IMG/VR virus record: IMGVR_UViG_3300017705_000783
Span: 1 to 64,000 of that record
Source of the DNA: a virus
Taxonomy: Duplodnaviria; Caudoviricetes
Strand: one strand, 5' to 3'
DNA: 64,000 nt
Made by a program: the position numbers and the translations under genes. This document shows, in pieces, positions 1 through 64,000 of the stretch (positions within the stretch are counted from its first letter, which is position 1; every line of letters starts with the position of its first letter). The notes beneath the pieces are model-generated. The model did not search any database. It saw nothing but the letters and a program-made list of their open reading frames with translations, and was not told where the DNA came from.

Positions 1-923
1 CCTTGTAAATCCAAAGGCTTCAGATTATATCCTATATTAGAAAAAACATATTTATGGTCCACTATTCCATTATAATTAGGAAGCCAGTTATCAAATCTAT
101 TACAACAAGTCCCTTCAGGAAGCAAATTAGCAGCCCCCACACAATAGCAATCCCGTCCCCACCATGCAAAACTTCGGGCTATAGACACAAACTTACTGTT
201 ATTAGAAGAAACTAGACCACCCTCTCCTGTAGAAATGTGGTGAGCGGGATAAAAAGAATGAGAAGAAGCAACCGCATATTCAGACAATAGTTTACCTCTC
301 CACTTACTCCCCAAGCTATCGCAGTTATCTAAAAGTAACACAATATCCCGTTTCTCACAAATCCTAACCAACCTATCCATATCTACGGGATTACCCAGCA
401 CTGGAGAGAGGATTATAGCTTTAGTCCTTGGGGTGATGGCCGATTCTACTAACTCTAAATCAAAATTTAAAGTATCCAACTCTATGTCACAAAATATAGG
501 TTTTAAATTGTTCTGAATTATGGGAGCTAATGTAGTGGGAAATCCTACCACTGATAAAATAACTTCAGCATCGTCCTCCCACTCAAAGAGTTTTTTAGCC
601 GCCGCTAACATAACCAAATTTGCAGAACTACCTGAATTAACAGCTACAGCGTCCTTTTGGTTAAACACTCTACAAAACTTAACCTCAAACTTCCTTACCT
701 TCTCCCCTGAAGAGACCCATTTTCCAAAAAGAAGAGAATCTATAGCAGCTACAAATTCTTCTTCAGTCCAGTACGGGCCTGAATAATAAACATAATCTTT
801 TTCGGGATCAAACCCCTTAGAATGCTTATTATAAATTGATTTAAGAAAATTCTTCTCGGACGAAAAATCATCCACCAAATCTCTTATTTTTTTTCTTCTC
901 TCTATTTCAGTATAGTGTTCCAT
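1..923 (-). CDS. rfbH: DegT/DnrJ/EryC1/StrS-family PLP/PMP enzyme, RfbH/DdhC-like NDP-4-keto-6-deoxyhexose 3-dehydrase (3' end runs off the window; absent from the ORF track)
   Basis: Manual translation from the ATG at 923 is open to base 1: MEHYTEIERRKK...AVNSGSSANL...DNCDSLG...SFYPAHHISTGEGG...WGRDCYCVGAANLLPEGTCCNRF...DHKYVFSNIGYNLKPLDLQ. His at the usual Schiff-base Lys position plus a Cys cluster is the DdhC/RfbH signature. Confidence 0.88.
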   Translation of the reverse strand, partial: MEHYTEIERRKKIRDLVDDFSSEKNFLKSIYNKHSKGFDPEKDYVYYSGPYWTEEEFVAAIDSLLFGKWVSSGEKVRKFEVKFCRVFNQKDAVAVNSGSSANLVMLAAAKKLFEWEDDAEVILSVVGFPTTLAPIIQNNLKPIFCDIELDTLNFDLELVESAITPRTKAIILSPVLGNPVDMDRLVRICEKRDIVLLLDNCDSLGSKWRGKLLSEYAVASSHSFYPAHHISTGEGGLVSSNNSKFVSIARSFAWWGRDCYCVGAANLLPEGTCCNRFDNWLPNYNGIVDHKYVFSNIGYNLKPLDLQ

Positions 924-928
924 AAAAT

Positions 929-1606
929 TTACTTAACTATGAGAGAGTTATACAGTTCCCACTGATCAATACAAGAATCATGGATTTCAGGTGTCTTTGC
1001 TACGTTAAAAGTTCTACCCATAAAGGGGAGATCCTGATCAGGAAAATTAGATATATCATGCACATGCTGCCACTCACACCCCTTAGCTACAACACTACTC
1101 CATCCACAGGCCCAAGCTTTCAATCCCAACCCATGCTCATCTGCTAAGGGACCGTTTAAGAAGTTGTACCCTCCTATATCATTAATCATTTCTAATCTAT
1201 AAGCCAATAAAAATCCTTTAAGAGTGGGTCTTTTATGCTCTGGTCGGCCTCCTATCTCTACCCCAACTATCCCTACGTCCTCCTCTTTAAATTCTTTAAT
1301 CATCTTTTCATAAGTAGACGGACCCACTCGGCAATCGTCACTCAATGCTACCACAAAAGGAGACTCACATAAGTTAAATCCCGTATTAAATGCTCGGGCA
1401 CACCCTATATTTTGGGACATAATAGCATAGCGAGTAATTCTCTTGTCGGAAGAGCAATATTCTATAATTTTTTGAGTATCCTCACCATAAGGGTTAACCA
1501 CTACGCAGAACTCAGAAGGTAAATGAGTAGAGGCATATGCCTCCTCTACGCACTGTTGTAAATTAGATAAACTTTTCCATCCAGTAGTAAAAATAGAGTA
1601 TTCCAT
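929..1606 (-). CDS. Glycosyltransferase family 2 (GT-A)
   Basis: GT2-like N-terminus, NIGCARAFNTG and VVALSDDC (DxD-like) motifs. Confidence 0.75.
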   Translation of the reverse strand: MEYSIFTTGWKSLSNLQQCVEEAYASTHLPSEFCVVVNPYGEDTQKIIEYCSSDKRITRYAIMSQNIGCARAFNTGFNLCESPFVVALSDDCRVGPSTYEKMIKEFKEEDVGIVGVEIGGRPEHKRPTLKGFLLAYRLEMINDIGGYNFLNGPLADEHGLGLKAWACGWSSVVAKGCEWQHVHDISNFPDQDLPFMGRTFNVAKTPEIHDSCIDQWELYNSLIVK

Positions 1607-2506
1607 TTAATTTTCCTCAGTATAAACTTCGATTTGTTCCTTTAGGTATCTGTCAAAAGAGATGTATTTATGTGCAATTTCAAAATTATTTTTAATAGCT
1701 TCTCTCCTACTATCATAGTCTTCGACGCTCAAATTATCCAACACTTCTTCAAGGTCATCTAAATTAGAAAATTCTAAACATCCATCTATATCGAAGAACT
1801 CTCCCACGTTCGTAGGGCTCCATACTATGGGAACTGTTCCCGTGAAAAAACAATTTAATAGTTTCTCATCAAAATAATTTTTACACCTAATGCTATGAAT
1901 TACCATAGCATATCTATAATCTTTGAAAGCTCTAAAAAGATTTCCAGTAACTTTCAAATAAGCTCCTTTCAATGTCTCCGTAGATTCATTCTTATAGTCC
2001 TCATATAAATTTTTATAAAAAGGGCCATAACAATCCATCTTATTCCCATATTGCTTTATAACTTCATGCCTTAGTCTATGCCCTTCGGCCCACACCTTCT
2101 CACTCGCTACAATAGAAAGTGATTTACTTTTATTATATATTTTTATGTCTTCTTTTAAAATATATGCTCCTGCTAGGAATGGAAACAATCTAAATTTAGA
2201 AGAGATACTTAGAAGACGTTCATCATGAGTGAATATAGCGTCAAACTTATTTACTAAGTTTGGATTCTCCGCTAAAGCCATATAAGCATCAGGTTTAATG
2301 GATTTAGGTTCTATAAATAGCCCAAATTTATATTTAGAGGAGACCTGATCAACAACAGGATGAAGTATTAGCTCGTCTGTAAAGACTGTTGGCCCGTCAA
2401 ACTCTAAAAGAGGAGGACGGATGTATTCTACATCATTGCAAGGTTGCCATCCGTTAAACCATAGATTACAGGAAGGATTATTAGTATCAAATAAATTAAT
2501 TTTCAT
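1607..2506 (-). CDS. Putative glycosyltransferase, GT10/fucosyltransferase-like (GT-B)
   Basis: C-terminal NYFDEKLLNCFFTGTVPIVW resembles the GT10 Y(I/V)TEK...G.VPIV motif. Confidence 0.55.
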   Translation of the reverse strand: MKINLFDTNNPSCNLWFNGWQPCNDVEYIRPPLLEFDGPTVFTDELILHPVVDQVSSKYKFGLFIEPKSIKPDAYMALAENPNLVNKFDAIFTHDERLLSISSKFRLFPFLAGAYILKEDIKIYNKSKSLSIVASEKVWAEGHRLRHEVIKQYGNKMDCYGPFYKNLYEDYKNESTETLKGAYLKVTGNLFRAFKDYRYAMVIHSIRCKNYFDEKLLNCFFTGTVPIVWSPTNVGEFFDIDGCLEFSNLDDLEEVLDNLSVEDYDSRREAIKNNFEIAHKYISFDRYLKEQIEVYTEEN

Positions 2507-3287
2507 AGAGGTAACTATAATCCTTAGAAACTGCGTTAACTTTTCCTTCTTCGGTAAATTCCCCTTCTATACCATACAAACAAGGTCCCGCATAATGAAT
2601 AAAATTAGCTTCATATCTGTGGTTATCTGAATCATATTCGCCCAAACTTATCCTATTAAAGGAATGATCTAAAGATTCATTGGGAATATTATATTTTTGA
2701 ATCAAAGCATTAAAATAAGTTTGATCATTAAAATCATATATATTTTCACAATCTTTTAATGATAATAATTTTTCCTCATCCGTTATCCACGAACTACTAT
2801 CCTTCCCGAATAGCATCACACCCATATTGTAATAAACATGTTTCTCTCTTTCATTCTTTTTCCAAGGGAAAGGCTCGTCTAAATTTTCAATAACTCTTTT
2901 AACGTAAGGGTCTCTATCCATAACGTCTTCATCTCCTCCGTATAAAGTTTTTCCCGTTATCCCTACCTCTTGGCTTTCATCGTAGCCATAATATTTCTCA
3001 GGATCAGGATACTCTTCAAATATATTTTTTGCATGAGGGGTAATTAAAACATCTGCGTCTAAGTAAAGAACCTGGTCAAAATCCTGGTCAAATAGCTGAC
3101 GAATCTGTAGCTTCTCAAAGAAAAAGTTAGCGGTGGGATTGGGTCCGTAAGGCCACCCAGTAATCATCTGCTGGGATATGAAGTGCTGGATGTCGTACTT
3201 TTCACAATAAGAGTGTTGTGATTGTAAACATTTTTGCCAGTGGGGTCTAACTCCTCCAATACATAAATTAAAAATAGCTTTTTTCAT
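2496..3287 (-). CDS. Glycosyltransferase, GT8/GT34-like (GT-A)
   Basis: VLYLDADV (DxD), YYNMGVMLF, NDQTYFN and FIHYAG motifs. Confidence 0.75.
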   Translation of the reverse strand: MKKAIFNLCIGGVRPHWQKCLQSQHSYCEKYDIQHFISQQMITGWPYGPNPTANFFFEKLQIRQLFDQDFDQVLYLDADVLITPHAKNIFEEYPDPEKYYGYDESQEVGITGKTLYGGDEDVMDRDPYVKRVIENLDEPFPWKKNEREKHVYYNMGVMLFGKDSSSWITDEEKLLSLKDCENIYDFNDQTYFNALIQKYNIPNESLDHSFNRISLGEYDSDNHRYEANFIHYAGPCLYGIEGEFTEEGKVNAVSKDYSYLYEN

Positions 3288-3298
3288 AAGAAAGTTCC

Positions 3299-3610
3299 TT
3301 ATAACTCAACACATTTATCTTCAAAGAATACATCATAGTAAGGTTTCCCCATGCGTAACTCATGATACTTAGCTCCCCACTTCTTCAATTGATCACGAGT
3401 TACGTCATAGCATAATTCATAAGCTTTATGTATATTACCTTTGGCTCTGGTCATGCCTCTTGCTGTCCAGTAAATAATAGTGTGCCCTTCTTCATATAAT
3501 TCATTAATTTTATTTATCTTACTTAAAAAAGGATAACACTCTTCGTACTTACCCTTTGTGTCACTACAAATAGTACCATCAATATCCACAAAGTAAATCA
3601 TTTTATCCAT
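3299..3610 (-). CDS. Small HAD-superfamily phosphatase (capsule-biosynthesis phosphatase-like)
   Basis: YFVDIDGTI (DxDGT), YWTARG, GKP and EDK motifs. Confidence 0.8.
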   Translation of the reverse strand: MDKMIYFVDIDGTICSDTKGKYEECYPFLSKINKINELYEEGHTIIYWTARGMTRAKGNIHKAYELCYDVTRDQLKKWGAKYHELRMGKPYYDVFFEDKCVEL

Positions 3611-4263
3611 TCTCTAAAATCGTTTAGAAACTCTTCCACAGACGTATCGGTAGACGGGTGAATCATCATTTTCCTTATCACAGAAAATCCAGCGGTTACA
3701 ATATGGGAACCAGCATCCCACGCATCGGATACGTCCTTTGCGCTTCTAATGCTCCCAGAAATAATCTCACAGTTAAGTTCGTTGGTTTCTATAAATTGAC
3801 GTACCTTCTTAATAACCTCAATAGGATCTCCTCCGCAATCTAAAAGACGATTATAGAATAAGGATACATACCTAGCTCCAGACAAAGCAGCCATCTCCAT
3901 CTGAGTTGCCGTGAAGCAACAAGTACAATTGACAGCTACCCCAGAGGAACTGAGCTTATTTATAATTTTTAACTCCTCGTACCCTACAGGAATTTTTATA
4001 TTTACGTTTGTATAGTCGCTTTCCTTATAGATAGAAAAAGCCTGTTCATACATTTCAGAGGGGGTTTCGGCAAACACTTCTACACTTAAAGGGACCCTTT
4101 TGATCTCCTTACACAAAGAAACAATCTTCTTTATGTGCTTGATAAAATTCTCCTTCGGTTCCTTCGATAAAAGAGAGGGATTAGTGGTTACTCCTTCAAC
4201 AGCACCTGTGCTTAACGAATTTTCTATATCATTTAAATTAGCGGTATCTATAAATAACTTCAT
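3598..4263 (-). CDS. tal: Transaldolase (short TalC/MipB subfamily)
   Basis: LFIDTA, GVTTNPSLL, SVEV, Schiff-base VNIKIP, VNCT, YVSLF. Glu in SVEV and Phe in SLF are the transaldolase pair; fructose-6-P aldolase has Gln/Tyr. Confidence 0.9.
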   Translation of the reverse strand: MKLFIDTANLNDIENSLSTGAVEGVTTNPSLLSKEPKENFIKHIKKIVSLCKEIKRVPLSVEVFAETPSEMYEQAFSIYKESDYTNVNIKIPVGYEELKIINKLSSSGVAVNCTCCFTATQMEMAALSGARYVSLFYNRLLDCGGDPIEVIKKVRQFIETNELNCEIISGSIRSAKDVSDAWDAGSHIVTAGFSVIRKMMIHPSTDTSVEEFLNDFREWIK

Positions 4264-4676
4264 TTTTCTATATGCCTATACTTTCTTCCATCTTCAACCA
4301 GATGTGAATCCGAATCATCATCCTTTGTAGAAACTTCAATAATTATTACATCTTCTTCTGCAATTCTCATGTGCATCAACCCCACTGGGATATGAAAGAT
4401 GTCTCCCTCGTTTAAAATAACAGACTTATTTTCTGCTCTCCCAACCCGTAGCCCTACCTTAAGCCTACCCTTTTCAATGTAATAAGATTCTTCCTTCTTA
4501 ACATGATACTCTAAGCTGCTTTGTGTATTTGCCCTCATAAAAATACGTTTTACCGTATAATTATCGCCCTCAAAAATAGTGTGCATCTCCCCCCAGTATT
4601 TTTTTATACTTTTCAGTGGTTTGCATACAGGAGGTAAAATTTGAATACCGTAAGATATTTCAGTATTATTGTCCAT
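4260..4676 (-). CDS. Cupin-fold sugar(-phosphate) isomerase (mannose-6-P isomerase type II C-terminal / lyxose isomerase-like)
   Basis: KYWG, SLEYHVKKEESYY and GDIFHIPVGLMH cupin metal motifs. Start placed at ATG 4676 behind GGAGG; the ORF track starts at 4715. Confidence 0.75.
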   Translation of the reverse strand: MDNNTEISYGIQILPPVCKPLKSIKKYWGEMHTIFEGDNYTVKRIFMRANTQSSLEYHVKKEESYYIEKGRLKVGLRVGRAENKSVILNEGDIFHIPVGLMHMRIAEEDVIIIEVSTKDDDSDSHLVEDGRKYRHIEK

Positions 4677-4677
4677 G

Positions 4678-5601
4678 CTACTTCGTTCCTCCGTGATTTT
4701 TAGATAGAAACTCATTTAAATCTCCCATATTAGGGGTTCTGGTTCCTATGTTAGTAGTTGATAGTGCAGCCCATGCGTTACAAAAAGCCAATGCTTCTAT
4801 TATTGACAGGTGGGATACAATACATAAAGAAAAGGCAGCAAGAAAGGCATCCCCTGCTCCGCAAGGGTCAACGCACTTAGCCTTGTACCCTGCATGGGAT
4901 ATCTCTGTATTAAAATCAGAGAATGAACACCCCTCCGCTCCCAAAGTGGTACACCCCACAAAAGATTTTCCGTATCCCTCAGATTCCTCCTTATTCATGC
5001 ACATATAATCAGAATTTTCAAATAACAAATATCTATTTTTTCTATCCGACATCTGTGAGCTAGATATGACGGGGATACCATAAGTATGAGCAGTCTCAAT
5101 AATATAATCAACTTCCCCAAACATACCTAATCCATAATCAACAAGAACTACAGAATCTATATTTTTCATGTGATGCTCTATCGTTGGAATACGGTGAGAA
5201 TAAGGTGTAGAACTAGTTTTATTTATTTGAAGATATTTATACCGTTCTTCTCCTTTAGTGGACCAAATTCTAGTTTTAACATTATTATCTGTATCCACCA
5301 AAAGGGGAGAAAACCAAAACTTATCGCTACTTTTTTTCCACTCTGTAAAATACCTTTTGTAACTATCATTTCCTAGAGGAGTAAGAAACCTACAAGAAGC
5401 TCCCAAGGCTAGTATATTCTCGACCACATTAGCGGCTCCCCCCAAACTTACGGATCTCTCAACTTCTTTCAGCTTTAGAGTTGGGGATTCCAAAGAGACC
5501 CCCACAGCTTCGCCAATAATAGTCTCATCAATGATACTATCCCCGATAACTAAAATATTTTTATTCTTAAAATTCATTATCGGGATGCTCATAGAGCCCA
5601 T
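4678..5601 (-). CDS. PfkB-family sugar kinase, HldE/RfaE domain I (heptose-7-phosphate kinase-like)
   Basis: ILVIGDSIID, SLGGAANV and DPCGAGDAF motifs. The true start may be 5592 or 5577. Confidence 0.85.
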   Translation of the reverse strand: MGSMSIPIMNFKNKNILVIGDSIIDETIIGEAVGVSLESPTLKLKEVERSVSLGGAANVVENILALGASCRFLTPLGNDSYKRYFTEWKKSSDKFWFSPLLVDTDNNVKTRIWSTKGEERYKYLQINKTSSTPYSHRIPTIEHHMKNIDSVVLVDYGLGMFGEVDYIIETAHTYGIPVISSSQMSDRKNRYLLFENSDYMCMNKEESEGYGKSFVGCTTLGAEGCSFSDFNTEISHAGYKAKCVDPCGAGDAFLAAFSLCIVSHLSIIEALAFCNAWAALSTTNIGTRTPNMGDLNEFLSKNHGGTK

Positions 5602-6457
5602 TCTCCAAAGTATCCAACCGTTGTATTTTACGAATTGTGTCAGTGGTAGAATAGTTCTGTACTAGAGGAAAAATATTAACTTGAACATCCTCAGGAATAT
5701 TGTCACGATGGCGAACTTCGTCGGCACTCCATTCTCCTCCCTTCACAACAATATTGGGAGAAATTTTATTACGAACCTCTTTTAAATTACCATCAAAAAT
5801 AATAACCTCATCAACTTCAATTAATGATTCTAAAAGTTTCTTTCTATTATCTTCGTTATTAATAGGTCTAGTTTTTCCTTTTAACTTTCGTACTGATTTA
5901 TCACTGTTAATGGCTACTACTAACCTACCCCCTAACCTTTTAGAAAATTGCAGTAGCTCTAGATGCCCAGTATGGAGAATATCAAAAACTCCGTTAGTAA
6001 ATATTATTTTTTGGGGGGAGTTATCTAATTTTGACAACCGTTTATTATGCCTTCCCTCCCCAAAGGACTCATTCAACCATATATCAACGATTTCCTGATT
6101 TGTATCATAAGAATTAGACCAGCTACCTAAACAGAGAATATTAGAATCATTATGCTCTCTACATTTGGCCGCAGTATCTATATTGTGAACTAACGCCGCC
6201 CTAACACCCTCATACCGATTAGCAGCAATACTCATGCCAACACCTGTACCACATAAAAGTATTCCTCTAAAAGAAGAATTACTGTTTATGATCTGACTAA
6301 GCTGTTTAGCATAGTCCGCGTAATCCACGCTTTTCAGAGTGTCATGCGGACCCAGATCAATTACGGTGAACCCCTTTGATTTTAGGCTATCGGATATTGA
6401 TAGTTTTTGTGACACTCCGTTATGGTCTGCGCCTAAAATTATAATATTATTTTTCAT
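5567..6457 (-). CDS. Fusion of RpiB-family sugar-phosphate isomerase (N-terminal) and HldE/RfaE domain II nucleotidyltransferase (C-terminal)
   Basis: N-terminal GADHNG, VDYADY, CGTGVGMSIAANR, REHNDSNILCLG, GRHNKR; C-terminal FTNGVFDILHTGH, VAINSDKSVRKLKG..RPI, KGGEW, YSTT. Confidence 0.9.
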   Translation of the reverse strand: MKNNIIILGADHNGVSQKLSISDSLKSKGFTVIDLGPHDTLKSVDYADYAKQLSQIINSNSSFRGILLCGTGVGMSIAANRYEGVRAALVHNIDTAAKCREHNDSNILCLGSWSNSYDTNQEIVDIWLNESFGEGRHNKRLSKLDNSPQKIIFTNGVFDILHTGHLELLQFSKRLGGRLVVAINSDKSVRKLKGKTRPINNEDNRKKLLESLIEVDEVIIFDGNLKEVRNKISPNIVVKGGEWSADEVRHRDNIPEDVQVNIFPLVQNYSTTDTIRKIQRLDTLENGLYEHPDNEF

Positions 6458-7442
6458 GAAAAAAGTCCCTGTAAGTATATTGAGCTAGTTTAACTGGGTC
6501 AACAGTTTCGCACGAGGTGTCACAAGTAGCGGATAAATCTTCCCATCCTCTAAGCTTCTTCATCTGCTCCCCACAACGTAGGGTGCATTTGGAATGAAGG
6601 TCCCAATATAGAGTAGTATTTTTACTAGCGTAGTGATATAATTTGTTTATAGTTTGAGCAGCCAATAAGACTATATCCTTATCCTGAGAATTAAATATAT
6701 GGTGCATCCCCCCATCAGCCAACACCGTAACTCTCGGCTTTGCAGCTTCGTAGGCAAGATCTTTCCACGGCATATGACCCACATGGACATCCCCAAAGTT
6801 TAAGAAATCTTTTGAGAACTCCATAATCTTAATATCAGGATCAAGTCGTTTAATCTCATCTACGAACTCTCTCCACGACCCTCCCTGATCTCCATTAAAT
6901 CTGAATCCTTTTCCATCGCAGCCTGGATGGGCCGTAGGATTGGTCGGAGTGATTTTCTGTGCGGGTACAATGGCTAAAGTCTTCTCCTCTACTGGAGGCT
7001 TCTCTATAAATATTTTTGGAAAAAGATCAGTACCATCGTGTAGATATTTCTCTAACCCTAACTGGAGCACGGAATTCAAATATAGTAAATTTGCAGTAGG
7101 ATGTTTGTAAAGATAATCAAAGTTATCATTCCAGTAGTCCCAGCAGCGCGGGTGACGCTCCGCAAAAAGAACAAACATATTTTCTGGTAGATTCTTCCTG
7201 CCGTTATTGGCCTCTTGCTTCCAAAAATCATAAGTACCAATTAAATTTTCATTGGGATTGGCTATCTCATCCACTAAGGGGTTATCCCTCATAATATCAA
7301 CTAACTCACCTACAGTAATAACTACCAGTTTTGAGTCGGGGTACTCTTTCTTTAGGAGAGTGGGAGCAAAAGACCAATGTACAGAATCTCCCAAATTTTG
7401 AGGATAGAACCATCTAGGAATTACTAAATAAATTGTTTCCAT
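6447..7442 (-). CDS. Glycosyltransferase family 9 (heptosyltransferase-like)
   Basis: NLGDSVH...PTLLKKEYPDSKL at the N-terminus and LADGGMHH (cf. GT9 DSGxMH) near the C-terminus. Confidence 0.65.
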   Translation of the reverse strand: METIYLVIPRWFYPQNLGDSVHWSFAPTLLKKEYPDSKLVVITVGELVDIMRDNPLVDEIANPNENLIGTYDFWKQEANNGRKNLPENMFVLFAERHPRCWDYWNDNFDYLYKHPTANLLYLNSVLQLGLEKYLHDGTDLFPKIFIEKPPVEEKTLAIVPAQKITPTNPTAHPGCDGKGFRFNGDQGGSWREFVDEIKRLDPDIKIMEFSKDFLNFGDVHVGHMPWKDLAYEAAKPRVTVLADGGMHHIFNSQDKDIVLLAAQTINKLYHYASKNTTLYWDLHSKCTLRCGEQMKKLRGWEDLSATCDTSCETVDPVKLAQYTYRDFFHEK

Positions 7443-7444
7443 TT

Positions 7445-8923
7445 TTATTTACTTCTCCTTAAAATACTTCTCGGGAGATCCCCTTGACCCATGCTATGCT
7501 CAAACTTTACAAACCCACCAGCAGGATTAAAAGGAATGTTTAGTGTGTCTCTAACCTCGGCTTCCAACTTCTCTCTTTCTATTACTAAATCATTAGCAGA
7601 AATATGATCAGTCCAAACATAAGATTTATACCCACCATCTGGATCTCCCTTATAATAGTCGGGTTCCTCTAAATAATTCAAATCCTTTTGGTACAATTTA
7701 TCCCCCGTGCGGGGTTGAGTGTATACATAATAATCTTTCTCTTTAATAGCTTCATCAAAGTAAGGGGAACCTGGGTAAGTAGTTATGATGGTGCAATCAA
7801 AATCTTCTGGTTCGTTTTCAAGTAACCAATTCTTCGTATTCTCTATAGTTTCCTTACTCTCTCCCGCATGGCCGATGGACATGAGAGCTTTCACTTTTAA
7901 TCCAGCATTCTTAGCGTACTGTACACACTTAGTGTTGGCAGCTACATCAGCATTCTTCTCTATGTTGGTCAGGATACTCTCGTCACCAGACTCAAATCCA
8001 GTTAAAAGCCATCGGAATCCTGCTGCATACATTAGGTCCGCTTGTCTCTGGGTGAATAATTCAGCCTTTACAAATCCTCTAAACATGAACTGTTCATTAA
8101 CTTCTTTTTGTAAGGCAATCAACCTCTCTAAAAGAGATTCCCACTCTTTATTTACATTCAACTCATCATCATAAAACATAAAACCAGTAAATCCATAAGT
8201 ATCATATAGATGACGAACTTCATCCACCACAGAATCAGATGATCGAGTACGAATTTTTCTTAAGAAAGGAGAATTTCTACCACCACAAAAGGTACACTTA
8301 AAAGGACATCCTAATTGACAAATTAAACTCGTAGCTTTAGCTCCCTCGATACTGTAATGATAAGAGTCCATATCCACTAAATGCCGTGCAGGAAGAGGAA
8401 GATCCTCTAACTCATCATTAGTAAGAAATAACCCGCCCTTGGGAACATCAGCATCCACTATACCCCTATCAGTGTCAAGAGCTTCAAAAATAGCTTTCTC
8501 CCCATCCCCAGCAACCAGAACATCGAAAGTATCTAACAACGCTCCAATATCCCGTGTGGCTCTTCCAGAAAACTTTTCTTTCTTTGCAGCAGAGTTCATA
8601 AGGGAGGGATGGGGACCTCCTAAGATAATTTTAGACTCTGGGGCAAGTTCTCGTATATTATTAGCTATCTTAAAAGCAAAAGGTATTTGAGGGGTGGTTG
8701 CTGTTAGACCAAAAGTTTTAATAAATGGATTTTGATTTAAATAAGTATCCAATACTTCTTCACAATTCTTTACCCCAGCTAAATCTAGAAAATCAACAAA
8801 ATATCCCCTCTCCTCTAAAGCCGCTGCTACTTTTAGAATACCTATATGAAGAAAAACTCGTTCATCCAGTAAAAAGGGAGAAGGTGGAGTAATAAAACAA
8901 ATAGTTTTATTTACTGATAACAT
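7445..8923 (-). CDS. Cobalamin-binding radical SAM enzyme (class B methyltransferase-like)
   Basis: N-terminal B12-binding domain (GLTATTPQ, IILGGPHPS, VAGDGE), CPFKCTFC CxxxCxxC motif, FYDDEL, GFESG. Confidence 0.9.
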   Translation of the reverse strand: MLSVNKTICFITPPSPFLLDERVFLHIGILKVAAALEERGYFVDFLDLAGVKNCEEVLDTYLNQNPFIKTFGLTATTPQIPFAFKIANNIRELAPESKIILGGPHPSLMNSAAKKEKFSGRATRDIGALLDTFDVLVAGDGEKAIFEALDTDRGIVDADVPKGGLFLTNDELEDLPLPARHLVDMDSYHYSIEGAKATSLICQLGCPFKCTFCGGRNSPFLRKIRTRSSDSVVDEVRHLYDTYGFTGFMFYDDELNVNKEWESLLERLIALQKEVNEQFMFRGFVKAELFTQRQADLMYAAGFRWLLTGFESGDESILTNIEKNADVAANTKCVQYAKNAGLKVKALMSIGHAGESKETIENTKNWLLENEPEDFDCTIITTYPGSPYFDEAIKEKDYYVYTQPRTGDKLYQKDLNYLEEPDYYKGDPDGGYKSYVWTDHISANDLVIEREKLEAEVRDTLNIPFNPAGGFVKFEHSMGQGDLPRSILRRSK

Positions 8924-9614
8924 CCAAAGCAGTCCTCACTTGTTCACTTAAATTTTGTTTGTGTTCGTTGTTCATATGGGATAAATTATAAACTAAAAGA
9001 ATATCTTCAATAAACTCTACTTTAGAATACCCAATTTTTTCTAATATAGGAACAAAAATAACTACATCTGCTGCTGCTGTATAAAAATTACCTTCCTTAT
9101 CCCTAAAATTATGATCTTCTATCAAATCCCATAAATGTCTTTTAAAGGTTCTTAGGTGAGAGAAGGGCCATCCATCTATAACCGCTTGGCGTGGGCTACC
9201 TGTGTACTCTCTGGCTATACATTCACCTCCTGTGGTAGAGCTATAACTTCCGTAGGTTAACCAACATTCTGTATCTTCGTAAACCTTATCTACTTTGGAT
9301 AACGCATGTTCATTTATAAACCAATCATCTCCATCTAACTGAACAATTATATCTTCGCTGTCTGCCTCCGAATTTTCTACTCCCTTTTTATGATTTAAGG
9401 GAACCCCTATTCTTTTATCATTTTTAATTATCTTAAATCGTTCGTCACCGCAAATAGCCTTCTCAGCCTTTTCAACTGTGGCATCCATAGAATTATCATC
9501 TACTATAACCTGAGTAAAGTTAGTATGCGTTTGATCTTTAACTGATTGAATGCACTTACCTATCCACTTCTCAGCGTTATAGACAGGAGTTATAATTCTA
9601 AAAGTGTTTTCCAT
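8907..9614 (-). CDS. Glycosyltransferase family 2
   Basis: IITPVYNAEKWIGKCIQSV, VVDDNSMD, VQLDGDDW. Confidence 0.88.
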   Translation of the reverse strand: MENTFRIITPVYNAEKWIGKCIQSVKDQTHTNFTQVIVDDNSMDATVEKAEKAICGDERFKIIKNDKRIGVPLNHKKGVENSEADSEDIIVQLDGDDWFINEHALSKVDKVYEDTECWLTYGSYSSTTGGECIAREYTGSPRQAVIDGWPFSHLRTFKRHLWDLIEDHNFRDKEGNFYTAAADVVIFVPILEKIGYSKVEFIEDILLVYNLSHMNNEHKQNLSEQVRTALDVISK

Positions 9615-10387
9615 GATTCTAATATCCTATCTTCTTCCCAATACTCTGAATGTTTAGAAGATCCAAACAGGTCGTTAAAGGGAATTCCATGCTGTTCGCA
9701 CTCATGCCTAACTAACCCATAAGTCTCAGCCCTACTTGCATGATAAACAGCATCAATCATGTTATACATAACTGTTTTATCGTCATACTTCCCTACTATC
9801 TTAACCCTCGTATTATTCTTTATTAAAGATCTAACCTGTTCTTGGTAATAATCTTCATCGGTTACGCTCCCAAAAATAAGGATTCGGGTGCCTTTCGGCT
9901 CAGAATCCAAGGCAGCTTGAATTGCCAAGGCCGTCTGCTTGTGGCTGTCAATGCTTCCTATTATACCCACAGCCCCTCGTTTATGTGAACCTTTTCTCTC
10001 ACATTTATCGACAATATTAGGAATAACAACAGAGGGAGTATCAACATCCTGCCAATCTCTTTGCCACTCGGAGACAAAGTGTATAGTGTCCACAGATTGA
10101 AGGGGTTTCTCTTTAAGAGGAAATAATATTGTTTCGTGGCAAGAGAAGATCACCTTCTTTATTGGAATTTTTTCTTCTTTTAGGGGAACAAAGTGAGCTA
10201 TGAGAGTATTTTCTTCATCTGTTATATCTAATCTAGAGGTGTTCGCAGATCTGCACTTATCCAAATGCCAGTTATGTGGGCCATAGAATATAGCATCAAT
10301 GCCCGCCTTATTTAGCAAATTAGTTAGATTAATGAACGCAACGGTTGAGCCACCAGGGTTGGACCAACCAGATAATATCCTAACCAT
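9590..10387 (-). CDS. Glycosyltransferase family 4-like (GT-B)
   Basis: SNPGGS, GIIGSIDSHK, HASRAETYGLVRHE (ExF/YG motif). Start placed at ATG 10387, overlapping the upstream stop. Confidence 0.75.
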   Translation of the reverse strand: MVRILSGWSNPGGSTVAFINLTNLLNKAGIDAIFYGPHNWHLDKCRSANTSRLDITDEENTLIAHFVPLKEEKIPIKKVIFSCHETILFPLKEKPLQSVDTIHFVSEWQRDWQDVDTPSVVIPNIVDKCERKGSHKRGAVGIIGSIDSHKQTALAIQAALDSEPKGTRILIFGSVTDEDYYQEQVRSLIKNNTRVKIVGKYDDKTVMYNMIDAVYHASRAETYGLVRHECEQHGIPFNDLFGSSKHSEYWEEDRILESWKTLLEL

Positions 10388-11588
10388 TCCCACTGAACGA
10401 CCACTCCTTGTTATAGGTTGCTTCCTTGTGCCTCTCACTCAGGAGCTTAAAGCACTGCTCATACAGCTCCAGTCTGTGCTTTGCCACCTTATTGATGTCG
10501 AAGTATTCGTCCGTTATTTGACGTAGATTACGGCCCATCGTCTCAACGTGCTTGGGGTTTTTTATACATTTCGAGAGGATCTTAACCCACTGGCTTCTTG
10601 GGGCATCGGGATCTATTAAATACCCTGTCTCCCCGTTAACTATAGTTTCATCATAACATCCTACATTGGAGGCTATCAAGGGTACTTTATATCTCCCACA
10701 CTCAGCTACCTTAATCTCACTCTTACTATCATTAAACGCATTCATCTGAAGTGGTGCTATTGCTAACTCCATGTTGGCATACATACTGCCATATCTATCT
10801 GGGGGAAGAGCTTGTCCTATAGACCAATTATTTGCTTTCTTAAACCCCCCAAGGAGTATCCTTTTATAGTTATCCCACACCTCGTTCTGCCATTCTTTGG
10901 CTTTGCCCTTCTCTTGAGGTGCAGGTGCGCCATAAAAATCCCACTGTACCTTTTCTTTTCCTACCTTTTGATTCACCGACCACGGTACCCCAGCAAACTC
11001 TTTAACGTCTTCCTCATGATGAATCCCACCTGCCCATCCTACCCTACTTACTCCCTTTATCTTTACTCGTTGCATGTTCCAACAAGGAAGAGTATAATCA
11101 ATAGAATTTTTTATAACTGCGAGAACTCCTCCTACAAAAGACTTAACTCTCTCAGCAAATTTCTTCTGCGTCACAGTAACGAGGTCAGCATTGAAATACA
11201 TCCATTTAGTTATTTCATATAAATTCTTTTCTTCATAGGTTTGTTTTAATCTATGTCCTTCGTACAACTCGGTAAGGAGATCATCGGTATCAAAATGAAC
11301 AAACTTACCTCTCTGCTTTGAGATTCCTATAACTCTCGCTGTGTAGGGGCCACCAAAGTTAGAAATATTATTTATAAGAACTATATCGGCCCAATCTATA
11401 TCAGGATAAGGTGCATCATCTGTTGGCATCTCTCCTGTTTCCATATTTAGTTGTAGGGGATTTTGAACAAGCTTAACTTCAACTTTGTCTGGGTATAGTT
11501 GGGCTAGTTTTTGTAATGGCATGATAAGACGATAGTAAGCACATCCTCCTTCGTTTGCATAAACACCAAGGATTTTAAGTTTGTTCAT
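10380..11588 (-). CDS. Glycosyltransferase, GT4-like (GT-B), phage type
   Basis: GCAYYRL, DTDDLL, GWAGG..H, IAPL..NAFN..KSEIK.AE, IASNVGCY. Confidence 0.8.
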   Translation of the reverse strand: MNKLKILGVYANEGGCAYYRLIMPLQKLAQLYPDKVEVKLVQNPLQLNMETGEMPTDDAPYPDIDWADIVLINNISNFGGPYTARVIGISKQRGKFVHFDTDDLLTELYEGHRLKQTYEEKNLYEITKWMYFNADLVTVTQKKFAERVKSFVGGVLAVIKNSIDYTLPCWNMQRVKIKGVSRVGWAGGIHHEEDVKEFAGVPWSVNQKVGKEKVQWDFYGAPAPQEKGKAKEWQNEVWDNYKRILLGGFKKANNWSIGQALPPDRYGSMYANMELAIAPLQMNAFNDSKSEIKVAECGRYKVPLIASNVGCYDETIVNGETGYLIDPDAPRSQWVKILSKCIKNPKHVETMGRNLRQITDEYFDINKVAKHRLELYEQCFKLLSERHKEATYNKEWSFSGNG

Positions 11589-11601
11589 TTGTTTCTCTAA
11601 T

Positions 11602-11633
11602 AAAAAAAGGAGGTAGTTTAAAACTACCTCCTT
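11602..11633 (-). terminator. Rho-independent terminator between the lipoprotein genes and the glycan island
   Basis: Minus strand AAGGAGGTAGTTTTAAACTACCTCCTTTTTTT: a perfect inverted repeat followed by a U-tract. Confidence 0.8.
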
Positions 11634-11668
11634 ATTATAGATGGGGTCAATTAAGGTTGTACTAATTT

Positions 11669-11881
11669 CTATGGGTCTAAATTTTTAGGAGGAACAATAT
11701 AATAGCCTTCGGGGATAGCTACGTTTTTGTCTGTTAGAACCCACTGTCCATCTACTTTTACATAAATTTTTCCCTCAACGTCTGGTCCAATCCTTGCGAT
11801 TGATCCCGACTCCACGAATATCGCTCTCGTGCTTCCGCACCCTATCATGCAAAGACTTGCTGAGAATAGGATCAGCAGCAT
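11669..11881 (-). CDS. Putative lipoprotein (possible o-spanin)
   Basis: MLLILFSASLCMIGC-GSTR signal peptide II/lipobox. Probable start ATG 11881; the track's 11992 start adds an unlikely extension. Confidence 0.55.
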   Translation of the reverse strand: MLLILFSASLCMIGCGSTRAIFVESGSIARIGPDVEGKIYVKVDGQWVLTDKNVAIPEGYYIVPPKNLDP

Positions 11882-11978
11882 CAGCCTTTTTCCCCGTGTC
11901 GGGAGCTTCGATTTGAGCGACGACAGTAGGTATAATAGCTTTGAATAAAGACGAGATAAGATCAATGAGCCACGCCAC
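11775..11978 (-). CDS. Small protein with hydrophobic N-terminus (possible i-spanin), overlapping the lipoprotein gene
   Basis: GTG start with GAGGA SD; MAWLIDLISSLFKAIIPTVV; overlaps the lipoprotein gene by 107 nt in another frame. Confidence 0.5.
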   Translation of the reverse strand: MAWLIDLISSLFKAIIPTVVAQIEAPDTGKKADAADPILSKSLHDRVRKHESDIRGVGINRKDWTRR

Positions 11979-11981
11979 ATT

Positions 11982-12242
11982 CTAATCCTCACTGCTGTCT
12001 GTTATAGCGGGACCAACATTAAACCAAGTCCAAGGCAAGACAATATTAAAGTCTGCCCATGACCATTCATGTGTATGGAGATCCCCTAAAAAGGGCATAT
12101 TAAACTGGGGAGCTGCGTCTCCAGGAATAATATCTACAACCATATCATCTACGGCTTCTACAACCACAATGGGTCCAATACCTGCACACGCTCCAAGACT
12201 GAGCATAGTAAACATAAGGCTAACAATCAAAAACTTCTTCAT
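11982..12242 (-). CDS. Putative lipoprotein
   Basis: MKKFLIVSLMFTMLSLGAC: a typical signal peptide II with LGAC lipobox. Confidence 0.65.
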   Translation of the reverse strand: MKKFLIVSLMFTMLSLGACAGIGPIVVVEAVDDMVVDIIPGDAAPQFNMPFLGDLHTHEWSWADFNIVLPWTWFNVGPAITDSSED

Positions 12243-12604
12243 TTCTTATCTCCTTGAACTATTCGAGCCACGAGACCTTGAAGCTTGGGCATACCCCAAC
12301 TCACCAAAAGCTTATACGCTGGTCCCTTTGCCATTGCAAGGGCGTTACTAATAGCAAGCTGCTTTGCTTCTTCTCGTTCTTCTTCAGTGAGCTTGCCATC
12401 TGCGGCTGCTCTTTTACGGAAAGCTACAAACTCATCACCAGTCTGGGCAATCCCATCCCGAAGAGCGTCGATAGCCACATTCTCAATTCCTTGTTTTCGT
12501 AACCAACTATAAAATAATCCTAGGCACCAAACAAGACCCGTGCCTACAATACCCCACACTGCTTCGCTCAGTGCTAAATTTTCCCAAATACTTGCAAAAT
12601 ACAT
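12239..12604 (-). CDS. Membrane protein, holin-like
   Basis: One N-terminal TM segment (AVWGIVGTGLVWCLGLFYSWL) and a helical charged C-terminus; adjacent to the lipoprotein genes. Confidence 0.4.
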   Translation of the reverse strand: MYFASIWENLALSEAVWGIVGTGLVWCLGLFYSWLRKQGIENVAIDALRDGIAQTGDEFVAFRKRAAADGKLTEEEREEAKQLAISNALAMAKGPAYKLLVSWGMPKLQGLVARIVQGDKK

Positions 12605-12613
12605 ACTAATCTC

Positions 12614-13354
12614 CTAGCTTTGCATCTTGTTGAGGAATTCGTCATCAGAACCCTCAACATTAGGCGTATCTGTATACGCCGTTCCCCTCAAAGACGGGGG
12701 AGTAATTTCGTCTACAATATTTACTACATCATCATATTCTTCAAGCTTCACAAGTCCGTGAACATCATGAAGAGAATCCATCCACTCTGCTATTTCTGAT
12801 GATTTACCTGCTTCCGATGATTTTGGACGAGGTTGAGATTGATCATACTTAGGCCATTGCCCTTCCATGATCTTGATAATCTTAAAATCGTGTCCAACAG
12901 AGAGGTCTGTAATGTCACCATAATCTTCGTCCAGAATAGTATTAAGAATCTTTTGGAACAACATGATCCCAACAGAAAGGATCTTAACCTTCGCTGATTC
13001 CCTATCTACAACATTCATGTAGTAGCGGGAACGAGGCTTAATCTGTCGAGCAAGGGTCTCATCATCAGTAACCCCCGTCTTCCACAGACTAAAGTAAAGA
13101 TCGCAAAGGGGGCATTTTTCCCCATGGATCTTTCTACAGTGTACGTTTCTTATTTTGTTATCGTTGGCTGTTACTCGATGAATCTTAGTTTCAGCGTAAA
13201 AAGGGGTATCCTCGTCCTTTCCTGGAAGGATGCGAACAACATTGTTCCCCTCCTGAATCTGAAGGAAGTTGTCTAAAAAGGAGGAGTCTCCTCCTTGGCT
13301 GGGGTTTGAGATCTCAGCGTGTTTGCGCCTGATTGCTTCGAGGTCGATTGACAT
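12614..13354 (-). CDS. gp32: Single-stranded DNA-binding protein, T4 gp32-like
   Basis: VRILPG, Zn-binding HC..IHG..CPLC, PRSRYYMNV, DYGDITD...GHDF, acidic tail DDEFLNKM. Confidence 0.85.
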   Translation of the reverse strand: MSIDLEAIRRKHAEISNPSQGGDSSFLDNFLQIQEGNNVVRILPGKDEDTPFYAETKIHRVTANDNKIRNVHCRKIHGEKCPLCDLYFSLWKTGVTDDETLARQIKPRSRYYMNVVDRESAKVKILSVGIMLFQKILNTILDEDYGDITDLSVGHDFKIIKIMEGQWPKYDQSQPRPKSSEAGKSSEIAEWMDSLHDVHGLVKLEEYDDVVNIVDEITPPSLRGTAYTDTPNVEGSDDEFLNKMQS

Positions 13355-13375
13355 GTTATTTCTCCTGTTAAAAGT

Positions 13376-13383
13376 TATTTATA
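13376..13383 (-). promoter_or_regulatory. T4-type late promoter TATAAATA upstream of gp32
   Basis: Exact T4 late consensus in the intergenic gap, upstream of the AGGAG SD. Confidence 0.5.
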
Positions 13384-13408
13384 TGTTATAGTCGAGTTTA
13401 AGTAGGAT

Positions 13409-13840
13409 TTAACTATAAAGTTTGGTTTCTGATCTATTATTTGCGGATAGTTGGACTAAAATGTCCTTCTTATGTTCTAATGAAGTTACTAAGCCCTTTA
13501 CCATTAGGTACTTATGGGTAGCTTCAGTAACCTTTCTTTCCATTTCTCTATATTCACTATCAGTGAATACAATGTCATCCAAATCTTTCGCTGTTAATTT
13601 TATTTTAGTATTTTCTTTACTTTCCTTTCTAAGGAAGGAGCCTAAGTAGGTAAGTTCGTGATTGGCTTCATCAAGCTCCTTTTTTGAAAGGGCAAGAAGG
13701 GCCATGCATTGCTGGAACACAGCAGGGTGCCCCATAAGCTCACCACTAAGGTTGTCCTTATCAACCTTACTGAGTTGTTTTCCGATAAACGTAAAGTTTT
13801 CCCAAGTAAAAACTTCATACGCCTCTATTAAGTTATGCAT
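13409..13840 (-). CDS. uvsY: Recombination mediator, UvsY-like
   Basis: Helical 143-aa protein next to gp32 (KLTAKDLDDIV...KGLVTSLEHKKDILVQLS). Start at ATG 13840 in a TGATG overlap with a GGAG SD. Confidence 0.65.
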   Translation of the reverse strand: MHNLIEAYEVFTWENFTFIGKQLSKVDKDNLSGELMGHPAVFQQCMALLALSKKELDEANHELTYLGSFLRKESKENTKIKLTAKDLDDIVFTDSEYREMERKVTEATHKYLMVKGLVTSLEHKKDILVQLSANNRSETKLYS

Positions 13841-14022
13841 CAATGTCTCCGAATATAATGATGGTGGTGAACAGGTACTACAGGATAACACACAGTACCT
13901 GTTGGAACCGTGTATATCCGTACTGGTTGGTGCCTTCTCACGGGTTTAATCGTGACATTGCACCCACTCATTATAATCGAAGTTAACAAAAGTGCAAACA
14001 AAATCTTTAATTTTTTCATCAC
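13840..14022 (-). CDS. Small putative lipoprotein
   Basis: MMKKLKILFALLLTSIIMSGC lipobox; translationally coupled to both neighbours; His-rich tail. Confidence 0.5.
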   Translation of the reverse strand: MMKKLKILFALLLTSIIMSGCNVTIKPVRRHQPVRIYTVPTGTVCYPVVPVHHHHYIRRH

Positions 14023-14411
14023 GGAACTAAACTGTAGGTTACATTACCTGCGCCTAACGCAGTGGCCCCAGAAACGACCAAATTATGTCCCACCACACAA
14101 GTACCTATTCCCGTAATTGGGGAACCTGTCTGAGTAAAAGGGGCCGCTGCGTTGGTGTCCGCTGTTATAAGTCCAGTAAGAGATGTTCCTGCTACTATTG
14201 TTGTAGAAGAAGAGGCTAACTCTGCTGTGCCATGGTCCCCTAATGAGATAGTGTAAGAAAGAAGTTTAATTTTTCTCCCATCTCCTGGGGAGCTAACAAT
14301 CGTGGTTGCTCCCGTAACCCCAGCGGTGTAACTAAATGTAGCTGTTTCTACAGCAGGGACTCCCGCATGTTTTGTGGCACTTCTCGTACCATCTACTGAC
14401 ATAAAACTCAT
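14019..14411 (-). CDS. Hypothetical Thr/Ala/Gly-rich beta protein, possibly a virion decoration protein
   Basis: Composition resembles structural proteins; no catalytic motif seen. Confidence 0.4.
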   Translation of the reverse strand: MSFMSVDGTRSATKHAGVPAVETATFSYTAGVTGATTIVSSPGDGRKIKLLSYTISLGDHGTAELASSSTTIVAGTSLTGLITADTNAAAPFTQTGSPITGIGTCVVGHNLVVSGATALGAGNVTYSLVP

Positions 14412-14412
14412 G

Positions 14413-14829
14413 TTATTCTTTCCTTTCTAAAATTAGCTCGAATAATTCTTTGTTTAAAGCAAGAGCTGACATAAGCCCTCTACTAACGCCCAATGTTAAA
14501 AACTCATTGCTTGCGTTAGGTATATACCCTTCGGGACAGTTATCTCCTAACTCTCCTTTCTCGTGTCCACCAAACCCACATACTTCCAGAAGAACATGTG
14601 TTATTTCGTGAAGCACCGTCTCTATCGCTGTCTCTGTGTTTGCAGTTGATTGAAGAAAAATAGTACAATCATCAAAATCAGTAACCCCCCAGCAAGCACA
14701 ACCAGTATCTGCCAGATGATCTTTAACAGTTATCTTAAATTTACGGTACCCTGCGTTAAAGTAGAGGCCATCTATCTTTTTTAATAAATTACATTTCTTC
14801 TTCTGCGTCATCCTCTTCGCCCTCTTCAA
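14413..14829 (-). CDS. HExxH metallopeptidase-like phage protein
   Basis: CWGVTDFDDCTIFL...VLHEITHVLLE. Confidence 0.55.
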   Translation of the reverse strand: MKRAKRMTQKKKCNLLKKIDGLYFNAGYRKFKITVKDHLADTGCACWGVTDFDDCTIFLQSTANTETAIETVLHEITHVLLEVCGFGGHEKGELGDNCPEGYIPNASNEFLTLGVSRGLMSALALNKELFELILERKE

Positions 14830-16105
14830 TTCTAAGCGTACTATAGTTTACGTTGAGGGGAACCGTAAAAAATGCTCTTCCGTTTCTAACTTTCATAGCA
14901 TATAAACGCATCATCCCCTCGTCATACTCTTCTCTATTCTGATTTAGGGACACAGCAAGATCTACAGGTCTTATCTGACCGTAGGAGTCTCCTAACTCTG
15001 AGTCCGTAATTAATCTGACATTTCGTCCTTGGCGGTTTGTTTGGGTAGCTGTCCAGACCACGCAACTATGCTCCTGAGCTAAACCTCGAAGATCTGTCAC
15101 TGTTTGTTCCATTGCTTCGTACTTCGCCATATTTTTATCTGATATTTTAAGAAGACCAATATAATCTACTATGATCACATCTGGGATGAAGTTTTCATGG
15201 TTTCTAAGTATATTTAAAAGAGATCTAATATTAGAAACATTGGTTACTCCCGCAGGAAGTTCCTTAATAACTAAGTCTCCATTAGAAAACTTCTCCTTAA
15301 AAAGATTTAACCTCTCCTTTACCTTCAAAAGAGAAGTAGGATTAGTTTTCATTATTCTTTGGGGGATAAGAGATGCTATTGAGTCCAGCCTTTGGGCTAC
15401 TCTGTCTTCACTCATTTCAAGAGAAATATATAAAACCTTTCTATTTTCCATTAATGATTGAACACATTGGTTAGCCAAGTAAAGACTTTTACCCACCCCA
15501 GGAGGTGCTACCACCATCCCAATCTCTTTTCTCTGGAGACCTCCTTCTATGGCTTGGTTAAGAGTTGGAATCATAGTCTTAAACAAGTCCTTTTGGTCCT
15601 CGGACAACTCGTACAGCCTCTTAAATCTATCTGCTATATCACTAAAATAGTTTTGTCCCACATCTACTTCTCTTGAGACAGTAAGAGCTTCCCTAATGTT
15701 GCTCTCAATGGCACCATAGTTCTCACTTTTAAGATGCAGAATACTATTCTTAATGGCTCCTTTAAGAGCTTCCTTTTTAGCAAAATCTTCAATAAGATCT
15801 AAAATATATTCCTTATTGTTTACGGACTCGGGATCTATAGCATTTATGTCCTCCAACTCCTCTGAGAAATCGGAGATTCTGCCTTCTTCGCCTATATCTT
15901 TCCTAATATCTTCTACGATAAAATCGTCTGTTGGAATGGATAAATACTCATCATAATGAGTGACAACTGCCTCATAGATCCGAGCATGGGTGGGGTATTC
16001 AAAGTATTCCGACTTAACCAACGAGGAGATCTGGGTGAAGAAATCATGGTCACTTTTTAATAAATAAATTATGCCTCTTTGTACATTAGAGGAGAATGGG
16101 TACAT
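14789..16105 (-). CDS. gp41: Replicative DnaB-like helicase (gp41-like)
   Basis: Walker A APPGVGKS, YISLEMSE, IIVDYIG, WTATQTNR, KVRNG. Confidence 0.92.
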   Translation of the reverse strand: MYPFSSNVQRGIIYLLKSDHDFFTQISSLVKSEYFEYPTHARIYEAVVTHYDEYLSIPTDDFIVEDIRKDIGEEGRISDFSEELEDINAIDPESVNNKEYILDLIEDFAKKEALKGAIKNSILHLKSENYGAIESNIREALTVSREVDVGQNYFSDIADRFKRLYELSEDQKDLFKTMIPTLNQAIEGGLQRKEIGMVVAPPGVGKSLYLANQCVQSLMENRKVLYISLEMSEDRVAQRLDSIASLIPQRIMKTNPTSLLKVKERLNLFKEKFSNGDLVIKELPAGVTNVSNIRSLLNILRNHENFIPDVIIVDYIGLLKISDKNMAKYEAMEQTVTDLRGLAQEHSCVVWTATQTNRQGRNVRLITDSELGDSYGQIRPVDLAVSLNQNREEYDEGMMRLYAMKVRNGRAFFTVPLNVNYSTLRIEEGEEDDAEEEM

Positions 16106-16599
16106 TATTCAAATCCTTTTTTGTCGGGGGTTGTCATTAAATCTACGTTGGTTTTTTTCTGTTTTGCAGGGTCTATATCTGAATGTTTATATATTGTTTT
16201 AGCAACCTCTCTGTATTTAGATGCGTTGTCGTGTATTATGGATTCTTTATCCTCTCCTCCTCTTTTCTTAATTTCACCCTTCGCCTCTAAAACCTCTAAA
16301 TCAGGAGTATACACCTTGTAATTCTGGAAGCCCGTTTCCATTCTTTTCTTTGAGGACTCTTTTGCTCCCTCAATAAATTCATCACACGCTCCCTTTGCGC
16401 TAGCATGAGAAATAGTGTTTTTACCATAATCATTACAGTAAAAACCAGCCCCCACAAACCTTAAGGCTGGGGCATGAAATTCCCTATAGCCCAGCTTTTT
16501 ACACTCTGGGCATTTGGTTCTTTTGGGGGCTTTCCCCATTTTACACTCACGCTCCCAGTAAACCTCACAGTTATCACACGACCATGTATAAATAGGCAT
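16105..16599 (-). CDS. FmdB-family zinc-ribbon protein
   Basis: MPIYTWSCDNC...CPEC...FVGAGFYCNDY. Confidence 0.8.
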   Translation of the reverse strand: MPIYTWSCDNCEVYWERECKMGKAPKRTKCPECKKLGYREFHAPALRFVGAGFYCNDYGKNTISHASAKGACDEFIEGAKESSKKRMETGFQNYKVYTPDLEVLEAKGEIKKRGGEDKESIIHDNASKYREVAKTIYKHSDIDPAKQKKTNVDLMTTPDKKGFE

Positions 16600-16601
16600 A
16601 A

Positions 16602-16685
16602 TTATTCCTCCCCCTCTTTTGGTAGAGGTCGCCGCTGTTCCTTTTCACTACTATACTCCTCATCCTTTTCTTTATCCTTACCCAC
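16602..16685 (-). CDS. Unannotated 27-aa charged peptide (MGKDKEKDEEYSSEKEQRRPLPKEGEE)
   Basis: GTG start after GGAGGT, overlapping the RNR stop; its TAA sits 2 nt before the next ATG and it fills the gap exactly. Confidence 0.4.
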   Translation of the reverse strand: MGKDKEKDEEYSSEKEQRRPLPKEGEE

Positions 16686-18591
16686 ATTCACCTCCTGCCA
16701 GAGAACAAGAATCACCTGATTGATTTACTTGTTCTCTGTCGTCCTCTTCTACCATATATTTAGCTATGTTTTCATCAGTTAGAGGAATAGAAACTAAAGG
16801 TTCTTCCCCATAACTCCCAGCTCTATAAACGGTTAATCCCTTAAGATATGGAGCATAATCCAAAGCAAAAGTTTTAACATCCTCAGTAGTAGCCGTATTA
16901 GGTAAATTAATAGTTTTACTTATACAACTGTCGATATACCGTTGTATAGTAGCCTGAACCTTGATATGGTCCTCGGGAGAAACGTCATAGGCTCCAACGA
17001 AATTAGTTAGATCTCGCTTCTCTCTGTAGTATTGGTTAAATAGGGGATCTACTACTAACTTATCTTTCCAAATATTATTATGTCTCCACCTCCTATGATA
17101 CATAGCAGAAAAAATGGGTTCAATTCCACTAGATACCCCCATAAGCATAGAAATTGTACCAGTAGGGGGAATCGTAAGTAGCACTGCGTTTCTAATTCCA
17201 TATCTCTTAATAAGCATTCTAATTCTAGCAGGAAGATTTCGTGAATACTCTTCAGATAAATACTTCTTGTACTCGAACTCTGGGAATGGGGCTTTATCTC
17301 GTGCTAGATATATGGATTGCTTGTATGCCTCGTCTCTGATTGTGGAGAAAAGCCTATCCAAGAACTCCAAGCATTTCTCACTCCCATACTTTATCCCAAG
17401 TTTAATTAAAAGATAATGAAGACCCATGACACCCAAGCCGACCCGTCTTGATCTGTGACCTACCAGCTTACAGTCCTCAGTGGGAAAAGTATTAATAGTT
17501 AAAACATTATCTAGAAATCTAACGCCCGTCCTAACAGATCTGGCGAGTCTTTTCCAGTCTACGCCCCCAATATCTTCGTCGTACATATTAGATAGATTAA
17601 TATTTCCTAAGCAACAATTCCCATACGAGGGGAGAGAAATCTCTCCGCAGGGATTAGTGGCATCTAGCGTTTCAAAATAAGATACATTGGTATACTTATT
17701 AGCGAGATCAATATTATAAACGCCAGGATCGCCAGATTCCACAGAGTTCTTCCAAATAAGATCCCAAAGTTCCGATGCTTTAATGTCATTCTGCCCAATA
17801 GCCTCAAACGTATCCCTCCAATCTACTTTGTAGAAGTTTTCGGCCCTATCGAGAGCATCATCTCGGTCTAACCCCGACACCTTAATTACTTCAGCCGCTC
17901 CTTCGTCTCCTTTTTCATGTCTAAGGATATCGTATGTGTGGTACTCTTTATTATTAAAAGAAAAGAACCAATCTTCATCTAACTCCACCGCCTCAAGAAA
18001 TCTATTGGTAATGGCTACAGAGATATTAAAATTATTTAACTCCCCTCTATCTAGCTTAACATGAAGAAATTCAATGAGGTCAGGGTGGGAAATATTTAGG
18101 ATGCCCATCAAGGCAGTGCGTCTGTTCTTACCCGCTCTAACATGCTCCCCAACCTCATTAATCATTTTGAGAACAGAGACAGCTCCTGGAGCTGAGTTTG
18201 CAACGCTCCCAATGTCATCTCCTCGTGGACGAATCTTAGAGACATTAAAACCAACGCCCCCGCCAGCACAAGAAATTTTATACATATCTTGTATTGTTTT
18301 ACCGATAGAATCAACTGAGTCCTCTGGAACTATGACGAAGCAGTTTAAAAGATTTTGTGATCCTTTATTTCTTCCAGAACCATAAATGATTCTACCGCCT
18401 GGAATTAAGTCCCCAGAGGAAATAGCTTCATAAAACTTCTTTTCTACCTTTTCCTTGTCTGCGTCTTTCTCTGCGCTTGCAATGGTACGAGCTATAATTT
18501 TGGCACGTTCTCCCCAGCTCTTCTCTCCTGGATATGCGTATCTCGTTTCAAATATTTCTTGACCTAGTTCACTGAGCTTTGCAATCGCCAT
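16678..18591 (-). CDS. nrdJ: Ribonucleotide reductase, class II (adenosylcobalamin-dependent)
   Basis: IPGGRI, LLNCFV, GGGVG, ATNPCGE, NCCLGNINL, RRVGLGVMGL, TIPPTGTIS, ISKTINLP, KGLTVYRAGS; no ATP cone and no adjacent nrdB. Confidence 0.85.
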   Translation of the reverse strand: MAIAKLSELGQEIFETRYAYPGEKSWGERAKIIARTIASAEKDADKEKVEKKFYEAISSGDLIPGGRIIYGSGRNKGSQNLLNCFVIVPEDSVDSIGKTIQDMYKISCAGGGVGFNVSKIRPRGDDIGSVANSAPGAVSVLKMINEVGEHVRAGKNRRTALMGILNISHPDLIEFLHVKLDRGELNNFNISVAITNRFLEAVELDEDWFFSFNNKEYHTYDILRHEKGDEGAAEVIKVSGLDRDDALDRAENFYKVDWRDTFEAIGQNDIKASELWDLIWKNSVESGDPGVYNIDLANKYTNVSYFETLDATNPCGEISLPSYGNCCLGNINLSNMYDEDIGGVDWKRLARSVRTGVRFLDNVLTINTFPTEDCKLVGHRSRRVGLGVMGLHYLLIKLGIKYGSEKCLEFLDRLFSTIRDEAYKQSIYLARDKAPFPEFEYKKYLSEEYSRNLPARIRMLIKRYGIRNAVLLTIPPTGTISMLMGVSSGIEPIFSAMYHRRWRHNNIWKDKLVVDPLFNQYYREKRDLTNFVGAYDVSPEDHIKVQATIQRYIDSCISKTINLPNTATTEDVKTFALDYAPYLKGLTVYRAGSYGEEPLVSIPLTDENIAKYMVEEDDREQVNQSGDSCSLAGGECG

Positions 18592-20161
18592 GTCGGACCT
18601 TTCTCATTATTTTAGATTCTCCTTGGTCCTTGATTATAGTGATCCTTGGGGACGAATCCAGTAAGGTTTTCAAATGTTTGTTATGGGTGATAACAAATAT
18701 ATTTTTAGTTTTCTTTATTTCCTTCAATAAGGCATAAAGACCATAAATACCCCCTTCGTCGAGATTTTCTGCTACCTCATCAAAGAAGATGATGTCTAAC
18801 TGATTTTTATCGGTAAAAGAAAGAAGATCTCTTAGGGCTAAAAGTACGCATAAATTAATCTTTCTTTTTTCACCACCAGACAAAGATATATAATGAACTT
18901 CTTCTTCTGAAACCATAATTTTTTCGGACAATTCTTCATTAAATTCTAAATAATATCCCTGATTAGTTAGAAACGATAGATAATAATTTATCTTATCATT
19001 AAAGAAGGACAATACGTTGCGTATTATGTACTTTATGATGCCTTGTTCAGAAAAAGCCTTCTCCCAAAAGCGCATAATCTCGTATTTTTTATTAGATTCA
19101 ATTTTCTTATTTTGTGCGTCTGCTATCTTCTCAGCTAAACTCTCTATTTGTGTTTCAAAAGAGCTTTTCTGGAGTACGAGTTCTTTCAATTCCAAAACAG
19201 AAGAGTAGTCCATAGACGTTATGGGGTAAGGCTCAGGAATTGAGACACTATCCCTTCTTTCCTTAAGAATCTTTATATTTTCTCTCTTATCTTCTATATT
19301 TTTCTTGTTCCTATCCCAATAGGTTTGGGGAAGTTTTTGTCCACATCCCTTACACTTGTTATTCTTTGCCTGAGCCAGCAGGTCATCCAAACTTCTAATT
19401 TCTCTATTAATATCAGAAAGTAAGGTTGCTTTTTTTCTGTTAGCATCAGATATAGCACGTTCGGTTCCTAAAATATCATCTAAAGATATATCCAAGTACT
19501 GTTCATACTCCGCTAAGTACTGATTATTCTCGCTATTAATTTTAGAAAGATCTCCCTCCAAAGAAGACTTAGATTTTTCAAACTCTTTAATTAGAGAGTC
19601 CTGTACCTTTAGATCTCCCCAATATACAGATTTATGATATTTTATCTTGTCCCTGAGACTAAAAATTTCTTCTAGATTAAGAAAATTTCTAAGTATGATC
19701 CTTTTATCATTGGAGTCTGCGTCCAGAAAATTAAGAGTGTTGGACTGTCCGAAGAACATGGAGGATAACAAGATCTTATAATTAATATTTAGAAGATCAT
19801 CAATGTAGGCTTGGGTCGAAGAAGCGTGATCTTTTGTACAGTTCTCTCCGTCTATAAATAATTCAAGTTTAGTTGGTTTTTTTGACCTTCGTATCATTAT
19901 CCCATTATCGAGAAAAATCTCAACCACACATCCCCGTTTGTTTTTATTATTTACAATGGCAACTTCAGTGCTTTTCCTAACCGTCTTCCCCGTTAATCCA
20001 AAGAAAACCGCCTCCAAAAGGGCAGACTTCCCAGACCCATTAGACCCAGAACTATCTTTATTAACACCTTTTATCAATGTTAACCCACTGTAATCCTTAA
20101 AATTTAACTCGGTATCAACAAACGAGTAAAAATTCTTTATAGATATCTTTTCAATCCTCAC
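18569..20161 (-). CDS. gp46: Recombination endonuclease ATPase subunit (gp46/SbcC-like)
   Basis: GSNGSGKS Walker A, CKGC zinc hook, LSGGEKRK signature, FFDEVAENLD Walker B. Confidence 0.92.
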   Translation of the reverse strand: MRIEKISIKNFYSFVDTELNFKDYSGLTLIKGVNKDSSGSNGSGKSALLEAVFFGLTGKTVRKSTEVAIVNNKNKRGCVVEIFLDNGIMIRRSKKPTKLELFIDGENCTKDHASSTQAYIDDLLNINYKILLSSMFFGQSNTLNFLDADSNDKRIILRNFLNLEEIFSLRDKIKYHKSVYWGDLKVQDSLIKEFEKSKSSLEGDLSKINSENNQYLAEYEQYLDISLDDILGTERAISDANRKKATLLSDINREIRSLDDLLAQAKNNKCKGCGQKLPQTYWDRNKKNIEDKRENIKILKERRDSVSIPEPYPITSMDYSSVLELKELVLQKSSFETQIESLAEKIADAQNKKIESNKKYEIMRFWEKAFSEQGIIKYIIRNVLSFFNDKINYYLSFLTNQGYYLEFNEELSEKIMVSEEEVHYISLSGGEKRKINLCVLLALRDLLSFTDKNQLDIIFFDEVAENLDEGGIYGLYALLKEIKKTKNIFVITHNKHLKTLLDSSPRITIIKDQGESKIMRKVRHGDCKAQ

Positions 20162-21182
20162 TTTTCAAAACCCCCAAACCCCACATAATATCCTCTTTAT
20201 CGAGGGATGAATTATGCTTATCCACGTAATTTTCGATTATTTTATCATTTATGGAAAAAAGCTCTTTTGTTGGCTCATATTCACTCTGGGACTTGGTGTC
20301 ATGCTCCTCCATAGGAACGAATTTAAAATCCGTATAAAAGGTTTGGAGCTGTTCCACAAGGTTACTGTCTATCAGGTCATCCTTACCCAAAGAAACCCTC
20401 AGAAGCGTTGAAAAGTTTTTATCGTTTATTAAATCCTTATAGATTTCAAAGCTTTCTTCCAGTTCTTTATATTTTACTACAAGGTGTCTAGGGCCAGAAC
20501 GAACTTCCTTAAAAACAAAGATGTCTTCATCCTCATTCTTAATCCCATAAAAACAGATTCTTCCCTCCTCCCCAAAATTGGTAGAATAAGGGGTTCCTAC
20601 AACAGTTATCTCATTGTCTCCATTCCAATTGCTGTAGTGCTTGTGGATATGACCCAAGTACGTCCTATTATTAAACTTATTTAAACCGATACTAAAATCC
20701 TTATCCCCCTGAGAGTTCAAACAGCCAGCAAACCCAAAATGACCAAATATGGAATACCCCTTAGGGGCAGACTCTAAAGCCTCAACAATCTTATCTTGGT
20801 TTTCGTAGTGGGGAATATAAAGTCTCTTGCTCTTATGGCATATATGGGTGTGCTTTATTATCTTGCAATAAGGTCCATCAAATACAGACAGGATTGTGGA
20901 ACCATTGTCTGATTTGTTGCTGGCGCAGTGGTTGCCTCTAACTATCACTACTTCTATCTTCTTCTTAGTTGTATAATCTAAAAGCTCCTTGAGCTTAAGC
21001 ACGGGATCTGGGGCTGGTTTTCTCCGATCCAATACATCTCCAAGAAAAATTATCTCATTAGGGCATTCTTTATTAATTATTTTTAAGATAGAAGCAATTT
21101 GGATATCCATAAGATCTGTTTTCTTATCATGTATATGGAGATCCCCAATTAACAAAGTTCTTCTACTCATAAGGTACCCCAT
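20151..21182 (-). CDS. gp47: Recombination endonuclease nuclease subunit (gp47/SbcD-like)
   Basis: Metallophosphoesterase motifs GDLH, GDVLD, GNH, GHF, GHIH. Confidence 0.9.
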   Translation of the reverse strand: MGYLMSRRTLLIGDLHIHDKKTDLMDIQIASILKIINKECPNEIIFLGDVLDRRKPAPDPVLKLKELLDYTTKKKIEVVIVRGNHCASNKSDNGSTILSVFDGPYCKIIKHTHICHKSKRLYIPHYENQDKIVEALESAPKGYSIFGHFGFAGCLNSQGDKDFSIGLNKFNNRTYLGHIHKHYSNWNGDNEITVVGTPYSTNFGEEGRICFYGIKNEDEDIFVFKEVRSGPRHLVVKYKELEESFEIYKDLINDKNFSTLLRVSLGKDDLIDSNLVEQLQTFYTDFKFVPMEEHDTKSQSEYEPTKELFSINDKIIENYVDKHNSSLDKEDIMWGLGVLKSED

Positions 21183-22239
21183 TTCCGAAGGAAGAACCTA
21201 CCTCTATGTCCACGGTTAGTGGAACATCCAAATTAATGCCTAAGGATGCTTTCATATAGTTACAATTAACCATTTCATCTTCTATTATAGAACACACCTC
21301 AGGGGTCTCCGCTTTTGGACAAATGAACTCCAAGCTATCGTGAACAGTTGCTTGGAAAATAGCCTTAAGACCTCTATTTTTTATAGTGTCAACTATGCCC
21401 AAAACGGCGCACACCAAAACATCAGAGGCTGCGCTCTGTACGGTAAAATTTAAGCCCTGTCTATTAGCCCTGTTTCTTATCTTAGGAACGCTGCTCTGTG
21501 TGTCGGGGAGATTTCTTCTTCTTCCAAAAATAGTAGTTATATAACCGTCTTCTTCTATGGCTGCGGTTGTCTGTCTCATGTACTTAAATACGCCAGGAAA
21601 TACAGTAGCATATTGAGAAATTATATCCTCCGATTTCTTAAGGGGGATATTCATCGTCTCAGATAAATTAAAGGCTCCTCCACCGTACACAATGAGGAAA
21701 GAAACGGTCTTAGCTATCTGTCTTTCTTCTGTGGTGATCTTTTCCTCTGGTTTTCCGAACACGAGACTGGCCGTATGAGTATGGAGATCCTTCCCCTCTA
21801 TAAAAGCACTCTTCATACCTTGCTCGTTAGCTATGTGTGCCAGTATCCTAAGTTCCATAGCGTTATAATCAGAGGTAATAAAGTCCCAGCCAGCGGGAGC
21901 TACAAATATGTCCCTTATATTATGCTCTTTGTCTCGGGGAAGAGTGTGAAAGGAAATCCCCATACTATTTCCCTTATTCCCAGAATACCCAGTACAGGAG
22001 AGCCTCCCTGTTGCTGTTCCATCCAAATTAAAGGACACATAGACTTTATTCTGATCATTATAAGTGATAGCCTTAGTGGTACCCATAATGTAAGTCTTAT
22101 AAAGCTTTTCTAACTTCCTAAGCTTAAGTAAAGTCTCTATGAAGTCTCGGGCTTGAATAAGTTCCTCAGTTGTTTTACTTTTAACAACAGAGTCGCTTAT
22201 TTTTTTACTCTCGTCCCTATGTTTCCATTTACTTCCCAC
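21163..22239 (-). CDS. polA: DNA polymerase family A, palm/fingers fragment (part 3 of a split polymerase)
   Basis: GTATGRLS, motif A DYNAMELR, motif B RQIAKTVSFLIVYG, GRRR, NFTVQSAASD, motif C TVHDS; GTG start with AGGAG SD. Confidence 0.92.
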   Translation of the reverse strand: MGSKWKHRDESKKISDSVVKSKTTEELIQARDFIETLLKLRKLEKLYKTYIMGTTKAITYNDQNKVYVSFNLDGTATGRLSCTGYSGNKGNSMGISFHTLPRDKEHNIRDIFVAPAGWDFITSDYNAMELRILAHIANEQGMKSAFIEGKDLHTHTASLVFGKPEEKITTEERQIAKTVSFLIVYGGGAFNLSETMNIPLKKSEDIISQYATVFPGVFKYMRQTTAAIEEDGYITTIFGRRRNLPDTQSSVPKIRNRANRQGLNFTVQSAASDVLVCAVLGIVDTIKNRGLKAIFQATVHDSLEFICPKAETPEVCSIIEDEMVNCNYMKASLGINLDVPLTVDIEVGSSFGNGVPYE

Positions 22240-22708
22240 GAGAGCTAATCTCCTTTTTGATCTGATTCAGCAGGATGTCTAAAGTGGGTTTGCTGACGGA
22301 GGGTAAGCCCTTGTCTGTTTTGTCAGGAGGATATAAAGCAAAGCCCTCTTCCTTGGTATAAAAAACTTCTCTTAGGTCCTTGGTGCTAGAGAGATTCTCC
22401 TTCACGTTAAGTTGAGGAAAATCATACATGCTGTCGTGTATGTCAATGACAGAATTATTTAAACTTCTAGCTACTTCTTTAAGCCTCTCTCTTGAAACTA
22501 TTAAACCCTCGTACTCTGGCTCCATGAAGACCGTATTGGCAGGAGCTAGTACGTTCTCATAAAAGGGAAGGACTCCCATATCGTCTAACATAGTATAAAG
22601 TACGAAGAACACTTTAAGAGTGTAATGAGAATCCATTGCATTCCCACGCAAGCAATCAGGGAGAGGTATATTTTCCCAATCAAAGTTTTTATTTTTTACA
22701 GTTAGGAT
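22229..22708 (-). CDS. polA: DNA polymerase family A, ExoIII plus thumb fragment (part 2 of a split polymerase)
   Basis: The frame is open upstream of the track's TTG (22651) through ILTVKNKNFDWENIPLPDCLRGNAMD (ExoIII region). It continues with MEPEYEGLIVS, NLSSTKDLREVFY and thumb GLPSVSKPTL. The only start candidate behind the GGAGG is ATC at 22708. Confidence 0.75.
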   Translation of the reverse strand: MLTVKNKNFDWENIPLPDCLRGNAMDSHYTLKVFFVLYTMLDDMGVLPFYENVLAPANTVFMEPEYEGLIVSRERLKEVARSLNNSVIDIHDSMYDFPQLNVKENLSSTKDLREVFYTKEEGFALYPPDKTDKGLPSVSKPTLDILLNQIKKEISSRGK

Positions 22709-23706
22709 ACTACATCCTCCTCAAGTTCCTCTGGGAAGTACATGTTCACCAAGTCGGACAAAGATTTCGGAGCATTCTCATTTATGAGATGTTGCATTAC
22801 TTTAGTATCCCACACATTAACAGCACTTACTCCGTATCGCCACAAAAACTTCAAATCAAACTTAGCATTTTGAAATACTTTCATGTTATTTTTATTAGAA
22901 AGGATCCTTTCTATGGCATCCCACGGAGATAGCTCGGGAGAATTTTTATGATCTATGGGTATAGCATAGGTCCCAGACTCATGAGAAAATGCGATGGTCT
23001 GGATCTTGTCTCTTTTAAAATCTAAACCCGTTGTTTCTATATCACATGACACGGGGGTATCAGTGGTGAACAATGGTTTTAGAAGATCAAGCTTAGTGTC
23101 TGAGTCTATTATCTCATAACTAAAATCACTTTTAGCTTTCTTTTCTATAACTCTAGATATGGAGTTTCTTATATCCAGTTCAAATAGGTATCTGTGGCGA
23201 GGTTCTATGATTACCGAATAGGGGTGGAACAGGGGAACCACAGTACACTCAAAATCATCATGAACAAAAGGAAATAGGGTTCCTCTCTTTGAGGCAATAC
23301 CACTTTTCTTTATAAGCATCTTCATAGCAAGGTTGCCGCAAACAAAGACCAACTTCGGTCGTAACTTTACCACTGTCTTATACAGATGCTCCCTACATAA
23401 ATTCATATTGGCGGGAGGCATGTCTGCCTCTTTCACCTTGGGACACTTGACAGATGCAGAAAAGGAAGTAACTTTTTTGTACTCTGCGGGTAGAATTTCA
23501 TGTATTAGCTTATACTCTTTGTGATTGAAAGGGTAGGGTTCTCCATACATGTAAGTAAAGGAATCGGCAAGGAATAAAATATCATATTCCCTTCCCACCT
23601 TTTCATGATCTAAATTACAGTGGAAGGGTTTTGATTGTTTAAGAATAGAACATCCGTCACAACCCTCAGGGGCTTCTTCATCAAATAAATTTTGTAATTC
23701 AATCAT
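22702..23706 (-). CDS. Family-4 UDG-like domain fused to the N-terminal part of the 3'-5' exonuclease (part 1 of a split polymerase)
   Basis: CDGC...VKCP...NLC (Fe-S Cys), VVPLFHPYS; then ExoI SCDIETTG, ExoII FQNAKFD and WDTKVM..LINE; ends before ExoIII. Confidence 0.88.
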   Translation of the reverse strand: MIELQNLFDEEAPEGCDGCSILKQSKPFHCNLDHEKVGREYDILFLADSFTYMYGEPYPFNHKEYKLIHEILPAEYKKVTSFSASVKCPKVKEADMPPANMNLCREHLYKTVVKLRPKLVFVCGNLAMKMLIKKSGIASKRGTLFPFVHDDFECTVVPLFHPYSVIIEPRHRYLFELDIRNSISRVIEKKAKSDFSYEIIDSDTKLDLLKPLFTTDTPVSCDIETTGLDFKRDKIQTIAFSHESGTYAIPIDHKNSPELSPWDAIERILSNKNNMKVFQNAKFDLKFLWRYGVSAVNVWDTKVMQHLINENAPKSLSDLVNMYFPEELEEDVVS

Positions 23707-23721
23707 GATCTATAATATATT

Positions 23722-24084
23722 ATGAAAAAAAAGAATTATATAGATAATAAGAGATTTGAGGCTCTCATCTTATTATACTTGGATGACCCTAAAAATCACG
23801 AAGAGGAATTAATAAAATTATTCGATGTTCTCATATCAAATATAATTGAAGGTTTTAACTTCTGCGTGGATAGGGAAGACGCAAAACAAGAGTGCTTCTT
23901 TTTGATACTAAAGACACTGAAAAATTTTAAGAGCGGAAAGGGGACTGCTTTCAATTACTTTACTACTGTTGTGGTGAACAACTTAAAACTAATCTACACT
24001 AAAAATAAAAAATACAAGGAAAAAATAGAAAACTTTACAAGAGATATCATGGGACCGAAACCCCCAACTTTTTATAAATCATAG
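23722..24084 (+). CDS. gp55: Minimal late-transcription sigma factor, T4 gp55-like
   Basis: NYIDNKRF (cf. HYVNN), REDAKQECF..ILK.LKNF and AFNYFTTVV (cf. PFAYFTQ); only 120 aa. Confidence 0.65.
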   Translation: MKKKNYIDNKRFEALILLYLDDPKNHEEELIKLFDVLISNIIEGFNFCVDREDAKQECFFLILKTLKNFKSGKGTAFNYFTTVVVNNLKLIYTKNKKYKEKIENFTRDIMGPKPPTFYKS

Positions 24085-24361
24085 GAAGATAATAATCTAT
24101 CTCCTTCTTCCTTCTCCGAACACTCACCAAACAAGGCACCTGAGTTGTATGACAAGCAACAAAAGCATGAGGTGTTTCAAAGCTATCAACAACATTTAAT
24201 TTCTGGTGGAGCTTGTGATTCCCGTTCTCTATCTCATTTATAATATCCATGCATACTTTGTCGTGGGATGAGATAAAAAGGAAGGTGGCATCATCAGCAT
24301 TCTTCATGCTTTTTCTCAACAACTTATTAAAGTTGTTTTCGGTTTTTATAAAGTTTATCAT
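24047..24361 (-). CDS. Hypothetical protein, possible thioredoxin-like fold without CxxC
   Basis: FLFIS...TTQVPCLV resembles the cis-Pro loop; weak similarity only. Confidence 0.35.
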   Translation of the reverse strand: MINFIKTENNFNKLLRKSMKNADDATFLFISSHDKVCMDIINEIENGNHKLHQKLNVVDSFETPHAFVACHTTQVPCLVSVRRRKKEIDYYLPMIYKKLGVSVP

Positions 24362-24723
24362 TCTTCAACTACTTCAACACCGCCTTCACCCTCTACCTCT
24401 TCATTTCCGCTAAAGCCAGTGAGCTTTCCATCCTTATCGAATTCAAAACCCTGCTCTTCGTACTCTTCTCTATTAGCTTCCATATGCTCAACATATTTTG
24501 CCTCGATCTCCTTATGGTAGGCTTCCCAACCTTTCATAAATAGTCCCTTAAAGAATGTATCGTTAGAAACATCTTTAGGTTTGGCTGAACCTAAGAAATT
24601 TCTTAGGGCTTCTGCTTCTTCGGTGGACAGTTTAACTTGTATCTTCATTCTATTTCTACTCCGTTCTTTTAAAGAGGTCTTCCAATTTTTCATATTGGGG
24701 GTATATTGTACTTTACTGTTCAT
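24358..24723 (-). CDS. Hypothetical protein
   Basis: 121-aa ORF coupled to the downstream gene by an ATGA overlap; acidic tail. Confidence 0.55.
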   Translation of the reverse strand: MNSKVQYTPNMKNWKTSLKERSRNRMKIQVKLSTEEAEALRNFLGSAKPKDVSNDTFFKGLFMKGWEAYHKEIEAKYVEHMEANREEYEEQGFEFDKDGKLTGFSGNEEVEGEGGVEVVEE

Positions 24724-24733
24724 ATACTATAAT
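24706..24733 (+). promoter_or_regulatory. Putative sigma70-type promoter for the resolvase gene
   Basis: TTGTAC-N16-TATAAT, followed by GGAGG SD and ATG 24751. Confidence 0.4.
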
Positions 24734-24750
24734 AGTCTGGAGGACTTAAA

Positions 24751-25266
24751 ATGTTTGACGATTATGACCTGAAAAATCTACAAAAAGAAAAAAAGAAGAA
24801 AACTAATAGTAAGGCTAAAGGACACAGGTTTGAGAGGAAAATAGCCTGTATGTTGAATGATAAGTTTGAAACCAAGGAATTCTCTAGAACCCCTGGCTCT
24901 GGGGCATTTGCAACCACACATTCGTTGCCTGAGTACCTTAAAATTTATGGGGATTTAATAGCACCTAAATCCTTTAAATATTGTATCGAATGTAAAAAAG
25001 GATATAAAGGAATAAAGATAAATCATATATTTGATTATAGAAGCCTACTCTGGAAATTTATAGAACAATGTGAAAATGATTCAAAAAAGTGCGATAAAAG
25101 TCCTATGTTGATCATACAGCAGGATAGACAGCCTATTCTAGCCCTAGTAAAGGATGAATTGCCTAAAGAAGAAGCAATAGATCATATTAAATTTAATGAA
25201 TATAGAATTGTACTATTTAGTGAGATACTAGAAAAATGGGACAAAGGCCATTGGTTTAATGAGTAG
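24751..25266 (+). CDS. Holliday junction resolvase (Hjc-like PD-(D/E)xK)
   Basis: NSKAKGHRFERKIA, RTPGSGA, GDLI, IECKKG. Confidence 0.82.
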   Translation: MFDDYDLKNLQKEKKKKTNSKAKGHRFERKIACMLNDKFETKEFSRTPGSGAFATTHSLPEYLKIYGDLIAPKSFKYCIECKKGYKGIKINHIFDYRSLLWKFIEQCENDSKKCDKSPMLIIQQDRQPILALVKDELPKEEAIDHIKFNEYRIVLFSEILEKWDKGHWFNE

Positions 25267-27748
25267 CCAGTAACTCTTGTATTAATGTTGCTTGTGCCTT
25301 TAAGAAGTCTGTCATTAAGTTGTCCTTATTTTCGGATACATTCTTTTTATCTTTATAAAAATGGGTATTATAAGCATTCTTTTTATTTACTTCTATCTTG
25401 CCGTTTTTTAGTATCTTAATAGAAAGTAAAGATTTCCCCTGTGCTCTTTGCCCTTTAGGGAAGACATTAATAGCCTTTCCCCCTGGTTTCATATGAAATT
25501 CAAGTTCCCCGTTACCAATACCGTCTAGTATATTTTTTCTAAATTTATCATCGGATTCCATTATGGTTTCACCATCTAATTGATTCCATACATTCAATTG
25601 AGGTGTTGCAGCAGTACCCCCTAAAACAAACATTTCTGCTCCTATGGCTTTAAATAAATCAGGATTATAGAATTTTCCCCCATTATTTAACAAGCCCCGC
25701 ATATTATTTGCTAAGTTCTTTGGCTGTGCTCTCTTCCAAAAATCTTTAACTTGAGTGAGGGTAGCCCCTGCTCCTTTTGTATTCTCCCTTTTTTTAATTA
25801 TCCCTGCACTTTTAATCTGGGAAATTACCTCTCGTCTGTGTCCCTCGTTTTTATAGTCCCCAGAATTTAGGGAGTTAAATGCCATACCTCCCATACCAAG
25901 AACATTTTTCTTTGGCTGAGTTTTAAGCGACACCGATAATATGGTAAATTTCTTTTCCCTCCCAGGATCACCAAGACTACCATCACTTTCAAAAGTTCCA
26001 GGAGGGAAGTCTTCAGGTTTCATTTCCCCACTACTAATTAATTCATCTACAGTTTTTTCTTCAATAACCTTCGATACGTCAATACCGTTCTTTTTAAGAT
26101 TAGCCCTCACCTTATTAATGTCCCCATGATCCAAGGCATAAGATACATCTCTCTTTATTCTTTCTCCCTTAGTGGATTGGGCTATTTCTCCTACGGTAAA
26201 GCTAAATAAAGGTGAGACTCCTTCCCCCAAAATACCTTGAACAGCTTTAGATCGTAAAATCATAAATGTTGCAAAAGCTCTTTTTCCATCTTCTTCAGAT
26301 GCCAAGGTTTCAATAAAAGATTCAGCTACCCCCTCATCCCCAAATGAATCGGGATATGAAGTACGAAGTTCTTCTATAAGATTTGTAGTTAATTCTTCGT
26401 CTGATAGGGAGCCCAAAGTGTCTATACCCTCTCCCCCCATGCTAGCAATACCCATTCTCAGGGATTCTGATAGCTGCTGTGCTGATAACTTTGTAGTAGC
26501 GTCACCCCACAGGGCTATCATTCTACTAAGTTGGAAATCTCTTCTATCCTCTAAAATCTTTCTTTCGTCACTACCTTCTTCACTTGCGTTTATCCCATCT
26601 ATTAAAGAGAAAATAGTTGCTACAGTACCAGCCCCAGCCATAACTGCTTCATCGGCCTTACCTCTAGTATCGGGGGCTATTGCTCTATTTATTGTAATGT
26701 CATCAAAACCGCCAATCTCGAAATCCTCACTATTTTCTGACGGACTTACTCCCTTATTCCAAGAGTTAATAGATGTTTCAAAGGTGTCAATAACTTTATT
26801 CATCCACTCAGTTTGAACTTGGTGGGAGCCTGATTGCTTCCCAAAAAGTAAAACTTTATAAGTATCAGAACTCATCTGGTCTGTATTTAGAACAAAACTA
26901 CGAGCCTTATTCTTCCCAGCAGGGGGGCCCAAAGCTATTTTTTCTAATATAGATTTTAGGTTAGTAGCTTCTTCATTATCTATAACTTCTTCATCCTCTA
27001 TTTTTTTATGTAATTTAGAAGTTAGATATACCATATCCCTTAAATTTCTAGCAGACTCTACTTTATCTTCTATTGGAACATTTACGTCCTCTATCCACTT
27101 TTCAATTGTATATTTTAATGATGTCTGAAAACCCTCTAAAGTACCTTTTACTCCCTGTGTCTTAAACGCTGCCTCAAGATCAGCAGGATTAAATTCAGAG
27201 GCTTTATCTTCTTCTCCCTCTTTAACTTCTCTCTCTACAATCCCGAAATCTTCTAAAAATGGAGATAGTTCTACTCTATTTGCCTCAATAGCTTCAAGAA
27301 CTGCTTCCTCCCTTGCCTTCTCCTCAGCAGCTATGGCATTAGCGTCTCCTGCATTGGCATCTGGGTTCTTCAGGTTTAGCCATTCCTCCAACTCAGCAGC
27401 TATTATAGTATTTTGATATGTGTCACCCTTAAGCTGTACCCACCCCTCCCCTTGCTTCGCAGCCTTGGTTGGATTAGAAGTCTGTTTAACAATAGCCGAG
27501 TTACGCTTCGCAAATTTCGCTTTAAGACTAAAATCCGTTCTCGCAAGATGGAGTTTTTCGTGGCCTTGAGCAGGGGAGGGGTGGGGAAAACTTTGCTTTT
27601 GGCCTGGGGTCATCATTCCATATTGTTGTATAACAGCATCTACACTATTTAAAGGCTCCCCTTCTGCCTCTCCCCCCTCTTTAATAAGAGTTAAAGATCT
27701 CTTCTTTAGCTTAGAATAGCTTTCAAGTAGTTCGTGATAATAATTCAT
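25256..27748 (-). CDS. Large hypothetical protein, probable internal (ejected) head protein
   Basis: 830 aa; N-terminal ELLES...LIKEG and C-terminal NVSEN resemble gp21 (I/L)xE cleavage sites; lies after the tail tube gene. Confidence 0.5.
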   Translation of the reverse strand: MNYYHELLESYSKLKKRSLTLIKEGGEAEGEPLNSVDAVIQQYGMMTPGQKQSFPHPSPAQGHEKLHLARTDFSLKAKFAKRNSAIVKQTSNPTKAAKQGEGWVQLKGDTYQNTIIAAELEEWLNLKNPDANAGDANAIAAEEKAREEAVLEAIEANRVELSPFLEDFGIVEREVKEGEEDKASEFNPADLEAAFKTQGVKGTLEGFQTSLKYTIEKWIEDVNVPIEDKVESARNLRDMVYLTSKLHKKIEDEEVIDNEEATNLKSILEKIALGPPAGKNKARSFVLNTDQMSSDTYKVLLFGKQSGSHQVQTEWMNKVIDTFETSINSWNKGVSPSENSEDFEIGGFDDITINRAIAPDTRGKADEAVMAGAGTVATIFSLIDGINASEEGSDERKILEDRRDFQLSRMIALWGDATTKLSAQQLSESLRMGIASMGGEGIDTLGSLSDEELTTNLIEELRTSYPDSFGDEGVAESFIETLASEEDGKRAFATFMILRSKAVQGILGEGVSPLFSFTVGEIAQSTKGERIKRDVSYALDHGDINKVRANLKKNGIDVSKVIEEKTVDELISSGEMKPEDFPPGTFESDGSLGDPGREKKFTILSVSLKTQPKKNVLGMGGMAFNSLNSGDYKNEGHRREVISQIKSAGIIKKRENTKGAGATLTQVKDFWKRAQPKNLANNMRGLLNNGGKFYNPDLFKAIGAEMFVLGGTAATPQLNVWNQLDGETIMESDDKFRKNILDGIGNGELEFHMKPGGKAINVFPKGQRAQGKSLLSIKILKNGKIEVNKKNAYNTHFYKDKKNVSENKDNLMTDFLKAQATLIQELLATH

Positions 27749-27761
27749 AAAAAAAATCTCT

Positions 27762-27799
27762 AAAAAAAGCCCAACCCAGAAAACATCTAGGCTGGGCTT
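27762..27799 (-). terminator. Rho-independent terminator after the tail tube gene
   Basis: AAGCCCAGCCTAGATGTTTTCTGGGTTGGGCTTTTTTT: a GC-rich stem with G-U pairs and a U-tract. Confidence 0.8.
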
Positions 27800-27830
27800 G
27801 CTTACATCTTATTATAGTATATTTTTAATA

Positions 27831-28463
27831 CTACGTTGTTAAATGGTCGAGGTTCTCATAGCCATGTGTCACCTGTCCTTTAGAATCCCCATGATCAATG
27901 AAATCATAACGGAATGTTACTTCCACTGTATGAAATTGATTATTAGAGTAATTAAATTCAGCGTTCTTCCATGCTCTAGGGTAAACTCCAAACAATCTTG
28001 TAGTCGTCATAGGAGATCCATCAGGATTTAGTTGGTGAATTTTTAATTGCTTTGCTTTAAACCCAGCCCCTGTGGATCCCTCCATTATCTGTCCTGTCAT
28101 GGGATCATAAATTTTCTTGAACCAATTCCATAAAGTATTAGATACTTTCTTGAGATAGAGGTTATCAAAAGTAATCATGACCTCATCCTGAGTAGGACGA
28201 CCAGGATAGAAAACCCTATCATTTACACGATAAACTTCTATGTCCTCAACAGACATCCCTGTGTTCCCTACTTGCTTCGCAGCTAAAGTCAAAAATGGGT
28301 CACCACCCCCTTCGGCTACTCCAGCGGGAAGTTCAAACTCACACTCAAAGGAGTAGACCCTTACCGAGTTAAGTCCCTCTGATACCAGGGGCAATCCATC
28401 CCCATCAGCATTTATAGTCCTGTGTGCATCGTTACTATTAAAATATGTTGCATCTTTTGGCAT
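27831..28463 (-). CDS. gp19: Tail tube protein (gp19-like)
   Basis: YSFECEF, YPGR..., ITFD, WFKKIYDPMTG, LFGVYP; directly after the sheath gene. Confidence 0.88.
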   Translation of the reverse strand: MPKDATYFNSNDAHRTINADGDGLPLVSEGLNSVRVYSFECEFELPAGVAEGGGDPFLTLAAKQVGNTGMSVEDIEVYRVNDRVFYPGRPTQDEVMITFDNLYLKKVSNTLWNWFKKIYDPMTGQIMEGSTGAGFKAKQLKIHQLNPDGSPMTTTRLFGVYPRAWKNAEFNYSNNQFHTVEVTFRYDFIDHGDSKGQVTHGYENLDHLTT

Positions 28464-28473
28464 TATTTACTCC

Positions 28474-30621
28474 TTAATTTCCTATCTGCGCTGATTGATT
28501 AGTTACGTTTATTTCAAACACTACAACCTCTGCTGTCTTTGTGGGTTTCAAGAGAACTTTACACCACAACTCATTTCTATCTACCCTTACCGCAGTATTT
28601 GTTGTTTCGTCACAAATTACCTTAAATTCTGTGATACCACGTTCTCTCTTTATTGAATCAAGAATAGGTGCTACCACAGTCTCAATCCTATCCCATGTAA
28701 ATCTATCATTAGGCTCGAAAGCGAACTGTCTTGTAGAATTAACAACAGTATCTCGAATCTCAATAAGCAAACGTCTAATATTAATTCTGTTGGTTGCCTT
28801 ATTTGATCTCAAGGCTGTCCTCTGTCCGAAGATAACAATTCCATCTTGAGCAAATTTAGTGATTGGATTAATTATATTTCCACCACTGTAGAGAGAGTCT
28901 CTATCACCTTGATTTAATGCAACTTCAACATCTACAGGCTTGGTTAAACGACCTCTAGCCAAGCCAGCAGGAGCAAACCATGGCTGGGCTACTCTATCTG
29001 TAGCTACCATTTGTCTTGCAGCGTAAATCTCGGGGGCGTACCACCTATCTTTACCATCAAAGACACTAAAGGTTTTAACCCAAGGCCAATGAACTGCGGC
29101 ATAAGAACTATTAATGGCTGCTGCTCTATCAGTAGATTTGCCATTAGTCCAATCAATAGCATCAGAAGGTTTTCCAATAGCATATGGAGGAGATACAAGA
29201 GCTAAGAATTTTTGTGTGGTCTCAGCTTTAGTAATAAGAGCATTTTGTGCTCCATCAAGCTCAGAGAAATCAGGGATCAAGGCTATTCTAACGGGAACAC
29301 CTTCATCGTCCAGAGCCTCTATGCCGCTCCTACCACCATCACTCTCAACCTGTCCTATTAAAGAAGTTTCTTTAGCAGCGGATTCAGTGGGAATACCACT
29401 ATCACCACCAGCCAAGGAATAAGTACCTTGAACAGGCTTGATAAATCTTGGGTCGCACATCGAACTCACCATACCAGAACCGTCTGTTACAGCCATAGTG
29501 TTCACAGCCATCGCCCCAATACCAGTGGTTAAATCATAGAAGTTATCTATAGAAGTCACACTTGTTACCGCAGCATTTCCTTGGGCACTAGTATAGTATC
29601 CTACTATCTCTCTTGAGGTAGCATCTACATTAGTTTTTCCTATTGCAGTTTCCAAGAATACCGAGGAAGTAGCTCCTCCCTTAAAGGTCTCAGCCGCAGT
29701 ACCATCAGTGTTAACCTGAATAACTACATTTGAATTACCATTGACATTCACCTCAACTGAAGTTCCTGACGTTGCCCCAGCGGGAGTGGTTCCTTCGTTG
29801 TATCCTGCTCCAGTATAGCGGGATCTGGTCCAGTAATACAGATCAGAGAATGTGCCCCCAGAGACCGTCACACTAGTTGCAGCCAATGCGTCTGTACTCC
29901 AATCTGAATGGCGTATTCCACTCAAATCCAAAGGTTGGAGTCCTTTCACCCCAGTCCAATTAGTATCATCATCAGTCGCTTCCATAGTAATGGTCATGGT
30001 AGTACCAGAACCAGCTATGGGGTTAACGATAAAAGCAGAGGCATCTGCATCAGTACCAAAGGCTCCTATCCTATCTGCATCCAAAGAGCCCCCTAAAACT
30101 TTTCTTAAGGCATCAATGGACCTGCCTCCATTAGCATAAGTCTGGGATATTGTTCCCGATGGGACGCTATACACTTTAGAATTTAATACTTGAGTTCTGG
30201 TGTTATCATAGGTAGTAACTGTAAACCTATAATTCCAACTTCCTCCATTATCGAGACCTATCCAACCACCAGAGGGTGAAGCAGAAACACCTACAGCAGG
30301 ACAAACTCCCATAGGTATAGCAGCAGAAGCTTCTGCTGCGGACGTTGCAGCACACCTAACAAAATACGTGCTATTGGTTGCTTCTAATATTTCAAGAGCA
30401 CCTTCTAACGCTTGTCCTGCTAGGTCCTCACTTGGGTTACCAAATGTAGAAACTAACTGCTCTTGGCTAGTAATTAGGGTAGCCTTATCCCCACTCTTTC
30501 CCGCCACTGGTCCTTTTGAAGCAAACCCAATTATCCCCACCACAGAAGAGTTGGACCCTGCGGGATAGTCTGATATGTCAACCTCGGTGAAATAGGCACC
30601 TGGACTTAGATACTTAGCCAT
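28474..30621 (-). CDS. gp18: Tail sheath protein (gp18-like)
   Basis: YLSPGAYFTEVDIS, PWFAPAGLARG, RDSLYSGGNIINPI, FGQRT, RINIRRL, FEPNDRFTW. Confidence 0.95.
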   Translation of the reverse strand: MAKYLSPGAYFTEVDISDYPAGSNSSVVGIIGFASKGPVAGKSGDKATLITSQEQLVSTFGNPSEDLAGQALEGALEILEATNSTYFVRCAATSAAEASAAIPMGVCPAVGVSASPSGGWIGLDNGGSWNYRFTVTTYDNTRTQVLNSKVYSVPSGTISQTYANGGRSIDALRKVLGGSLDADRIGAFGTDADASAFIVNPIAGSGTTMTITMEATDDDTNWTGVKGLQPLDLSGIRHSDWSTDALAATSVTVSGGTFSDLYYWTRSRYTGAGYNEGTTPAGATSGTSVEVNVNGNSNVVIQVNTDGTAAETFKGGATSSVFLETAIGKTNVDATSREIVGYYTSAQGNAAVTSVTSIDNFYDLTTGIGAMAVNTMAVTDGSGMVSSMCDPRFIKPVQGTYSLAGGDSGIPTESAAKETSLIGQVESDGGRSGIEALDDEGVPVRIALIPDFSELDGAQNALITKAETTQKFLALVSPPYAIGKPSDAIDWTNGKSTDRAAAINSSYAAVHWPWVKTFSVFDGKDRWYAPEIYAARQMVATDRVAQPWFAPAGLARGRLTKPVDVEVALNQGDRDSLYSGGNIINPITKFAQDGIVIFGQRTALRSNKATNRINIRRLLIEIRDTVVNSTRQFAFEPNDRFTWDRIETVVAPILDSIKRERGITEFKVICDETTNTAVRVDRNELWCKVLLKPTKTAEVVVFEINVTNQSAQIGN

Positions 30622-30633
30622 TTAATGTTCTCC

Positions 30634-30873
30634 CTAATTAATACTTATCAATCTTCTTTTATGTAAATTAAGCAATCTTTCTGTTATAACAGAAGCAGGA
30701 ACCTCCACAGACGCTCCTGGAGTTAATTTTATTGTTTGATTTCTACCCGTAGGCACAGGCCACGTTTGTAGACTTACATTTCTAACAGTTTTCATAGAAA
30801 TTTTAGGGACAGAGGCTGGCACTTCCGTCACTGTCTTAACCTTCTTTTTCTTTATACTCTTTTTAGAAACCAT
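30634..30873 (-). CDS. Small basic hypothetical protein upstream of the sheath gene
   Basis: 79-aa ORF filling the gap in operon orientation. Confidence 0.6.
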   Translation of the reverse strand: MVSKKSIKKKKVKTVTEVPASVPKISMKTVRNVSLQTWPVPTGRNQTIKLTPGASVEVPASVITERLLNLHKRRLISIN

Positions 30874-30903
30874 AATTTATACCTGTGTCGTAACCTCTAA
30901 ATA

Positions 30904-30909
30904 TATTTA
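30904..30909 (-). promoter_or_regulatory. Putative late promoter TAAATA within the palindrome CTAAATATATTTAG
   Basis: Intergenic, upstream of the sheath/tube operon. Confidence 0.45.
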
Positions 30910-30929
30910 GGTAATAAATACAAACAATT

Positions 30930-31682
30930 TTAATTTATTTTTGTATAAGACTCAGTTTCTGATATGTTTATTGAGCTAGTATCAATAGTTTCATCAAGTA
31001 CCGAAGTCTTATTTTCCGTTATTACTTCTACCTCAGTGTTAAACTCTGTGATTTCTCCTGTAGAAGTTATTAAATACTTAGGATATGGAATATATCCCTC
31101 CACTGAGAGATCAAATCTTCGTCTAATGATTCTATCTTCTCTGTCGCCGACCACAGTAACAGAATCGTTCTCTTCTCCTGTTATAAATGCCATTGTAGAA
31201 TTAGTATATTTTGTAATCATAGTTAAATTAGGATTTAATAATAACCTAATTTGTTCTACAAGCTGATCCATATCTTCGTTATACTTAGTCCACATATTTA
31301 CTTCATAAGATATTGTAATAGCTTTGGGGGCTAAACTTATAACTCTAAGAGCCCTTTTTCTTTTAGTATCCCAATAAGTTTCATTAACTAGTAAATCTTT
31401 TATTCTTCTACGCTCTGTATCTTCATCGCTTAGGGTCTGTGCTACCGTTACAAGGGGGAGAATTATGTTATTTTCTTGAAACATTTTTGCAACTGCTCTC
31501 TCTGCGGTTGCATTCACACATGGAACATCTATAAGTTCATTTTGAGGATCTCGTATCTTAAAACCAGAAAACGAAGCAAGCATAAATCTTAAATTTTCTT
31601 TATAGGCCGATGATATAAGGTGTTGAGGTTGTATTTTATCGCTCAATAATCCCCTTATCCAATCCCTAGTCTTCCACCTCAT
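30930..31682 (-). CDS. gp15: Tail sheath stabiliser/terminator (gp15-like)
   Basis: ILPLVTV, AP..ITISYEVNMWTKYNEDMDQLVEQI; position after gp13 and gp14. Confidence 0.75.
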   Translation of the reverse strand: MRWKTRDWIRGLLSDKIQPQHLISSAYKENLRFMLASFSGFKIRDPQNELIDVPCVNATAERAVAKMFQENNIILPLVTVAQTLSDEDTERRRIKDLLVNETYWDTKRKRALRVISLAPKAITISYEVNMWTKYNEDMDQLVEQIRLLLNPNLTMITKYTNSTMAFITGEENDSVTVVGDREDRIIRRRFDLSVEGYIPYPKYLITSTGEITEFNTEVEVITENKTSVLDETIDTSSINISETESYTKIN

Positions 31683-32314
31683 TATCTATCTCCGTATGGA
31701 TTATTCAGATCTTCTCTAGTAGAAAGAGGACTATTAGGAACCACTGTTTCGGCATTCATAGCAGAAATATTCTCTGTTCTCTTTGTGAGAGGTTCTTTAA
31801 CAACATCAGAAAAATCTCTAAGAACTCGGGCAGCGCATACTAAGTGATAAACTCCATAAATTTCAAAACTCTCCTCCTGAACCTCTATAATCTCGTACTT
31901 TACATTTTGAAATTTAGGTTTTACTACATCGTGAGGTATTGGAGTACGACCCAAAACTGTTTCTATACTACTCTTATTAAAAGTAAATAGCTGATCATTG
32001 CTTAATTCTATACCAAACTGGGTTAGGTTCTCTTCAATAGGAGATGGATTATAATGACCAAATACTACTATTGGTTCTGAGTGTAGGGTTTTCATCCTCT
32101 CCTCCATGTAGATAGGATCTATAGTTCCATCACTCTGAAAATACTTATAATATAAAATTTTAGATCCTGCTAACCGAATTTGCTCTTCATCAATGAGATT
32201 ATGGAGACCTAGATCGGGATTTTGAGGATCAAACAGACTTAGTTCTGTTGAGTCCTCTATAGTAGGCAGCGGGGGCATTTTTACCCCAACTTTAAATCTA
32301 TTATCCTTATTCAT
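31682..32314 (-). CDS. gp14: Neck protein (gp14-like)
   Basis: IDEEQIRLAG..ILYY, IYMEE, QFGIELSND..FTF, YEIIEVQEE. Confidence 0.8.
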   Translation of the reverse strand: MNKDNRFKVGVKMPPLPTIEDSTELSLFDPQNPDLGLHNLIDEEQIRLAGSKILYYKYFQSDGTIDPIYMEERMKTLHSEPIVVFGHYNPSPIEENLTQFGIELSNDQLFTFNKSSIETVLGRTPIPHDVVKPKFQNVKYEIIEVQEESFEIYGVYHLVCAARVLRDFSDVVKEPLTKRTENISAMNAETVVPNSPLSTREDLNNPYGDR

Positions 32315-33195
32315 TAGAATGCCGTGAACACTGGTGGCTCTTCGATCTCAGAAACCAATTCTTCTATCAGTAATTGTTTTTCTTCTTTACTTTGCATAAG
32401 TAAAGCTTCCCCATTTAACTGAGATCCACCTCCTGGAGAAGGGAGAATTGCATACTTCCCTCTAATTTGCCCTAAAACACCTTTAACTGCTGCGAGAGTG
32501 TACCTCTGCAACCAATTCCTGTAAGCAGGATGTATTGTATTTGAGTTTATTGCTCTGTATTCTATAATAACTGTTTGTGGAGTTGTGACAGGTGCGGGGG
32601 ATAACAATAAATATCTTCCATCTACAACATTAAAGGAACCTTCTTGACCTAATATTTTTCTTGTCATTTCAAGGTTCTGTTGCAGAAGATAAAAGTCTGC
32701 TACACCAAAATTTTGAAATAAGAAGTTATCCTGAAAATACTTTATAAAAAAGTCAAATTCTAGAGTACCTGCTTGAGACTGTATAGAAAGCAAAGTCTTT
32801 TTGTATACAACATAGGTTAAGTTATCCAACATGTATTGGGGGAGTTCATACATATTTGTCCCTGCGGAGGCATCAAAGGCAGCTATCTGTTTCGTCCATA
32901 GCGGAGCATGATAATTCAATCTTGTAATTGCTTCATCCATACATGTTCTTATTTGATAAGGAGTAACTTCTATTCTTACTACTGGGTGTCCTAATTGAGC
33001 TAGGGCATAATCAGCTAGAGTTTGTTCAAAATCCGTATACTCTTCTAAAGAACTCTCAGTACCTGTATTTAATTTATCTCTATCAATACTAGTAAGTATT
33101 ACGCCCTTGTCTATATGAGCCCCAATTGGAGATGCTAATGTATTACCAAATGTAGCAAGACGGGGTACTTTCGCAGGTGGTGTTGCTTGTGCCAT
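32314..33195 (-). CDS. gp13: Neck protein (gp13-like)
   Basis: YALAQLGHPVVRIEV..Q..CMDEA, WLQRYTLA.VK..LG.IRGKY..LPSPGG..LNG. Confidence 0.85.
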   Translation of the reverse strand: MAQATPPAKVPRLATFGNTLASPIGAHIDKGVILTSIDRDKLNTGTESSLEEYTDFEQTLADYALAQLGHPVVRIEVTPYQIRTCMDEAITRLNYHAPLWTKQIAAFDASAGTNMYELPQYMLDNLTYVVYKKTLLSIQSQAGTLEFDFFIKYFQDNFLFQNFGVADFYLLQQNLEMTRKILGQEGSFNVVDGRYLLLSPAPVTTPQTVIIEYRAINSNTIHPAYRNWLQRYTLAAVKGVLGQIRGKYAILPSPGGGSQLNGEALLMQSKEEKQLLIEELVSEIEEPPVFTAF

Positions 33196-33220
33196 AATTA
33201 ACCTCTAAACTATATACCTA

Positions 33221-33260
33221 AAAAATAAGAGGGACCCGAGAAAATTCTCAGATCCCTCTA
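33221..33260 (-). terminator. Rho-independent terminator after the major capsid gene
   Basis: TAGAGGGATCTGAG-AATTTT-CTCGGGTCCCTCTTATTTTT stem-loop with U-tract. Confidence 0.8.
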
Positions 33261-33281
33261 AAAGTTTAGGCTTGATTACTA

Positions 33282-34910
33282 TTAATCAGCTTGGTTCAAG
33301 GCTGACGAGCCACCACCCTTACCGAACGGATTAAACAGGTAATTAGCACCTGCTCCAACCACTCGAATGATTCTGTAGAATCTGTAGTAAGGACCCACTG
33401 CTGCTTTACCGTAGCGAGTCAGAATGCCCTTTCTGGGCTGGAAGTCCGAAGGATCAGTGATTGTTGGCATGGACTGGAGTGGGATATATGGAGCATATAC
33501 ATAACCACTATCCATAGCGTTATCACCCTTATAGCCGATCATAATCTCATCTTCTGGGTACATCGGATCGACCCACAGATCGTAACGACCCATGAACTTA
33601 CCTCTGTAAGAAATTTGATTACGTCCGATATTAGTTGGACCATCACCAGGAGCAATACCACCTTCAAGCTTCGCTGCCGATTCCAGCATGGAAGCAATCA
33701 GAGGTGATGTAATAAGCCAGTTACCAGGACCACGGAATGTAGTTCTGTAGATATCCTGCGAAGCGAAGTTAATTATCGAAAGCAGATTAGCATATACGTG
33801 GCCGACATGCTGTGGTGCCGCACCAAACTGACTGTCAGTCCTTGAGAGATCAACGAGCCACACGTTAGAGTTAGTACCTACATCAGGACCATCCCCTACA
33901 CCTGCGTACGCATTAGCAAAATCATACAAGAATGCGGAAGGAGTAAACTCTGTAGTATTTACCGAGCCAGCGTTCGCTGTGGGATGATTCGGCCCCTGCG
34001 CCTGGAAATTATTAGCGTTTCCACCACCAGTAAGGGATCCGACATTCCAACCAGTGTGACCATTAGGATCATACGCAATCATACGAAGATCTTCAATAAT
34101 CTCACGGTCAATCTCAAGAGCAATTTCCTTTGAGAGAAGGCTAGTAAGCTCTCCCTCAAGATCAAGGTTGTGATACGCACGAAGGTCTTGAGCAGCCTCA
34201 AGAGTCCAAAGTGCCCGCATCTTACGAGTACGAGCAACAACTGGCTGCTGATCAATGTGCATGTTAAGCTCTGGAATACCAGTAGAGGTAAGAGCTTCAC
34301 CTGCACTAACGGAATATCCGAGGATAGTCGCTGCAACAGGGAAGGAGGCGATTTTACCACCCATCGTAGAGCTTGGACTCGCTGGAGAATTCCATGAATC
34401 AGCACAAGTACCCATGTTGTTCTCTAAACCAAGCGAAGACAACGCCGCATTAGCAGCACTAAAAGTATCAAAAGCCTCTCTAGCTTCAGGCGATCCTGCA
34501 TCAACTCCAGTGTCAATAGCACTGGATGTAAGGTTAGCATACGTTAGGTTGTAACGACTGAACACTGTTTGGTTTCGACCTCCTGTTGGAGTGCCATAGT
34601 GTCGGTCATGACCCAGATAGAAAATCTGGGACACTGGACCTTGCATAGGCTGAACGCCAACAAGGTTATTAGCAAGAAGCTGCGGATAGACGCGACGGAC
34701 GAGTGGAAATGCGAACTTCTGGAATGTACCGAGCTTACCCACTGTAGTAGGTGAATCAGTACCAACAACTTCGTCCACACGCTCACTCACGATGGCTTTA
34801 GCCTGGTTTTCCAGAAGAACTGCACATACCTTACGCTTGTAGTCATCGTCTATACCCTCAAGTACAGGACTCCAACGGTCCTCCATACTTGGATCATAAT
34901 TAGAAATCAT
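33282..34910 (-). CDS. gp23: Major capsid protein (gp23-like)
   Basis: WSPVLEG, LLENQ, PLVRR, VGVQPM.GP..QIFYL, ARTRKMRALWTLEAAQDL, EIALEIDREII, YAPYIPL, TRYG. Confidence 0.97.
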   Translation of the reverse strand: MISNYDPSMEDRWSPVLEGIDDDYKRKVCAVLLENQAKAIVSERVDEVVGTDSPTTVGKLGTFQKFAFPLVRRVYPQLLANNLVGVQPMQGPVSQIFYLGHDRHYGTPTGGRNQTVFSRYNLTYANLTSSAIDTGVDAGSPEAREAFDTFSAANAALSSLGLENNMGTCADSWNSPASPSSTMGGKIASFPVAATILGYSVSAGEALTSTGIPELNMHIDQQPVVARTRKMRALWTLEAAQDLRAYHNLDLEGELTSLLSKEIALEIDREIIEDLRMIAYDPNGHTGWNVGSLTGGGNANNFQAQGPNHPTANAGSVNTTEFTPSAFLYDFANAYAGVGDGPDVGTNSNVWLVDLSRTDSQFGAAPQHVGHVYANLLSIINFASQDIYRTTFRGPGNWLITSPLIASMLESAAKLEGGIAPGDGPTNIGRNQISYRGKFMGRYDLWVDPMYPEDEIMIGYKGDNAMDSGYVYAPYIPLQSMPTITDPSDFQPRKGILTRYGKAAVGPYYRFYRIIRVVGAGANYLFNPFGKGGGSSALNQAD

Positions 34911-34931
34911 ATAAAAACTCCATTAAGGTAT

Positions 34932-35564
34932 CTACTCAGCAATGGGCATAAACCGCATTACTTCAGGCGTAAGAAATTCATTGTGAATTCCTTCATTAAC
35001 AGATGAGTCTCCAACTTCCGAGTTGGAGACCATTACTGCTTTTTCAGAGGATTCAAATGGGAGCGACTGAGACTCAGTGAGTCTTTCCGTTTCTTCCACT
35101 AGCTCTGTATTTGTATTCTCAAGAATATTAATCTTATCTCTGAAAGCTTCTGCTATGGAGACAAGCTTCTCATTGTCTTCCATTAACTTTTCAACTTCCT
35201 TAGTAAGACTAGAAATATTTTCCTGAGACTCTTCATTCACATCTACAAGACCAGAAATCGCTGATTCTTTGTCATGTTGATCTAACTCAACAGACATCAT
35301 TGTTTTCATACTCTCAAAAACGTGACCATTTCGGACGAACTCTTCATCTTGCTCAAGTTCCTTTAAAGCATATTCCTTGATTTCATCAACCTTCATACGA
35401 AGGAATCCATTGACCTTTGTGATGAGTCCATTGACCTCACTATCAACTCGTTCTGTAATCACTGAGTCTACCAACTTTGCTATCTCATCGACTGCATGTT
35501 CTGTAAGACCTTCTGGAAGAAGCTCTGCAAGATTTTCCATCTTTTTAGATTGCTTATCACTCAT
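34932..35564 (-). CDS. gp22: Prohead scaffold/core protein (gp22-like)
   Basis: Acidic coiled-coil protein between gp21 and gp23. Confidence 0.75.
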   Translation of the reverse strand: MSDKQSKKMENLAELLPEGLTEHAVDEIAKLVDSVITERVDSEVNGLITKVNGFLRMKVDEIKEYALKELEQDEEFVRNGHVFESMKTMMSVELDQHDKESAISGLVDVNEESQENISSLTKEVEKLMEDNEKLVSIAEAFRDKINILENTNTELVEETERLTESQSLPFESSEKAVMVSNSEVGDSSVNEGIHNEFLTPEVMRFMPIAE

Positions 35565-35583
35565 GTAAACTATCTCCTATAAT

Positions 35584-35590
35584 TATTTAT
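35584..35590 (-). promoter_or_regulatory. Putative late promoter ATAAATA upstream of gp22/gp23
   Basis: In the AT-rich gap, just upstream of the AGGAG SD of gp22. Confidence 0.45.
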
Positions 35591-35676
35591 CATATTTAAA
35601 AATTAAAGTTTAAAAAAATTTAAATATTGTTGTTTATTCCCTACATTTAAAGGTTTTATTACCCTAAGTATTAATT

Positions 35677-36288
35677 TTACCTTATCTTATTCAATTTATC
35701 TTTCAATAAAGTTATAAATATCTTCTCTGATTTTGCTCTTCCCATAGTCTCATTAACAGTTTTTTGAATAAACTCTGAGTCTACTGATTCTTTAACAAGA
35801 CCTGGAAAGGCACCCTTTGTAGATGGATCAGCTACTAAATCAAAAGTTAGAAGTTTGAAATCCTCATTTACGTGCTTATACCCTTCTACGTCTTCCGTTA
35901 GAGTACCCATTCCGCGAGAAGATATACCAAGCATAACACCTCCCCTTAAAAGAGCCTGTGCAGTCTGTCCTGCTGGCGTATTAAGGAGTTCTGCCTCCCC
36001 TATCATCTCATTCCCGTTCATCTTTAAATTAGTAACTAAGTGAGAGACATTCTGAAGGCTTACATGGTCGTGGGTTGGGTGATCTAATTCTCCCATGAGT
36101 CTTCTACCCTTATAAGCTTCTGCTAATCTCTCAGCCTCACGCTCTAATATCTCTTTACTGTAAACTCTTTTGTTGTTATTAGCGGACTCTGCCATCTGAA
36201 ATCTGCCACGGATGCACATAACGCCCGTGGACTTAGATTCGCTGATAATCTGAACATTCTCTAATAAGTTAGTATCTGTTAGTAACAT
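35677..36288 (-). CDS. gp21: Prohead protease (gp21-like)
   Basis: N.NKRVYS, GELDHP, VSH, LNTPAG, GISSRGMG, FDLVADPS..GAF. Confidence 0.95.
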   Translation of the reverse strand: MLLTDTNLLENVQIISESKSTGVMCIRGRFQMAESANNNKRVYSKEILEREAERLAEAYKGRRLMGELDHPTHDHVSLQNVSHLVTNLKMNGNEMIGEAELLNTPAGQTAQALLRGGVMLGISSRGMGTLTEDVEGYKHVNEDFKLLTFDLVADPSTKGAFPGLVKESVDSEFIQKTVNETMGRAKSEKIFITLLKDKLNKIR

Positions 36289-36821
36289 TAAACTGTCCCA
36301 TTTCTTTTTTCTTTTAATAAGATCCTCTTAATTAGAGTTAAGAGGGGAAGGATCTCGGAGAGCTTTTTGCTTCCTTGTAGAGCCTTCTTTCTTTCTTCTA
36401 AATTATCATCATCTCTAGGGGTTAGAGCTGTTTTTACTCTATCTTTCCCTATATCTATTGCCTTCTCTTTTGCTTTACCTACAACAACCTTTCCTACCTT
36501 TTTAGCTCCTGCTAAAACAGTGGACCCTCCCGCTTTTACTGCCTTTGCTGCTGTTTTACCTACAGTCTTTGCTGCTGTTTTACCTACAGTCTTTGCTGCT
36601 GTTGCGGCGGTTCTAGCTGCCATCTGTGCAGCGGTCAACCCAACTCTACCCACTGCTGCTATCCCTGCTCCTATAGCGGGTAGAATTTCATGTAAAGATT
36701 CTACCTTTTCTCTAAGGATTTCAAGGTCTTCATTGGTTAAATCTTTACCTTTATAATTAGAATTCTCATTCAAAAAAGTATCAATATAGGATTTTTGCTC
36801 TACAAGAGATTTAAGTCCCAT
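36288..36821 (-). CDS. Putative internal head protein with Ala/Lys/Thr repeats
   Basis: AAKTVGKT tandem repeat, many LxE sites, located in the prohead operon. Confidence 0.55.
   Translation of the reverse strand: MGLKSLVEQKSYIDTFLNENSNYKGKDLTNEDLEILREKVESLHEILPAIGAGIAAVGRVGLTAAQMAARTAATAAKTVGKTAAKTVGKTAAKAVKAGGSTVLAGAKKVGKVVVGKAKEKAIDIGKDRVKTALTPRDDDNLEERKKALQGSKKLSEILPLLTLIKRILLKEKRNGTV
36543..36603. repeat. 24-bp tandem direct repeat, about 2.5 copies (encodes AAKTVGKT)
   Basis: ctttgctgctgttttacctacagt at 36543 and 36567, partial copy at 36591. Confidence 0.9.
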
Positions 36822-37923
36822 GAATCTTCGTCCTAAGGGCTTTTCTACCCGCAGATCCTGCTAGGTTGCTTGCTGTCGTAACTCCTGTAGATGCTACTTT
36901 GGTGGCTGCTGCTGTTGTCTTTAATGCTCCTTTGGCTGCGAGTCCTGTTGTCTTTACTGCTCCTTTGGCTGCGAGTTTTGTTCCCTTTGCTCCTAATTTG
37001 GCTGTTCCTACTACTCCTTTAGCTGCGAGTCCTACTCCCTTTCCTCCTACTTCAGCGGCCTTTTTTCCCATCCTAAGTGCTGCGGCTTTCTGCGCTGGCC
37101 CAGTCCATGCGCCAAAGCTTCTAGCTTCCGCTTCCTCCCCTGCACTCTTTTTGGCGAGGGCAGCATCGTCCTTCTTTTTCCATATAGCTTTGGCAGCGTC
37201 CAAAGTCGATCCACCCGCGTCGATTTTCTTTTGGAGTTCGCTCCTTTTATCCTCCCGCTCGGGCTTCTCGTCGTCATCTGTGTCTAATCCTGCGCCAAAA
37301 TCGTCTGGTGTTTTGTCTCCATAGCTTCGGGCTTTCTTATCAGCTATCTTCTTTTTTTCAGCAGCAGTATGGATTCCAGTGCCAAACGGCGCGTCAGCTA
37401 ACTCATCTAACTTTTCTTTTAAAAATGCAACTTTTTCTACGAACAAGTCCCATTCAGAGATAGGTTGGTAGCTCTCTCCCACAGTAGCCTTAGTTTGTCC
37501 TTCTTCTTTCTTTCTTCCTGCGCCATACTTCTTAGAAAGTGTTTTAGATTTTTTAGCTCCATGCTTTATAGCAGTTCTAACGGAATGAGCTTTTATACTA
37601 GGCCAAGAAGATCCAGGAGTAGAGGATCCAGGAGTGAAACCCTTAGCGATCTTAGTATTTCCCCCTGCGGTACTTTTTGCACCCCAATCAGGTTTAGAAA
37701 TAACATACAAACGATCAGCACCTTTGGTAGAGAAGATAGTACCATAGGAAGCCCCACTATTTAATGCAGCCTCGATAGTATCAAATATTCTAACACGGGA
37801 TTTCTTAGCTTGGACAGAACCTTTTTTGGAACCTTTTGATGTGTACTTCTCTCTTCCCTTTTTAGAGCCCATCCCTGATTCAGCTCGGCCCTCATTTATT
37901 TCTTTTAAGAGATCAATAAACAT
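36811..37923 (-). CDS. Putative basic internal head protein with an AAKG repeat tail
   Basis: Lys/Gly/Ala-rich; LLKEINE, ISE and LDE sites; C-terminal GLAAKG repeats. Confidence 0.55.
   Translation of the reverse strand: MFIDLLKEINEGRAESGMGSKKGREKYTSKGSKKGSVQAKKSRVRIFDTIEAALNSGASYGTIFSTKGADRLYVISKPDWGAKSTAGGNTKIAKGFTPGSSTPGSSWPSIKAHSVRTAIKHGAKKSKTLSKKYGAGRKKEEGQTKATVGESYQPISEWDLFVEKVAFLKEKLDELADAPFGTGIHTAAEKKKIADKKARSYGDKTPDDFGAGLDTDDDEKPEREDKRSELQKKIDAGGSTLDAAKAIWKKKDDAALAKKSAGEEAEARSFGAWTGPAQKAAALRMGKKAAEVGGKGVGLAAKGVVGTAKLGAKGTKLAAKGAVKTTGLAAKGALKTTAAATKVASTGVTTASNLAGSAGRKALRTKIHGT
36913..37032. repeat. 33-bp imperfect tandem repeat (LAAKGAxKTTx) plus a degenerate third copy
   Basis: tgttgtcttta(a/c)tgctcctttggctgcgagt at 36913 and 36946; ctcctttagctgcgagtcc at 37014. 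Confidence 0.8.
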
Positions 37924-37936
37924 TTTATATTACTAC

Positions 37937-38296
37937 CTAAAGCTTAAGTTTTTTTGCTAAAAGAGCCGTTAAGGGATCCTTCTTGGGCTCTGGTTTTCGG
38001 GTTCTTTGAGCCTTCGCGGGTCCTACACCTATAGCACCAACCGTTGTCATCTCATCAATCTTCTCTTGAAGAGAATCGAAACGAGAATTAATCTTGTCAA
38101 ATTCTTCAAACATCAAGGTTAGAAGTTCTACAATTTTTCCATCATTAGATACAGGGGCGGGAATAGGAGCAGCAGGTATACTTTCATGGATACTCGTTTC
38201 TTCTACCTCTTTCTCCATGGGAGAAGTAGTTTCTAAAATTTGATTAATGAAAGAATCGGGAACCTGAACTTGTGAAATATCATAATCCTCATTCAT
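37937..38296 (-). CDS. Hypothetical protein in the prohead core operon
   Basis: 119 aa; ILE, IHE and IDE sites; IDEMTTVGAIGVG. Confidence 0.55.
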   Translation of the reverse strand: MNEDYDISQVQVPDSFINQILETTSPMEKEVEETSIHESIPAAPIPAPVSNDGKIVELLTLMFEEFDKINSRFDSLQEKIDEMTTVGAIGVGPAKAQRTRKPEPKKDPLTALLAKKLKL

Positions 38297-38305
38297 GATG
38301 ATTAC

Positions 38306-38596
38306 TTACTCCTCTTCAGCTTCTTCTTCGCCCTCTTCGGTTTCCTCTTCCTCTTTGCCTTCACTAGCTTCCTCTAAAATCGAAGAATGAAGAAGGGAAA
38401 CGAACTCAAGTATAACCTCTCTATCAAGCCCCTCTAAGAGCTTAATAGCTAGATCCCTTGCGCTAGGACCTGCTTCTTCCGTAATCTCTGTGGCTTCATC
38501 AATAGAACCAACATTAACACCCGTTCTACCCCATACGCTACTCTCTAGCAATGCATTAACAAAATCATCACTAACTAAATTATTATTTGAACTCAT
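38306..38596 (-). CDS. Acidic prohead core protein (gp67/68-like)
   Basis: Start placed at MSSNN (ATG 38596, GGAG SD); poly-Glu tail; LLES, IDE, ITE and ILE sites. Confidence 0.45.
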   Translation of the reverse strand: MSSNNNLVSDDFVNALLESSVWGRTGVNVGSIDEATEITEEAGPSARDLAIKLLEGLDREVILEFVSLLHSSILEEASEGKEEEETEEGEEEAEEE

Positions 38597-38628
38597 CTTA
38601 GTCTCCAAAGTTATATGGGCAAATGCCA

Positions 38629-38656
38629 TATTTATAATTATCACTACTATTATTTA
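38629..38656 (-). promoter_or_regulatory. Late promoter motifs (TATAAATA at 38629-38636; TAAATA at 38651-38656) upstream of the head operon
   Basis: Exact T4 late consensus at the start of the head-core operon. Confidence 0.5.
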
Positions 38657-38688
38657 CCATACTATTAAAGTATTGTAAATTTTTTTAT

Positions 38689-38991
38689 TTATCCTGCATA
38701 AACTTTAATATTTCCTGCTGGGTTTACTATTGTAAGGGCACCACACGCCCTTTTATCTCCTCTTCTGTGGACTCCTATGCCTCGTGTAAAAACCTTCAAA
38801 GAAGCGGTTATAACTTCAGGAGCGCAATCAATCGGGCTCGTCACGCAGTTGGCATCAGGAAGCGACAAATCCCCAAAAAGAATAATGGGAATACCTCTAC
38901 AATTTACTTTAATCTGACTGGGAATTAAAGCCCCTCCGCCGTGCGAGTTAAGGTCAGCACCTGTTGATATAGTTCTTATCGCCATCAGCAA
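38689..38991 (-). CDS. PAAR-repeat spike tip protein (gp5.4-like)
   Basis: D..SHG, V...G.P....GD, KVF..G.GVHRRGD..ACG. Confidence 0.8.
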   Translation of the reverse strand: MLMAIRTISTGADLNSHGGGALIPSQIKVNCRGIPIILFGDLSLPDANCVTSPIDCAPEVITASLKVFTRGIGVHRRGDKRACGALTIVNPAGNIKVYAG

Positions 38992-41768
38992 TCCCTTTCC
39001 TTAGCTTTATCCATATATAGCGCACTCTCTATAAAATCTATACCAGACGCATTTCTTGGGTTTGCTACAGTACCACTATACTCAAAAGTTGATGCGATTG
39101 GAATATTCCACGTTGGAGCCCCTGGCACATAATTATGTAGGTAAGTCTTTTCCTGGGCATTATTAGGCATATAAAATAATCTAAGGTCAAAGAACTGTCG
39201 CCGCTCATATGGTGGAGCATAATCGGCAGTTAACTGTTGGAATAAATCATCTCTAAAGGAAAATAAGAATTCATGGAACTCAAATATATTAAGAGATCTC
39301 CAAACATCAAATAGTGGAAGACCGTACTGAGCCCCAACAGGGAACGGAGGGGGGTATTGTGTATACGGAGGATTTAAAGAGCCCCACAATCTCGTAATCG
39401 CGGTATCATAATAACTACATACATCCCCTATGAAATCCCATACCTTTCTTATCGGGTCTACTCTTCTATTTCTTTCAAAACTTGACAGTAAGTAGTTGGT
39501 GCGAGTGTATTCCTCTGTGGTACCCGAAGGATCAGTCCATACATCAAAAGATTCATGGACATTGGATGCTGAGAACTGCATCTTATAAGGTTGCATAGCC
39601 GTACCTTGAGGTCCATAAGGAAATTTATCAATCTCTATCCCGCTGAAACCTGTGGGTGGGGAGATAGCCTCATCATTAGTAACAAGATCTAAGTAATTTG
39701 AATTTAGAACATCTTCTGTTGGGGCGGGTACAAATTTTAGTTCCCTCACTATGCCATCATCCCCACGAAAGGGATTATAGCCCGATGGTGAAACCATCTT
39801 TGTTATCCTTGATTTCCCTACAAATGGATTCTTCTCTGGTTGGTCTGTGGGAACTACTAAAATATGATAAGGGATTCTTCTTGGGTACCTCTCATCTGAG
39901 TCCATAATACCATCTATATTTAAATCAGGTATTGTAGCTGATAGGTTAATAACATGCCCTACTCTTTGGGTAACTCCCCCCGTGTTAGTCGCAGCCCACA
40001 CGCCTTGTAAGTAATATAAGAACGGGTCATCATTTTCAACAAAACAAACATTCCCTGGCCCAGAAATAAATCTAACAGCTCTATCTACCATTCTAGTCTG
40101 TCCCCCCGCAGCTACAACTCCCCCTATGGTATTAAGAAATGCTCCGTTGGATTCTATTTTATATGGTAGTGTTGTAGTTTTAACATAAGGGTTATCGGGA
40201 TCAACCGTGGAAGATAGAGTATCAATTCCAGACAGGTTAGGAGTTAATAAGTACCAATTCGTAAGAGGTGGCTTCCCCTGCGCTTGGCCTAATGCCCCAT
40301 CAGCATACTTGAATTCTAACCCACTAGTATAAGGTGCGCTTACTGTTAGTTTTATATAAGGATCTGTGTCGAAGCCTCCTGCTGGGGCACCAGAAACGGC
40401 TCCCAATACACCTAGCAATTGAGTTCTATCCATGGTATCAAATACATAAGAACGGTCTCTATCACTGCACAAGGAGACGAAGCAACCAGAAGTACAGCAG
40501 TTACACCCACTTTGATATCTTGGAGTCTCATCTAAGTATACATGTGACCCACTATTATTAAATACTCTTAGATGTTCAGCGTTTATATAATGAACCCTAG
40601 CTGTAGTGCCATCAGGTCTATGAGTAGATATAGTGTCATCATCATTTACTTTGATTGATTGGATCATTTCATCTGCTTTAACAGCCAATCCAGCTATATT
40701 ATAAAAGCTTCCCCCAAGACTCGTTACTAGAGCAGAAGTGGCGGCCCCGTTGTCTCTGTATACCCTTGCTCTAAGATTTATATCAGAGGGAACAAACTTC
40801 CAGTATTGCTTTAAAACATTGTTGGTAAGTCTTTGGCCCGATTGTCCCGAATTAAACCTTCTTCTTGTCTCAGAAATATATGTTTTAGAATTTCCTAGAT
40901 TTATAGAAGAGGTTGTGCCAAATCCCAACTGAGAGGGAAGAGATGAAACTGTATTTATTATGGTAACTGCTTTCCCGAGATATGCTTGTTCAGAGAAAGA
41001 TTTTATTTTTTCCATCTTTCCTTCTGGGAAATACTTATTGAACTGTCCTATGAGGATGCTCTTTGTTATAGCTGCCATATATTTATTTCTAAATTTACTA
41101 TAACTAGTTACGTTTTTATATTTTATACTTTCTAAAAATGTTTCTACTCCGTTAGAAATAGAATCATAAATAAAAGAACTATTTTTTAAAAGATAAAATA
41201 TTTGTTCATTGTACGGAACCTTATTTGTTGGAGATCTCCAAACATAATTACCTAAGTTAGAACCTTGGGTAGCATAGTTCTCAAAAGTTTCATTAGGATC
41301 TTTAGATTTACTAAGAAGATCAGCTACTACAGTATTTATTTTAGGACCTAAATGAGCATTAGCAAAAGGTCGATTAGTAGTTAAACTATCATGTAGGTCT
41401 GTACAAGAGCTTATATCATTAATATAACTTCCTGATATTATTCTCCCGTTTGAACCTATTAGATAATCATTTATCTCTTGATAGGAGAATAAATTGTATT
41501 TAGGATCCCAAGCACTAGTAATAATAGAAGACACAAGGGGTCCTGGAATAACGTGGTTTGAAAACCCAGCATCGAAGTTTGCGTCTGGGACCATTCCCTC
41601 TATAAAATAAGGTAGGGGGGCACCTCCAGGATAGTGAGCATCACTCTCAGGAAAGCAAGGATCAATACATCTTATTACCTTATTAGTGCTACAATAGCAT
41701 AAGATCTCGTGACAACAATCACATACTATAGGGATTATCTCACAAGGTTGGCAATTAATTCTAGCCAT
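38985..41768 (-). CDS. Large hypothetical structural protein with a Cys-rich N-terminus
   Basis: 927 aa; CQPC..CDCC..CYC..C..C and CNCC..GC..LC clusters; lies in the tail module. Confidence 0.6.
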   Translation of the reverse strand: MARINCQPCEIIPIVCDCCHEILCYCSTNKVIRCIDPCFPESDAHYPGGAPLPYFIEGMVPDANFDAGFSNHVIPGPLVSSIITSAWDPKYNLFSYQEINDYLIGSNGRIISGSYINDISSCTDLHDSLTTNRPFANAHLGPKINTVVADLLSKSKDPNETFENYATQGSNLGNYVWRSPTNKVPYNEQIFYLLKNSSFIYDSISNGVETFLESIKYKNVTSYSKFRNKYMAAITKSILIGQFNKYFPEGKMEKIKSFSEQAYLGKAVTIINTVSSLPSQLGFGTTSSINLGNSKTYISETRRRFNSGQSGQRLTNNVLKQYWKFVPSDINLRARVYRDNGAATSALVTSLGGSFYNIAGLAVKADEMIQSIKVNDDDTISTHRPDGTTARVHYINAEHLRVFNNSGSHVYLDETPRYQSGCNCCTSGCFVSLCSDRDRSYVFDTMDRTQLLGVLGAVSGAPAGGFDTDPYIKLTVSAPYTSGLEFKYADGALGQAQGKPPLTNWYLLTPNLSGIDTLSSTVDPDNPYVKTTTLPYKIESNGAFLNTIGGVVAAGGQTRMVDRAVRFISGPGNVCFVENDDPFLYYLQGVWAATNTGGVTQRVGHVINLSATIPDLNIDGIMDSDERYPRRIPYHILVVPTDQPEKNPFVGKSRITKMVSPSGYNPFRGDDGIVRELKFVPAPTEDVLNSNYLDLVTNDEAISPPTGFSGIEIDKFPYGPQGTAMQPYKMQFSASNVHESFDVWTDPSGTTEEYTRTNYLLSSFERNRRVDPIRKVWDFIGDVCSYYDTAITRLWGSLNPPYTQYPPPFPVGAQYGLPLFDVWRSLNIFEFHEFLFSFRDDLFQQLTADYAPPYERRQFFDLRLFYMPNNAQEKTYLHNYVPGAPTWNIPIASTFEYSGTVANPRNASGIDFIESALYMDKAKERDC

Positions 41769-41780
41769 AGTACTATTTTC

Positions 41781-44129
41781 TTAAAATTTAAGCCTGCCGT
41801 ATAATGTAAACGTACTTCCTGGTTTAAATGTGGGTCTTGATCCTATTAGGGCAGGATTCCCAGGTGGGTCCCCCCCTGGCAAGTACGTACTTCCCTGATT
41901 ATAATGTTCAAAAATAGTAGAGCGGAATTTTCTAACTCCTAAACTTAGTTTTAATCCACCGAGATAATTAGTCTCAGATAGATAATCTGAATCTTCCGCA
42001 ATCCAAACTTTTGTACTATAGCTAGTATAAGAACCATTTTTATCAAACCTCACCGTGTTCGGGTACAGATTGAGGTGATCGGCGAGCCATGCTCTGAAGC
42101 AGGGGGCATGCGCTTCTTTTTGTTCCGCCGCGGTCTTCACGGTATTACATTGGGCTGCTCCCGTGGTTGATATTAAAGCAGGACCTCCTGATAGAGTATA
42201 AATTTGAGATACACACGAATGTTTACCTTCAGATAGGAGAGGGGTTAGGCCCCCCATAATTTTTTGGTCCCATCCAGTTCCCTTATAACCGCCATCCGCC
42301 CCTCCCAGCATAGTATGATAAACAGCATTAGTATCCCAATTGGCTCCGTTATCTTTTGAAAAATTAGCAGCTAAAAAATACGGAAAAGAATTCATCCACG
42401 CGCCTTCGTTGTTGCCTCCATACAACATCCAAACCCAGCTTGGATACCCTCCGAAGTCCCCCCACGACGGGAACATTCTATCGTTATCTCCAATCATAAT
42501 TGTGGAATGGAGTTCATAAGAAGAATATTTGCTATCATCAAACATTGATGTAAATATTATATCTTCAGTCGGTTCTGTTACCTCTGCATAACTTAAAGGA
42601 TGTAATGTATTGGGTGGGGTGATGGTGAGGACCCCAGCAGCTATTTTTGCATCCATCGTACCTTCTAAACAGTTAGTAACCTTAACTATTTCTGCTTGTC
42701 CAACTACTGGGTTAGCAAATGATATTGCTGGCTGGGCTGCTGCTATTCCTGCTCTTTCATTGTAAGCTAATTCAGTAGTTCTAAAGAATGGACGGATATC
42801 AATAACATTATCTTGACTAAGATTATCAGTATCTCTATCTACGACAATATAGGCTATAGGGAGAGCAGTCTGCCCTATAAGTTGTAAATCATTATCAGCC
42901 AAACCTAAAGTAAGGTTAGGAGCTATATTAACGAGATCATCTGGGGACGGGAATGATCCATGGACTATAGTGCCATTTCTCAATTTAATTCCAGTGTTAC
43001 TTCCCCCATCTGTATGATCATTCAAGTTAGCAAGTATTTTTTGCTCTCCAGGAACTATTCTCTTGTCTAACAAATCTATACCACCAGTAGGGGTACGCTT
43101 GATTCCAATACCAGCACCCCTAATAATACCCAAGCGGGGAGTAGTTATTTTTTTTGGAGTGCCTACTGCTTGGGATGCAAGTGGAATAGGATTAACTCCA
43201 TCATATTCAGACAAAGTTGCTCCCGAAGCATCTATAGGCTGCGTATACACTACTAAAAGATCTATTCTCTGAGAGGCTAAATCATCTAAAGAGGTTACCA
43301 CCTCAGATCCATTAACTTCTTCGGCGTACCAGTAGTCGTATTCACTAAATGGAGCTATCTCTATGGTCTCTCCCCTAAAATCTGCTACGGCAGTCCTAAC
43401 CACACCTCTCCAATGCTGTGTTATTTTTATGTGATTTGTGTTTAATCCTATAGTTCCATTTTGTCCAAATAAATTACTAATATCTAAGTGCCACAGGGCA
43501 GGCCATGTTTTTCCTTGTCCTAAAGTAGACTCATATTCAGGAGCACCGTATGAAGTTACACTCTTCCCAGAAATGGGGTACCCAAAATCATTCGACATGT
43601 AGAAAGTATACATGGTCTCTAAACCATTTGACCTCATTCCTCCTGCTGTGAGGCTCTCCCCAGGACAACTAGTAAAAGTTGCCGAGGTAAGTTTCTTTGT
43701 ATAAGACTCCCAAATAGAATCAAAGAACGCCGCTGTGTCATTTTGTGTCAACGATGGGGCATTAGCACAGGTAGTTTGAAGACCAAAAGAAGCTATCAAT
43801 TGAGCAAGAGAATCCTTAACATTATAAGCATCATTTACTCTAGCATTAAACCTACCCGCATTTACAGATACATACCTTCCACCAACAACCTTAGGTCTAA
43901 GTTGTTTTATATACTCTAAATCTATATCATCCCCCACAAAGAGCGGGCTCCCTGTTACGGGCTCCCCAGACGCAGGAGATATTAGACTATCTATTTGGTC
44001 TTTTACCCATAAAACATTCTCTTCCAATTGTCTAATTGGGATATTATCAACCTCATAGTAATAAGGATCATTAGCCTTATAATACCTAACAGGTTGTGAG
44101 AATAAATGATCTGTATTTGTGTATGCCAT
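41781..44129 (-). CDS. Tail fibre-like structural protein
   Basis: 782 aa; N-terminal motif shared with the 45244..47691 product; variable C-terminal region. Confidence 0.6.
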   Translation of the reverse strand: MAYTNTDHLFSQPVRYYKANDPYYYEVDNIPIRQLEENVLWVKDQIDSLISPASGEPVTGSPLFVGDDIDLEYIKQLRPKVVGGRYVSVNAGRFNARVNDAYNVKDSLAQLIASFGLQTTCANAPSLTQNDTAAFFDSIWESYTKKLTSATFTSCPGESLTAGGMRSNGLETMYTFYMSNDFGYPISGKSVTSYGAPEYESTLGQGKTWPALWHLDISNLFGQNGTIGLNTNHIKITQHWRGVVRTAVADFRGETIEIAPFSEYDYWYAEEVNGSEVVTSLDDLASQRIDLLVVYTQPIDASGATLSEYDGVNPIPLASQAVGTPKKITTPRLGIIRGAGIGIKRTPTGGIDLLDKRIVPGEQKILANLNDHTDGGSNTGIKLRNGTIVHGSFPSPDDLVNIAPNLTLGLADNDLQLIGQTALPIAYIVVDRDTDNLSQDNVIDIRPFFRTTELAYNERAGIAAAQPAISFANPVVGQAEIVKVTNCLEGTMDAKIAAGVLTITPPNTLHPLSYAEVTEPTEDIIFTSMFDDSKYSSYELHSTIMIGDNDRMFPSWGDFGGYPSWVWMLYGGNNEGAWMNSFPYFLAANFSKDNGANWDTNAVYHTMLGGADGGYKGTGWDQKIMGGLTPLLSEGKHSCVSQIYTLSGGPALISTTGAAQCNTVKTAAEQKEAHAPCFRAWLADHLNLYPNTVRFDKNGSYTSYSTKVWIAEDSDYLSETNYLGGLKLSLGVRKFRSTIFEHYNQGSTYLPGGDPPGNPALIGSRPTFKPGSTFTLYGRLKF

Positions 44130-45276
44130 TATGTATCCTTATTAAAATCAAATATATTGGGAGATCTGAACCCTAGTCCATAACCATTTCTCCAGCCGTC
44201 TGTATTTCCAAAATCACCAGTGTACGAAGATCCGTATTTAGCGTTCACGGCTCGGTAGTATGAGACCAATTTAGGTCGTCCTGATGTCCCCTTTGTAGCA
44301 TTCTTAGCGTTAGCAAAAGTGTTCATAGCAGAATCGTCCAACCAAATCCTACTCACATAAGACTCATCCAACATACCAGAAGCGTAGAAGAAGGTGGTAG
44401 ACAGGGGTTCCCCACCAGCAGCAGCAGCCGTTTGGAATCCTAACTGGTTATATATAGCACTTACTGTCGTAGGATCGGGAGTACTACAATCTCTAGATGG
44501 ATTATAGCCTTGAGCTAATTCCTGTAGTGGTTCTCCTATCTCCACAGCAGAAGGTGGGTAATCCCAAGAATAGCCAGCGTCTAAGTTAGATGAACTCTGA
44601 TAAGCTCCAGCGAAACCAGCAGTTCCACCTCTAGTATATCCTAAAAAGTGTGCCATGGGATCTACAGAGAAGTAAATTCTAAATGGTCCCTTATTAGCAA
44701 AACTTGTTCTTGCCTCTATTGCAGACACTCCTGTTGCGGTGTCTGCTGCGATGGCGGGACGCATCCCATAGGAATCAAGAACACTTAATCTTCCAGTATT
44801 AGGAGTAGCCGAAGGCGCAGCAGATAAAGCTACATGGGCCCCCCCACATCCCACTACACTAGAAACATAAAGACCGCTAGGACCATAATACCCTGTATCT
44901 CCTGGATAATTTCCACTCACAGAGATATGCGACATATGCAACCTTGAATCATCTCCTATATTCCAAATATAGAGCTTGCCGCATGTGGTGGTCGCTGGGA
45001 CTCCTGCCGAGACATCTAATGTTACTGAGGAAGCATTTTGCCAACCACAAGGGAAATGAGTGTTAAGAACTTTTACCTCACTCCCCTTATTAGCCCTTAC
45101 ACACATACCACCCCAAGAATACTTACTATATTCAGTTGGGTCAAATGTAGGTGTGTTGCTAGTATCGAGGCCACCAATAGGATCAAGAGTAGATACTAGA
45201 TAAGAAAGAGCAGTAGGATCCGTAACGTCAGTTATTCCTCTAGTTATTGGATTAGGATAAAATTGAATATAACCCC
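44129..45276 (-). CDS. C-terminal part of a tailspike-like protein, continuing the 45244..47691 ORF in the -1 frame
   Basis: The frame is open upstream of the track's ATG 45106 (GYIQFYPNPITRG...YSWGGMCVR); no SD in front of 45106. Confidence 0.7.
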
Positions 45277-47691
45277 AGAAGTATAAAGTGAAGTTCCATT
45301 AGCATCGCTGGCATTGTAATCGGATGCTGCAATGAGCCCAGAAGTAGCCTTAGTAACGTAAGAATCGGGAGACTTAGCCCATAATCTATTAAAATCTCCA
45401 CAATCTTTCATTTCTATTGTTGATCCATTGTCAGCAACCAAACAAGATTTAAACGATTGCATTTCTACTCTAGTATGCTGGTTTGTATCAGAAAGAGCAT
45501 ACGAACTAACATCCAATTTTCCTTCAGTATTATGTGGAGCAAATTTAATTATAGAATTATTATTAGCACCTACATTTATACCTGCTCTGCCTAGAACAGT
45601 AGGTCCGTTGAATTCTACCTTTGAACCATTATCAACATAAATAGGAGTACTATCTAATAGAGCATCATAAGAACTATCGTCTCCTTCTATTCTGGTGCAG
45701 TAGGTATCTCCACTACATCCCATAAATTTAACATTACTTCCCTCATCAATATAATATGCTTCACCTAATACAGGTTCGGTTGCTGTGAAAGAGTATGAGG
45801 CGTTCCCTGCCAAGGTTCTCATTTGCATAAAATCAGCTTTAGTATTCTTAAGATGAACCCCAGGAATTGTAACTCCATCTCTTACTCTATAACCACCTGA
45901 TCCTATTTCAAAGGGGTAAATATGACGATCAATATCGAATAATTTAAATTTTTTATTCTTAAAAACACAATTCTCTAAATCAAGATGTTGTCCATTAAAT
46001 AAGAAATCTAAAGCTTTATTCGGAGACACTAAGCTATTACCTAATCCATGTAGGGTTTTATAATATTCTACTGTACTATTTTTACCTTCTAAACCGCACC
46101 AATTATTATGATCACAAACTATCTCACTTACCTTTAAAGTAGTATTATTTAATCTAATACCCACTTCATTCATATAAGACATAAGAGTATGATTAAAATC
46201 TATAGTTGAATCATTAGCCTCTAATCCTACTTCTGTATTTAAGAAAGTATCAAGATACAATTGATTATATGGAGTTTGTGCCCCTACTACTGAAGCCCCC
46301 TTCAAGTCCTTGCCTCTCCCACCCTCAGGAGTTTTAAGAATAGAATTATTTAGTTGAACCCCTACAGGAGAGTGAGCAAACGAGAAAGGGGAGTCAGAGG
46401 GAAGTCCCGAACTAACATCATAAGCACCACTTAAGGTAATTTCTGAATTATTAGCTTGCATTCCATAAGCAGTGGAACTACCTCTAGTATTAGCAGCCAA
46501 AGGATAAACTCTATAAGAAGTAAATCCTCTATTTAAATTTACTTTGGAGTTAGTTATTTTAAGCCCAGTCTCTGCGCACCTCATAACAGCACAGTTTTCT
46601 AAAAGAACATTTGAATTTTCTATTTCAATACCATTTGCTACCCCGTGGTCTTGGGCTGGTTCGATAGCAACAGTTGCTAAGTTACCATCAACAACGAAAC
46701 CTCTAATATAAAGAGGTCCGTTGCAGTTCTTTACTGTTATTCTTTGGGCACTATTTGCATAGACAAATCCCGTTGGGAGTGCTTTTATTCTGGTTGCTCT
46801 ATCGGTAGCTGCTTGAAGGTTAGCCATGTTAGAGGGTCTTAATGCTTTACTTGTGAAACTACCCATTAAACTTCCATTGTAGTCGTAGGCGTAAGTAGAA
46901 TCTGTATAATCAGAAAAAGAAAATACACTGTTAGTATTAGAGAAAAAACCAGGACTTGTATTTTTTATAGTCGCTGTTATTCCATTGTTTCTATAGTCGG
47001 GGGTGGGAGTTTTGGGAGCATCTCTACTTCCGTATCCATAGTCCTCGAAGGTAATAGCAGCTATACTGAAAACATCTGCCATTCTTATAAAAGAGCGATG
47101 CCAGTTATTCCAAAAATTATTTCCATGAACAGTGGTTACATTGGTGGCCGTTGCCAAGGAGCTGGTATTGCCCATGGTACTACTAAGATCTATAGATGAC
47201 AAAGAAGTAATGGAGGAAGTGGCACCTGCCGCCGAGGTATCCCAAACCGTACCCGCCCCAGAACCACTAAGGATCTTAGCAAATCCTCTATTTACTATTT
47301 CTAATCCCCCATCACCTACAAACTCGAAATCTTGAATATCAATATTCCCAAGATTACCACTAACAGCAACCTCTATAATTACAGGAAATCTAAGAGTCCT
47401 TGGTAGCTTGTTTAACGCTGCGCTTACGGAGGAGAACACTTGATATGGGCCAGTGGCGTCCACGGACGAATCCGATACACTCAAGTGAAGCCCAGTAAGG
47501 GAAGAAGTGGGATAACCCAGTTGCTCCCAATTAAACTCGGTTCTTTCCTCTAAATCGTAAAGAGGAAGATTATCCTGCTCCCAATTATAAAAAGAGCTTG
47601 CATCATACTTATAGACAGTACTAGTCCAGTCCCCTCTTACTAACTTATCGTCACCTTGTGCTAAATATAAATCATTTTCTAAAAAAGGCAT
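45244..47691 (-). CDS. Tailspike/fibre protein with parallel beta-helix repeats (N-terminal part; frameshifted)
   Basis: Repeats such as GIEIENSNVLLENC..GLKITNSKVNL and GLEANDSTIDF..GIRLNNTTLKV are typical of pectate-lyase-like helices. Confidence 0.7.
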   Translation of the reverse strand: MPFLENDLYLAQGDDKLVRGDWTSTVYKYDASSFYNWEQDNLPLYDLEERTEFNWEQLGYPTSSLTGLHLSVSDSSVDATGPYQVFSSVSAALNKLPRTLRFPVIIEVAVSGNLGNIDIQDFEFVGDGGLEIVNRGFAKILSGSGAGTVWDTSAAGATSSITSLSSIDLSSTMGNTSSLATATNVTTVHGNNFWNNWHRSFIRMADVFSIAAITFEDYGYGSRDAPKTPTPDYRNNGITATIKNTSPGFFSNTNSVFSFSDYTDSTYAYDYNGSLMGSFTSKALRPSNMANLQAATDRATRIKALPTGFVYANSAQRITVKNCNGPLYIRGFVVDGNLATVAIEPAQDHGVANGIEIENSNVLLENCAVMRCAETGLKITNSKVNLNRGFTSYRVYPLAANTRGSSTAYGMQANNSEITLSGAYDVSSGLPSDSPFSFAHSPVGVQLNNSILKTPEGGRGKDLKGASVVGAQTPYNQLYLDTFLNTEVGLEANDSTIDFNHTLMSYMNEVGIRLNNTTLKVSEIVCDHNNWCGLEGKNSTVEYYKTLHGLGNSLVSPNKALDFLFNGQHLDLENCVFKNKKFKLFDIDRHIYPFEIGSGGYRVRDGVTIPGVHLKNTKADFMQMRTLAGNASYSFTATEPVLGEAYYIDEGSNVKFMGCSGDTYCTRIEGDDSSYDALLDSTPIYVDNGSKVEFNGPTVLGRAGINVGANNNSIIKFAPHNTEGKLDVSSYALSDTNQHTRVEMQSFKSCLVADNGSTIEMKDCGDFNRLWAKSPDSYVTKATSGLIAASDYNASDANGTSLYTSGVIFNFILIQ

Positions 47692-47694
47692 AAC

Positions 47695-48282
47695 TTAAAA
47701 ACTCAACTTCCACTTAAATACCAACGAGAACTGGTTCGTTTTCTTTATATTATTAAAGGTTCTATAGGCTACCAAAGGACTCCTCCTATCTTGGCCTGAT
47801 ATAAGGATTGCTAAAGGGTTAGACATAAATAATCCAATTTCATTCAAGTCTTGTTCAAAAGATGAATCCTCAGGCAAATATAAAACATAGGTAACCGAAG
47901 TGGAAGAAGATTTCTTTATTACATTATCGGAGATGAGTAGGAATATCTCATTCGTAGGTGATGGACCTCCTTGGGGTAACATTCTTTTATGGTTACTTAC
48001 AACAACATTATTCCCATACTCCGCTTCTGTTTTTTGGTATCCACCTAAACTACCTTGAGTATAATCATATGAAGTTGGGGCTCCTGATCCTACTTGGAAA
48101 TATCTTATCTGGAAGTCTTCCACCGTAGAGGATCCCTGTCCAGCGAAAAGCATAGCTAGACCTACTCCCATCCCAGAAGTAATGACATTATGGTCATCAA
48201 ATACTTTCTCTTCTGTGCCATCAGAAAATATTTTAAAAATCTCTAAATGACCAGATACATCTAATATATCATTTTGTTTCAT
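47695..48282 (-). CDS. Baseplate/tail-collar family protein, paralog 3
   Basis: GHLEIFKI..DHNVITSG, FQVGSG, EIGLF.SNP, LVAYRTF..I.KT..FSL.F.W.L.F. Confidence 0.55.
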   Translation of the reverse strand: MKQNDILDVSGHLEIFKIFSDGTEEKVFDDHNVITSGMGVGLAMLFAGQGSSTVEDFQIRYFQVGSGAPTSYDYTQGSLGGYQKTEAEYGNNVVVSNHKRMLPQGGPSPTNEIFLLISDNVIKKSSSTSVTYVLYLPEDSSFEQDLNEIGLFMSNPLAILISGQDRRSPLVAYRTFNNIKKTNQFSLVFKWKLSF

Positions 48283-48298
48283 ATCTCTTCATTATATA

Positions 48299-49000
48299 CT
48301 ATTTAACTCCAGGAGTTATATTATCATAAATATTTGAATTCCCTAAGAACCCAATACTCCATTCTATAAGCAATTTAAACTCAGATCTTTTAGTTAAAGG
48401 TTCACTAAGCTGCTTGTATGCCACTAATAAGGGCTTATCATTCTTGTATCCTATCGGATTTTTAGAAAATAATCCAAATTCTCTTAATAAAATACCATTT
48501 GCCGTGTCTTTATCTAAAACTATACTCACTTCTACAGAGTCTAAATAAGTTTTAGTAATATTAGTTCGTGGTATAGGAATAAACCAGTGCTTGTCCGAGG
48601 TCGAAGACGTTTCTATAGAGGACGCAGGGGCACTAGACACGCCAGCACTCAAAAACAACATTTCACTGTAGGTAGTTCCACTGTCTGCGGTGGACGCAAG
48701 AAATGATCTATTCAACTTTTGAAGCTCTAATGTAGTCTCATCTCCATACTGGGAGGTAGAGGATAGGGGTGCTGATAAATGATAGAATATACCAGACGCT
48801 AAACCCCCATCCCGAGAAGAGTTCATACCACTAACTCCCAACTGAAGATACCCAGGGGTTATAGATGGTATACTAACTGCTTCTCCTGTTAATATAGAAA
48901 CTATATCTACAACAAGTCCCCGAACTAACATATTACTATCATCGACAACCACTTCTTTATAGTCATCGTAAATCTTTGTTACTTTAAGGTGACCCCCCAT
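48299..49000 (-). CDS. Baseplate/tail-collar family protein, paralog 2
   Basis: GHLKVTKI..DSNMLV.G, YLQLG, EFGLFSKNP, LVAYKQL..L.K..EF.L.IEW.I.F. Confidence 0.55.
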   Translation of the reverse strand: MGGHLKVTKIYDDYKEVVVDDSNMLVRGLVVDIVSILTGEAVSIPSITPGYLQLGVSGMNSSRDGGLASGIFYHLSAPLSSTSQYGDETTLELQKLNRSFLASTADSGTTYSEMLFLSAGVSSAPASSIETSSTSDKHWFIPIPRTNITKTYLDSVEVSIVLDKDTANGILLREFGLFSKNPIGYKNDKPLLVAYKQLSEPLTKRSEFKLLIEWSIGFLGNSNIYDNITPGVK

Positions 49001-50265
49001 TAGAATGTCCTCCCAAAATCAAAGTTTATTCTCCACTGAATAGTTAGATCTGCATAATTTTTTATACCAGCAAGCCTCGCAGCGACCGCATCATTTATGG
49101 TTGTTAAATCCTCGCTAAATACTTTTTTAGCAAATAGTTTGTATTTTCTATTGTTAGTTGGCGTGGTCCATGCTACGGGAGCAGCTTCGCTTTTAAATGT
49201 TTCTTTAGCGTCTAAAGCCCACAACCCTATATTGGTAAATCCTTTATATGCTGCTAGACATAGTAGATCAGTGGAAGAGATAGTGAAGTTATAACATACA
49301 GCAGGACTTCCTATAAAGGCGGTAGACCCGTCAACTAAACCTCCCCCTGTGTAGGACACACTTGTCAAGGAACTAGCGGTAGCAGCAGACACCGCAACGC
49401 CCTGAGTAGTATCTCCGCTAGCAGGGTGATTTTGTATAGGATAAGCTACTAAATAACCCTCCCTATCCATAGACCCCACAGTATTGTATCTACCCTTAAC
49501 CCCTGATACTACTGTGTTTATGCTGGAAAGTAGGTAGGTCCAAGGGGCTGATGTCTCTGTGACCGCGCCCCTAGTTACAGAAGTATCCCATATATAAATA
49601 TTAACCCCACTACTAGGAGCATAGCATCCTTGGTAAAGAGTCTCCATACTTTTAACAGAAGATGAATAATAAGAATTTAAATTATGTCCATTAGGAGTTA
49701 TTAAAGCACTTGCATTTCTCCAAGAAGGAGTATTTGAAGGACTGAAAAGAGCAGTGTATGTTGTTAGCTCTGGATACTCGGACACTGCGGAAAGCTCATA
49801 ATACAACTGGACTTGAGTTTTGGATGAATTCTCTAATCGTGTGTCCCGTGGGCGTGGATCCTTTGGAAGTTCATAAGAAGGAGTAAAAGAAGAAGCCCCG
49901 CCTAAATTTCTAGCACCTATAAATGCTGATAGGTCAGCGTCAGCGTTCTTATCTGCAAAAATAGAAGATAAGTTTCTGTTGTTGTAAAATCCGTGCATAC
50001 CAATAACATCGGTGTCTGCTGCACTTGTGTCAGGATGGCCCCCGTATAGCTTCTCAGCTTTTCCTAAGGACACTGCTTGTATTGTAAAGTTAGAGGGGTT
50101 GAGAGATTCTGATCCTGCTAGGTTCTTTAGACTATAAGGAGTAGTAAGCATATCAACAATAACTTCAGACGCACCATCCACCACCATGTTACTCTCTTTG
50201 AGAACACTTTCGGATGCTCCGTCCTGCATTATTTTAAATACTTCTACTTCGCCTTTAATCTTCAT
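49000..50265 (-). CDS. Baseplate/tail-collar family protein, paralog 1 (with large insertion)
   Basis: GEVEVFKI..ESNMVVDG, AVSLG, NIGLW, LFAKKVF, LTIQWRINF. Confidence 0.5.
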   Translation of the reverse strand: MKIKGEVEVFKIMQDGASESVLKESNMVVDGASEVIVDMLTTPYSLKNLAGSESLNPSNFTIQAVSLGKAEKLYGGHPDTSAADTDVIGMHGFYNNRNLSSIFADKNADADLSAFIGARNLGGASSFTPSYELPKDPRPRDTRLENSSKTQVQLYYELSAVSEYPELTTYTALFSPSNTPSWRNASALITPNGHNLNSYYSSSVKSMETLYQGCYAPSSGVNIYIWDTSVTRGAVTETSAPWTYLLSSINTVVSGVKGRYNTVGSMDREGYLVAYPIQNHPASGDTTQGVAVSAATASSLTSVSYTGGGLVDGSTAFIGSPAVCYNFTISSTDLLCLAAYKGFTNIGLWALDAKETFKSEAAPVAWTTPTNNRKYKLFAKKVFSEDLTTINDAVAARLAGIKNYADLTIQWRINFDFGRTF

Positions 50266-53200
50266 CTAATTTCCTCTAATAATCAGAGAACTCACCTGAT
50301 TAAAAATTCCATCTCCAGACAGAGCATAAATCTCTCTCTTTATATTATCTCTATAACTTAATCTACCTCCTCCACTAACCCCCATCTCCCCAGAAGTTGT
50401 AATTGCATTTCTAGAAGCCAAAGTACTTTTTGCTAGAGAGGTAAAATAATCAAAACATGCTTTTAATTCATGCTTATTTAGTTCATACTTATTATAGCTT
50501 GTGGGAACTATCGCTCTTTCTCTAAAAGTTTTATTATACATACTAATGGTATTAAGTAATATAAAAGAGTCTGGATCTGCTGTCTCCAAGAATATCTCTA
50601 TGTAATATTTTCTATCCTTGGTATGAATCTTTTCTGTTATCTGATCCTTAATTCCATTATTGTTTGTATTGAAATTAAAACTTAGAGTTTCAAACAAGGA
50701 CTGGGAGGCCCAGCGGTAAACGCTCGGAACTTCCTCCTCCGAGGAAGTTCCTCCTGCCATGCACCCTACCCTAGGTGAAAGATTGTGGTATGGAGTTATA
50801 ATCTTGTTAGTCTTTATATCTCTCATTGAAGAATTTTCTTTTTCGCCGTATCTAATGATATCAGTTATATTTTTTTCTGTAAATTTACTTCCAATAGATA
50901 ATCCAGGAACTATTCCGAAAGGTAAGTCTTCATTTATAACTGAGAGTTTATGTCTTACCCATGTGCCGTTAGAGAAAGACCATATAGAATTTTCTGTTGT
51001 ATACGTTTTATCTGGTTTTTTGTAAGTATAGGAAATAGGCTCAGTATGAATCCAAACCTTTAAAGTACGGCCTCCTATAAGGTCAGAATCTGAATGTATA
51101 TTAGCAGCATTAATATCTATCTGGTAGTCCGAATTTGGAAATAAGTAATTTTTAAAATCAGGTCTACTAGAATCAGGTTCTATCTTATATCTTATTCTTG
51201 GGAAGGTATTGGCGGCGTTTCTTCCATATTTAATAACAAGATTATCTTGTAAAACTGAGGACTTCATCCACTCAGGAATATTTTTAGTTTTTACATCCTT
51301 ATCCAAACCTGTAACTCTTAAAAAGGCAAATGTGGTAGGTAAGGTATAGGGTTCATTAGGAGGTATATAAGCCCCCGTTAAGTTGAAATCAAGCGTACCC
51401 CTACTGGTGGTATAGAATTGTGCTTGTTGTACTGCGTATGGGTTAGATGTATCAACAAACTCTACTCCACTTAAGAAAGAATCATTTCTCACTTCAATTC
51501 TTCCTACATACATGTCTGAAGCATTGGAGGCAGCATAATTTGTTATACCCCATGCGTTAGATGGAGCCATTGCCATTGCTCCCCTACCAAAATAGTAACC
51601 TATATTAATAAGATCCCCTGTCCTAACTGAGCCAATAGAGGAGGTTATTAATCCAGGAGCTACATCATCTATGGACGACGCAGTAATTTCATAATCATCA
51701 TTGAATAAGTAAGGACCGTAAGTATGAGTTATAATATTATTAGCACCCGCATCATACTTGAAATTAAAATTTATAGGAACTCTTGTATAGTGATCAAGCC
51801 AATCCTTATAAAACTTATGTAATGTAGATCCAAAAGCAAAATCTCCCATATAGTTTAAATTACTAACACTAATAGTATTTTCATGTAATTGATTAGCAAT
51901 TGAGTTTAATACATCCCTATATTCATCGACGTACCAACTGGACACTGTTACAGGTTGTATTTTTGAGGAGGACACAGGCCACGAAGAATTCACAGTCCCA
52001 TCGGGATTATAATATCCTGATACTATAGAGGAAGCCTCATGTAGGATCGAAGCCTCTCTTACTCTATGTTGTAAGCTTTGCAATTCAGTTAAAGAGCCTC
52101 GTTTGCCAAAGAAAGAAGACGCAGCCGAGCTATCAACCCCAGACAATCCCCTCAAAGGAAAGGTAGTACTTACTTCAACCCCAAAAAAGCTGTCGGAAGA
52201 ATTATAAGCTTGACAGTTGTTCCAAACAGGACTTATGGTTACATTATCAATAAGGTTTCCAAAGTTATTAGGATCTCTCTTTAGGGGAACAGGGGAGAAG
52301 GATAAACTACTGGGGATGAATCCAAGTGAGAATATCCCCGAGGTTAGAAGGTTTGCACCTGTTGAATAAAAACTCCCCCCATCTTTGTTAACGGGAAGTT
52401 GTGTTGCCCTATAAAGCCAGTCATACCCAGCAGACCCCATCCCATCCCTAATATCTACATTCTCCCAGTTCATTAAATACTTATGATTTTTTCTCCGAAT
52501 AGCGTTGCGCGGAGCAGCCGAGAAGAAAATATCCGCTACTCCAGATCCCATCAAAGCACCGCTCAAGCTATTAGCCGCTTCTCTTCTAAATACTGTTTGT
52601 TGACCCGCTGGTAAGACGCTCGTATTTCTTGGATTTATAGTACTAACAGCAAAGTTAGTAAGTATTGTGGCAGAGGCATTAGAAGATACGGCCACGGAAC
52701 TCAACCCAAGAACAGCCTTCATTGTAGAGATTGCACTAAGAGCTATATTAGTATCTTCAACAGAAGATACGTCAAGAATTATATCGGCTGTAGCATGGGC
52801 TGGAGCTACCGTATTAACAAGAGTTTTTACTCTAGATAAAGCATACTTTGATTCTTTATCTAAATTAATAGAAGCAAAATCGAATGAACTTGCGGACAAA
52901 GAAATTTTAAAATGAGAAGACTTAGAACTCCAAAAAGGTAAGTACCTAAATAAATCATCCCCATAGGGCCTAGTATTATTAACTACTTTGTCATAATTAA
53001 AAGGTGTTTGTTCTGTTGTTGTAAAGAATAGGAACGAATTTCTATAAAAATTTACATCTTCTTTTTCTAAAGTATTATTAAGAATATAAGAGTGAACACT
53101 ATTAGCCGAATTTGTATCCACACCAAAACATACTAATTTCTTTTTTAAAGATTCTAATAATGGAAGAGATACTTGACAATTAGAATAATACTTTATCTCT

Positions 53201-54942
53201 TCCCATGGTGGAATAGGCATAACCCTATCCCTATAAGTAAAAATAAAATTTTGATCTTGTTTTGGTATTATTTTATGGGAAGTTCTTATATTAAAAACTG
53301 ATCCCGTATAGAAATCACCATCTTCGGTTCTGTTCCATGGGCCTTCGTATTTTATCTCTTCCTGATCTAGGGGAAGAAAAGCGGGTAAATGAGTTTTAGG
53401 GGGCTCTAAGAAGAATGTAACTCTAGGAAATAATGAGTTCCCAAAAATAAAATTATTAGGGAACTCATTAGCTAATTCCCACATAATCCTATCAACAGCT
53501 AACCTAACATTGGTTTCTAAATTAGTAGAATAGCTATCCAACCCCAAAACGTCAGCCCTATCCTTACTAAAGGAAGCTAACCCGTTCTCTGTTAGATTAG
53601 AACTCGTCATCAGAGTATAAAATACTATATTAGGAATATAAGATTCCCACAGATCAAATAGAGTCCCAGAGGTTATATTAAAGGCTCCGTCCCTGCCGAA
53701 CACAGAATCAACCATGCCCTGGACGGATCTCTTCGTTCCTTTAGCCTTATAAATTGATACAGCCTGTCTGAGCTGATTCCTGTGTCGTGTTGAGTCTGGT
53801 CCGATCAACGTCCACCCGATTAAATCAGCTAAATAAGGGAGTAGCTCATCAGGGCAGTGATCTATATCAACAAGGGTCTCAAGTTCTTTTATTTCTGAAC
53901 TTCTATCAGCAAAAGAGAAGGAGAATGCTTTTAATGCCCTATTAAGGGGTCCTGCTGAATCTTCATCTGAAATTAAAGAGGTGGTGCTGATATAATCAGA
54001 AAATGAATCCCTAACTTTAGTATCGTTTAGATTAAAATAATCTCCCTCATAAAGAACACTAACTAAAGTTTCTAATCTATCCCTATGCTGTGTTCCTGAG
54101 ACATAAGAAAGAGCATTATAACCAGATGTAGCATCAGAACCAGAAGTTCTGTATTTCTCAGGTAAAATACGCTCATCAATGGACGAGAAGGAATAATAAT
54201 TACTCCACAAATATCTTTCAAATATCTTTAAACAATCATCTAAACCAATAACTTCCCCAAACCAAAGGTTTTTAGCAAGAAGAGTTGCAACCTCACCCGA
54301 GGTTGAATACCCCGAAGGTCTTACGTTAGCTCCTGCTGGGTCTGGGGCGTTTAGAAAGTAAAGCCATGATAATTTATCTATTAAATACTTATGGGTTCCT
54401 GAACTATCGTTAGAGAACGCAGAAGCTGTTGTTGTTGCTAGATTATTTCCAGGAGTTCCATCATTTTTTTCTAGCTCTATTGTAGGAAGAAAAGTTCCTG
54501 ATATATAATTTAACAAATCTCCACTAGAACTGAAATTAGATAAAGTCTTTCCTATCTTTTGAAGTATATTGTTCTCAAAGTTAGTGGGGGAAACCCAAGT
54601 AAGGTTATTCTGTTTCACAAAATACTTAGAAATACCACCCACTGCGCTGACGGAGCTAAGATACTCTACGGTTGGAAGGGAGGATACGTATATAACAGCA
54701 GAAGAATCAGCAGCTAAAATATGTGAGTTAATTAGCTGGTCTACTTCGGTAACCTCAACCCCACTAAGCGATATATCATCGTCAAAGTACACATTTGGCG
54801 TAATAATTTTTACAGCATCTAAGTAATTTCTCTTAAAATAGGACTGGGAACCTGGGAGGATTCTCTCGGGACTTCCCGCTGTGGGTCTCGTTAGAGTTCC
54901 CGTATACTTAGTAAAATTATCTGTTACGCTTCTTTTAGACAT
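50266..54942 (-). CDS. Large baseplate wedge protein (gp7 / P2 gpI-like domain)
   Basis: 1558 aa; LVDIDHCPDELLPYLADLIGW...NQLRQAVSIYKAKGTKRSV and LVNTVAPAH motifs; follows gp6. Confidence 0.7.
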   Translation of the reverse strand: MSKRSVTDNFTKYTGTLTRPTAGSPERILPGSQSYFKRNYLDAVKIITPNVYFDDDISLSGVEVTEVDQLINSHILAADSSAVIYVSSLPTVEYLSSVSAVGGISKYFVKQNNLTWVSPTNFENNILQKIGKTLSNFSSSGDLLNYISGTFLPTIELEKNDGTPGNNLATTTASAFSNDSSGTHKYLIDKLSWLYFLNAPDPAGANVRPSGYSTSGEVATLLAKNLWFGEVIGLDDCLKIFERYLWSNYYSFSSIDERILPEKYRTSGSDATSGYNALSYVSGTQHRDRLETLVSVLYEGDYFNLNDTKVRDSFSDYISTTSLISDEDSAGPLNRALKAFSFSFADRSSEIKELETLVDIDHCPDELLPYLADLIGWTLIGPDSTRHRNQLRQAVSIYKAKGTKRSVQGMVDSVFGRDGAFNITSGTLFDLWESYIPNIVFYTLMTSSNLTENGLASFSKDRADVLGLDSYSTNLETNVRLAVDRIMWELANEFPNNFIFGNSLFPRVTFFLEPPKTHLPAFLPLDQEEIKYEGPWNRTEDGDFYTGSVFNIRTSHKIIPKQDQNFIFTYRDRVMPIPPWEEIKYYSNCQVSLPLLESLKKKLVCFGVDTNSANSVHSYILNNTLEKEDVNFYRNSFLFFTTTEQTPFNYDKVVNNTRPYGDDLFRYLPFWSSKSSHFKISLSASSFDFASINLDKESKYALSRVKTLVNTVAPAHATADIILDVSSVEDTNIALSAISTMKAVLGLSSVAVSSNASATILTNFAVSTINPRNTSVLPAGQQTVFRREAANSLSGALMGSGVADIFFSAAPRNAIRRKNHKYLMNWENVDIRDGMGSAGYDWLYRATQLPVNKDGGSFYSTGANLLTSGIFSLGFIPSSLSFSPVPLKRDPNNFGNLIDNVTISPVWNNCQAYNSSDSFFGVEVSTTFPLRGLSGVDSSAASSFFGKRGSLTELQSLQHRVREASILHEASSIVSGYYNPDGTVNSSWPVSSSKIQPVTVSSWYVDEYRDVLNSIANQLHENTISVSNLNYMGDFAFGSTLHKFYKDWLDHYTRVPINFNFKYDAGANNIITHTYGPYLFNDDYEITASSIDDVAPGLITSSIGSVRTGDLINIGYYFGRGAMAMAPSNAWGITNYAASNASDMYVGRIEVRNDSFLSGVEFVDTSNPYAVQQAQFYTTSRGTLDFNLTGAYIPPNEPYTLPTTFAFLRVTGLDKDVKTKNIPEWMKSSVLQDNLVIKYGRNAANTFPRIRYKIEPDSSRPDFKNYLFPNSDYQIDINAANIHSDSDLIGGRTLKVWIHTEPISYTYKKPDKTYTTENSIWSFSNGTWVRHKLSVINEDLPFGIVPGLSIGSKFTEKNITDIIRYGEKENSSMRDIKTNKIITPYHNLSPRVGCMAGGTSSEEEVPSVYRWASQSLFETLSFNFNTNNNGIKDQITEKIHTKDRKYYIEIFLETADPDSFILLNTISMYNKTFRERAIVPTSYNKYELNKHELKACFDYFTSLAKSTLASRNAITTSGEMGVSGGGRLSYRDNIKREIYALSGDGIFNQVSSLIIRGN

Positions 54943-56564
54943 TAGAGATACACTATATCTAAACTAAAATTATTAAGTTGTATTATTTCATTATGATCTA
55001 CAGGGATAATATCATCAATATTATCAATTGTTGCAAATCTAATTTCTGATAGCTGGAATATCTTTCTCTCCAGCTCAACTTTAAGAAATTCTTGTCCAAA
55101 TTCCATATTATCCACAAAGAAAAAGTCTAGTACCTGTGCGGTTACCTTTCTTTTAATTTCTTCTTCTATTTCTCGATATTCTCTATCTAATCTAAGATTT
55201 ATTGTTAAATCTAAAGTCCGTATCACTCCATCATTTATAACTACATGATCAGTAAGCATCTTCTTAGCATCAATTTCAGTTAGTAGATTATTTTTAAATG
55301 TTGGAGACGCTTTTTGAAGTTGTAGGTCGGTAGCCTTCTCTAATACGAATAAATCAATTATATTAGCAGAAGAAAAGCCCTCCCTAGTAACTGCTGCTAC
55401 CTTGGCAGTCGTTCCAATAGCACTGTAGAACCTACTTCCGAATGCTATATAATCTTCTAAAGTTACAAGTCTATCTTGGGATTTAAAAGTATAAGGAGCA
55501 TATCTCTTAGCCTGTTCTGCTGTTTCTCCGTTTCTACCTCCCGTCATCTCGCTTATATTCTCTACTCTCCAACTAAGGGAATTATCATCTCCATCGGTTC
55601 CTGTTATTAACGCATTTATAGATTCTTTTACTAAATTTCCTCTGGATCCACCACCAACTCTATAAGTTACAGCATAAGTTGCATTATGAGGAGGAGCTTG
55701 CGAAATAGCACCATCCCCAAAAATAACAACACCGTTATAGTTATTAGAATAGGCCACCTCAAAGATTTTATCAGAGCTACCCGAGGCAGAGAATATCTTA
55801 TCTACTTGAGTATAGGTTCCAGTTGCAGATTGATCTGCTGTGGAATCTGCTGTAATATACACTCTAACGCTTTTTTCTACTACAGGACCTTCACCTAAAG
55901 CTATAGTTTTTACTTGATCAATGGAGCCAAATGTTCCTGTCTCTAAGATTAGAGCACCCTCTAATAATGCTAAATTAGAGTACACGGAGCTTAGACTATT
56001 ATCAGAATCAGTTGCTCCATTTATTGTTATAGAGTCTGCGCTATTTTCTATATTTACTACTTCATTATTTGAATTTAGCTTATATAGGGAATATGTTACG
56101 GGGCTCCCATCCTCAGGAGAAGCTACTGTCACAACTCTATTTTGGTTAGAGAAAGATACTGCGGAGACTTGGGAGTCTGTAGGGTTTGTGGACTCATTCC
56201 AAGTTAATTGTGCTCTAGAGGACGCAGAGGCTGGTCCTTTTAAGGACACCCCTATAAGTTGAAGTAATTTTCTTAGATTATTTCTATTTTTTACTGTATT
56301 TAAAAAACATTCATTAGCTAGAGTATCTGCCTTAAATGAATTTACCGCACCCATATAGGCCACAAGCTCTACTAGCATCATCCCTAATTCCGAACCATAA
56401 AAGTTATTAAAATCTTCGGGGTACACCGCATTTATGTACTCAACCAAAGATTGTTTTATTGTCTCGTAATCAACAGCAGCAAAATTTATAAAATCAGATT
56501 TTCTATTCTCTGGTATCTTACCTAGTTTCATAAAATCTGAATCTACAGTTCCTGAAAAACTCAT
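54942..56564 (-). CDS. gp6: Baseplate wedge protein (gp6-like)
   Basis: DYETIKQSL..Y...YPEDF..F..SELG..LVE..AY, ANECFL.T, YRVGGG.RGN, GG..GET, QDRLVTLEDY. Confidence 0.92.
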   Translation of the reverse strand: MSFSGTVDSDFMKLGKIPENRKSDFINFAAVDYETIKQSLVEYINAVYPEDFNNFYGSELGMMLVELVAYMGAVNSFKADTLANECFLNTVKNRNNLRKLLQLIGVSLKGPASASSRAQLTWNESTNPTDSQVSAVSFSNQNRVVTVASPEDGSPVTYSLYKLNSNNEVVNIENSADSITINGATDSDNSLSSVYSNLALLEGALILETGTFGSIDQVKTIALGEGPVVEKSVRVYITADSTADQSATGTYTQVDKIFSASGSSDKIFEVAYSNNYNGVVIFGDGAISQAPPHNATYAVTYRVGGGSRGNLVKESINALITGTDGDDNSLSWRVENISEMTGGRNGETAEQAKRYAPYTFKSQDRLVTLEDYIAFGSRFYSAIGTTAKVAAVTREGFSSANIIDLFVLEKATDLQLQKASPTFKNNLLTEIDAKKMLTDHVVINDGVIRTLDLTINLRLDREYREIEEEIKRKVTAQVLDFFFVDNMEFGQEFLKVELERKIFQLSEIRFATIDNIDDIIPVDHNEIIQLNNFSLDIVYL

Positions 56565-57055
56565 CCTATGTTTACCTCAACTTCAAAGGGATCTATAAGA
56601 TTATTACTTCGTATTTGTCCCGTTAATTTAACTACCAACCCATTCTCTGCTATAGTGGGATCAGATTCAAATATACCTAGCTTTATTATTTCAAAGAAAG
56701 GTACAAAGATACTGATTTGTGTCGTTATATCCGCTCTTAAAATTTCAAATGTTGTTATATCAAGAGGAGAAAAGGCGTAATCATCTAAATTAAGACCAAA
56801 AGAAGAGTTCATTACCCTTTCACCTTTACGAGTTAGGAATAATTGTCTCAACATCCCTCTTATTAGTTCTTTGTCCACTGATTTTGCAAAATAATCTACA
56901 TTGGATACTTTTTGTACGTCTCCAAGGACTCTTTTTGTTCTAGATTGAGCAAAAGGATAGCTAATACCCATTAAAAATTTATTTTGGGAGGCTATCTGTC
57001 TCTTAGCTGCTTTAGAAGGCAAAGATCCGTAAATATTTTTGTTATCAGAAATCAT
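56561..57055 (-). CDS. gp25: Baseplate wedge subunit (gp25-like)
   Basis: LFLTRKGERVMNSSFG.NL..Y.F.P; directly before gp6. Confidence 0.88.
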   Translation of the reverse strand: MISDNKNIYGSLPSKAAKRQIASQNKFLMGISYPFAQSRTKRVLGDVQKVSNVDYFAKSVDKELIRGMLRQLFLTRKGERVMNSSFGLNLDDYAFSPLDITTFEILRADITTQISIFVPFFEIIKLGIFESDPTIAENGLVVKLTGQIRSNNLIDPFEVEVNIG

Positions 57056-60000
57056 TATGTTTGTATATTCTTAAAGAATCCCTTCTGAGCATTAAAGTTC
57101 TTTAATACTTCCGCACTATTTAGTGCCCTTTTATATAGCTTTAAACTCCCGACCATTCCATTAAAGCCACTTCTTAAGCCACCGTCCTTAGATCCAAGAA
57201 AATTCATACCCGAATCGGAGCTTGGGCTATATCCAAATTCTTTATTGGTCATTCCGTCTGTGTAACCGCCACCAATTATCCAAGGGGTAAACCCTGCCGC
57301 TCCTGGGGCATTCCATCTCCAGAAATCTCCCTGATATACAGCAGATGGAATATAGGTTATAGATCCTTTTGGTAAAGAATTTTCATATAAATTTGTGTAG
57401 CTGAAGCTACTAGAATCTACAGGAGACGGGATATTAGGAGGTCCTGTAAATCCAAAAGTATTAACATAATTTTGAGACAGAACCTCTACCCCATCAGAGT
57501 AAATAGCAACTCTTCCATCCCCAGAAGGATCACAAGTTATAGATAAATGCTTAAAAGTAGATGAACAATCTCCCAAAGCAGAAGTAGTCCCAGTAGGACC
57601 TGTCACATCTAACACTGCTCCCAAATATCTCTGGGGGTCGGTGGTATTTGCGAAACAATCTAAACTAGCTTTTGGTATGAAAGTTATACTACTAGTATTT
57701 ATAGACCTTGTGGGTGCCATATAAAACTTTAGATCAGAATCTACAGGGTTTAGTCCAGTATCATTTGAAAGAGGTAAGTTCTTTGTAAATCTCCTATCCC
57801 TCGTAAAGCCTACCAATAAACCCTTAACGGAGTCGTAATCTTGGAATATCTCCATTCTTTCTGCGTCTGTAACCTGCTTATCTCCCCCACGGTTCTCATT
57901 ACCTAAAAGAATCCTGTGCATGGAGGAGGATTCTAGAGAAGTATCCCACCCATCATAACTACTTGTCATTAATGTGGGTACATGAATCCAACAATCTAGA
58001 GTAAAACCTTCTCTCTTATAAAGAAGACTTTCAAAATCATTTATATTTTGAGGAAGCCTCATATAACTTAAAGGATTGTATGGGGACTGTAGGTACTGGG
58101 CAGAGGGAGGAGATAAGTAGTAGGACGCTTTAGTATTTGTCCCTGAGAAGAAACTACAAATACCCTTGAACTGGGCTATCCCAACTCCAGAGGGATACAC
58201 GGTGTCAAAAGAGCTTGCTACTATTTGTGCATTGTATGAAGTCCCAGTATCAGCGGTATTTTCTACGCTAAAATTTATTGAGTCTGGTTTGGATTCTACA
58301 TTAGCCCCTAAAAAATTATAACAAGAAATCAAATCTGTAGTTACGATGTTGTCTGTGAGGGACACTACAGGGGCTTGGGTAGATGTTACCGATGATGCCG
58401 ATGATATTATTGAACCTCTTCCTGTCGTAGGAACATGTAAATGATTTATATAAACTGTTTTTAAGGCAGTGTCTTTCTTTATTGTACTTGCTATCTTTAA
58501 AGGCAGCACGACACTGGAAACTTCTCCAGGTAGAAAGGCTAACCTTGATTGAGCCTTTTCATGTATTTTTATTTGTGTGTTATCTAAGAATGAAAAATCA
58601 TTAACAGGAACTTTCCCTATTTCTGCGCCTCCCAAAACTACAGCTATTTGTATTTGTTTCTTTCTTCTATTTATTTTATTTTCATAAGTTTCAATGGTTG
58701 AATTTACATTTTGCTTCGCATTACTAACCAAGGCAGAGTCTTCAGCGTACCCACTAACCAATAAATCTTTTATATAGGAAGAGGTATCATAAACTCGTCT
58801 ATTTCTTTCTCCTTGAATTTGTGTTAGAAAACGATCTTTGTTATAATATTCTTTTATCTTTGGATCGTTTTCTAATTCTGTATTTTCAATATCGAATATA
58901 GTGTTAGCCCATTTATTAAATTCCTTTAAAGAAACAGATTCCCCCTTACCTCCGCAATTAGGATTATACAAATACATCCATCTTAGAGATGCTTCGGGAA
59001 TAACAGATTCACATTCAACAATATCTTCTAAATTAGAAGGTAGATCAATCCCCCCATTAACAGAATCGTAGTAAATGCCTGTTCTTGTTAAAATAAACTT
59101 TTCTTTAGTACTTATGGGAGGATCTAGCCTCTCAGGTTTAACCCAGAACTTCTCCTGTGGTAGCTTTTCTTCATCTACGGTCCACCTACCTCCTGCGTCT
59201 TCACAGGCTTGCTTATCCTTGTACTGTGTCCCTAAACTGCAATAACCTCCCTGTCCAGGCATCCTAACACAAAATCCTGTCCCTTCTAGTATCTCAGCTA
59301 CAGTTTTTCCTTGGCTTTCTACATATACGGATCCATCAAAGCAGGGTTCTGGGTAGTTGTCGGGATCAAGGTAACGATTATTAAGTATTTCATTGATAAT
59401 ATTAAGTTGTTCTTGTGATTTTGTAACAAAAGCAAGAGCATTAATTATATTTTTCCTCTCCACTGCGTATTTTGCATCTAAATCTTCTCTATATTCCTTT
59501 ACTTTGTCAGGGTCCACTCCTGGTATCCATACCCCTCCTGCATCTTCACAAGAAGATGCATCAATATGATCTGCGTTTCTTCTGCCATTTATCTTACAAA
59601 AACCACCAAAGTTGGCATACTTACTAGCAAGAGCGGAGTGGTTAGATTTCAAGGATTCATGGGTTGAAAGTTGATCAATACAATTAGCTATTTGCTGGAC
59701 TTTATCGACAATACCAGTAACTGTATCCCAAACCTCGCTAGCCATTCCTACCAAGCTTCCGAGAGAACCAAGAAAACCTCCACCTAAGACAGAATCACTC
59801 AAATTGCTGGTTAATGTCATCATCCCATTAGCGGTTTTTGCTTCTATTATTCCAAGTTGCAGGAACAACTTCCTCTTTTGTTCCTTAATGTAATCCTGAG
59901 CTGCTTTCTTTCCTGCTTGAATAGATTTACTTAAACTCTCTAGTGGACTTGAAGGAAATAATGCTAACACTTCTCCCGCTAAGTCAGTAGCACAAGAAGG

Positions 60001-60093
60001 AACTCCGAACTGAGTCTCTAAAATATCCATAGCGGGAGTCTGGTTATCAAGAGTATTAAATAAAAAATCTGCTTTTTGTCTATCAAATCCCAT
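57055..60093 (-). CDS. Baseplate-associated protein with CxxxGGxW repeats and a C-terminal LamG/ConA-like domain
   Basis: GFTLDCWIH, FKHLSITCD, FNGMVGSLKLYKRALNSAEVLKNF; two CEDAGGxW repeats. Confidence 0.7.
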   Translation of the reverse strand: MGFDRQKADFLFNTLDNQTPAMDILETQFGVPSCATDLAGEVLALFPSSPLESLSKSIQAGKKAAQDYIKEQKRKLFLQLGIIEAKTANGMMTLTSNLSDSVLGGGFLGSLGSLVGMASEVWDTVTGIVDKVQQIANCIDQLSTHESLKSNHSALASKYANFGGFCKINGRRNADHIDASSCEDAGGVWIPGVDPDKVKEYREDLDAKYAVERKNIINALAFVTKSQEQLNIINEILNNRYLDPDNYPEPCFDGSVYVESQGKTVAEILEGTGFCVRMPGQGGYCSLGTQYKDKQACEDAGGRWTVDEEKLPQEKFWVKPERLDPPISTKEKFILTRTGIYYDSVNGGIDLPSNLEDIVECESVIPEASLRWMYLYNPNCGGKGESVSLKEFNKWANTIFDIENTELENDPKIKEYYNKDRFLTQIQGERNRRVYDTSSYIKDLLVSGYAEDSALVSNAKQNVNSTIETYENKINRRKKQIQIAVVLGGAEIGKVPVNDFSFLDNTQIKIHEKAQSRLAFLPGEVSSVVLPLKIASTIKKDTALKTVYINHLHVPTTGRGSIISSASSVTSTQAPVVSLTDNIVTTDLISCYNFLGANVESKPDSINFSVENTADTGTSYNAQIVASSFDTVYPSGVGIAQFKGICSFFSGTNTKASYYLSPPSAQYLQSPYNPLSYMRLPQNINDFESLLYKREGFTLDCWIHVPTLMTSSYDGWDTSLESSSMHRILLGNENRGGDKQVTDAERMEIFQDYDSVKGLLVGFTRDRRFTKNLPLSNDTGLNPVDSDLKFYMAPTRSINTSSITFIPKASLDCFANTTDPQRYLGAVLDVTGPTGTTSALGDCSSTFKHLSITCDPSGDGRVAIYSDGVEVLSQNYVNTFGFTGPPNIPSPVDSSSFSYTNLYENSLPKGSITYIPSAVYQGDFWRWNAPGAAGFTPWIIGGGYTDGMTNKEFGYSPSSDSGMNFLGSKDGGLRSGFNGMVGSLKLYKRALNSAEVLKNFNAQKGFFKNIQT

Positions 60094-61334
60094 TAGTCTA
60101 AATCTACCCTTATACCGCTATTAATATCTATATATGGAGCATTTAATTCTATTTTCTCTCCACTTGTGATACTTACTTTCTGTGTTGCTACTATATCTAC
60201 TGTACCACCAGTAGTAATAACTATTTTAGAAGCACTATATGGCGCACTTATATGTATAACAGAATCGGGACCCAGAGCCTCTAAATTAATATTATTCCAT
60301 TCTGATTTTATATTAACACACCCATAACTCTCATCTCCCTTGTCTAAAGGGTTAAATCCGAATCCTGGCGGGAAAAGGTCAGGGTGTACTTGCCCTACTC
60401 CAAAAACTGAAGCCCAAGGGAGGGGTGGGTACGCCACAGACTCGATCTCATCTACCTCGGGGATGTATATAGCGTCTCCACCTCCAATAAATGAAAGTTT
60501 CCTACCTGCTGGGTTTGGGGACATAAAACCTGTAGAATCATTAAGGATTTCGATATTTCTTCCTTCTTTAACTCTAACTTCAACTCCTGCGTCCCTACTA
60601 ACTATATTTGCAGGTCCGTGAGTATCTACCCTAAATTCTCCCGCTGAATATGTTCCACCTTCTACCCCTGCGGCATCTTGCTTCCCTGCTAAGATTATAT
60701 GATCTTCGATTAATGCATCGTCTTGTCCTGTAGTTATATTAATAAAATCTTGAGCAGGAGTTTCACATAATTCTATCTTCTTACCAGCTCCCCCTTGAAG
60801 AGTAGTTGTTGCGTTCATCCATGCATCAGAATCCCCTCCAACTTTCTGATCTGCGATAATGATCCCGCCATTACCCTTTCCTAAAAATGCATTTTTAGAT
60901 GGAAGAATATCATTGGCATAGGTGTCATCTATCCATAAAGGAAGAACAGGGGGGCTTTCAGCGTTTGCTCCCAAAGATGTAAAGTCTATCTTATCTCCTT
61001 TAGTTTGGAGAGTTGTAGCTCCCTGTGGGTTTGTGGTAAAATCAGAGTTCAATTCCTCATCATCTAGAGCGTCTGCTAGAAATCTATTGGTACCGACTAT
61101 AGCTCCTAAATAATAAAGACCAGCCGACCCCCTATTATGATTTGAAGCATCTACCTCAAGAACTAAAATCTCTGTACTTGGAGTTGGTGGAGCAAAAAAT
61201 CCACCGTCCACATTATTTGAGGGACTTACGTAAGTAACCCATACTGGGCTTGGGCTGTTAGGAAGAATCACCGTAAACCTACCAGTCTTTGTTATATCCT
61301 CTACGGTATGGACTGTACATCTATAAACTTGCAT
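60093..61334 (-). CDS. gp5: Baseplate central spike (gp5/VgrG-like OB fold plus beta-helix, no lysozyme domain)
   Basis: ED..KTGRF.V...W...SP....GFFAPP..STEILV; C-terminal beta-helix repeats ending IELNAPYIDIN. Confidence 0.7.
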   Translation of the reverse strand: MQVYRCTVHTVEDITKTGRFTVILPNSPSPVWVTYVSPSNNVDGGFFAPPTPSTEILVLEVDASNHNRGSAGLYYLGAIVGTNRFLADALDDEELNSDFTTNPQGATTLQTKGDKIDFTSLGANAESPPVLPLWIDDTYANDILPSKNAFLGKGNGGIIIADQKVGGDSDAWMNATTTLQGGAGKKIELCETPAQDFINITTGQDDALIEDHIILAGKQDAAGVEGGTYSAGEFRVDTHGPANIVSRDAGVEVRVKEGRNIEILNDSTGFMSPNPAGRKLSFIGGGDAIYIPEVDEIESVAYPPLPWASVFGVGQVHPDLFPPGFGFNPLDKGDESYGCVNIKSEWNNINLEALGPDSVIHISAPYSASKIVITTGGTVDIVATQKVSITSGEKIELNAPYIDINSGIRVDLD

Positions 61335-61337
61335 CTT

Positions 61338-64000
61338 TTAGTTCTCTAATTTGTAATTCTTAACTATATTAAAAGAAGTACTCACCTTTCCTTGGCTAAC
61401 AATAAAACTAAGTCCCTGTATTGTATATTCCCCAGATAACCATTTAGAGGGTTCACGGCTATCAAAGAAATCATTTATTTTAATATCAGGTTCTCTAAAA
61501 TTAATATTAATTTTAGACATTAGACTTCTAACGGGGGACATAAATTTATAATATGGTAAAGTTTCTATTTGTCCTGTAAATGTAACTTCGGATACCCTCT
61601 CTCTCATAGCTAATATATTATCTATAGCACTAGATTTTTGTATAGGATCAACGATAACGTATTGATGGTTTTCTATCGCAGAAAAATTAGCCTCAAGGTA
61701 CTCCATCACACTGTCTATAAACTCTTCTCTAGTGAATCCTAGTAACGCCTCTTGAATCTCCCCTCTATCCTTAAATGGTAGTCTATCAAATATTGGAGTA
61801 TTGGGAACAGGAGTCTCTTCATGCTTATCATACCAAGCCTCTACAATTCCCCGTATGTTCCCCGTGTCTCTATTTCCAGTATTCTTAATATAACTAGCTA
61901 TAGATCCAAATAAGTTATTATGAGAGGCATTCCTACCTAACAAGCCATTTGTAGCTATAGTAGGTATAACATTAGCTATAAGGTATGCGTACCATGGACG
62001 TAAATCAAAGTTAAAACTTAATATATCAGAATTTATATCTCCATAAGTAAAGGTGTGCATAACAGTTTTTTCAATAACGTCAGAATATATCTCTCCCTTA
62101 AACTCCACAAATGCTTCATGCAGGGCTGCGAATAGGGTATCATTAGTAGATTTAAAATCTTTACTTTCTTTTATTTGCGAAAGATTAGAATAAGCCTCTC
62201 CTGTAGATATTAGAATAAATCTATCAAAATCTTCTTTTGTGCTGGGGGGGATACCTTTTTCAGCGAGTTTTGTATAAACTAGTTCACAAAGTTTAATCTC
62301 TGAAAATACTTGAGTTATAAAAGTATCGGCTGAATTTATTTTACTTAAAATACTTAAAGCTTGATCTTTCATTTCTTGTCTAGTTTTTCCTGTTAATCTA
62401 ATATGAATATCAACTATCATCTTTTCCATTTGCTTACGAGCGTCTTGATGTGCCTCATCTCCAGTGCGAGAGAGTCCTGCCCCTGTAAGGTTGGAGGACT
62501 CTGTGGGTGTAAAATCTTCTGCTATCGTAAAACCTAAGTTCTGAAAAAAATCATAAGCTGCGTTCAAATGTAATACATACTGATCTACACTATCTATTGG
62601 TATGGGTTTTCTAACTTCCTCTATGTCTACTCCTGTTATTCTTTTGTATGCATCAGCTCTATCTAAATTATTAATATTTCCTTTGCGCCACCTTTTTAAA
62701 TCTTGCTCAGTTAAGTATGCTCTGACCTTATCTTCTGCACCTTCTGCGACAAGCTGATCCAGAGTTTTTTTTATTTCCCCTAGTATCCACTTTCGTTGTT
62801 CCTCAGGAGTTCGCCTTTTCCCTTTTTTTTGGGCACGAATACCACTCTGTCTTGTGCGTGTTATCCCATGAAGGCCAAGGGATCGCAGAAGAGGAGCGTG
62901 GGACACAATGATATCACCAGCGTCTCCAATAAAATCCTCAATGCCCGCATACCACTCCGTAAGATCGTTCGTAGTCATGTAGGCCAATGCCGCCTTCTGA
63001 AGGTCCGCAAGTTTAGCCCTTCTCTGTCCCGTTTCTTCACGAGAGTACCGTTCTCTTATTCTTGCTTCCTCGGCATCGTCCCTAGCTTTCCATCCCGTAG
63101 TTCGCCATCCTGCTTTATCAAGAGTATCCCTAACTTGACCCCCATGCGCCCCTGGTATGCTAGCCATCACGCCCGAAGGAGTCTCCCCTATTTGTAAGGG
63201 TCCAAATAGATCCTTATATATCGGGGCAAATTCTGTTGCTCGATTGAATTCTTGTCCAGCCCCTCCTCTACGTAAATTATACCCCTTGGTACTAGCCATA
63301 AAATTGTTAACGGCATTGGTACAGGCAGCGGACCAAAGCCTGTCTAGGGCTTCATATACAGATTTTTGTGCTATTAAAAAAGTAGGTACATCAGTGAACT
63401 TAGCAAAAGTATCTTTTATAAGATTAAGAACTAAAATAGGGGCGCGTTCTACTACTACCAATTCATCAACATACTTGGAATCTATGTATGTTCTTTGGAT
63501 AGAATAAGTTCTATTTAGATTTCCTGTTGTAACCGCTTCCTCTTCGGGGGTAGCACCTAAGGCCGTCATTCCTGAGGAGGGAGCGAATGTAAGTGTAAAT
63601 ATTCTTACATTATTGGGACCCAATTCATAATTTACATAAATAAGATCTACCTTTTGGGTAGGTGCCCATTTTTTGGGGTCATCTGTCTCCCCAAAAGTTA
63701 TCATAATTCCATCTGTTTCCTTTGATATACTCCTATTACCATAAGAAGATATCCAATCGGAATAACTTTTAGATCCTATAGAAAAGAAAGAGAAAAATCT
63801 ATCTTCAAAGGTATTAGTAGGATCTAATACTTTGACAACAAATTGCCCCTGCTCCCTTGAAGCCCCCCCTGCATTTATACTATAAGAGAACTCAAGTATA
63901 TCTGAGTTTTCAATAGTAGATAAAAATATAGCTTTATGGTCCTTGTCGATGGCTTTCTTATACCACGAGAATACTGACCCTTTGGCCTCTGGGTCTTTCA
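61338..64000 (-). CDS. Large hypothetical protein, possibly baseplate hub (5' end runs off the window)
   Basis: The reading frame is open from base 63998 through the track's ATG 63704 (KDPEAKGSVFSW...QFVVKVLDP...GIMITFG). C-terminal LSGEYTIQGLSF..SQG.VST.F resembles hub proteins; upstream of gp5. Confidence 0.5.
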   Translation of the reverse strand, partial: KDPEAKGSVFSWYKKAIDKDHKAIFLSTIENSDILEFSYSINAGGASREQGQFVVKVLDPTNTFEDRFFSFFSIGSKSYSDWISSYGNRSISKETDGIMITFGETDDPKKWAPTQKVDLIYVNYELGPNNVRIFTLTFAPSSGMTALGATPEEEAVTTGNLNRTYSIQRTYIDSKYVDELVVVERAPILVLNLIKDTFAKFTDVPTFLIAQKSVYEALDRLWSAACTNAVNNFMASTKGYNLRRGGAGQEFNRATEFAPIYKDLFGPLQIGETPSGVMASIPGAHGGQVRDTLDKAGWRTTGWKARDDAEEARIRERYSREETGQRRAKLADLQKAALAYMTTNDLTEWYAGIEDFIGDAGDIIVSHAPLLRSLGLHGITRTRQSGIRAQKKGKRRTPEEQRKWILGEIKKTLDQLVAEGAEDKVRAYLTEQDLKRWRKGNINNLDRADAYKRITGVDIEEVRKPIPIDSVDQYVLHLNAAYDFFQNLGFTIAEDFTPTESSNLTGAGLSRTGDEAHQDARKQMEKMIVDIHIRLTGKTRQEMKDQALSILSKINSADTFITQVFSEIKLCELVYTKLAEKGIPPSTKEDFDRFILISTGEAYSNLSQIKESKDFKSTNDTLFAALHEAFVEFKGEIYSDVIEKTVMHTFTYGDINSDILSFNFDLRPWYAYLIANVIPTIATNGLLGRNASHNNLFGSIASYIKNTGNRDTGNIRGIVEAWYDKHEETPVPNTPIFDRLPFKDRGEIQEALLGFTREEFIDSVMEYLEANFSAIENHQYVIVDPIQKSSAIDNILAMRERVSEVTFTGQIETLPYYKFMSPVRSLMSKININFREPDIKINDFFDSREPSKWLSGEYTIQGLSFIVSQGKVSTSFNIVKNYKLEN

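Follow-up and report, generated by a model that had tools for sequence, protein, structure and literature searches.

A predicted GmhA-independent pathway of the ADP-heptose type in a conserved gene cassette of a T4-like marine phage

Five conserved genes carried by an uncultured T4-like marine phage most likely constitute a self-sufficient ADP-heptose-type pathway, one that needs no GmhA and itself generates the ketose-phosphate from which it starts. They encode a fusion of RpiB with an HldC-like nucleotidyltransferase, an HldE-like kinase, a cupin similar to phosphomannose isomerase (PMI), a TalC-type transaldolase, and a mini-HAD phosphatase. The product of this route is likely to be an ADP-activated C7 or C8 sugar of some kind.

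The gene island and its predicted enzymes

The stretch of DNA analyzed here (the window, 64,000 nucleotides) is part of a 72.5-kb contig that is 56% complete. It is an IMG/VR record, and genes for a tail sheath, a major head protein, gp32, and RNR mark this myovirus contig as viral. A preliminary description of the window listed six contiguous, overlapping or near-abutting genes; all six are present as it states, on the minus strand, with neighboring open reading frames overlapping by 4 to 38 nucleotides (Table 1). The surrounding island includes further glycosyltransferase genes and a gene for a B12-binding radical SAM enzyme, which we treat as context. The latter possibly has a role in sugar tailoring, and a homolog with 64% identity is found near the cassette in another contig, L006.

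Table 1. Features of the phage gene island, with positions counted from the first nucleotide of the window
Feature	Position	Strand	Basis
DegT-type sugar aminotransferase, cut by contig end	3-923	-	Pfam
GT2 gene, downstream part of island	929-1606	-	Pfam
GT10-like gene, downstream part of island	1607-2506	-	Pfam
GT8 gene, downstream part of island	2496-3287	-	Pfam
Capless mini-HAD phosphatase, 103 aa	3299-3610	-	TIGR01689 EcbF-BcbF, BT0820 HAD family
TalC-type transaldolase	3598-4263	-	PF00923, PDB matches, phrog_440
Small metal-site cupin, type-II PMI-like (cupin1)	4260-4715	-	PF01050, Cupin_1
PfkB-family sugar-phosphate kinase, HldE-domain-I-like (kinase1)	4678-5601	-	PF00294, TIGR02198
RpiB::nucleotidyltransferase fusion gene	5567-6457	-	
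Nucleotidyltransferase domain of fusion, HldC/HldE-domain-II-like	5567-6013	-	TIGR02199, 5x9q, phrog_7878
RpiB domain of fusion	6014-6457	-	PF02502, TIGR01120, 3he8, invariant residues
Divergent GT9-like glycosyltransferase, 331 aa	6447-7442	-	AF2/Foldseek/VIA-align fold matches and profile match
B12-binding radical SAM enzyme, directly upstream of GT9-like gene	7445-8923	-	PF04055, PF02310
GT2 gene, same island	8907-9614	-	Pfam
GT4-like gene, same island	9590-10438	-	Pfam
GT4-like gene, same island	10380-11588	-	Pfam

The RpiB domain (residues 6 to 146 of the fusion protein) matches PF02502 (E = 3.7e-45) and scores above the cut-offs of the RpiB equivalog TIGR01120 (139.4 bits; cut-off, 138.65) and of NF004051 (164.6 bits; cut-off, 135). 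Its closest PDB entry is 3he8 (E = 2.7e-34), the RpiB of C. thermocellum, with which its canonical residues align. The catalytic and phosphate-binding signature is complete (Asp-His, Cys-Gly-Thr, His-Asn, and Arg-His-x-x-Arg), with D11, H12, C69, T71, H102, N103, R136, H137, and R140 invariant across 30 fusion proteins. Judged from these residues and the equivalog score, the domain is more likely a canonical pentose isomerase with ribose-5-P as its product than the isomerase of a C7 or C8 ketose that had been suggested. The nucleotidyltransferase domain (residues 144 to 280) is closest to TIGR02199 (rfaE_dom_II; E = 1.6e-40), although its 138.3 bits fall below the equivalog cut-off of 181.5. 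It is assigned to phrog_7878, and its closest PDB entry is a cytidylyltransferase-like chain in 5x9q, presumably Burkholderia HldC (E = 2.8e-21; ~50% identity over 104 residues).

Kinase1 belongs to PF00294 (E = 2.8e-21) and is closest to TIGR02198 (rfaE_dom_I; E = 2.3e-33), again with a score, 115.7 bits, well under the cut-off of 345; HldA (4e84) is matched only weakly, and only over the N-terminal part. The transaldolase matches PF00923 (TAL_FSA; E = 3e-42) and, below its cut-off of 246, TIGR00875 (165 bits); the transaldolases of B. subtilis, T. maritima, and T. acidophilum are its closest PDB relatives (E = 1e-35), ahead of E. coli FSA (1e-18). When aligned with 3r8r, 1vpx, and T. acidophilum TAL, the protein shows the Glu/Phe signature noted earlier: it has the Asp/Glu/Lys/Phe pattern of the TalC type and not the Gln/Tyr of FSA. 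The Schiff-base K, the catalytic E, and S-x-F-x-x-R are all conserved, and the position that discriminates FSA is occupied by Phe instead of Tyr. The mini-HAD protein matches TIGR01689 (EcbF-BcbF; E = 1e-9) and the BT0820 HAD family and contains HAD motifs I to IV, of which DxD, T, K, and (E/D)D are conserved in 29 homologs. We propose that it removes the distal phosphate as an analog of GmhB; the GmhB-type HAD-IIIA family itself (TIGR01656) has no match in the contig. The PHROG label "phosphoheptose isomerase" on such phage genes is a mislabel, as they encode HAD phosphatases.

Cupin1 scores above the Pfam cut-off for the PMI C-terminal domain (PF01050, MannoseP_isomer; 29.8 bits versus 23.6) and also matches Cupin_1. 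It contains the motif KYWG...SxEYHxxKxE...H with invariant H71, E76, and H115, so that its metal site reads E-x-H...E...H, with Lys replacing the second His of the Gln/His-x-His...Glu...His pattern. Its AF2 model has a pLDDT of 89.2, and the nearest atlas clusters are PMI C-terminal cupins; matches by fold are nondiscriminating and bring up generic cupins, including dioxygenases, the CapF epimerase domain, and lyxose isomerase. On the basis of PF01050, the metal motif, and the gene context, cupin1 is probably a ketose-phosphate to aldose-phosphate isomerase that stands in for GmhA. The preliminary description had assigned this isomerization to RpiB, the cupin, or both; because the RpiB domain resembles canonical pentose isomerases, the cupin is probably the replacement, and only that half of the assignment is retained. 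Within the genomes covered, the proposed independence of GmhA itself is borne out: the SIS domain of the GmhA type (PF13580) had no match in the contig, in any of 22 related viral genomes (of which 6 are at least 90% complete), or in the complete genomes of 3 cyanophages.

The same cupin might instead convert fructose-6-P to mannose-6-P, with the HldE-like steps leading to ADP-beta-mannose. This would fit the PF01050 match and the location of bacterial homologs of a second cupin type (cupin2, see below) next to a GDP-mannose dehydratase, and ADP-mannose is a surrogate donor for heptosyltransferase I. However, since fructose-6-P is abundant, a hexose route would need neither a dedicated transaldolase nor RpiB, and it leaves the strict linkage of both genes unexplained; we regard it as very improbable.

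The 331-aa protein has no Pfam match even at an E value of 10 and no match in NCBIfam or among PDB sequences, and PF01075 (GT9) finds nothing in the contig. Nevertheless, Foldseek searches with its AlphaFold model (pLDDT 89.9) gave GT9 enzymes as all top matches (3tov, TibC, WaaF, and WaaC), and VIA-align yielded Z scores of 15 to 17 to these four, compared with ~10 to other GT-B folds. A profile of the family (48 proteins, with G18-D19 and D243-G244-G245 invariant) matches 3tov with an E value of 0.0016 via the LGD and DGGxHH motifs. The invariant residues correspond to the GD motif with the N-terminal catalytic Asp and to the donor-binding motif D-(S/T/G)-G-x-x-H of the C-lobe. By predicted fold, the protein is GT9-like, a very divergent relative at best. 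Its gene is lineage specific and belongs to the conserved core in 0 of 57 loci; the GT9 assignment therefore stands in terms of fold, whereas its inclusion in the cassette is not supported. Other GT9 or GT9-like genes adjoin the cassette in at least 8 of the 22 related viral genomes, and in Acidobacteria a solid GT9 gene (80.6 bits) is found next to it.

Conservation of the cassette and two gene sets

The order of the five core genes is constant in about 50 of the 57 viral loci and is the same in archaeal (including DPANN) and bacterial genomes, as a check of the neighborhood proposed in the preliminary description revealed; kinase1 is kept beside the fusion gene in 54 of the 57. The arrangement is not due to chance. 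In a locus scan seeded with the cupin alone, and hence without bias toward RpiB, cupin1 was accompanied by the fusion gene, kinase1, and the transaldolase in 42 of 43 viral loci of the window type (Set A) and in 14 of 14 cellular loci with enough flanking sequence, which include Acidobacteria and Verrucomicrobia contigs of 150 to 785 kb. With this linkage to cupin1 and kinase1, the transaldolase is an integral member of the pathway, as had been suggested, and not a stray pentose-phosphate gene. It shares the phrog_440 family (E = 1.5e-54) with cyanophage talC, an auxiliary metabolic gene of the pentose-phosphate pathway, but differs in being strictly linked, in cellular genomes too, within a nucleotide-sugar operon.

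Cultured cyanophages (S-SM2, S-T4, S-CAM1, and others) carry a related Set B, the "T4-like GC 304-307" block of nucleotidyltransferase, kinase2, HAD, cupin2, and HldD-like SDR genes. Like the window cassette, it has no GmhA, and its HAD (45 to 47% identity), nucleotidyltransferase (41 to 43%), cupin (35 to 38%), and kinase (25%) are homologous to those of the window. However, the cupin and kinase are of paralogous types, there is no RpiB domain or adjacent transaldolase, and in S-CAM1 the SDR beside the block has strong matches solely to HldD (TIGR02197, 188 bits). RpiB or transaldolase genes accompany cupin2 in 0 of 36 viral and 0 of 44 cellular loci, a count that is partly confounded for the transaldolase because Set B cyanophages carry talC elsewhere in the genome. 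Public records describe genes of this block as "phosphoheptose isomerase" and "cysteine dioxygenase."

Since it adjoins an HldD-like SDR and lacks RpiB and transaldolase, Set B looks like the heptose version of the system. Two phage contigs (L008 and L014) encode Set A together with kinase2, cupin2, and another GT9-like gene, which implies two different products. Given that Set A always comes with RpiB and transaldolase and Set B never does, the ketose from which Set A starts is suggested to be one that the host does not supply. The existence of these two related systems is new here, and we found no paper that describes the five-gene cassette.

Alternatively, the transaldolase and RpiB could serve nucleotide supply as ordinary auxiliary genes of pentose-phosphate metabolism, with the kinase, HAD, and nucleotidyltransferase relying on a host GmhA and the cupin acting as an NDP-sugar epimerase or ketoisomerase. 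The familiar place of talC among cyanophage auxiliary genes would fit, as would the CapF domain among the cupin fold matches and the GDP-mannose 4,6-dehydratase adjoining deltaproteobacterial cupin2 homologs; a GmhA from the host is conceivable. Yet all 120 homologs listed among the 1651 proteins matched (E <= 0.001) have RpiB and the nucleotidyltransferase fused in one protein, order and linkage are constant across phages, DPANN archaea, and bacteria, and the type of cupin varies together with the type of kinase. Moreover, the contig contains no SDR or dehydratase able to make a 4-keto substrate, and the Glu/His metal site of the cupin appears typical of metal-dependent isomerases and not of the RmlC/FdtA types. 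A merely coincidental grouping is thus quite unlikely.

Most relatives, but not the window, also encode an AraD-like epimerase, a bona fide pentulose-5-P 4-epimerase type (NF006047; 283.8 bits versus a cut-off of 257). Together with the canonical RpiB, it might point to a pentose: RpiB and the cupin would convert ribose-5-P via ribulose-5-P to arabinose-5-P (PMI-type stereochemistry), or ribose-5-P would be used directly, and the kinase, HAD, and nucleotidyltransferase would yield an ADP-pentofuranose. This sugar could be added to DNA or to a glycan, by analogy with T4-like phages that carry out arabinosylation. Such a route accounts for the presence of two isomerases and suits a T4-like phage. 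However, it leaves the transaldolase (and AraD in the relatives) only to feed the pentose-phosphate pool, although the former is strictly conserved even in bacteria. The heptose-type nucleotidyltransferase and N-terminal substrate region of the kinase, as well as the GT9 neighbors, also speak against it, and the incomplete 72.5-kb contig contains no dCMP hydroxymethylase or ThyA-like gene. We consider a pentose product unlikely.

Heptose or octose

The logic noted in the preliminary description, in which ADP-heptose-type enzymes (kinase, phosphatase, and nucleotidyltransferase) stand beside a GT9-like transferase, is supported. As in the GmhA-HldE-GmhB pathway, a ketose-phosphate would be isomerized, phosphorylated at C1, relieved of its distal phosphate, adenylylated, and transferred; the kinase comes closest to HldE domain I, and the transferase combines a GT9 fold with the catalytic motifs LGD and D-G-G-x-H. 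Unlike that pathway, the phage cassette has a PMI-like cupin in place of the SIS-type GmhA, a capless HAD of a subfamily other than that of GmhB, and no HldD; it adds a dedicated transaldolase and RpiB, the latter fused to the nucleotidyltransferase, and its kinase and nucleotidyltransferase score under the HldE equivalog cut-offs.

With the same machinery, the transaldolase could make sedoheptulose-7-P, its natural product, from fructose-6-P and erythrose-4-P. The cupin would then form a glycero-manno-type (or other) heptose-7-P, and the remaining enzymes would form ADP-heptose for the GT9-like transferase. The manno configuration is what PMI chemistry would produce from sedoheptulose-7-P, and glycans commonly contain heptoses. 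HldE and the presumed HldC chain are the nearest matches of the kinase and nucleotidyltransferase, and the GT9 fold and neighbors point to ADP-heptose donors. On the other hand, RpiB, although joined in one protein with the last enzyme and strictly tied to the cassette even in free-living bacteria with their own pentose-phosphate pathway, would have no direct role and would only push pentose-phosphate carbon to sedoheptulose-7-P through host transketolase. Set B, which co-occurs with Set A in some phages, already looks heptose-like, and no GmhA-based heptose operon known to us includes a transaldolase or RpiB of its own. A start from sedoheptulose-7-P, while doubtful, is nearly as likely as one from octulose-8-P.

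The only pathway known to us in which a dedicated transaldolase precedes the isomerase, kinase, phosphatase, and nucleotidyltransferase is that of the lincosamide octose, and its transaldolase reportedly takes ribose-5-P as the acceptor (Sasaki et al., 2012). In this GDP-octose route, the respective enzymes are LmbR, LmbN, LmbP, LmbK, and LmbO (PMC4351081, Table 2; PMC12945683). The similarity to the phage cassette is one of logic only, with the same predicted activities in a single cluster; the lincosamide pathway belongs to Streptomyces secondary metabolism, has a GmhA-like isomerase, makes a GDP sugar, and includes neither RpiB nor GT9.

The octose reading, from octulose-8-P formed of ribose-5-P and fructose-6-P, is the one that we tentatively favor: because the RpiB domain is canonical, its direct product would be ribose-5-P, the C5 acceptor for octulose. 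It has its own difficulties. The kinase and nucleotidyltransferase are of the heptose type, and to our knowledge all characterized GT9 donors are ADP-heptose. Apart from ulosonic acids, octoses very rarely occur in glycans. Every cell contains plenty of ribose-5-P, so that an octose does not obviously call for a dedicated RpiB either, and the lincomycin cluster lacks one. In addition, the phage contig is only 56% complete, and GmhA could come from the host.

The assignments and intactness of the domains, the lack of GmhA, the strict linkage, and the GT9 fold are computed; the substrates, nucleotide, carbon number, and acceptor in the octose route are those we infer. RpiB would convert ribulose-5-P to ribose-5-P, to which the transaldolase would transfer a dihydroxyacetone unit from fructose-6-P (or sedoheptulose-7-P), giving D-glycero-D-altro-octulose-8-P. 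The metal cupin would isomerize this ketose to an octose-8-P, the kinase would phosphorylate C1, the mini-HAD phosphatase would remove the distal phosphate, and the nucleotidyltransferase domain would form the ADP-sugar. Finally, the adjacent GT9-like transferase would attach the sugar to a glycan built by the seven other transferases of the island.

A sugar cassette within a glycan island

The window spans bases 1 to 64000 of an IMG/VR viral contig (72.5 kb, 56% complete by the CheckV estimate). This contig encodes a tail sheath, a major head protein, ribonucleotide reductase, gp32, and a DnaB-like helicase, and is therefore assigned to a T4-like myovirus. All genes are carried on the minus strand, and the six open reading frames listed in the preliminary description are present with intact domains, neighbors overlapping by 4 to 38 nt (see the table, where they come first, in the order of transcription). 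They are embedded in an 11.6-kb glycan island with six further glycosyltransferases (two GT2, two GT4-like, one GT8, and one GT10-like). A B12-radical-SAM gene, one GT2 gene, and both GT4-like genes lie upstream of the cassette; the GT8, GT10-like, and second GT2 genes lie downstream, followed by a DegT sugar aminotransferase gene that is cut by the contig start. Further sugar genes, such as one for a dehydratase, are probably located beyond the contig end. A role of the cassette in DNA modification lacks support, as no hydroxymethylase-like gene is found in the contig.

The radical SAM enzyme, encoded 2 nt upstream of the GT9-like gene, shows weak family matches to PhpK, BchE, HpnJ, and the diol-dehydratase AprD4, and might methylate or deoxygenate the sugar; a 64% identical homolog is encoded ~2 kb downstream of the cassette in one related locus (L006). 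Identical proteins are also encoded on a 108-kb contig. When the region was compared by blastn with 50,697 phage records, no match was obtained.

Features of the window and of related loci (L numbers)
Locus	Coordinates	Strand	Feature	Remarks
Window	6447-7442	-	331-aa protein, GT9-like by structure	No family in sequence searches
Window	5567-6457	-	RpiB (residues 6-146) fused to HldE-domain-II-like nucleotidyltransferase (144-280), 296 aa	
Window	4678-5601	-	PfkB kinase, 307 aa	Nearest to HldE domain I
Window	4260-4715	-	Cupin, 151 aa	Above Pfam cut-off, type II phosphomannose isomerase (PMI) C-terminal domain
Window	3598-4263	-	TalC/FSA-family aldolase, 221 aa	
Window	3299-3610	-	HAD-like protein, 103 aa	
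Window	7445-8923	-	B12-binding radical SAM enzyme	
Window	3-3287, 8907-11588	-	Glycan-island genes flanking the cassette	
L004, phage	11791-12477		AraD-type gene	
L023	11606-12298		AraD-type gene	
L004, phage	18350-19549		UDP-sulfoquinovose synthase-like gene	
L058, S-T4	9915-10596		Mislabeled HAD/cupin genes	
L059, S-SM2	10716-11027, 12357-13023		Mislabeled HAD/cupin genes	
L126, S-CAM1	4682-5342		Mislabeled HAD/cupin genes	
L126, S-CAM1	6174-10336		Set B beside virion genes	
L008, phage	13761-15783		Set A followed by second kinase and cupin	
L014, phage	14019-16034		Set A followed by second kinase and cupin	
L069, Acidobacteria	7581-8420, 9584-11304		Cassette with bicupin	
L075, Acidobacteria	3660-4499, 5557-7164		Cassette with bicupin	
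L091, deltaproteobacterium	6733-9384		Cupin2 homolog beside SDR genes	
L110, deltaproteobacterium	7986-9536		Cupin2 homolog beside SDR genes	

Enzyme assignments and the absence of GmhA

The proposed transaldolase identity is borne out: the protein aligns best with the transaldolases of B. subtilis, T. maritima, and T. acidophilum (E values of ~1e-35, versus 1e-18 for E. coli FSA) and retains the Schiff-base Lys, the catalytic Glu, and a Phe where FSA has Tyr. The RpiB domain scores above the RpiB equivalog cut-off (139.4 versus 138.65 bits) and is nearest to C. thermocellum RpiB (E = 2.7e-34), and 30 fusion proteins keep its Asp-His, Cys-Gly-Thr, His-Asn, and Arg-His-x-x-Arg residues without variation. 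Because these canonical residues define a site for pentose phosphates, or hexose phosphates at most, the domain is predicted to be a true ribose-5-phosphate isomerase, and the earlier suggestion that RpiB isomerizes a C7 or C8 ketose phosphate is not supported. With the site read in this way, a cassette product that is itself a pentose (arabinose or ribose) also has to be weighed; we consider it improbable. The nucleotidyltransferase domain is ~50% identical over 104 residues (E = 2.8e-21) to the cytidylyltransferase-like chain 5x9q, which we take to be Burkholderia HldC. In the HAD protein, motifs I to IV (DxD, T, K, and E/D-D) are conserved in 29 homologs.

The cupin displays the pattern KYWG...S-x-E-Y-H-x-x-K-x-E...H, with invariant His71, Glu76, and His115, which parallels the motif of type II PMI, and its atlas neighbors are PMI-type cupins. 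Its model is confident (pLDDT 89.2), and the fold matches, to cupins with many functions, are nondiscriminating. ADP-mannose as the product of a cassette with a PMI-type enzyme appears very unlikely. No SIS/GmhA domain was found in the contig or in 22 related viral genomes, six of them at least 90% complete, and no SIS domain was found in three complete cyanophage genomes; nor does the contig, as far as it extends, encode an SDR epimerase, a dehydratase, or a GmhB-type HAD. The preliminary claim of GmhA independence, which called for a search for gmhA, gmhB, and hldD, thus holds for these genomes. SIS matches of 44 to 118 bits, all below the strict cut-off, are seen in four bacterial carriers of the cassette, and none in one archaeal carrier. 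From the PMI family match, the metal site, the co-variation of cupin and kinase, and the lack of a dehydratase for a 4-keto NDP-sugar, we infer that the cupin is a ketose-to-aldose isomerase that takes the place of GmhA.

The RefSeq records of the cyanophages S-T4, S-SM2, and S-CAM1 annotate the mini-HAD as “phosphoheptose isomerase” and the cupin as “cysteine dioxygenase,” and the same labels are carried in PHROGs by phrog_1238 and phrog_7851, respectively. The HAD motifs and the lack of an SIS domain rule out the protein with the former label as a phage GmhA. Judged by its sequence, phrog_1238 is a HAD phosphatase, whereas phrog_7851 is probably the true isomerase. If this reading holds, a propagated database error is corrected for both families.

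For the 331-aa protein, nothing was found by sequence searches in Pfam, NCBIfam, PHROG, or PDB, and only fold and profile searches succeeded. Its model is confident (pLDDT 89.9), the best structural matches in Foldseek are all GT9 enzymes, and VIA-align gives Z scores of 15 to 17 against GT9 and ~10 against other GT-B folds. The catalytic LGD motif and the donor motif D-G-G-x-H-H underlie the match of its family profile (n = 48 proteins) to the GT9 structure 3tov (E = 0.0016). The earlier “GT9-like” label therefore stands as far as the fold is concerned, although the protein does not pass the Pfam GT9 model, and this previously unnamed gene can be described here, on structural grounds, as GT9-like. 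The gene is confined to the closer kin of this phage, and hhalign revealed no relation of its family to c26, the family of a conserved upstream gene of the relatives. In their C-lobe, the members of the GT9-like family share two conserved CxxxC pairs (C286, C290, C307, and C311), which recall, by sequence position, the four-cysteine iron finger (Cys339/342/358/370) of the protein heptosyltransferase TibC (PMC4358343), which is among the best structural matches.

Two types of cassette and their distribution

A single-sequence scan of viral contigs detected no relatives, and a profile was needed to reach them. The profile scan of IMG/VR yielded 57 loci, none of which has the 331-aa gene; ~50 of them keep the order fusion, kinase, cupin, transaldolase, and HAD, so that the neighborhood is conserved. 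In at least 8 of the 22 related viral genomes, a GT9-family match is the immediate neighbor of the cassette. All 120 fusion-protein homologs listed among the 1,651 matched at E ≤ 0.001 contain both the RpiB and the nucleotidyltransferase domains, and most come from marine metagenomes. In three longer fusions (P0003, P0004, and P0010; 441 to 469 aa), a single RpiB domain is accompanied by two nucleotidyltransferase domains, and two different domain orders occur.

In 48 of the 57 loci, the kinase and cupin genes are separated by one for an AraD-type L-ribulose-5-phosphate 4-epimerase (NF006047, 283.8 bits versus a cut-off of 257). This gene is missing from the window, its whole contig, one other locus (L049), and the acidobacterial and verrucomicrobial versions; the window therefore has the minimal five-gene form. 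In the relatives, the AraD-like enzyme most plausibly provides an optional tailoring step; its substrate could be a pentulose-5-phosphate, in line with its family score, or it could epimerize the transaldolase product at C4 by the same retro-aldol chemistry. Because the window lacks the enzyme, a different stereoisomer is predicted in this phage. The island of the related phage L004 also encodes a protein that scores 325 bits, below the equivalog cut-off, against UDP-sulfoquinovose synthase, which is unusual for a phage.

The cultured cyanophages S-T4, S-SM2, and S-CAM1 and ~30 other records contain homologs of the nucleotidyltransferase, kinase, HAD, and cupin, with neither an RpiB domain nor an adjacent transaldolase in the cultured cyanophage versions. 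With 61 to 71% and 36 to 40% identity, respectively, their cupin and kinase are orthologs of a second such pair that some uncultured phages carry; identity to the pair of the window is much lower, at 35 to 42% and 25 to 28%. Two sets can thus be distinguished: Set A, the type of the window, with the RpiB::nucleotidyltransferase fusion, kinase1, optional AraD, cupin1 (E-x-H motif), transaldolase, and HAD, and Set B, with nucleotidyltransferase, kinase2, HAD, and cupin2 (H-x-H motif). In linkage scans seeded with the cupin profile alone, and thus unbiased as to RpiB, the combination of the fusion, kinase1, and transaldolase accompanies cupin1 in 42 of 43 viral loci (the exception is cut by the contig end) and in all 14 GTDB loci with enough flank, and cupin2 in 0 of 36 viral and 0 of 44 GTDB loci. 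As previously argued, the transaldolase is tied to the glycan-sugar cassette and is not a stray pentose-phosphate gene; a coincidental assembly of auxiliary genes together with a pathway that depends on host GmhA is, accordingly, quite unlikely.

Some of the cupin1 loci in GTDB are on contigs of 150 to 785 kb from Acidobacteria and Verrucomicrobia. In Acidobacteria, the cupin is a bicupin of ~279 aa, and a further nucleotidyltransferase, which stands alone, and a clear GT9 (80.6 bits) come after the cassette, with genes for an aminotransferase and a UDP-glucose dehydrogenase close by. In the phages L008 and L014, Set A is followed by kinase2, cupin2, and a further GT9-like gene, but there is only a single HAD and a single nucleotidyltransferase, suggesting that two sugars go through the same last two steps. 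A separate kinase thus goes with each cupin, and the two final steps can be common to both, which is the pattern expected if the kinase acts on an aldose phosphate made by the cupin.

The SDR adjoining Set B in S-CAM1 shows strong matches solely to ADP-heptose 6-epimerase HldD (188.5 bits). Set B of this phage also directly adjoins a tail fiber gene and a large virion structural gene, a placement compatible with virion glycosylation. In deltaproteobacteria, cupin2 homologs (51 to 62% identity) are encoded beside GDP-mannose 4,6-dehydratase and other SDRs, without the kinase, nucleotidyltransferase, or HAD, consistent with either a PMI-type isomerase acting alone or participation in the synthesis of a 6-deoxy sugar. 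New here are the distinction of Sets A and B, backed by linkage counts from unbiased scans, the HldD-like partner in Set B, the identity of AraD and its absence in the window, the structural evidence that the 331-aa protein is GT9-like, and the recognition of the mislabeled database entries.

Proposed pathway and its implications

The simplest scheme in which each of the six activities takes part directly starts with RpiB, which would convert ribulose-5-phosphate to ribose-5-phosphate; this the transaldolase, with fructose-6-phosphate as the donor, would extend to octulose-8-phosphate. The cupin would isomerize this to octose-8-phosphate, the kinase would form the 1,8-bisphosphate, the HAD would release octose-1-phosphate, and the nucleotidyltransferase would produce ADP-octose for transfer by the GT9-like enzyme. 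An octose is tentatively favored as the Set A product because Set B by itself resembles a complete heptose route fed by host sedoheptulose-7-phosphate, and Set A always adds canonical RpiB and transaldolase, which it keeps even in free-living bacteria with a full pentose-phosphate pathway. A heptose product is a serious but somewhat less probable alternative: the kinase and the nucleotidyltransferase are heptose-like, and, counting against an octose, heptoses are far commoner, ribose-5-phosphate is never scarce, and, to our knowledge, all characterized GT9 donors are heptoses.

The cassette is built on the plan of the ADP-heptose pathway but falls outside it, as GmhA and GmhB are absent, unrelated families stand in their place, and its HldE-like components do not reach the equivalog cut-offs. 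A transaldolase-first logic is also found in the lincosamide GDP-octose pathway (LmbR, LmbN, LmbP, LmbK, and LmbO; PMC4351081, PMC12945683), a likeness of step logic with no demonstrable homology. A literature search retrieved no account of the cassette or of a cupin sedoheptulose-7-phosphate isomerase.

In its fullest form, the octose proposal would make Set A the first pathway to supply an eight-carbon aldose for ordinary glycans, as opposed to an antibiotic, with a wide distribution among ocean phages, DPANN archaea, and soil bacteria. In the phage of the window, the TibC-like GT9 with its conserved four-cysteine cluster would glycosylate proteins, for example, its own virion proteins, and not the lipid A core. 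This combination as a whole is rather unlikely.

If the assignments are correct, the cassette represents an unnoticed branch of nucleotide-sugar metabolism, with a cupin in place of GmhA and its own precursor supply, that occurs in many abundant uncultured marine phages, archaea, and soil bacteria. A nonhomologous enzyme would be added for the first step of higher-sugar synthesis, and octose-containing glycans might come to light in nature. Analogs produced by such pathways are of wider interest because ADP-heptose is an innate-immune agonist. Sets A and B offer a clean experimental contrast, Set B being available in cultured cyanophages, and phage transaldolase and RpiB genes that are now counted as pentose-phosphate auxiliary genes would have to be reread.

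What the first reader, a model, noticed from the sequence alone, without database searches (positions are those of the whole stretch)
21163..23706. Family A DNA polymerase split into three ORFs, with the proofreading active site divided between two
ORF1 (22702-23706) has the UDG-like domain plus ExoI and ExoII. ORF2 (22229-22708) has ExoIII (GNAMD) plus the start of the thumb. ORF3 (21163-22239) has the rest of the thumb and motifs A, B and C. There is no intervening DNA, intron, homing endonuclease or split-intein signature. ORF3 has its own AGGAG-GTG start and an extra helical N-terminal stretch, and ORF2 has an extra C-terminal stretch, as expected of real subunits. A heterotrimeric PolA would have to assemble both its exonuclease site and its thumb in trans.
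Basis: partly seen in the sequence, partly recalled or inferred. Interest (0 to 1): 0.75.

Follow-up and report, generated by a model that had tools for sequence, protein, structure and literature searches.

The report
Three-gene split phage DNA polymerase
This uncultured marine phage, like a large group of its relatives, encodes its only DNA-copying enzyme as three separate small genes, with cuts through the proofreading domain and the DNA-gripping "thumb", so the enzyme most likely has to be rebuilt from three proteins.

Summary
The window's family A DNA polymerase, which has a UDG-like N-terminus, lies on the minus strand as three abutting ORFs:
- 23706-22702: UDG-like domain plus ExoI and ExoII.
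- 22708-22229: ExoIII helix plus the first thumb helices.
- 22239-21163: last thumb helix, palm and fingers.

It is not an assembly artefact.
- All 68 related loci from other metagenomes that had enough flank (55-97% aa identity) show the same three pieces with the same ends.
- 41 of the 69 loci (window included) carry 0.2-2.3 kb of other genes, often on the opposite strand, between pieces 1 and 2. Two loci carry DNA between pieces 2 and 3.
- Each piece has its own conserved start. Junction-2 overlaps occur in both frame relations.
- All three ORFs are under purifying selection.
- No fused protein above 38% identity was found.
- Complete relatives encode no other polymerase.
- Deeper relatives have a two-piece form with the first cut only, and the tree nests the three-piece clade inside it.

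The best explanation is an old, fixed gene fission giving a heterotrimeric replicase bridged by the 159-aa middle subunit.

One oddity remains: piece 2 starts with ATC here, against ATG in all other lineages.

Split PolAs cut between the exonuclease and polymerase domains are known. This three-way cut inside domains appears undescribed. Earlier notes of this scan report two-piece cuts within the proofreading domain, and another three-piece PolA, on other DNA.

The parts
22702..23706 (-). Piece 1 (334 aa). It holds a UDG-like domain that keeps the four cluster cysteines but has FLADS where unsplit relatives have GEAPG. It also holds the first two-thirds of the 3'-5' exonuclease domain, with ExoI (D222, E224; codons 23043-23035) and ExoII (N280, F283, D284; D284 codon 22857-22855).
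   Evidence: Pfam UDG and DNA_pol_A_exo1 positions 1-128 of 173. Invariant residues in A2. The unsplit relatives' consensus has VGEAPG.
22715..22722 (-). GAGGAGGA, a Shine-Dalgarno-like run inside the end of piece 1. It lies 6 nt upstream of the ATC that opens piece 2.
   Evidence: Sequence. Relatives have GGAG-type runs at the same place where pieces 1 and 2 abut.
22706..22708 (-). ATC at the position where 78 of 79 related loci have the ATG start of piece 2. It overlaps the end of piece 1 by 7 nt.
   Evidence: 76 loci have ATG at this codon and 2 have ATG one codon upstream. ATC is also present in an independent assembly, L089. The 4 differing codons among codons 2-19 are all synonymous in this frame.
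22229..22708 (-). Piece 2 (159 aa), the bridge subunit. Its N-terminal helix carries ExoIII (G22-N23-A-M-D26; D26 codon 22633-22631). It then supplies the thumb helices up to the helix equivalent to Klenow 'SEEVLEEL'.
   Evidence: Profile against Klenow, E 2.4e-15, chain residues 158-293. About 95 stand-alone relatives of 157-181 aa in an exhaustive search. Invariant G22, N23, D26.
22250..22255 (-). AAGGAG, a Shine-Dalgarno-like run 10 nt upstream of the GTG of piece 3. It is encoded by the conserved E-E/E-L tail of piece 2.
   Evidence: a GAGGAG-type run is conserved upstream of the start in relatives.
21163..22239 (-). Piece 3 (358 aa, GTG start). It overlaps the end of piece 2 by 11 nt. It holds a conserved N-terminal stretch (W5, 'HRDE'), thumb helix I, and palm and fingers with motif A (D124, codon 21870-21868), motif B (R173, K177, Y185, G186) and motif C (D301, codon 21339-21337).
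   Evidence: Pfam DNA_pol_A, 282 bits. Klenow alignment. Invariant residues in A1. More than 120 relatives of 353-376 aa with 98-100% coverage.
23707..23721 (.). A 15-nt spacer between the ATG of piece 1 and the ATG of the divergent 120-aa gene (23722-24084, +). It reads TATAAT on the + strand and TATTAT on the - strand, so it is a possible shared promoter region for the polymerase operon.
   Evidence: Sequence. The consensus scan finds only a weak + strand site here and no sigma-70-type site on the - strand between the three pieces.

Best explanation
The polymerase gene underwent two successive, now fixed, gene fissions.

Order of the cuts: the first cut, between ExoII and ExoIII inside the proofreading domain, is shared by a wider lineage of marine T4-like myophages that use PolA. 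The second cut, in the thumb between the 'SEEVLEEL'-like helix and helix I, arose once inside that lineage.

Expression: in the window the three genes are probably co-transcribed. They are probably translated by coupled re-initiation, because the stop of each piece overlaps the start of the next and each start has a Shine-Dalgarno run lying in the upstream coding sequence.

Assembly (inferred, not shown): the three proteins assemble into one enzyme. The 159-aa middle protein acts as a bridge. Its N-terminal helix packs onto piece 1 and supplies the fourth carboxylate (D26) of the DEDD proofreading site. Its C-terminal helices pack against helix I of piece 3 to form the thumb.

ATC start (inferred, not shown): in the window's own sub-lineage the bridge subunit is initiated at AUC, helped by the strong SD and by ribosomes terminating 4 nt downstream.
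For: Shown:
- The same three ORFs (336-340, 157-165 and 353-374 aa) occur in all 68 related loci with enough flank.
- 41 of 69 loci have 184-2287 nt between pieces 1 and 2, mostly opposite-strand ORFs, some encoding a 2OG-Fe(II) oxygenase or a GT2. Two loci have DNA between pieces 2 and 3.
- Piece 2 starts with ATG in 78 of 79 loci. Piece 3 starts with ATG or GTG at one conserved position.
- Junction-2 overlaps are 4 nt in 20 loci and 8, 11, 23 or 26 nt in 47. Both frame relations therefore occur.
- Window against L089, synonymous to non-synonymous differing codons: 41:13, 27:7 and 53:8 for pieces 1, 2 and 3.
- The catalytic residues of the exonuclease and polymerase sites are invariant.
- The best protein of 628 aa or more has only 38% identity to piece 3.
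- The exhaustive search with piece 2 finds about 95 stand-alone relatives. It also finds four proteins of 515-563 aa that start with piece 2 and run on into piece 3. Two of these were looked up and sit next to a piece-1 gene in the same synteny.
- The tree gives the three-piece clade 99/96 support, the two-piece plus three-piece clade 100/97, and P0339 as sister to the three-piece clade at 100/99.
- Three relatives that are 99-100% complete have no PolB and only this PolA.
- In a confident model of an unsplit relative (pLDDT 91), the cuts map to the end of helix 337-344 and the loop 345-349, before the ExoIII helix 360-387, and to the loop 489-491 between helices 479-488 and 492-517.
Against: - No direct evidence that the three proteins bind one another or that the enzyme is active.
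- The tyrosine of ExoIII (Klenow Y497, invariant Y in unsplit relatives) is an invariant glycine in the whole split lineage. Proofreading may therefore be weakened or work differently.
- The window's piece 2 lacks a standard start codon. AUC is generally a very poor initiator (my own knowledge), so the stoichiometry of the bridge subunit is unclear.
- One relative (L061) has a truncated 92-aa piece 2.
Confidence: 0.8

Rival explanations
1. Programmed ribosomal frameshifting (-1 at junction 1, +1 at junction 2) fuses the ORFs into one ordinary single-chain PolA. The ORFs would then be separate only on paper.
For: In the window the pieces abut with 7- and 11-nt overlaps, and pieces 1 and 3 share a frame. 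Piece 2 has no standard start codon in the window or in L089. An SD-like GAGGAGGA precedes junction 1.
Against: - There is no X XXY YYZ heptamer in the 19-nt window available for a shift at junction 1.
- There is no stable or conserved RNA structure at either junction (z -1.75 and -0.91; 0 conserved pairs) and no Rfam element.
- Most relatives have 0.2-2.3 kb with opposite-strand genes in junction 1.
- Junction 2 occurs in both frame relations.
- Start codons are conserved at both junctions.

At most, this could apply to junction 1 in the window's own sub-lineage.
Confidence: 0.06
2. The three genes are real and separate but do not rebuild a proofreading polymerase. Pieces 2 and 3 form an exonuclease-deficient polymerase, and piece 1 works on its own, for example as a DNA-binding or nuclease accessory protein.
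For: - The ExoIII tyrosine is lost, and the GE(A/G)PG motif of the UDG-like domain is lost in the split lineage.
- Piece 1 is often separated from pieces 2 and 3 by other genes and may be transcribed apart from them.
Against: - The four carboxylates D, E, D (piece 1) and D (piece 2) are invariant down to 26-31% identity.
- Piece 1 stops exactly where piece 2 begins on every homology ruler.
- All three genes co-occur in every locus with enough flank.
- PolAs are reported to need the exonuclease domain for stability (Czernecki et al. 2023, PMC10201439).
Confidence: 0.1
3. Assembly or sequencing errors, or a decaying pseudogene.
For: The record is a metagenomic contig that CheckV rates 56% complete. 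Read support could not be checked.
Against: - The same breaks occur in 68 independently assembled loci from many samples.
- An independent assembly at 97% aa identity in piece 3 (about 95% nucleotide identity across the junction region by eye) has identical junctions, including the ATC.
- All three ORFs are under strong purifying selection.
- This is the only polymerase in complete relatives.
Confidence: 0.02

Closest known systems
Split exo/pol PolA of S-SBP1-like and S-TIP37-like (clade B) T7-like cyanophages (Czernecki et al. 2023, PMC10201439; PMC12695635)
   Same: A family A replicase encoded by separate genes after gene fission. There is no intein and no intron. Frameshifting was dismissed, and the subunits are predicted to reassemble.
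   Different: That case has two pieces cut at the boundary between the exonuclease and polymerase domains, so each active site stays on one chain. The present case has three pieces, with cuts inside the exonuclease domain (ExoII|ExoIII) and inside the thumb. It also has a UDG-like N-terminal domain and a different phage type, a T4-like myovirus.
Pseudomonas phage LUZ24 (Bruynoghevirus): gp25 'DNA polymerase exonuclease subunit', gp34 'DNA polymerase part II', gp36 'DNA polymerase'
   Same: A cultured phage whose PolA is annotated as three genes, with unrelated genes between them.
   Different: gp25 carries all three exonuclease motifs (D-L-E, N-x-x-D-Y-D, Y-C-L-Q-D), so the cut lies at the domain boundary. 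gp34 and gp36 are separated by an endonuclease gene before motif C. From memory of the LUZ24 genome paper, which I did not check here, LUZ24 is described as intron-containing. There is no detectable profile similarity to pieces 1 or 2.
Single-chain UDG-PolAs (SPO1, SP-10, N4-like cluster 17; Czernecki et al. 2023) and the uncultured unsplit relatives P0364, P0367 and P0375
   Same: The same domain order, UDG-like then 3'-5' exonuclease then polymerase. They are colinear with pieces 1, 2 and 3.
   Different: They are one chain of about 780-880 aa. They keep Y-x3-D in ExoIII, and the uncultured unsplit relatives aligned here (A5) keep VGEAPG in the UDG domain. Identity to the pieces is at most about 30%.
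PhiKZ split family B polymerase DNAP-N/DNAP-C (bioRxiv 2026, PMC13648687; Kazlauskas and Venclovas 2011, PMC3201878)
   Same: A phage replicase made of separately encoded exonuclease-containing and polymerase-containing chains that form a stable complex.
   Different: It belongs to family B, has two chains, and its complex has been shown by cryo-EM.

Membership tests
Family A DNA polymerase (Pfam PF00476) | Polymerase motifs A, B and C with both catalytic aspartates, and a profile score above the curated cut-off | tested here: met
   Piece 3 scores 282 bits against a cut-off of 34.3. D124/Y125/E129, R173/K177/Y185/G186 and D301 are invariant in 30 relatives. Piece 3 aligns with Klenow at E 4.5e-50.
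Family A DNA polymerase (Pfam PF00476) | Thumb, palm and fingers on one polypeptide | tested here: not met
   The thumb is divided between piece 2 (Klenow chain residues 158-293) and piece 3 (from residue 289/290). This is the point of the finding. It does not affect homology.
DEDDy 3'-5' proofreading exonuclease (PF01612) | ExoI D-x-E, ExoII N-x2-3-(F/Y)-D, ExoIII Y-x3-D | tested here: inconclusive
   All four carboxylates are present and invariant, three in piece 1 and one in piece 2. The ExoIII tyrosine position is an invariant glycine.
[quoted passage not shown] | An N-terminal UDG-superfamily domain ahead of the exonuclease domain | tested here: met
   Pfam UDG scores 27.1 bits against a cut-off of 24.3 at residues 80-165. 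PDB family 4/5 UDG 4zbx matches at E 4.8e-5. The four cysteines are nearly invariant.
[quoted passage not shown] | Catalytic GE(A/G)PG motif of an active family 4 UDG | tested here: not met
   The split clade has F-L-(A/S)-D-S where the unsplit relatives' consensus has V-G-E-A-P-G.
Split exo|pol PolA of T7-like cyanophages | A single cut at the exonuclease/polymerase domain boundary, leaving a complete exonuclease domain on one chain | tested here: not met
   Cut 1 lies between ExoII and ExoIII. Cut 2 lies inside the thumb.
Split-intein 'fractured genes' | N- and C-intein fragments at the broken ends | tested here: not met
   No piece has a Pfam intein hit. Only 11 and 6 PHROG-profile positions are unaccounted for at the two junctions. 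Where relatives have inteins, they sit near motif B, not at these sites.
Programmed ribosomal frameshift gene | A slippery site, a stimulatory element, and a fixed frame relation conserved in relatives | tested here: not met
   No heptamer. No conserved structure. Both frame relations occur at junction 2. Genes are inserted in junction 1.
Group I/II intron-interrupted polymerase gene (SPO1, Twort-like) | Intervening RNA with an intron fold | tested here: not met
   There is no intervening DNA in the window. Rfam finds nothing at E up to 1 in 20900-24100.

The most novel reading that the evidence does not exclude
The fissions are not neutral scars but a working design. On this reading the replicase is obligately three-subunit, and its 159-aa bridge subunit completes both the proofreading site and the thumb. 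Its supply would be set separately, by its own promoter in insert-bearing relatives and by an AUC start in this sub-lineage. The phage could then tune proofreading and processivity through subunit stoichiometry. The two cut sites would also serve as landing pads for cargo genes.
Probability: 0.15. Interest if true: 0.85.

Novelty: new variant of a known kind. Interest (0 to 1): 0.68.

Why it matters
Family A polymerases are the textbook single-chain polymerases. A natural split was first reported for them in 2023, and only between the exonuclease and polymerase domains.

This case shows that evolution can also cut through the proofreading domain and through the thumb, and then keep the result for a long time. 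The three-piece form spans at least 55-97% identity. The stand-alone middle piece has about 95 cluster representatives down to 26% identity.

These phages are common in marine metagenomes: 261 IMG/VR stretches and 1082 related proteins were found.

The finding offers three things:
- a natural system for studying how a polymerase active site and a DNA clamp-like element can be assembled in trans;
- ready-made split points for polymerase engineering;
- a warning for annotation pipelines and PolA-based viral diversity surveys, which will see only a 358-aa 'polymerase' and two unnamed or misnamed small genes.

Tried and rejected
As a substitute I used an independent assembly (L089/L091), which has identical junctions.
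- GenBank phages have no DNA match and no tblastn match to piece 2. The best piece-3 match is 35% identical. No cultured relative is therefore on hand.
- The first IMG/VR scan, with one protein as query, found nothing. The scan with an alignment found 261 stretches.
- The motif TAATATATAG, conserved 2 nt upstream of the piece-2 ATG in insert-bearing relatives, is not enriched in the window. It is not a general gene-start signal there.
- An 8-bp hairpin that buries the GTG of piece 3 in the window is not significant (z -0.91) and is not conserved (0 pairs in 24 sequences). I dropped it as a coupling device.
- I tested LUZ24 as a possible same-site precedent. gp25 holds all three exonuclease motifs, so it is not the same cut.
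- Inteins as the cause of the cuts were considered. In unsplit relatives the inteins sit near motif B, not at the cut sites.
- Literature searches for a three-way or intradomain PolA split found none in the held library.
Full report
**What is in the window**

Three ORFs abut on the minus strand: 23706-22702 (334 aa), 22708-22229 (159 aa if read from ATC) and 22239-21163 (358 aa, GTG start).
- Pfam places a UDG-superfamily domain and positions 1-128 of 173 of the PolA 3'-5' exonuclease model in the first ORF. It places DNA_pol_A positions 52-380 of 381 (282 bits) in the third. The second gets only a weak DNA_pol_A hit.
- On the long PHROG 17 polymerase profile the pieces cover 524-783, 795-922 and 929-1236. 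They are colinear and nothing is missing.
- A profile built from the middle-piece family matches Klenow fragment chain residues 158-293 at E 2.4e-15, which is the ExoIII helix and the first thumb helices. Piece 3 continues from Klenow residue 289/290.
- ExoI (D222, E224) and ExoII (N280, F283, D284) lie in piece 1. The ExoIII aspartate (D26, 'GNAMD') lies in piece 2.

The observation therefore stands exactly as reported.

**What kind of genome it is**

The window is part of a 72.5-kb IMG/VR virus record rated 56% complete.
- It has a T4-type sheath, baseplate wedge and major head protein. The head protein is at most about 36% identical to any phage in GenBank.
- There is no GenBank phage DNA match.
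- The polymerase sits in a replication block with SbcCD-like genes, ribonucleotide reductase and a DnaB-like helicase.

**Is the split real?**

A search with piece 3 returned more than 120 proteins of 353-376 aa covering 98-100% of it, at 55-97% identity. Contexts of three of them showed the same gene trio. In a 127-kb contig, five opposite-strand genes sit between pieces 1 and 2.

An alignment-based scan of IMG/VR gave 261 stretches, of which 80 loci were fetched.
- In every locus with enough flank, all three pieces were found with the same ends: 336-340, 157-165 and 353-374 aa.
- Of the 69 loci with all three pieces, window included, 28 have pieces 1 and 2 overlapping by 1 or 7 nt. The other 41 have 184-2287 nt between them.
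- The inserts mostly carry opposite-strand ORFs without Pfam hits. One carries a 2OG-Fe(II) oxygenase and two carry a GT2.
- Two loci have DNA between pieces 2 and 3.
- Piece 2 begins with ATG and 'M-L-T' in 78 of 79 loci.
- Piece 3 begins with a single ATG or GTG at one conserved place, behind a GAGGAG-type run.
- Junction-2 overlaps are 4 nt in 20 loci and 8, 11, 23 or 26 nt in 47. Both frame relations therefore occur, which a fixed programmed frameshift cannot explain.
- Rfam finds nothing in the region. Neither junction folds unusually well, and junction 2 has no conserved structure.
- Among proteins of 628 aa or more, the best match to piece 3 is 38% identical, a bacterial Pol I.

**Selection and necessity**

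An independent assembly (L089) is 97% identical in piece-3 protein. It has identical junctions. Its synonymous to non-synonymous differing codons are 41:13, 27:7 and 53:8 in pieces 1, 2 and 3. Three relatives rated 99-100% complete (111-131 kb) have no family B polymerase and only this PolA locus. The split enzyme is therefore, by inference, their replicase.

**History**

An exhaustive HMMER search of 1.84 billion cluster representatives with piece 2 found three groups:
- about 95 stand-alone proteins of 157-181 aa, aligned end to end, down to 26% identity;
- four proteins of 515-563 aa that begin with piece 2 ('M-L-T/S...', 'GNA-x-D') and run on into piece 3;
- unsplit UDG-PolAs of about 800 aa, at 34% identity or less.

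Two of the four two-piece forms were looked up. Each sits beside a separate piece-1 gene in the same synteny as the window.

A maximum-likelihood tree of the polymerase part gives these supports (ultrafast bootstrap / SH-aLRT):
- three-piece forms as one clade, 99/96;
- two-piece P0339 as their sister, 100/99;
- all split forms together, 100/97, apart from the unsplit UDG-PolAs and bacterial Pol I.

With the root outside, this reads as cut 1 first and cut 2 later, each occurring once. The tree was drawn with a midpoint root and several unsplit rows have long branches, so the order of events is an inference.

The DNA at junction 2 is consistent with a simple frameshift that was rescued by an in-frame start behind a pre-existing GAGGAG. 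Compare '...S-R-G-K-stop' overlapping 'V-G-S-K-W-K-H-R-D-E' in the window with the continuous 'T-R-G-I-K-K-H-E-E' of two-piece P0342. This too is an inference.

**Where the cuts fall in the fold**

An AlphaFold2 model of the unsplit relative P0364 is confident (pLDDT 91, pTM 0.87). Using the BLAST correspondences:
- Cut 1 maps to the end of helix 337-344 and the loop 345-349. That is just before the short helices and the long helix 360-387, which carries the Y-x3-D of ExoIII.
- Cut 2 maps to the loop 489-491, between helix 479-488 and the long helix 492-517 (helix I).

Both cuts are at or next to loops. After cutting, piece 2 would have to dock its first helix on the exonuclease sheet of piece 1. 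It would also have to pack its thumb helices against helix I of piece 3. It is thus a bridge between the other two. This is homology reasoning. No binding test could be run.

**Differences from unsplit relatives**

- The whole split lineage, two- and three-piece, has G-N-A-x-D where unsplit relatives have an invariant Y-x3-D.
- Its UDG-like domain has F-L-(A/S)-D-S where the unsplit consensus has V-G-E-A-P-G, while it keeps the four cysteines.
- The four exonuclease carboxylates remain invariant. I therefore expect metal-dependent proofreading to persist, but this is open.

**The ATC start**

Only the window and L089 have ATC where all other lineages have the ATG of piece 2. A pattern scan of the metagenome collection found no further members of this sub-lineage.
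- The next in-frame TTG is 19 codons downstream and would remove the conserved W11 and L16.
- The four codon differences between the window and L089 in those 19 codons are all synonymous in the piece-2 frame. They would be mostly non-synonymous in the other two frames. The stretch is therefore translated.
- A GAGGAGGA run ends 6 nt before the ATC, and piece 1 stops 4 nt after it.
- The available 19 nt hold no slippery heptamer.

The most likely reading is AUC initiation or termination-coupled re-initiation. How much protein this yields is unknown.

**Comparison with what is known**

- Czernecki et al. [quoted passage not shown] They also described single-chain UDG-PolAs. The same clade B split is used in PMC12695635.
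- OM43 phages of the MEP401 type have a DNA polymerase in two genes with a small ORF between them (PMC10580990).
- LUZ24 is annotated with three polymerase genes. Its gp25 holds all three exonuclease motifs, and gp34 and gp36 flank an endonuclease gene.
- PhiKZ has a two-chain family B enzyme (PMC13648687).
- None of these has a cut between ExoII and ExoIII or in the thumb. I found no paper describing one.
- Earlier notes of this scan report two-piece cuts through the proofreading domain in marine phages, and a different three-piece PolA with dead intein-like ends in a gut phage, all on other DNA. I did not check those notes. I did find two-piece relatives of this lineage independently.

**Verdict**

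This is a real, ancient, widely conserved three-gene family A polymerase. It is a new variant of the known kind 'split DNA polymerase'. The heterotrimer and its composite active site are the best-supported mechanism, but they remain to be shown at the bench.

Noticed in passing
window 22706-22708 (-): Piece 2 opens with ATC where every other lineage has ATG. The same ATC is present in an independent assembly (L089). The 19 codons after it evolve synonymously, so they are translated. This may be a natural AUC start, or termination-coupled re-initiation.
   Followed up: yes
window 23707-23721: Only 15 nt separate the ATG of polymerase piece 1 (- strand) from the ATG of the divergent 120-aa gene (+ strand). 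Relatives of that gene have a weak Sigma70_r2 hit. The spacer reads TATAAT on one strand and TATTAT on the other, each 5 nt from its ATG. That would fit leaderless divergent transcripts. The consensus scan gives only weak support.
   Followed up: partly
L003, L016, L023, L024, L028, L030, L039 and others, just upstream of the piece-2 ATG: When cargo genes sit between pieces 1 and 2, a conserved c-T-n-T-A-A-T-A-T-A-T-A-G motif lies 2 nt before the piece-2 ATG. It also lies about 20-30 nt before the start of the opposite-strand cargo gene, which has its own GGAG. It is probably a promoter for the cargo gene, or a bidirectional one. It leaves piece 2 without a Shine-Dalgarno run in those loci. 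The motif is not enriched in the window.
   Followed up: partly
L033:4289-4846, L071:4348-5136, L079:3793-4566: The gap between pieces 1 and 2 is a hot spot for unrelated cargo: a 2OG-Fe(II) oxygenase, family 2 glycosyltransferases and many ORFs without Pfam hits. No homing endonuclease was recognised among the ten tested.
   Followed up: partly
L061:5587-5865: One relative has a piece 2 of only 92 aa, followed by 129 nt before piece 3. It is either a broken copy or an assembly error.
   Followed up: no
L086:8967-9578 and proteins P0358, P0376, P0408, P0411: Inteins with LAGLIDADG-type endonuclease hits occur in the ribonucleotide reductase of a two-piece relative. They also occur near motif B of some unsplit UDG-PolAs, which is not at the two cut sites of this polymerase.
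   Followed up: partly
pieces 1 and 2 across A2/A3 versus A5: The whole split lineage has replaced the ExoIII tyrosine by glycine (G-N-A-x-D). It has also lost the GE(A/G)PG motif of the UDG-like domain while keeping its four cysteines. The unsplit relatives keep both motifs.
   Followed up: partly
contig of P0008 and L085:5719-6384: Some relatives carry a thyX (Thy1) gene between polymerase piece 3 and the SbcD-like gene. The window does not; its SbcD-like gene overlaps the end of piece 3 by 20 nt.
   Followed up: no
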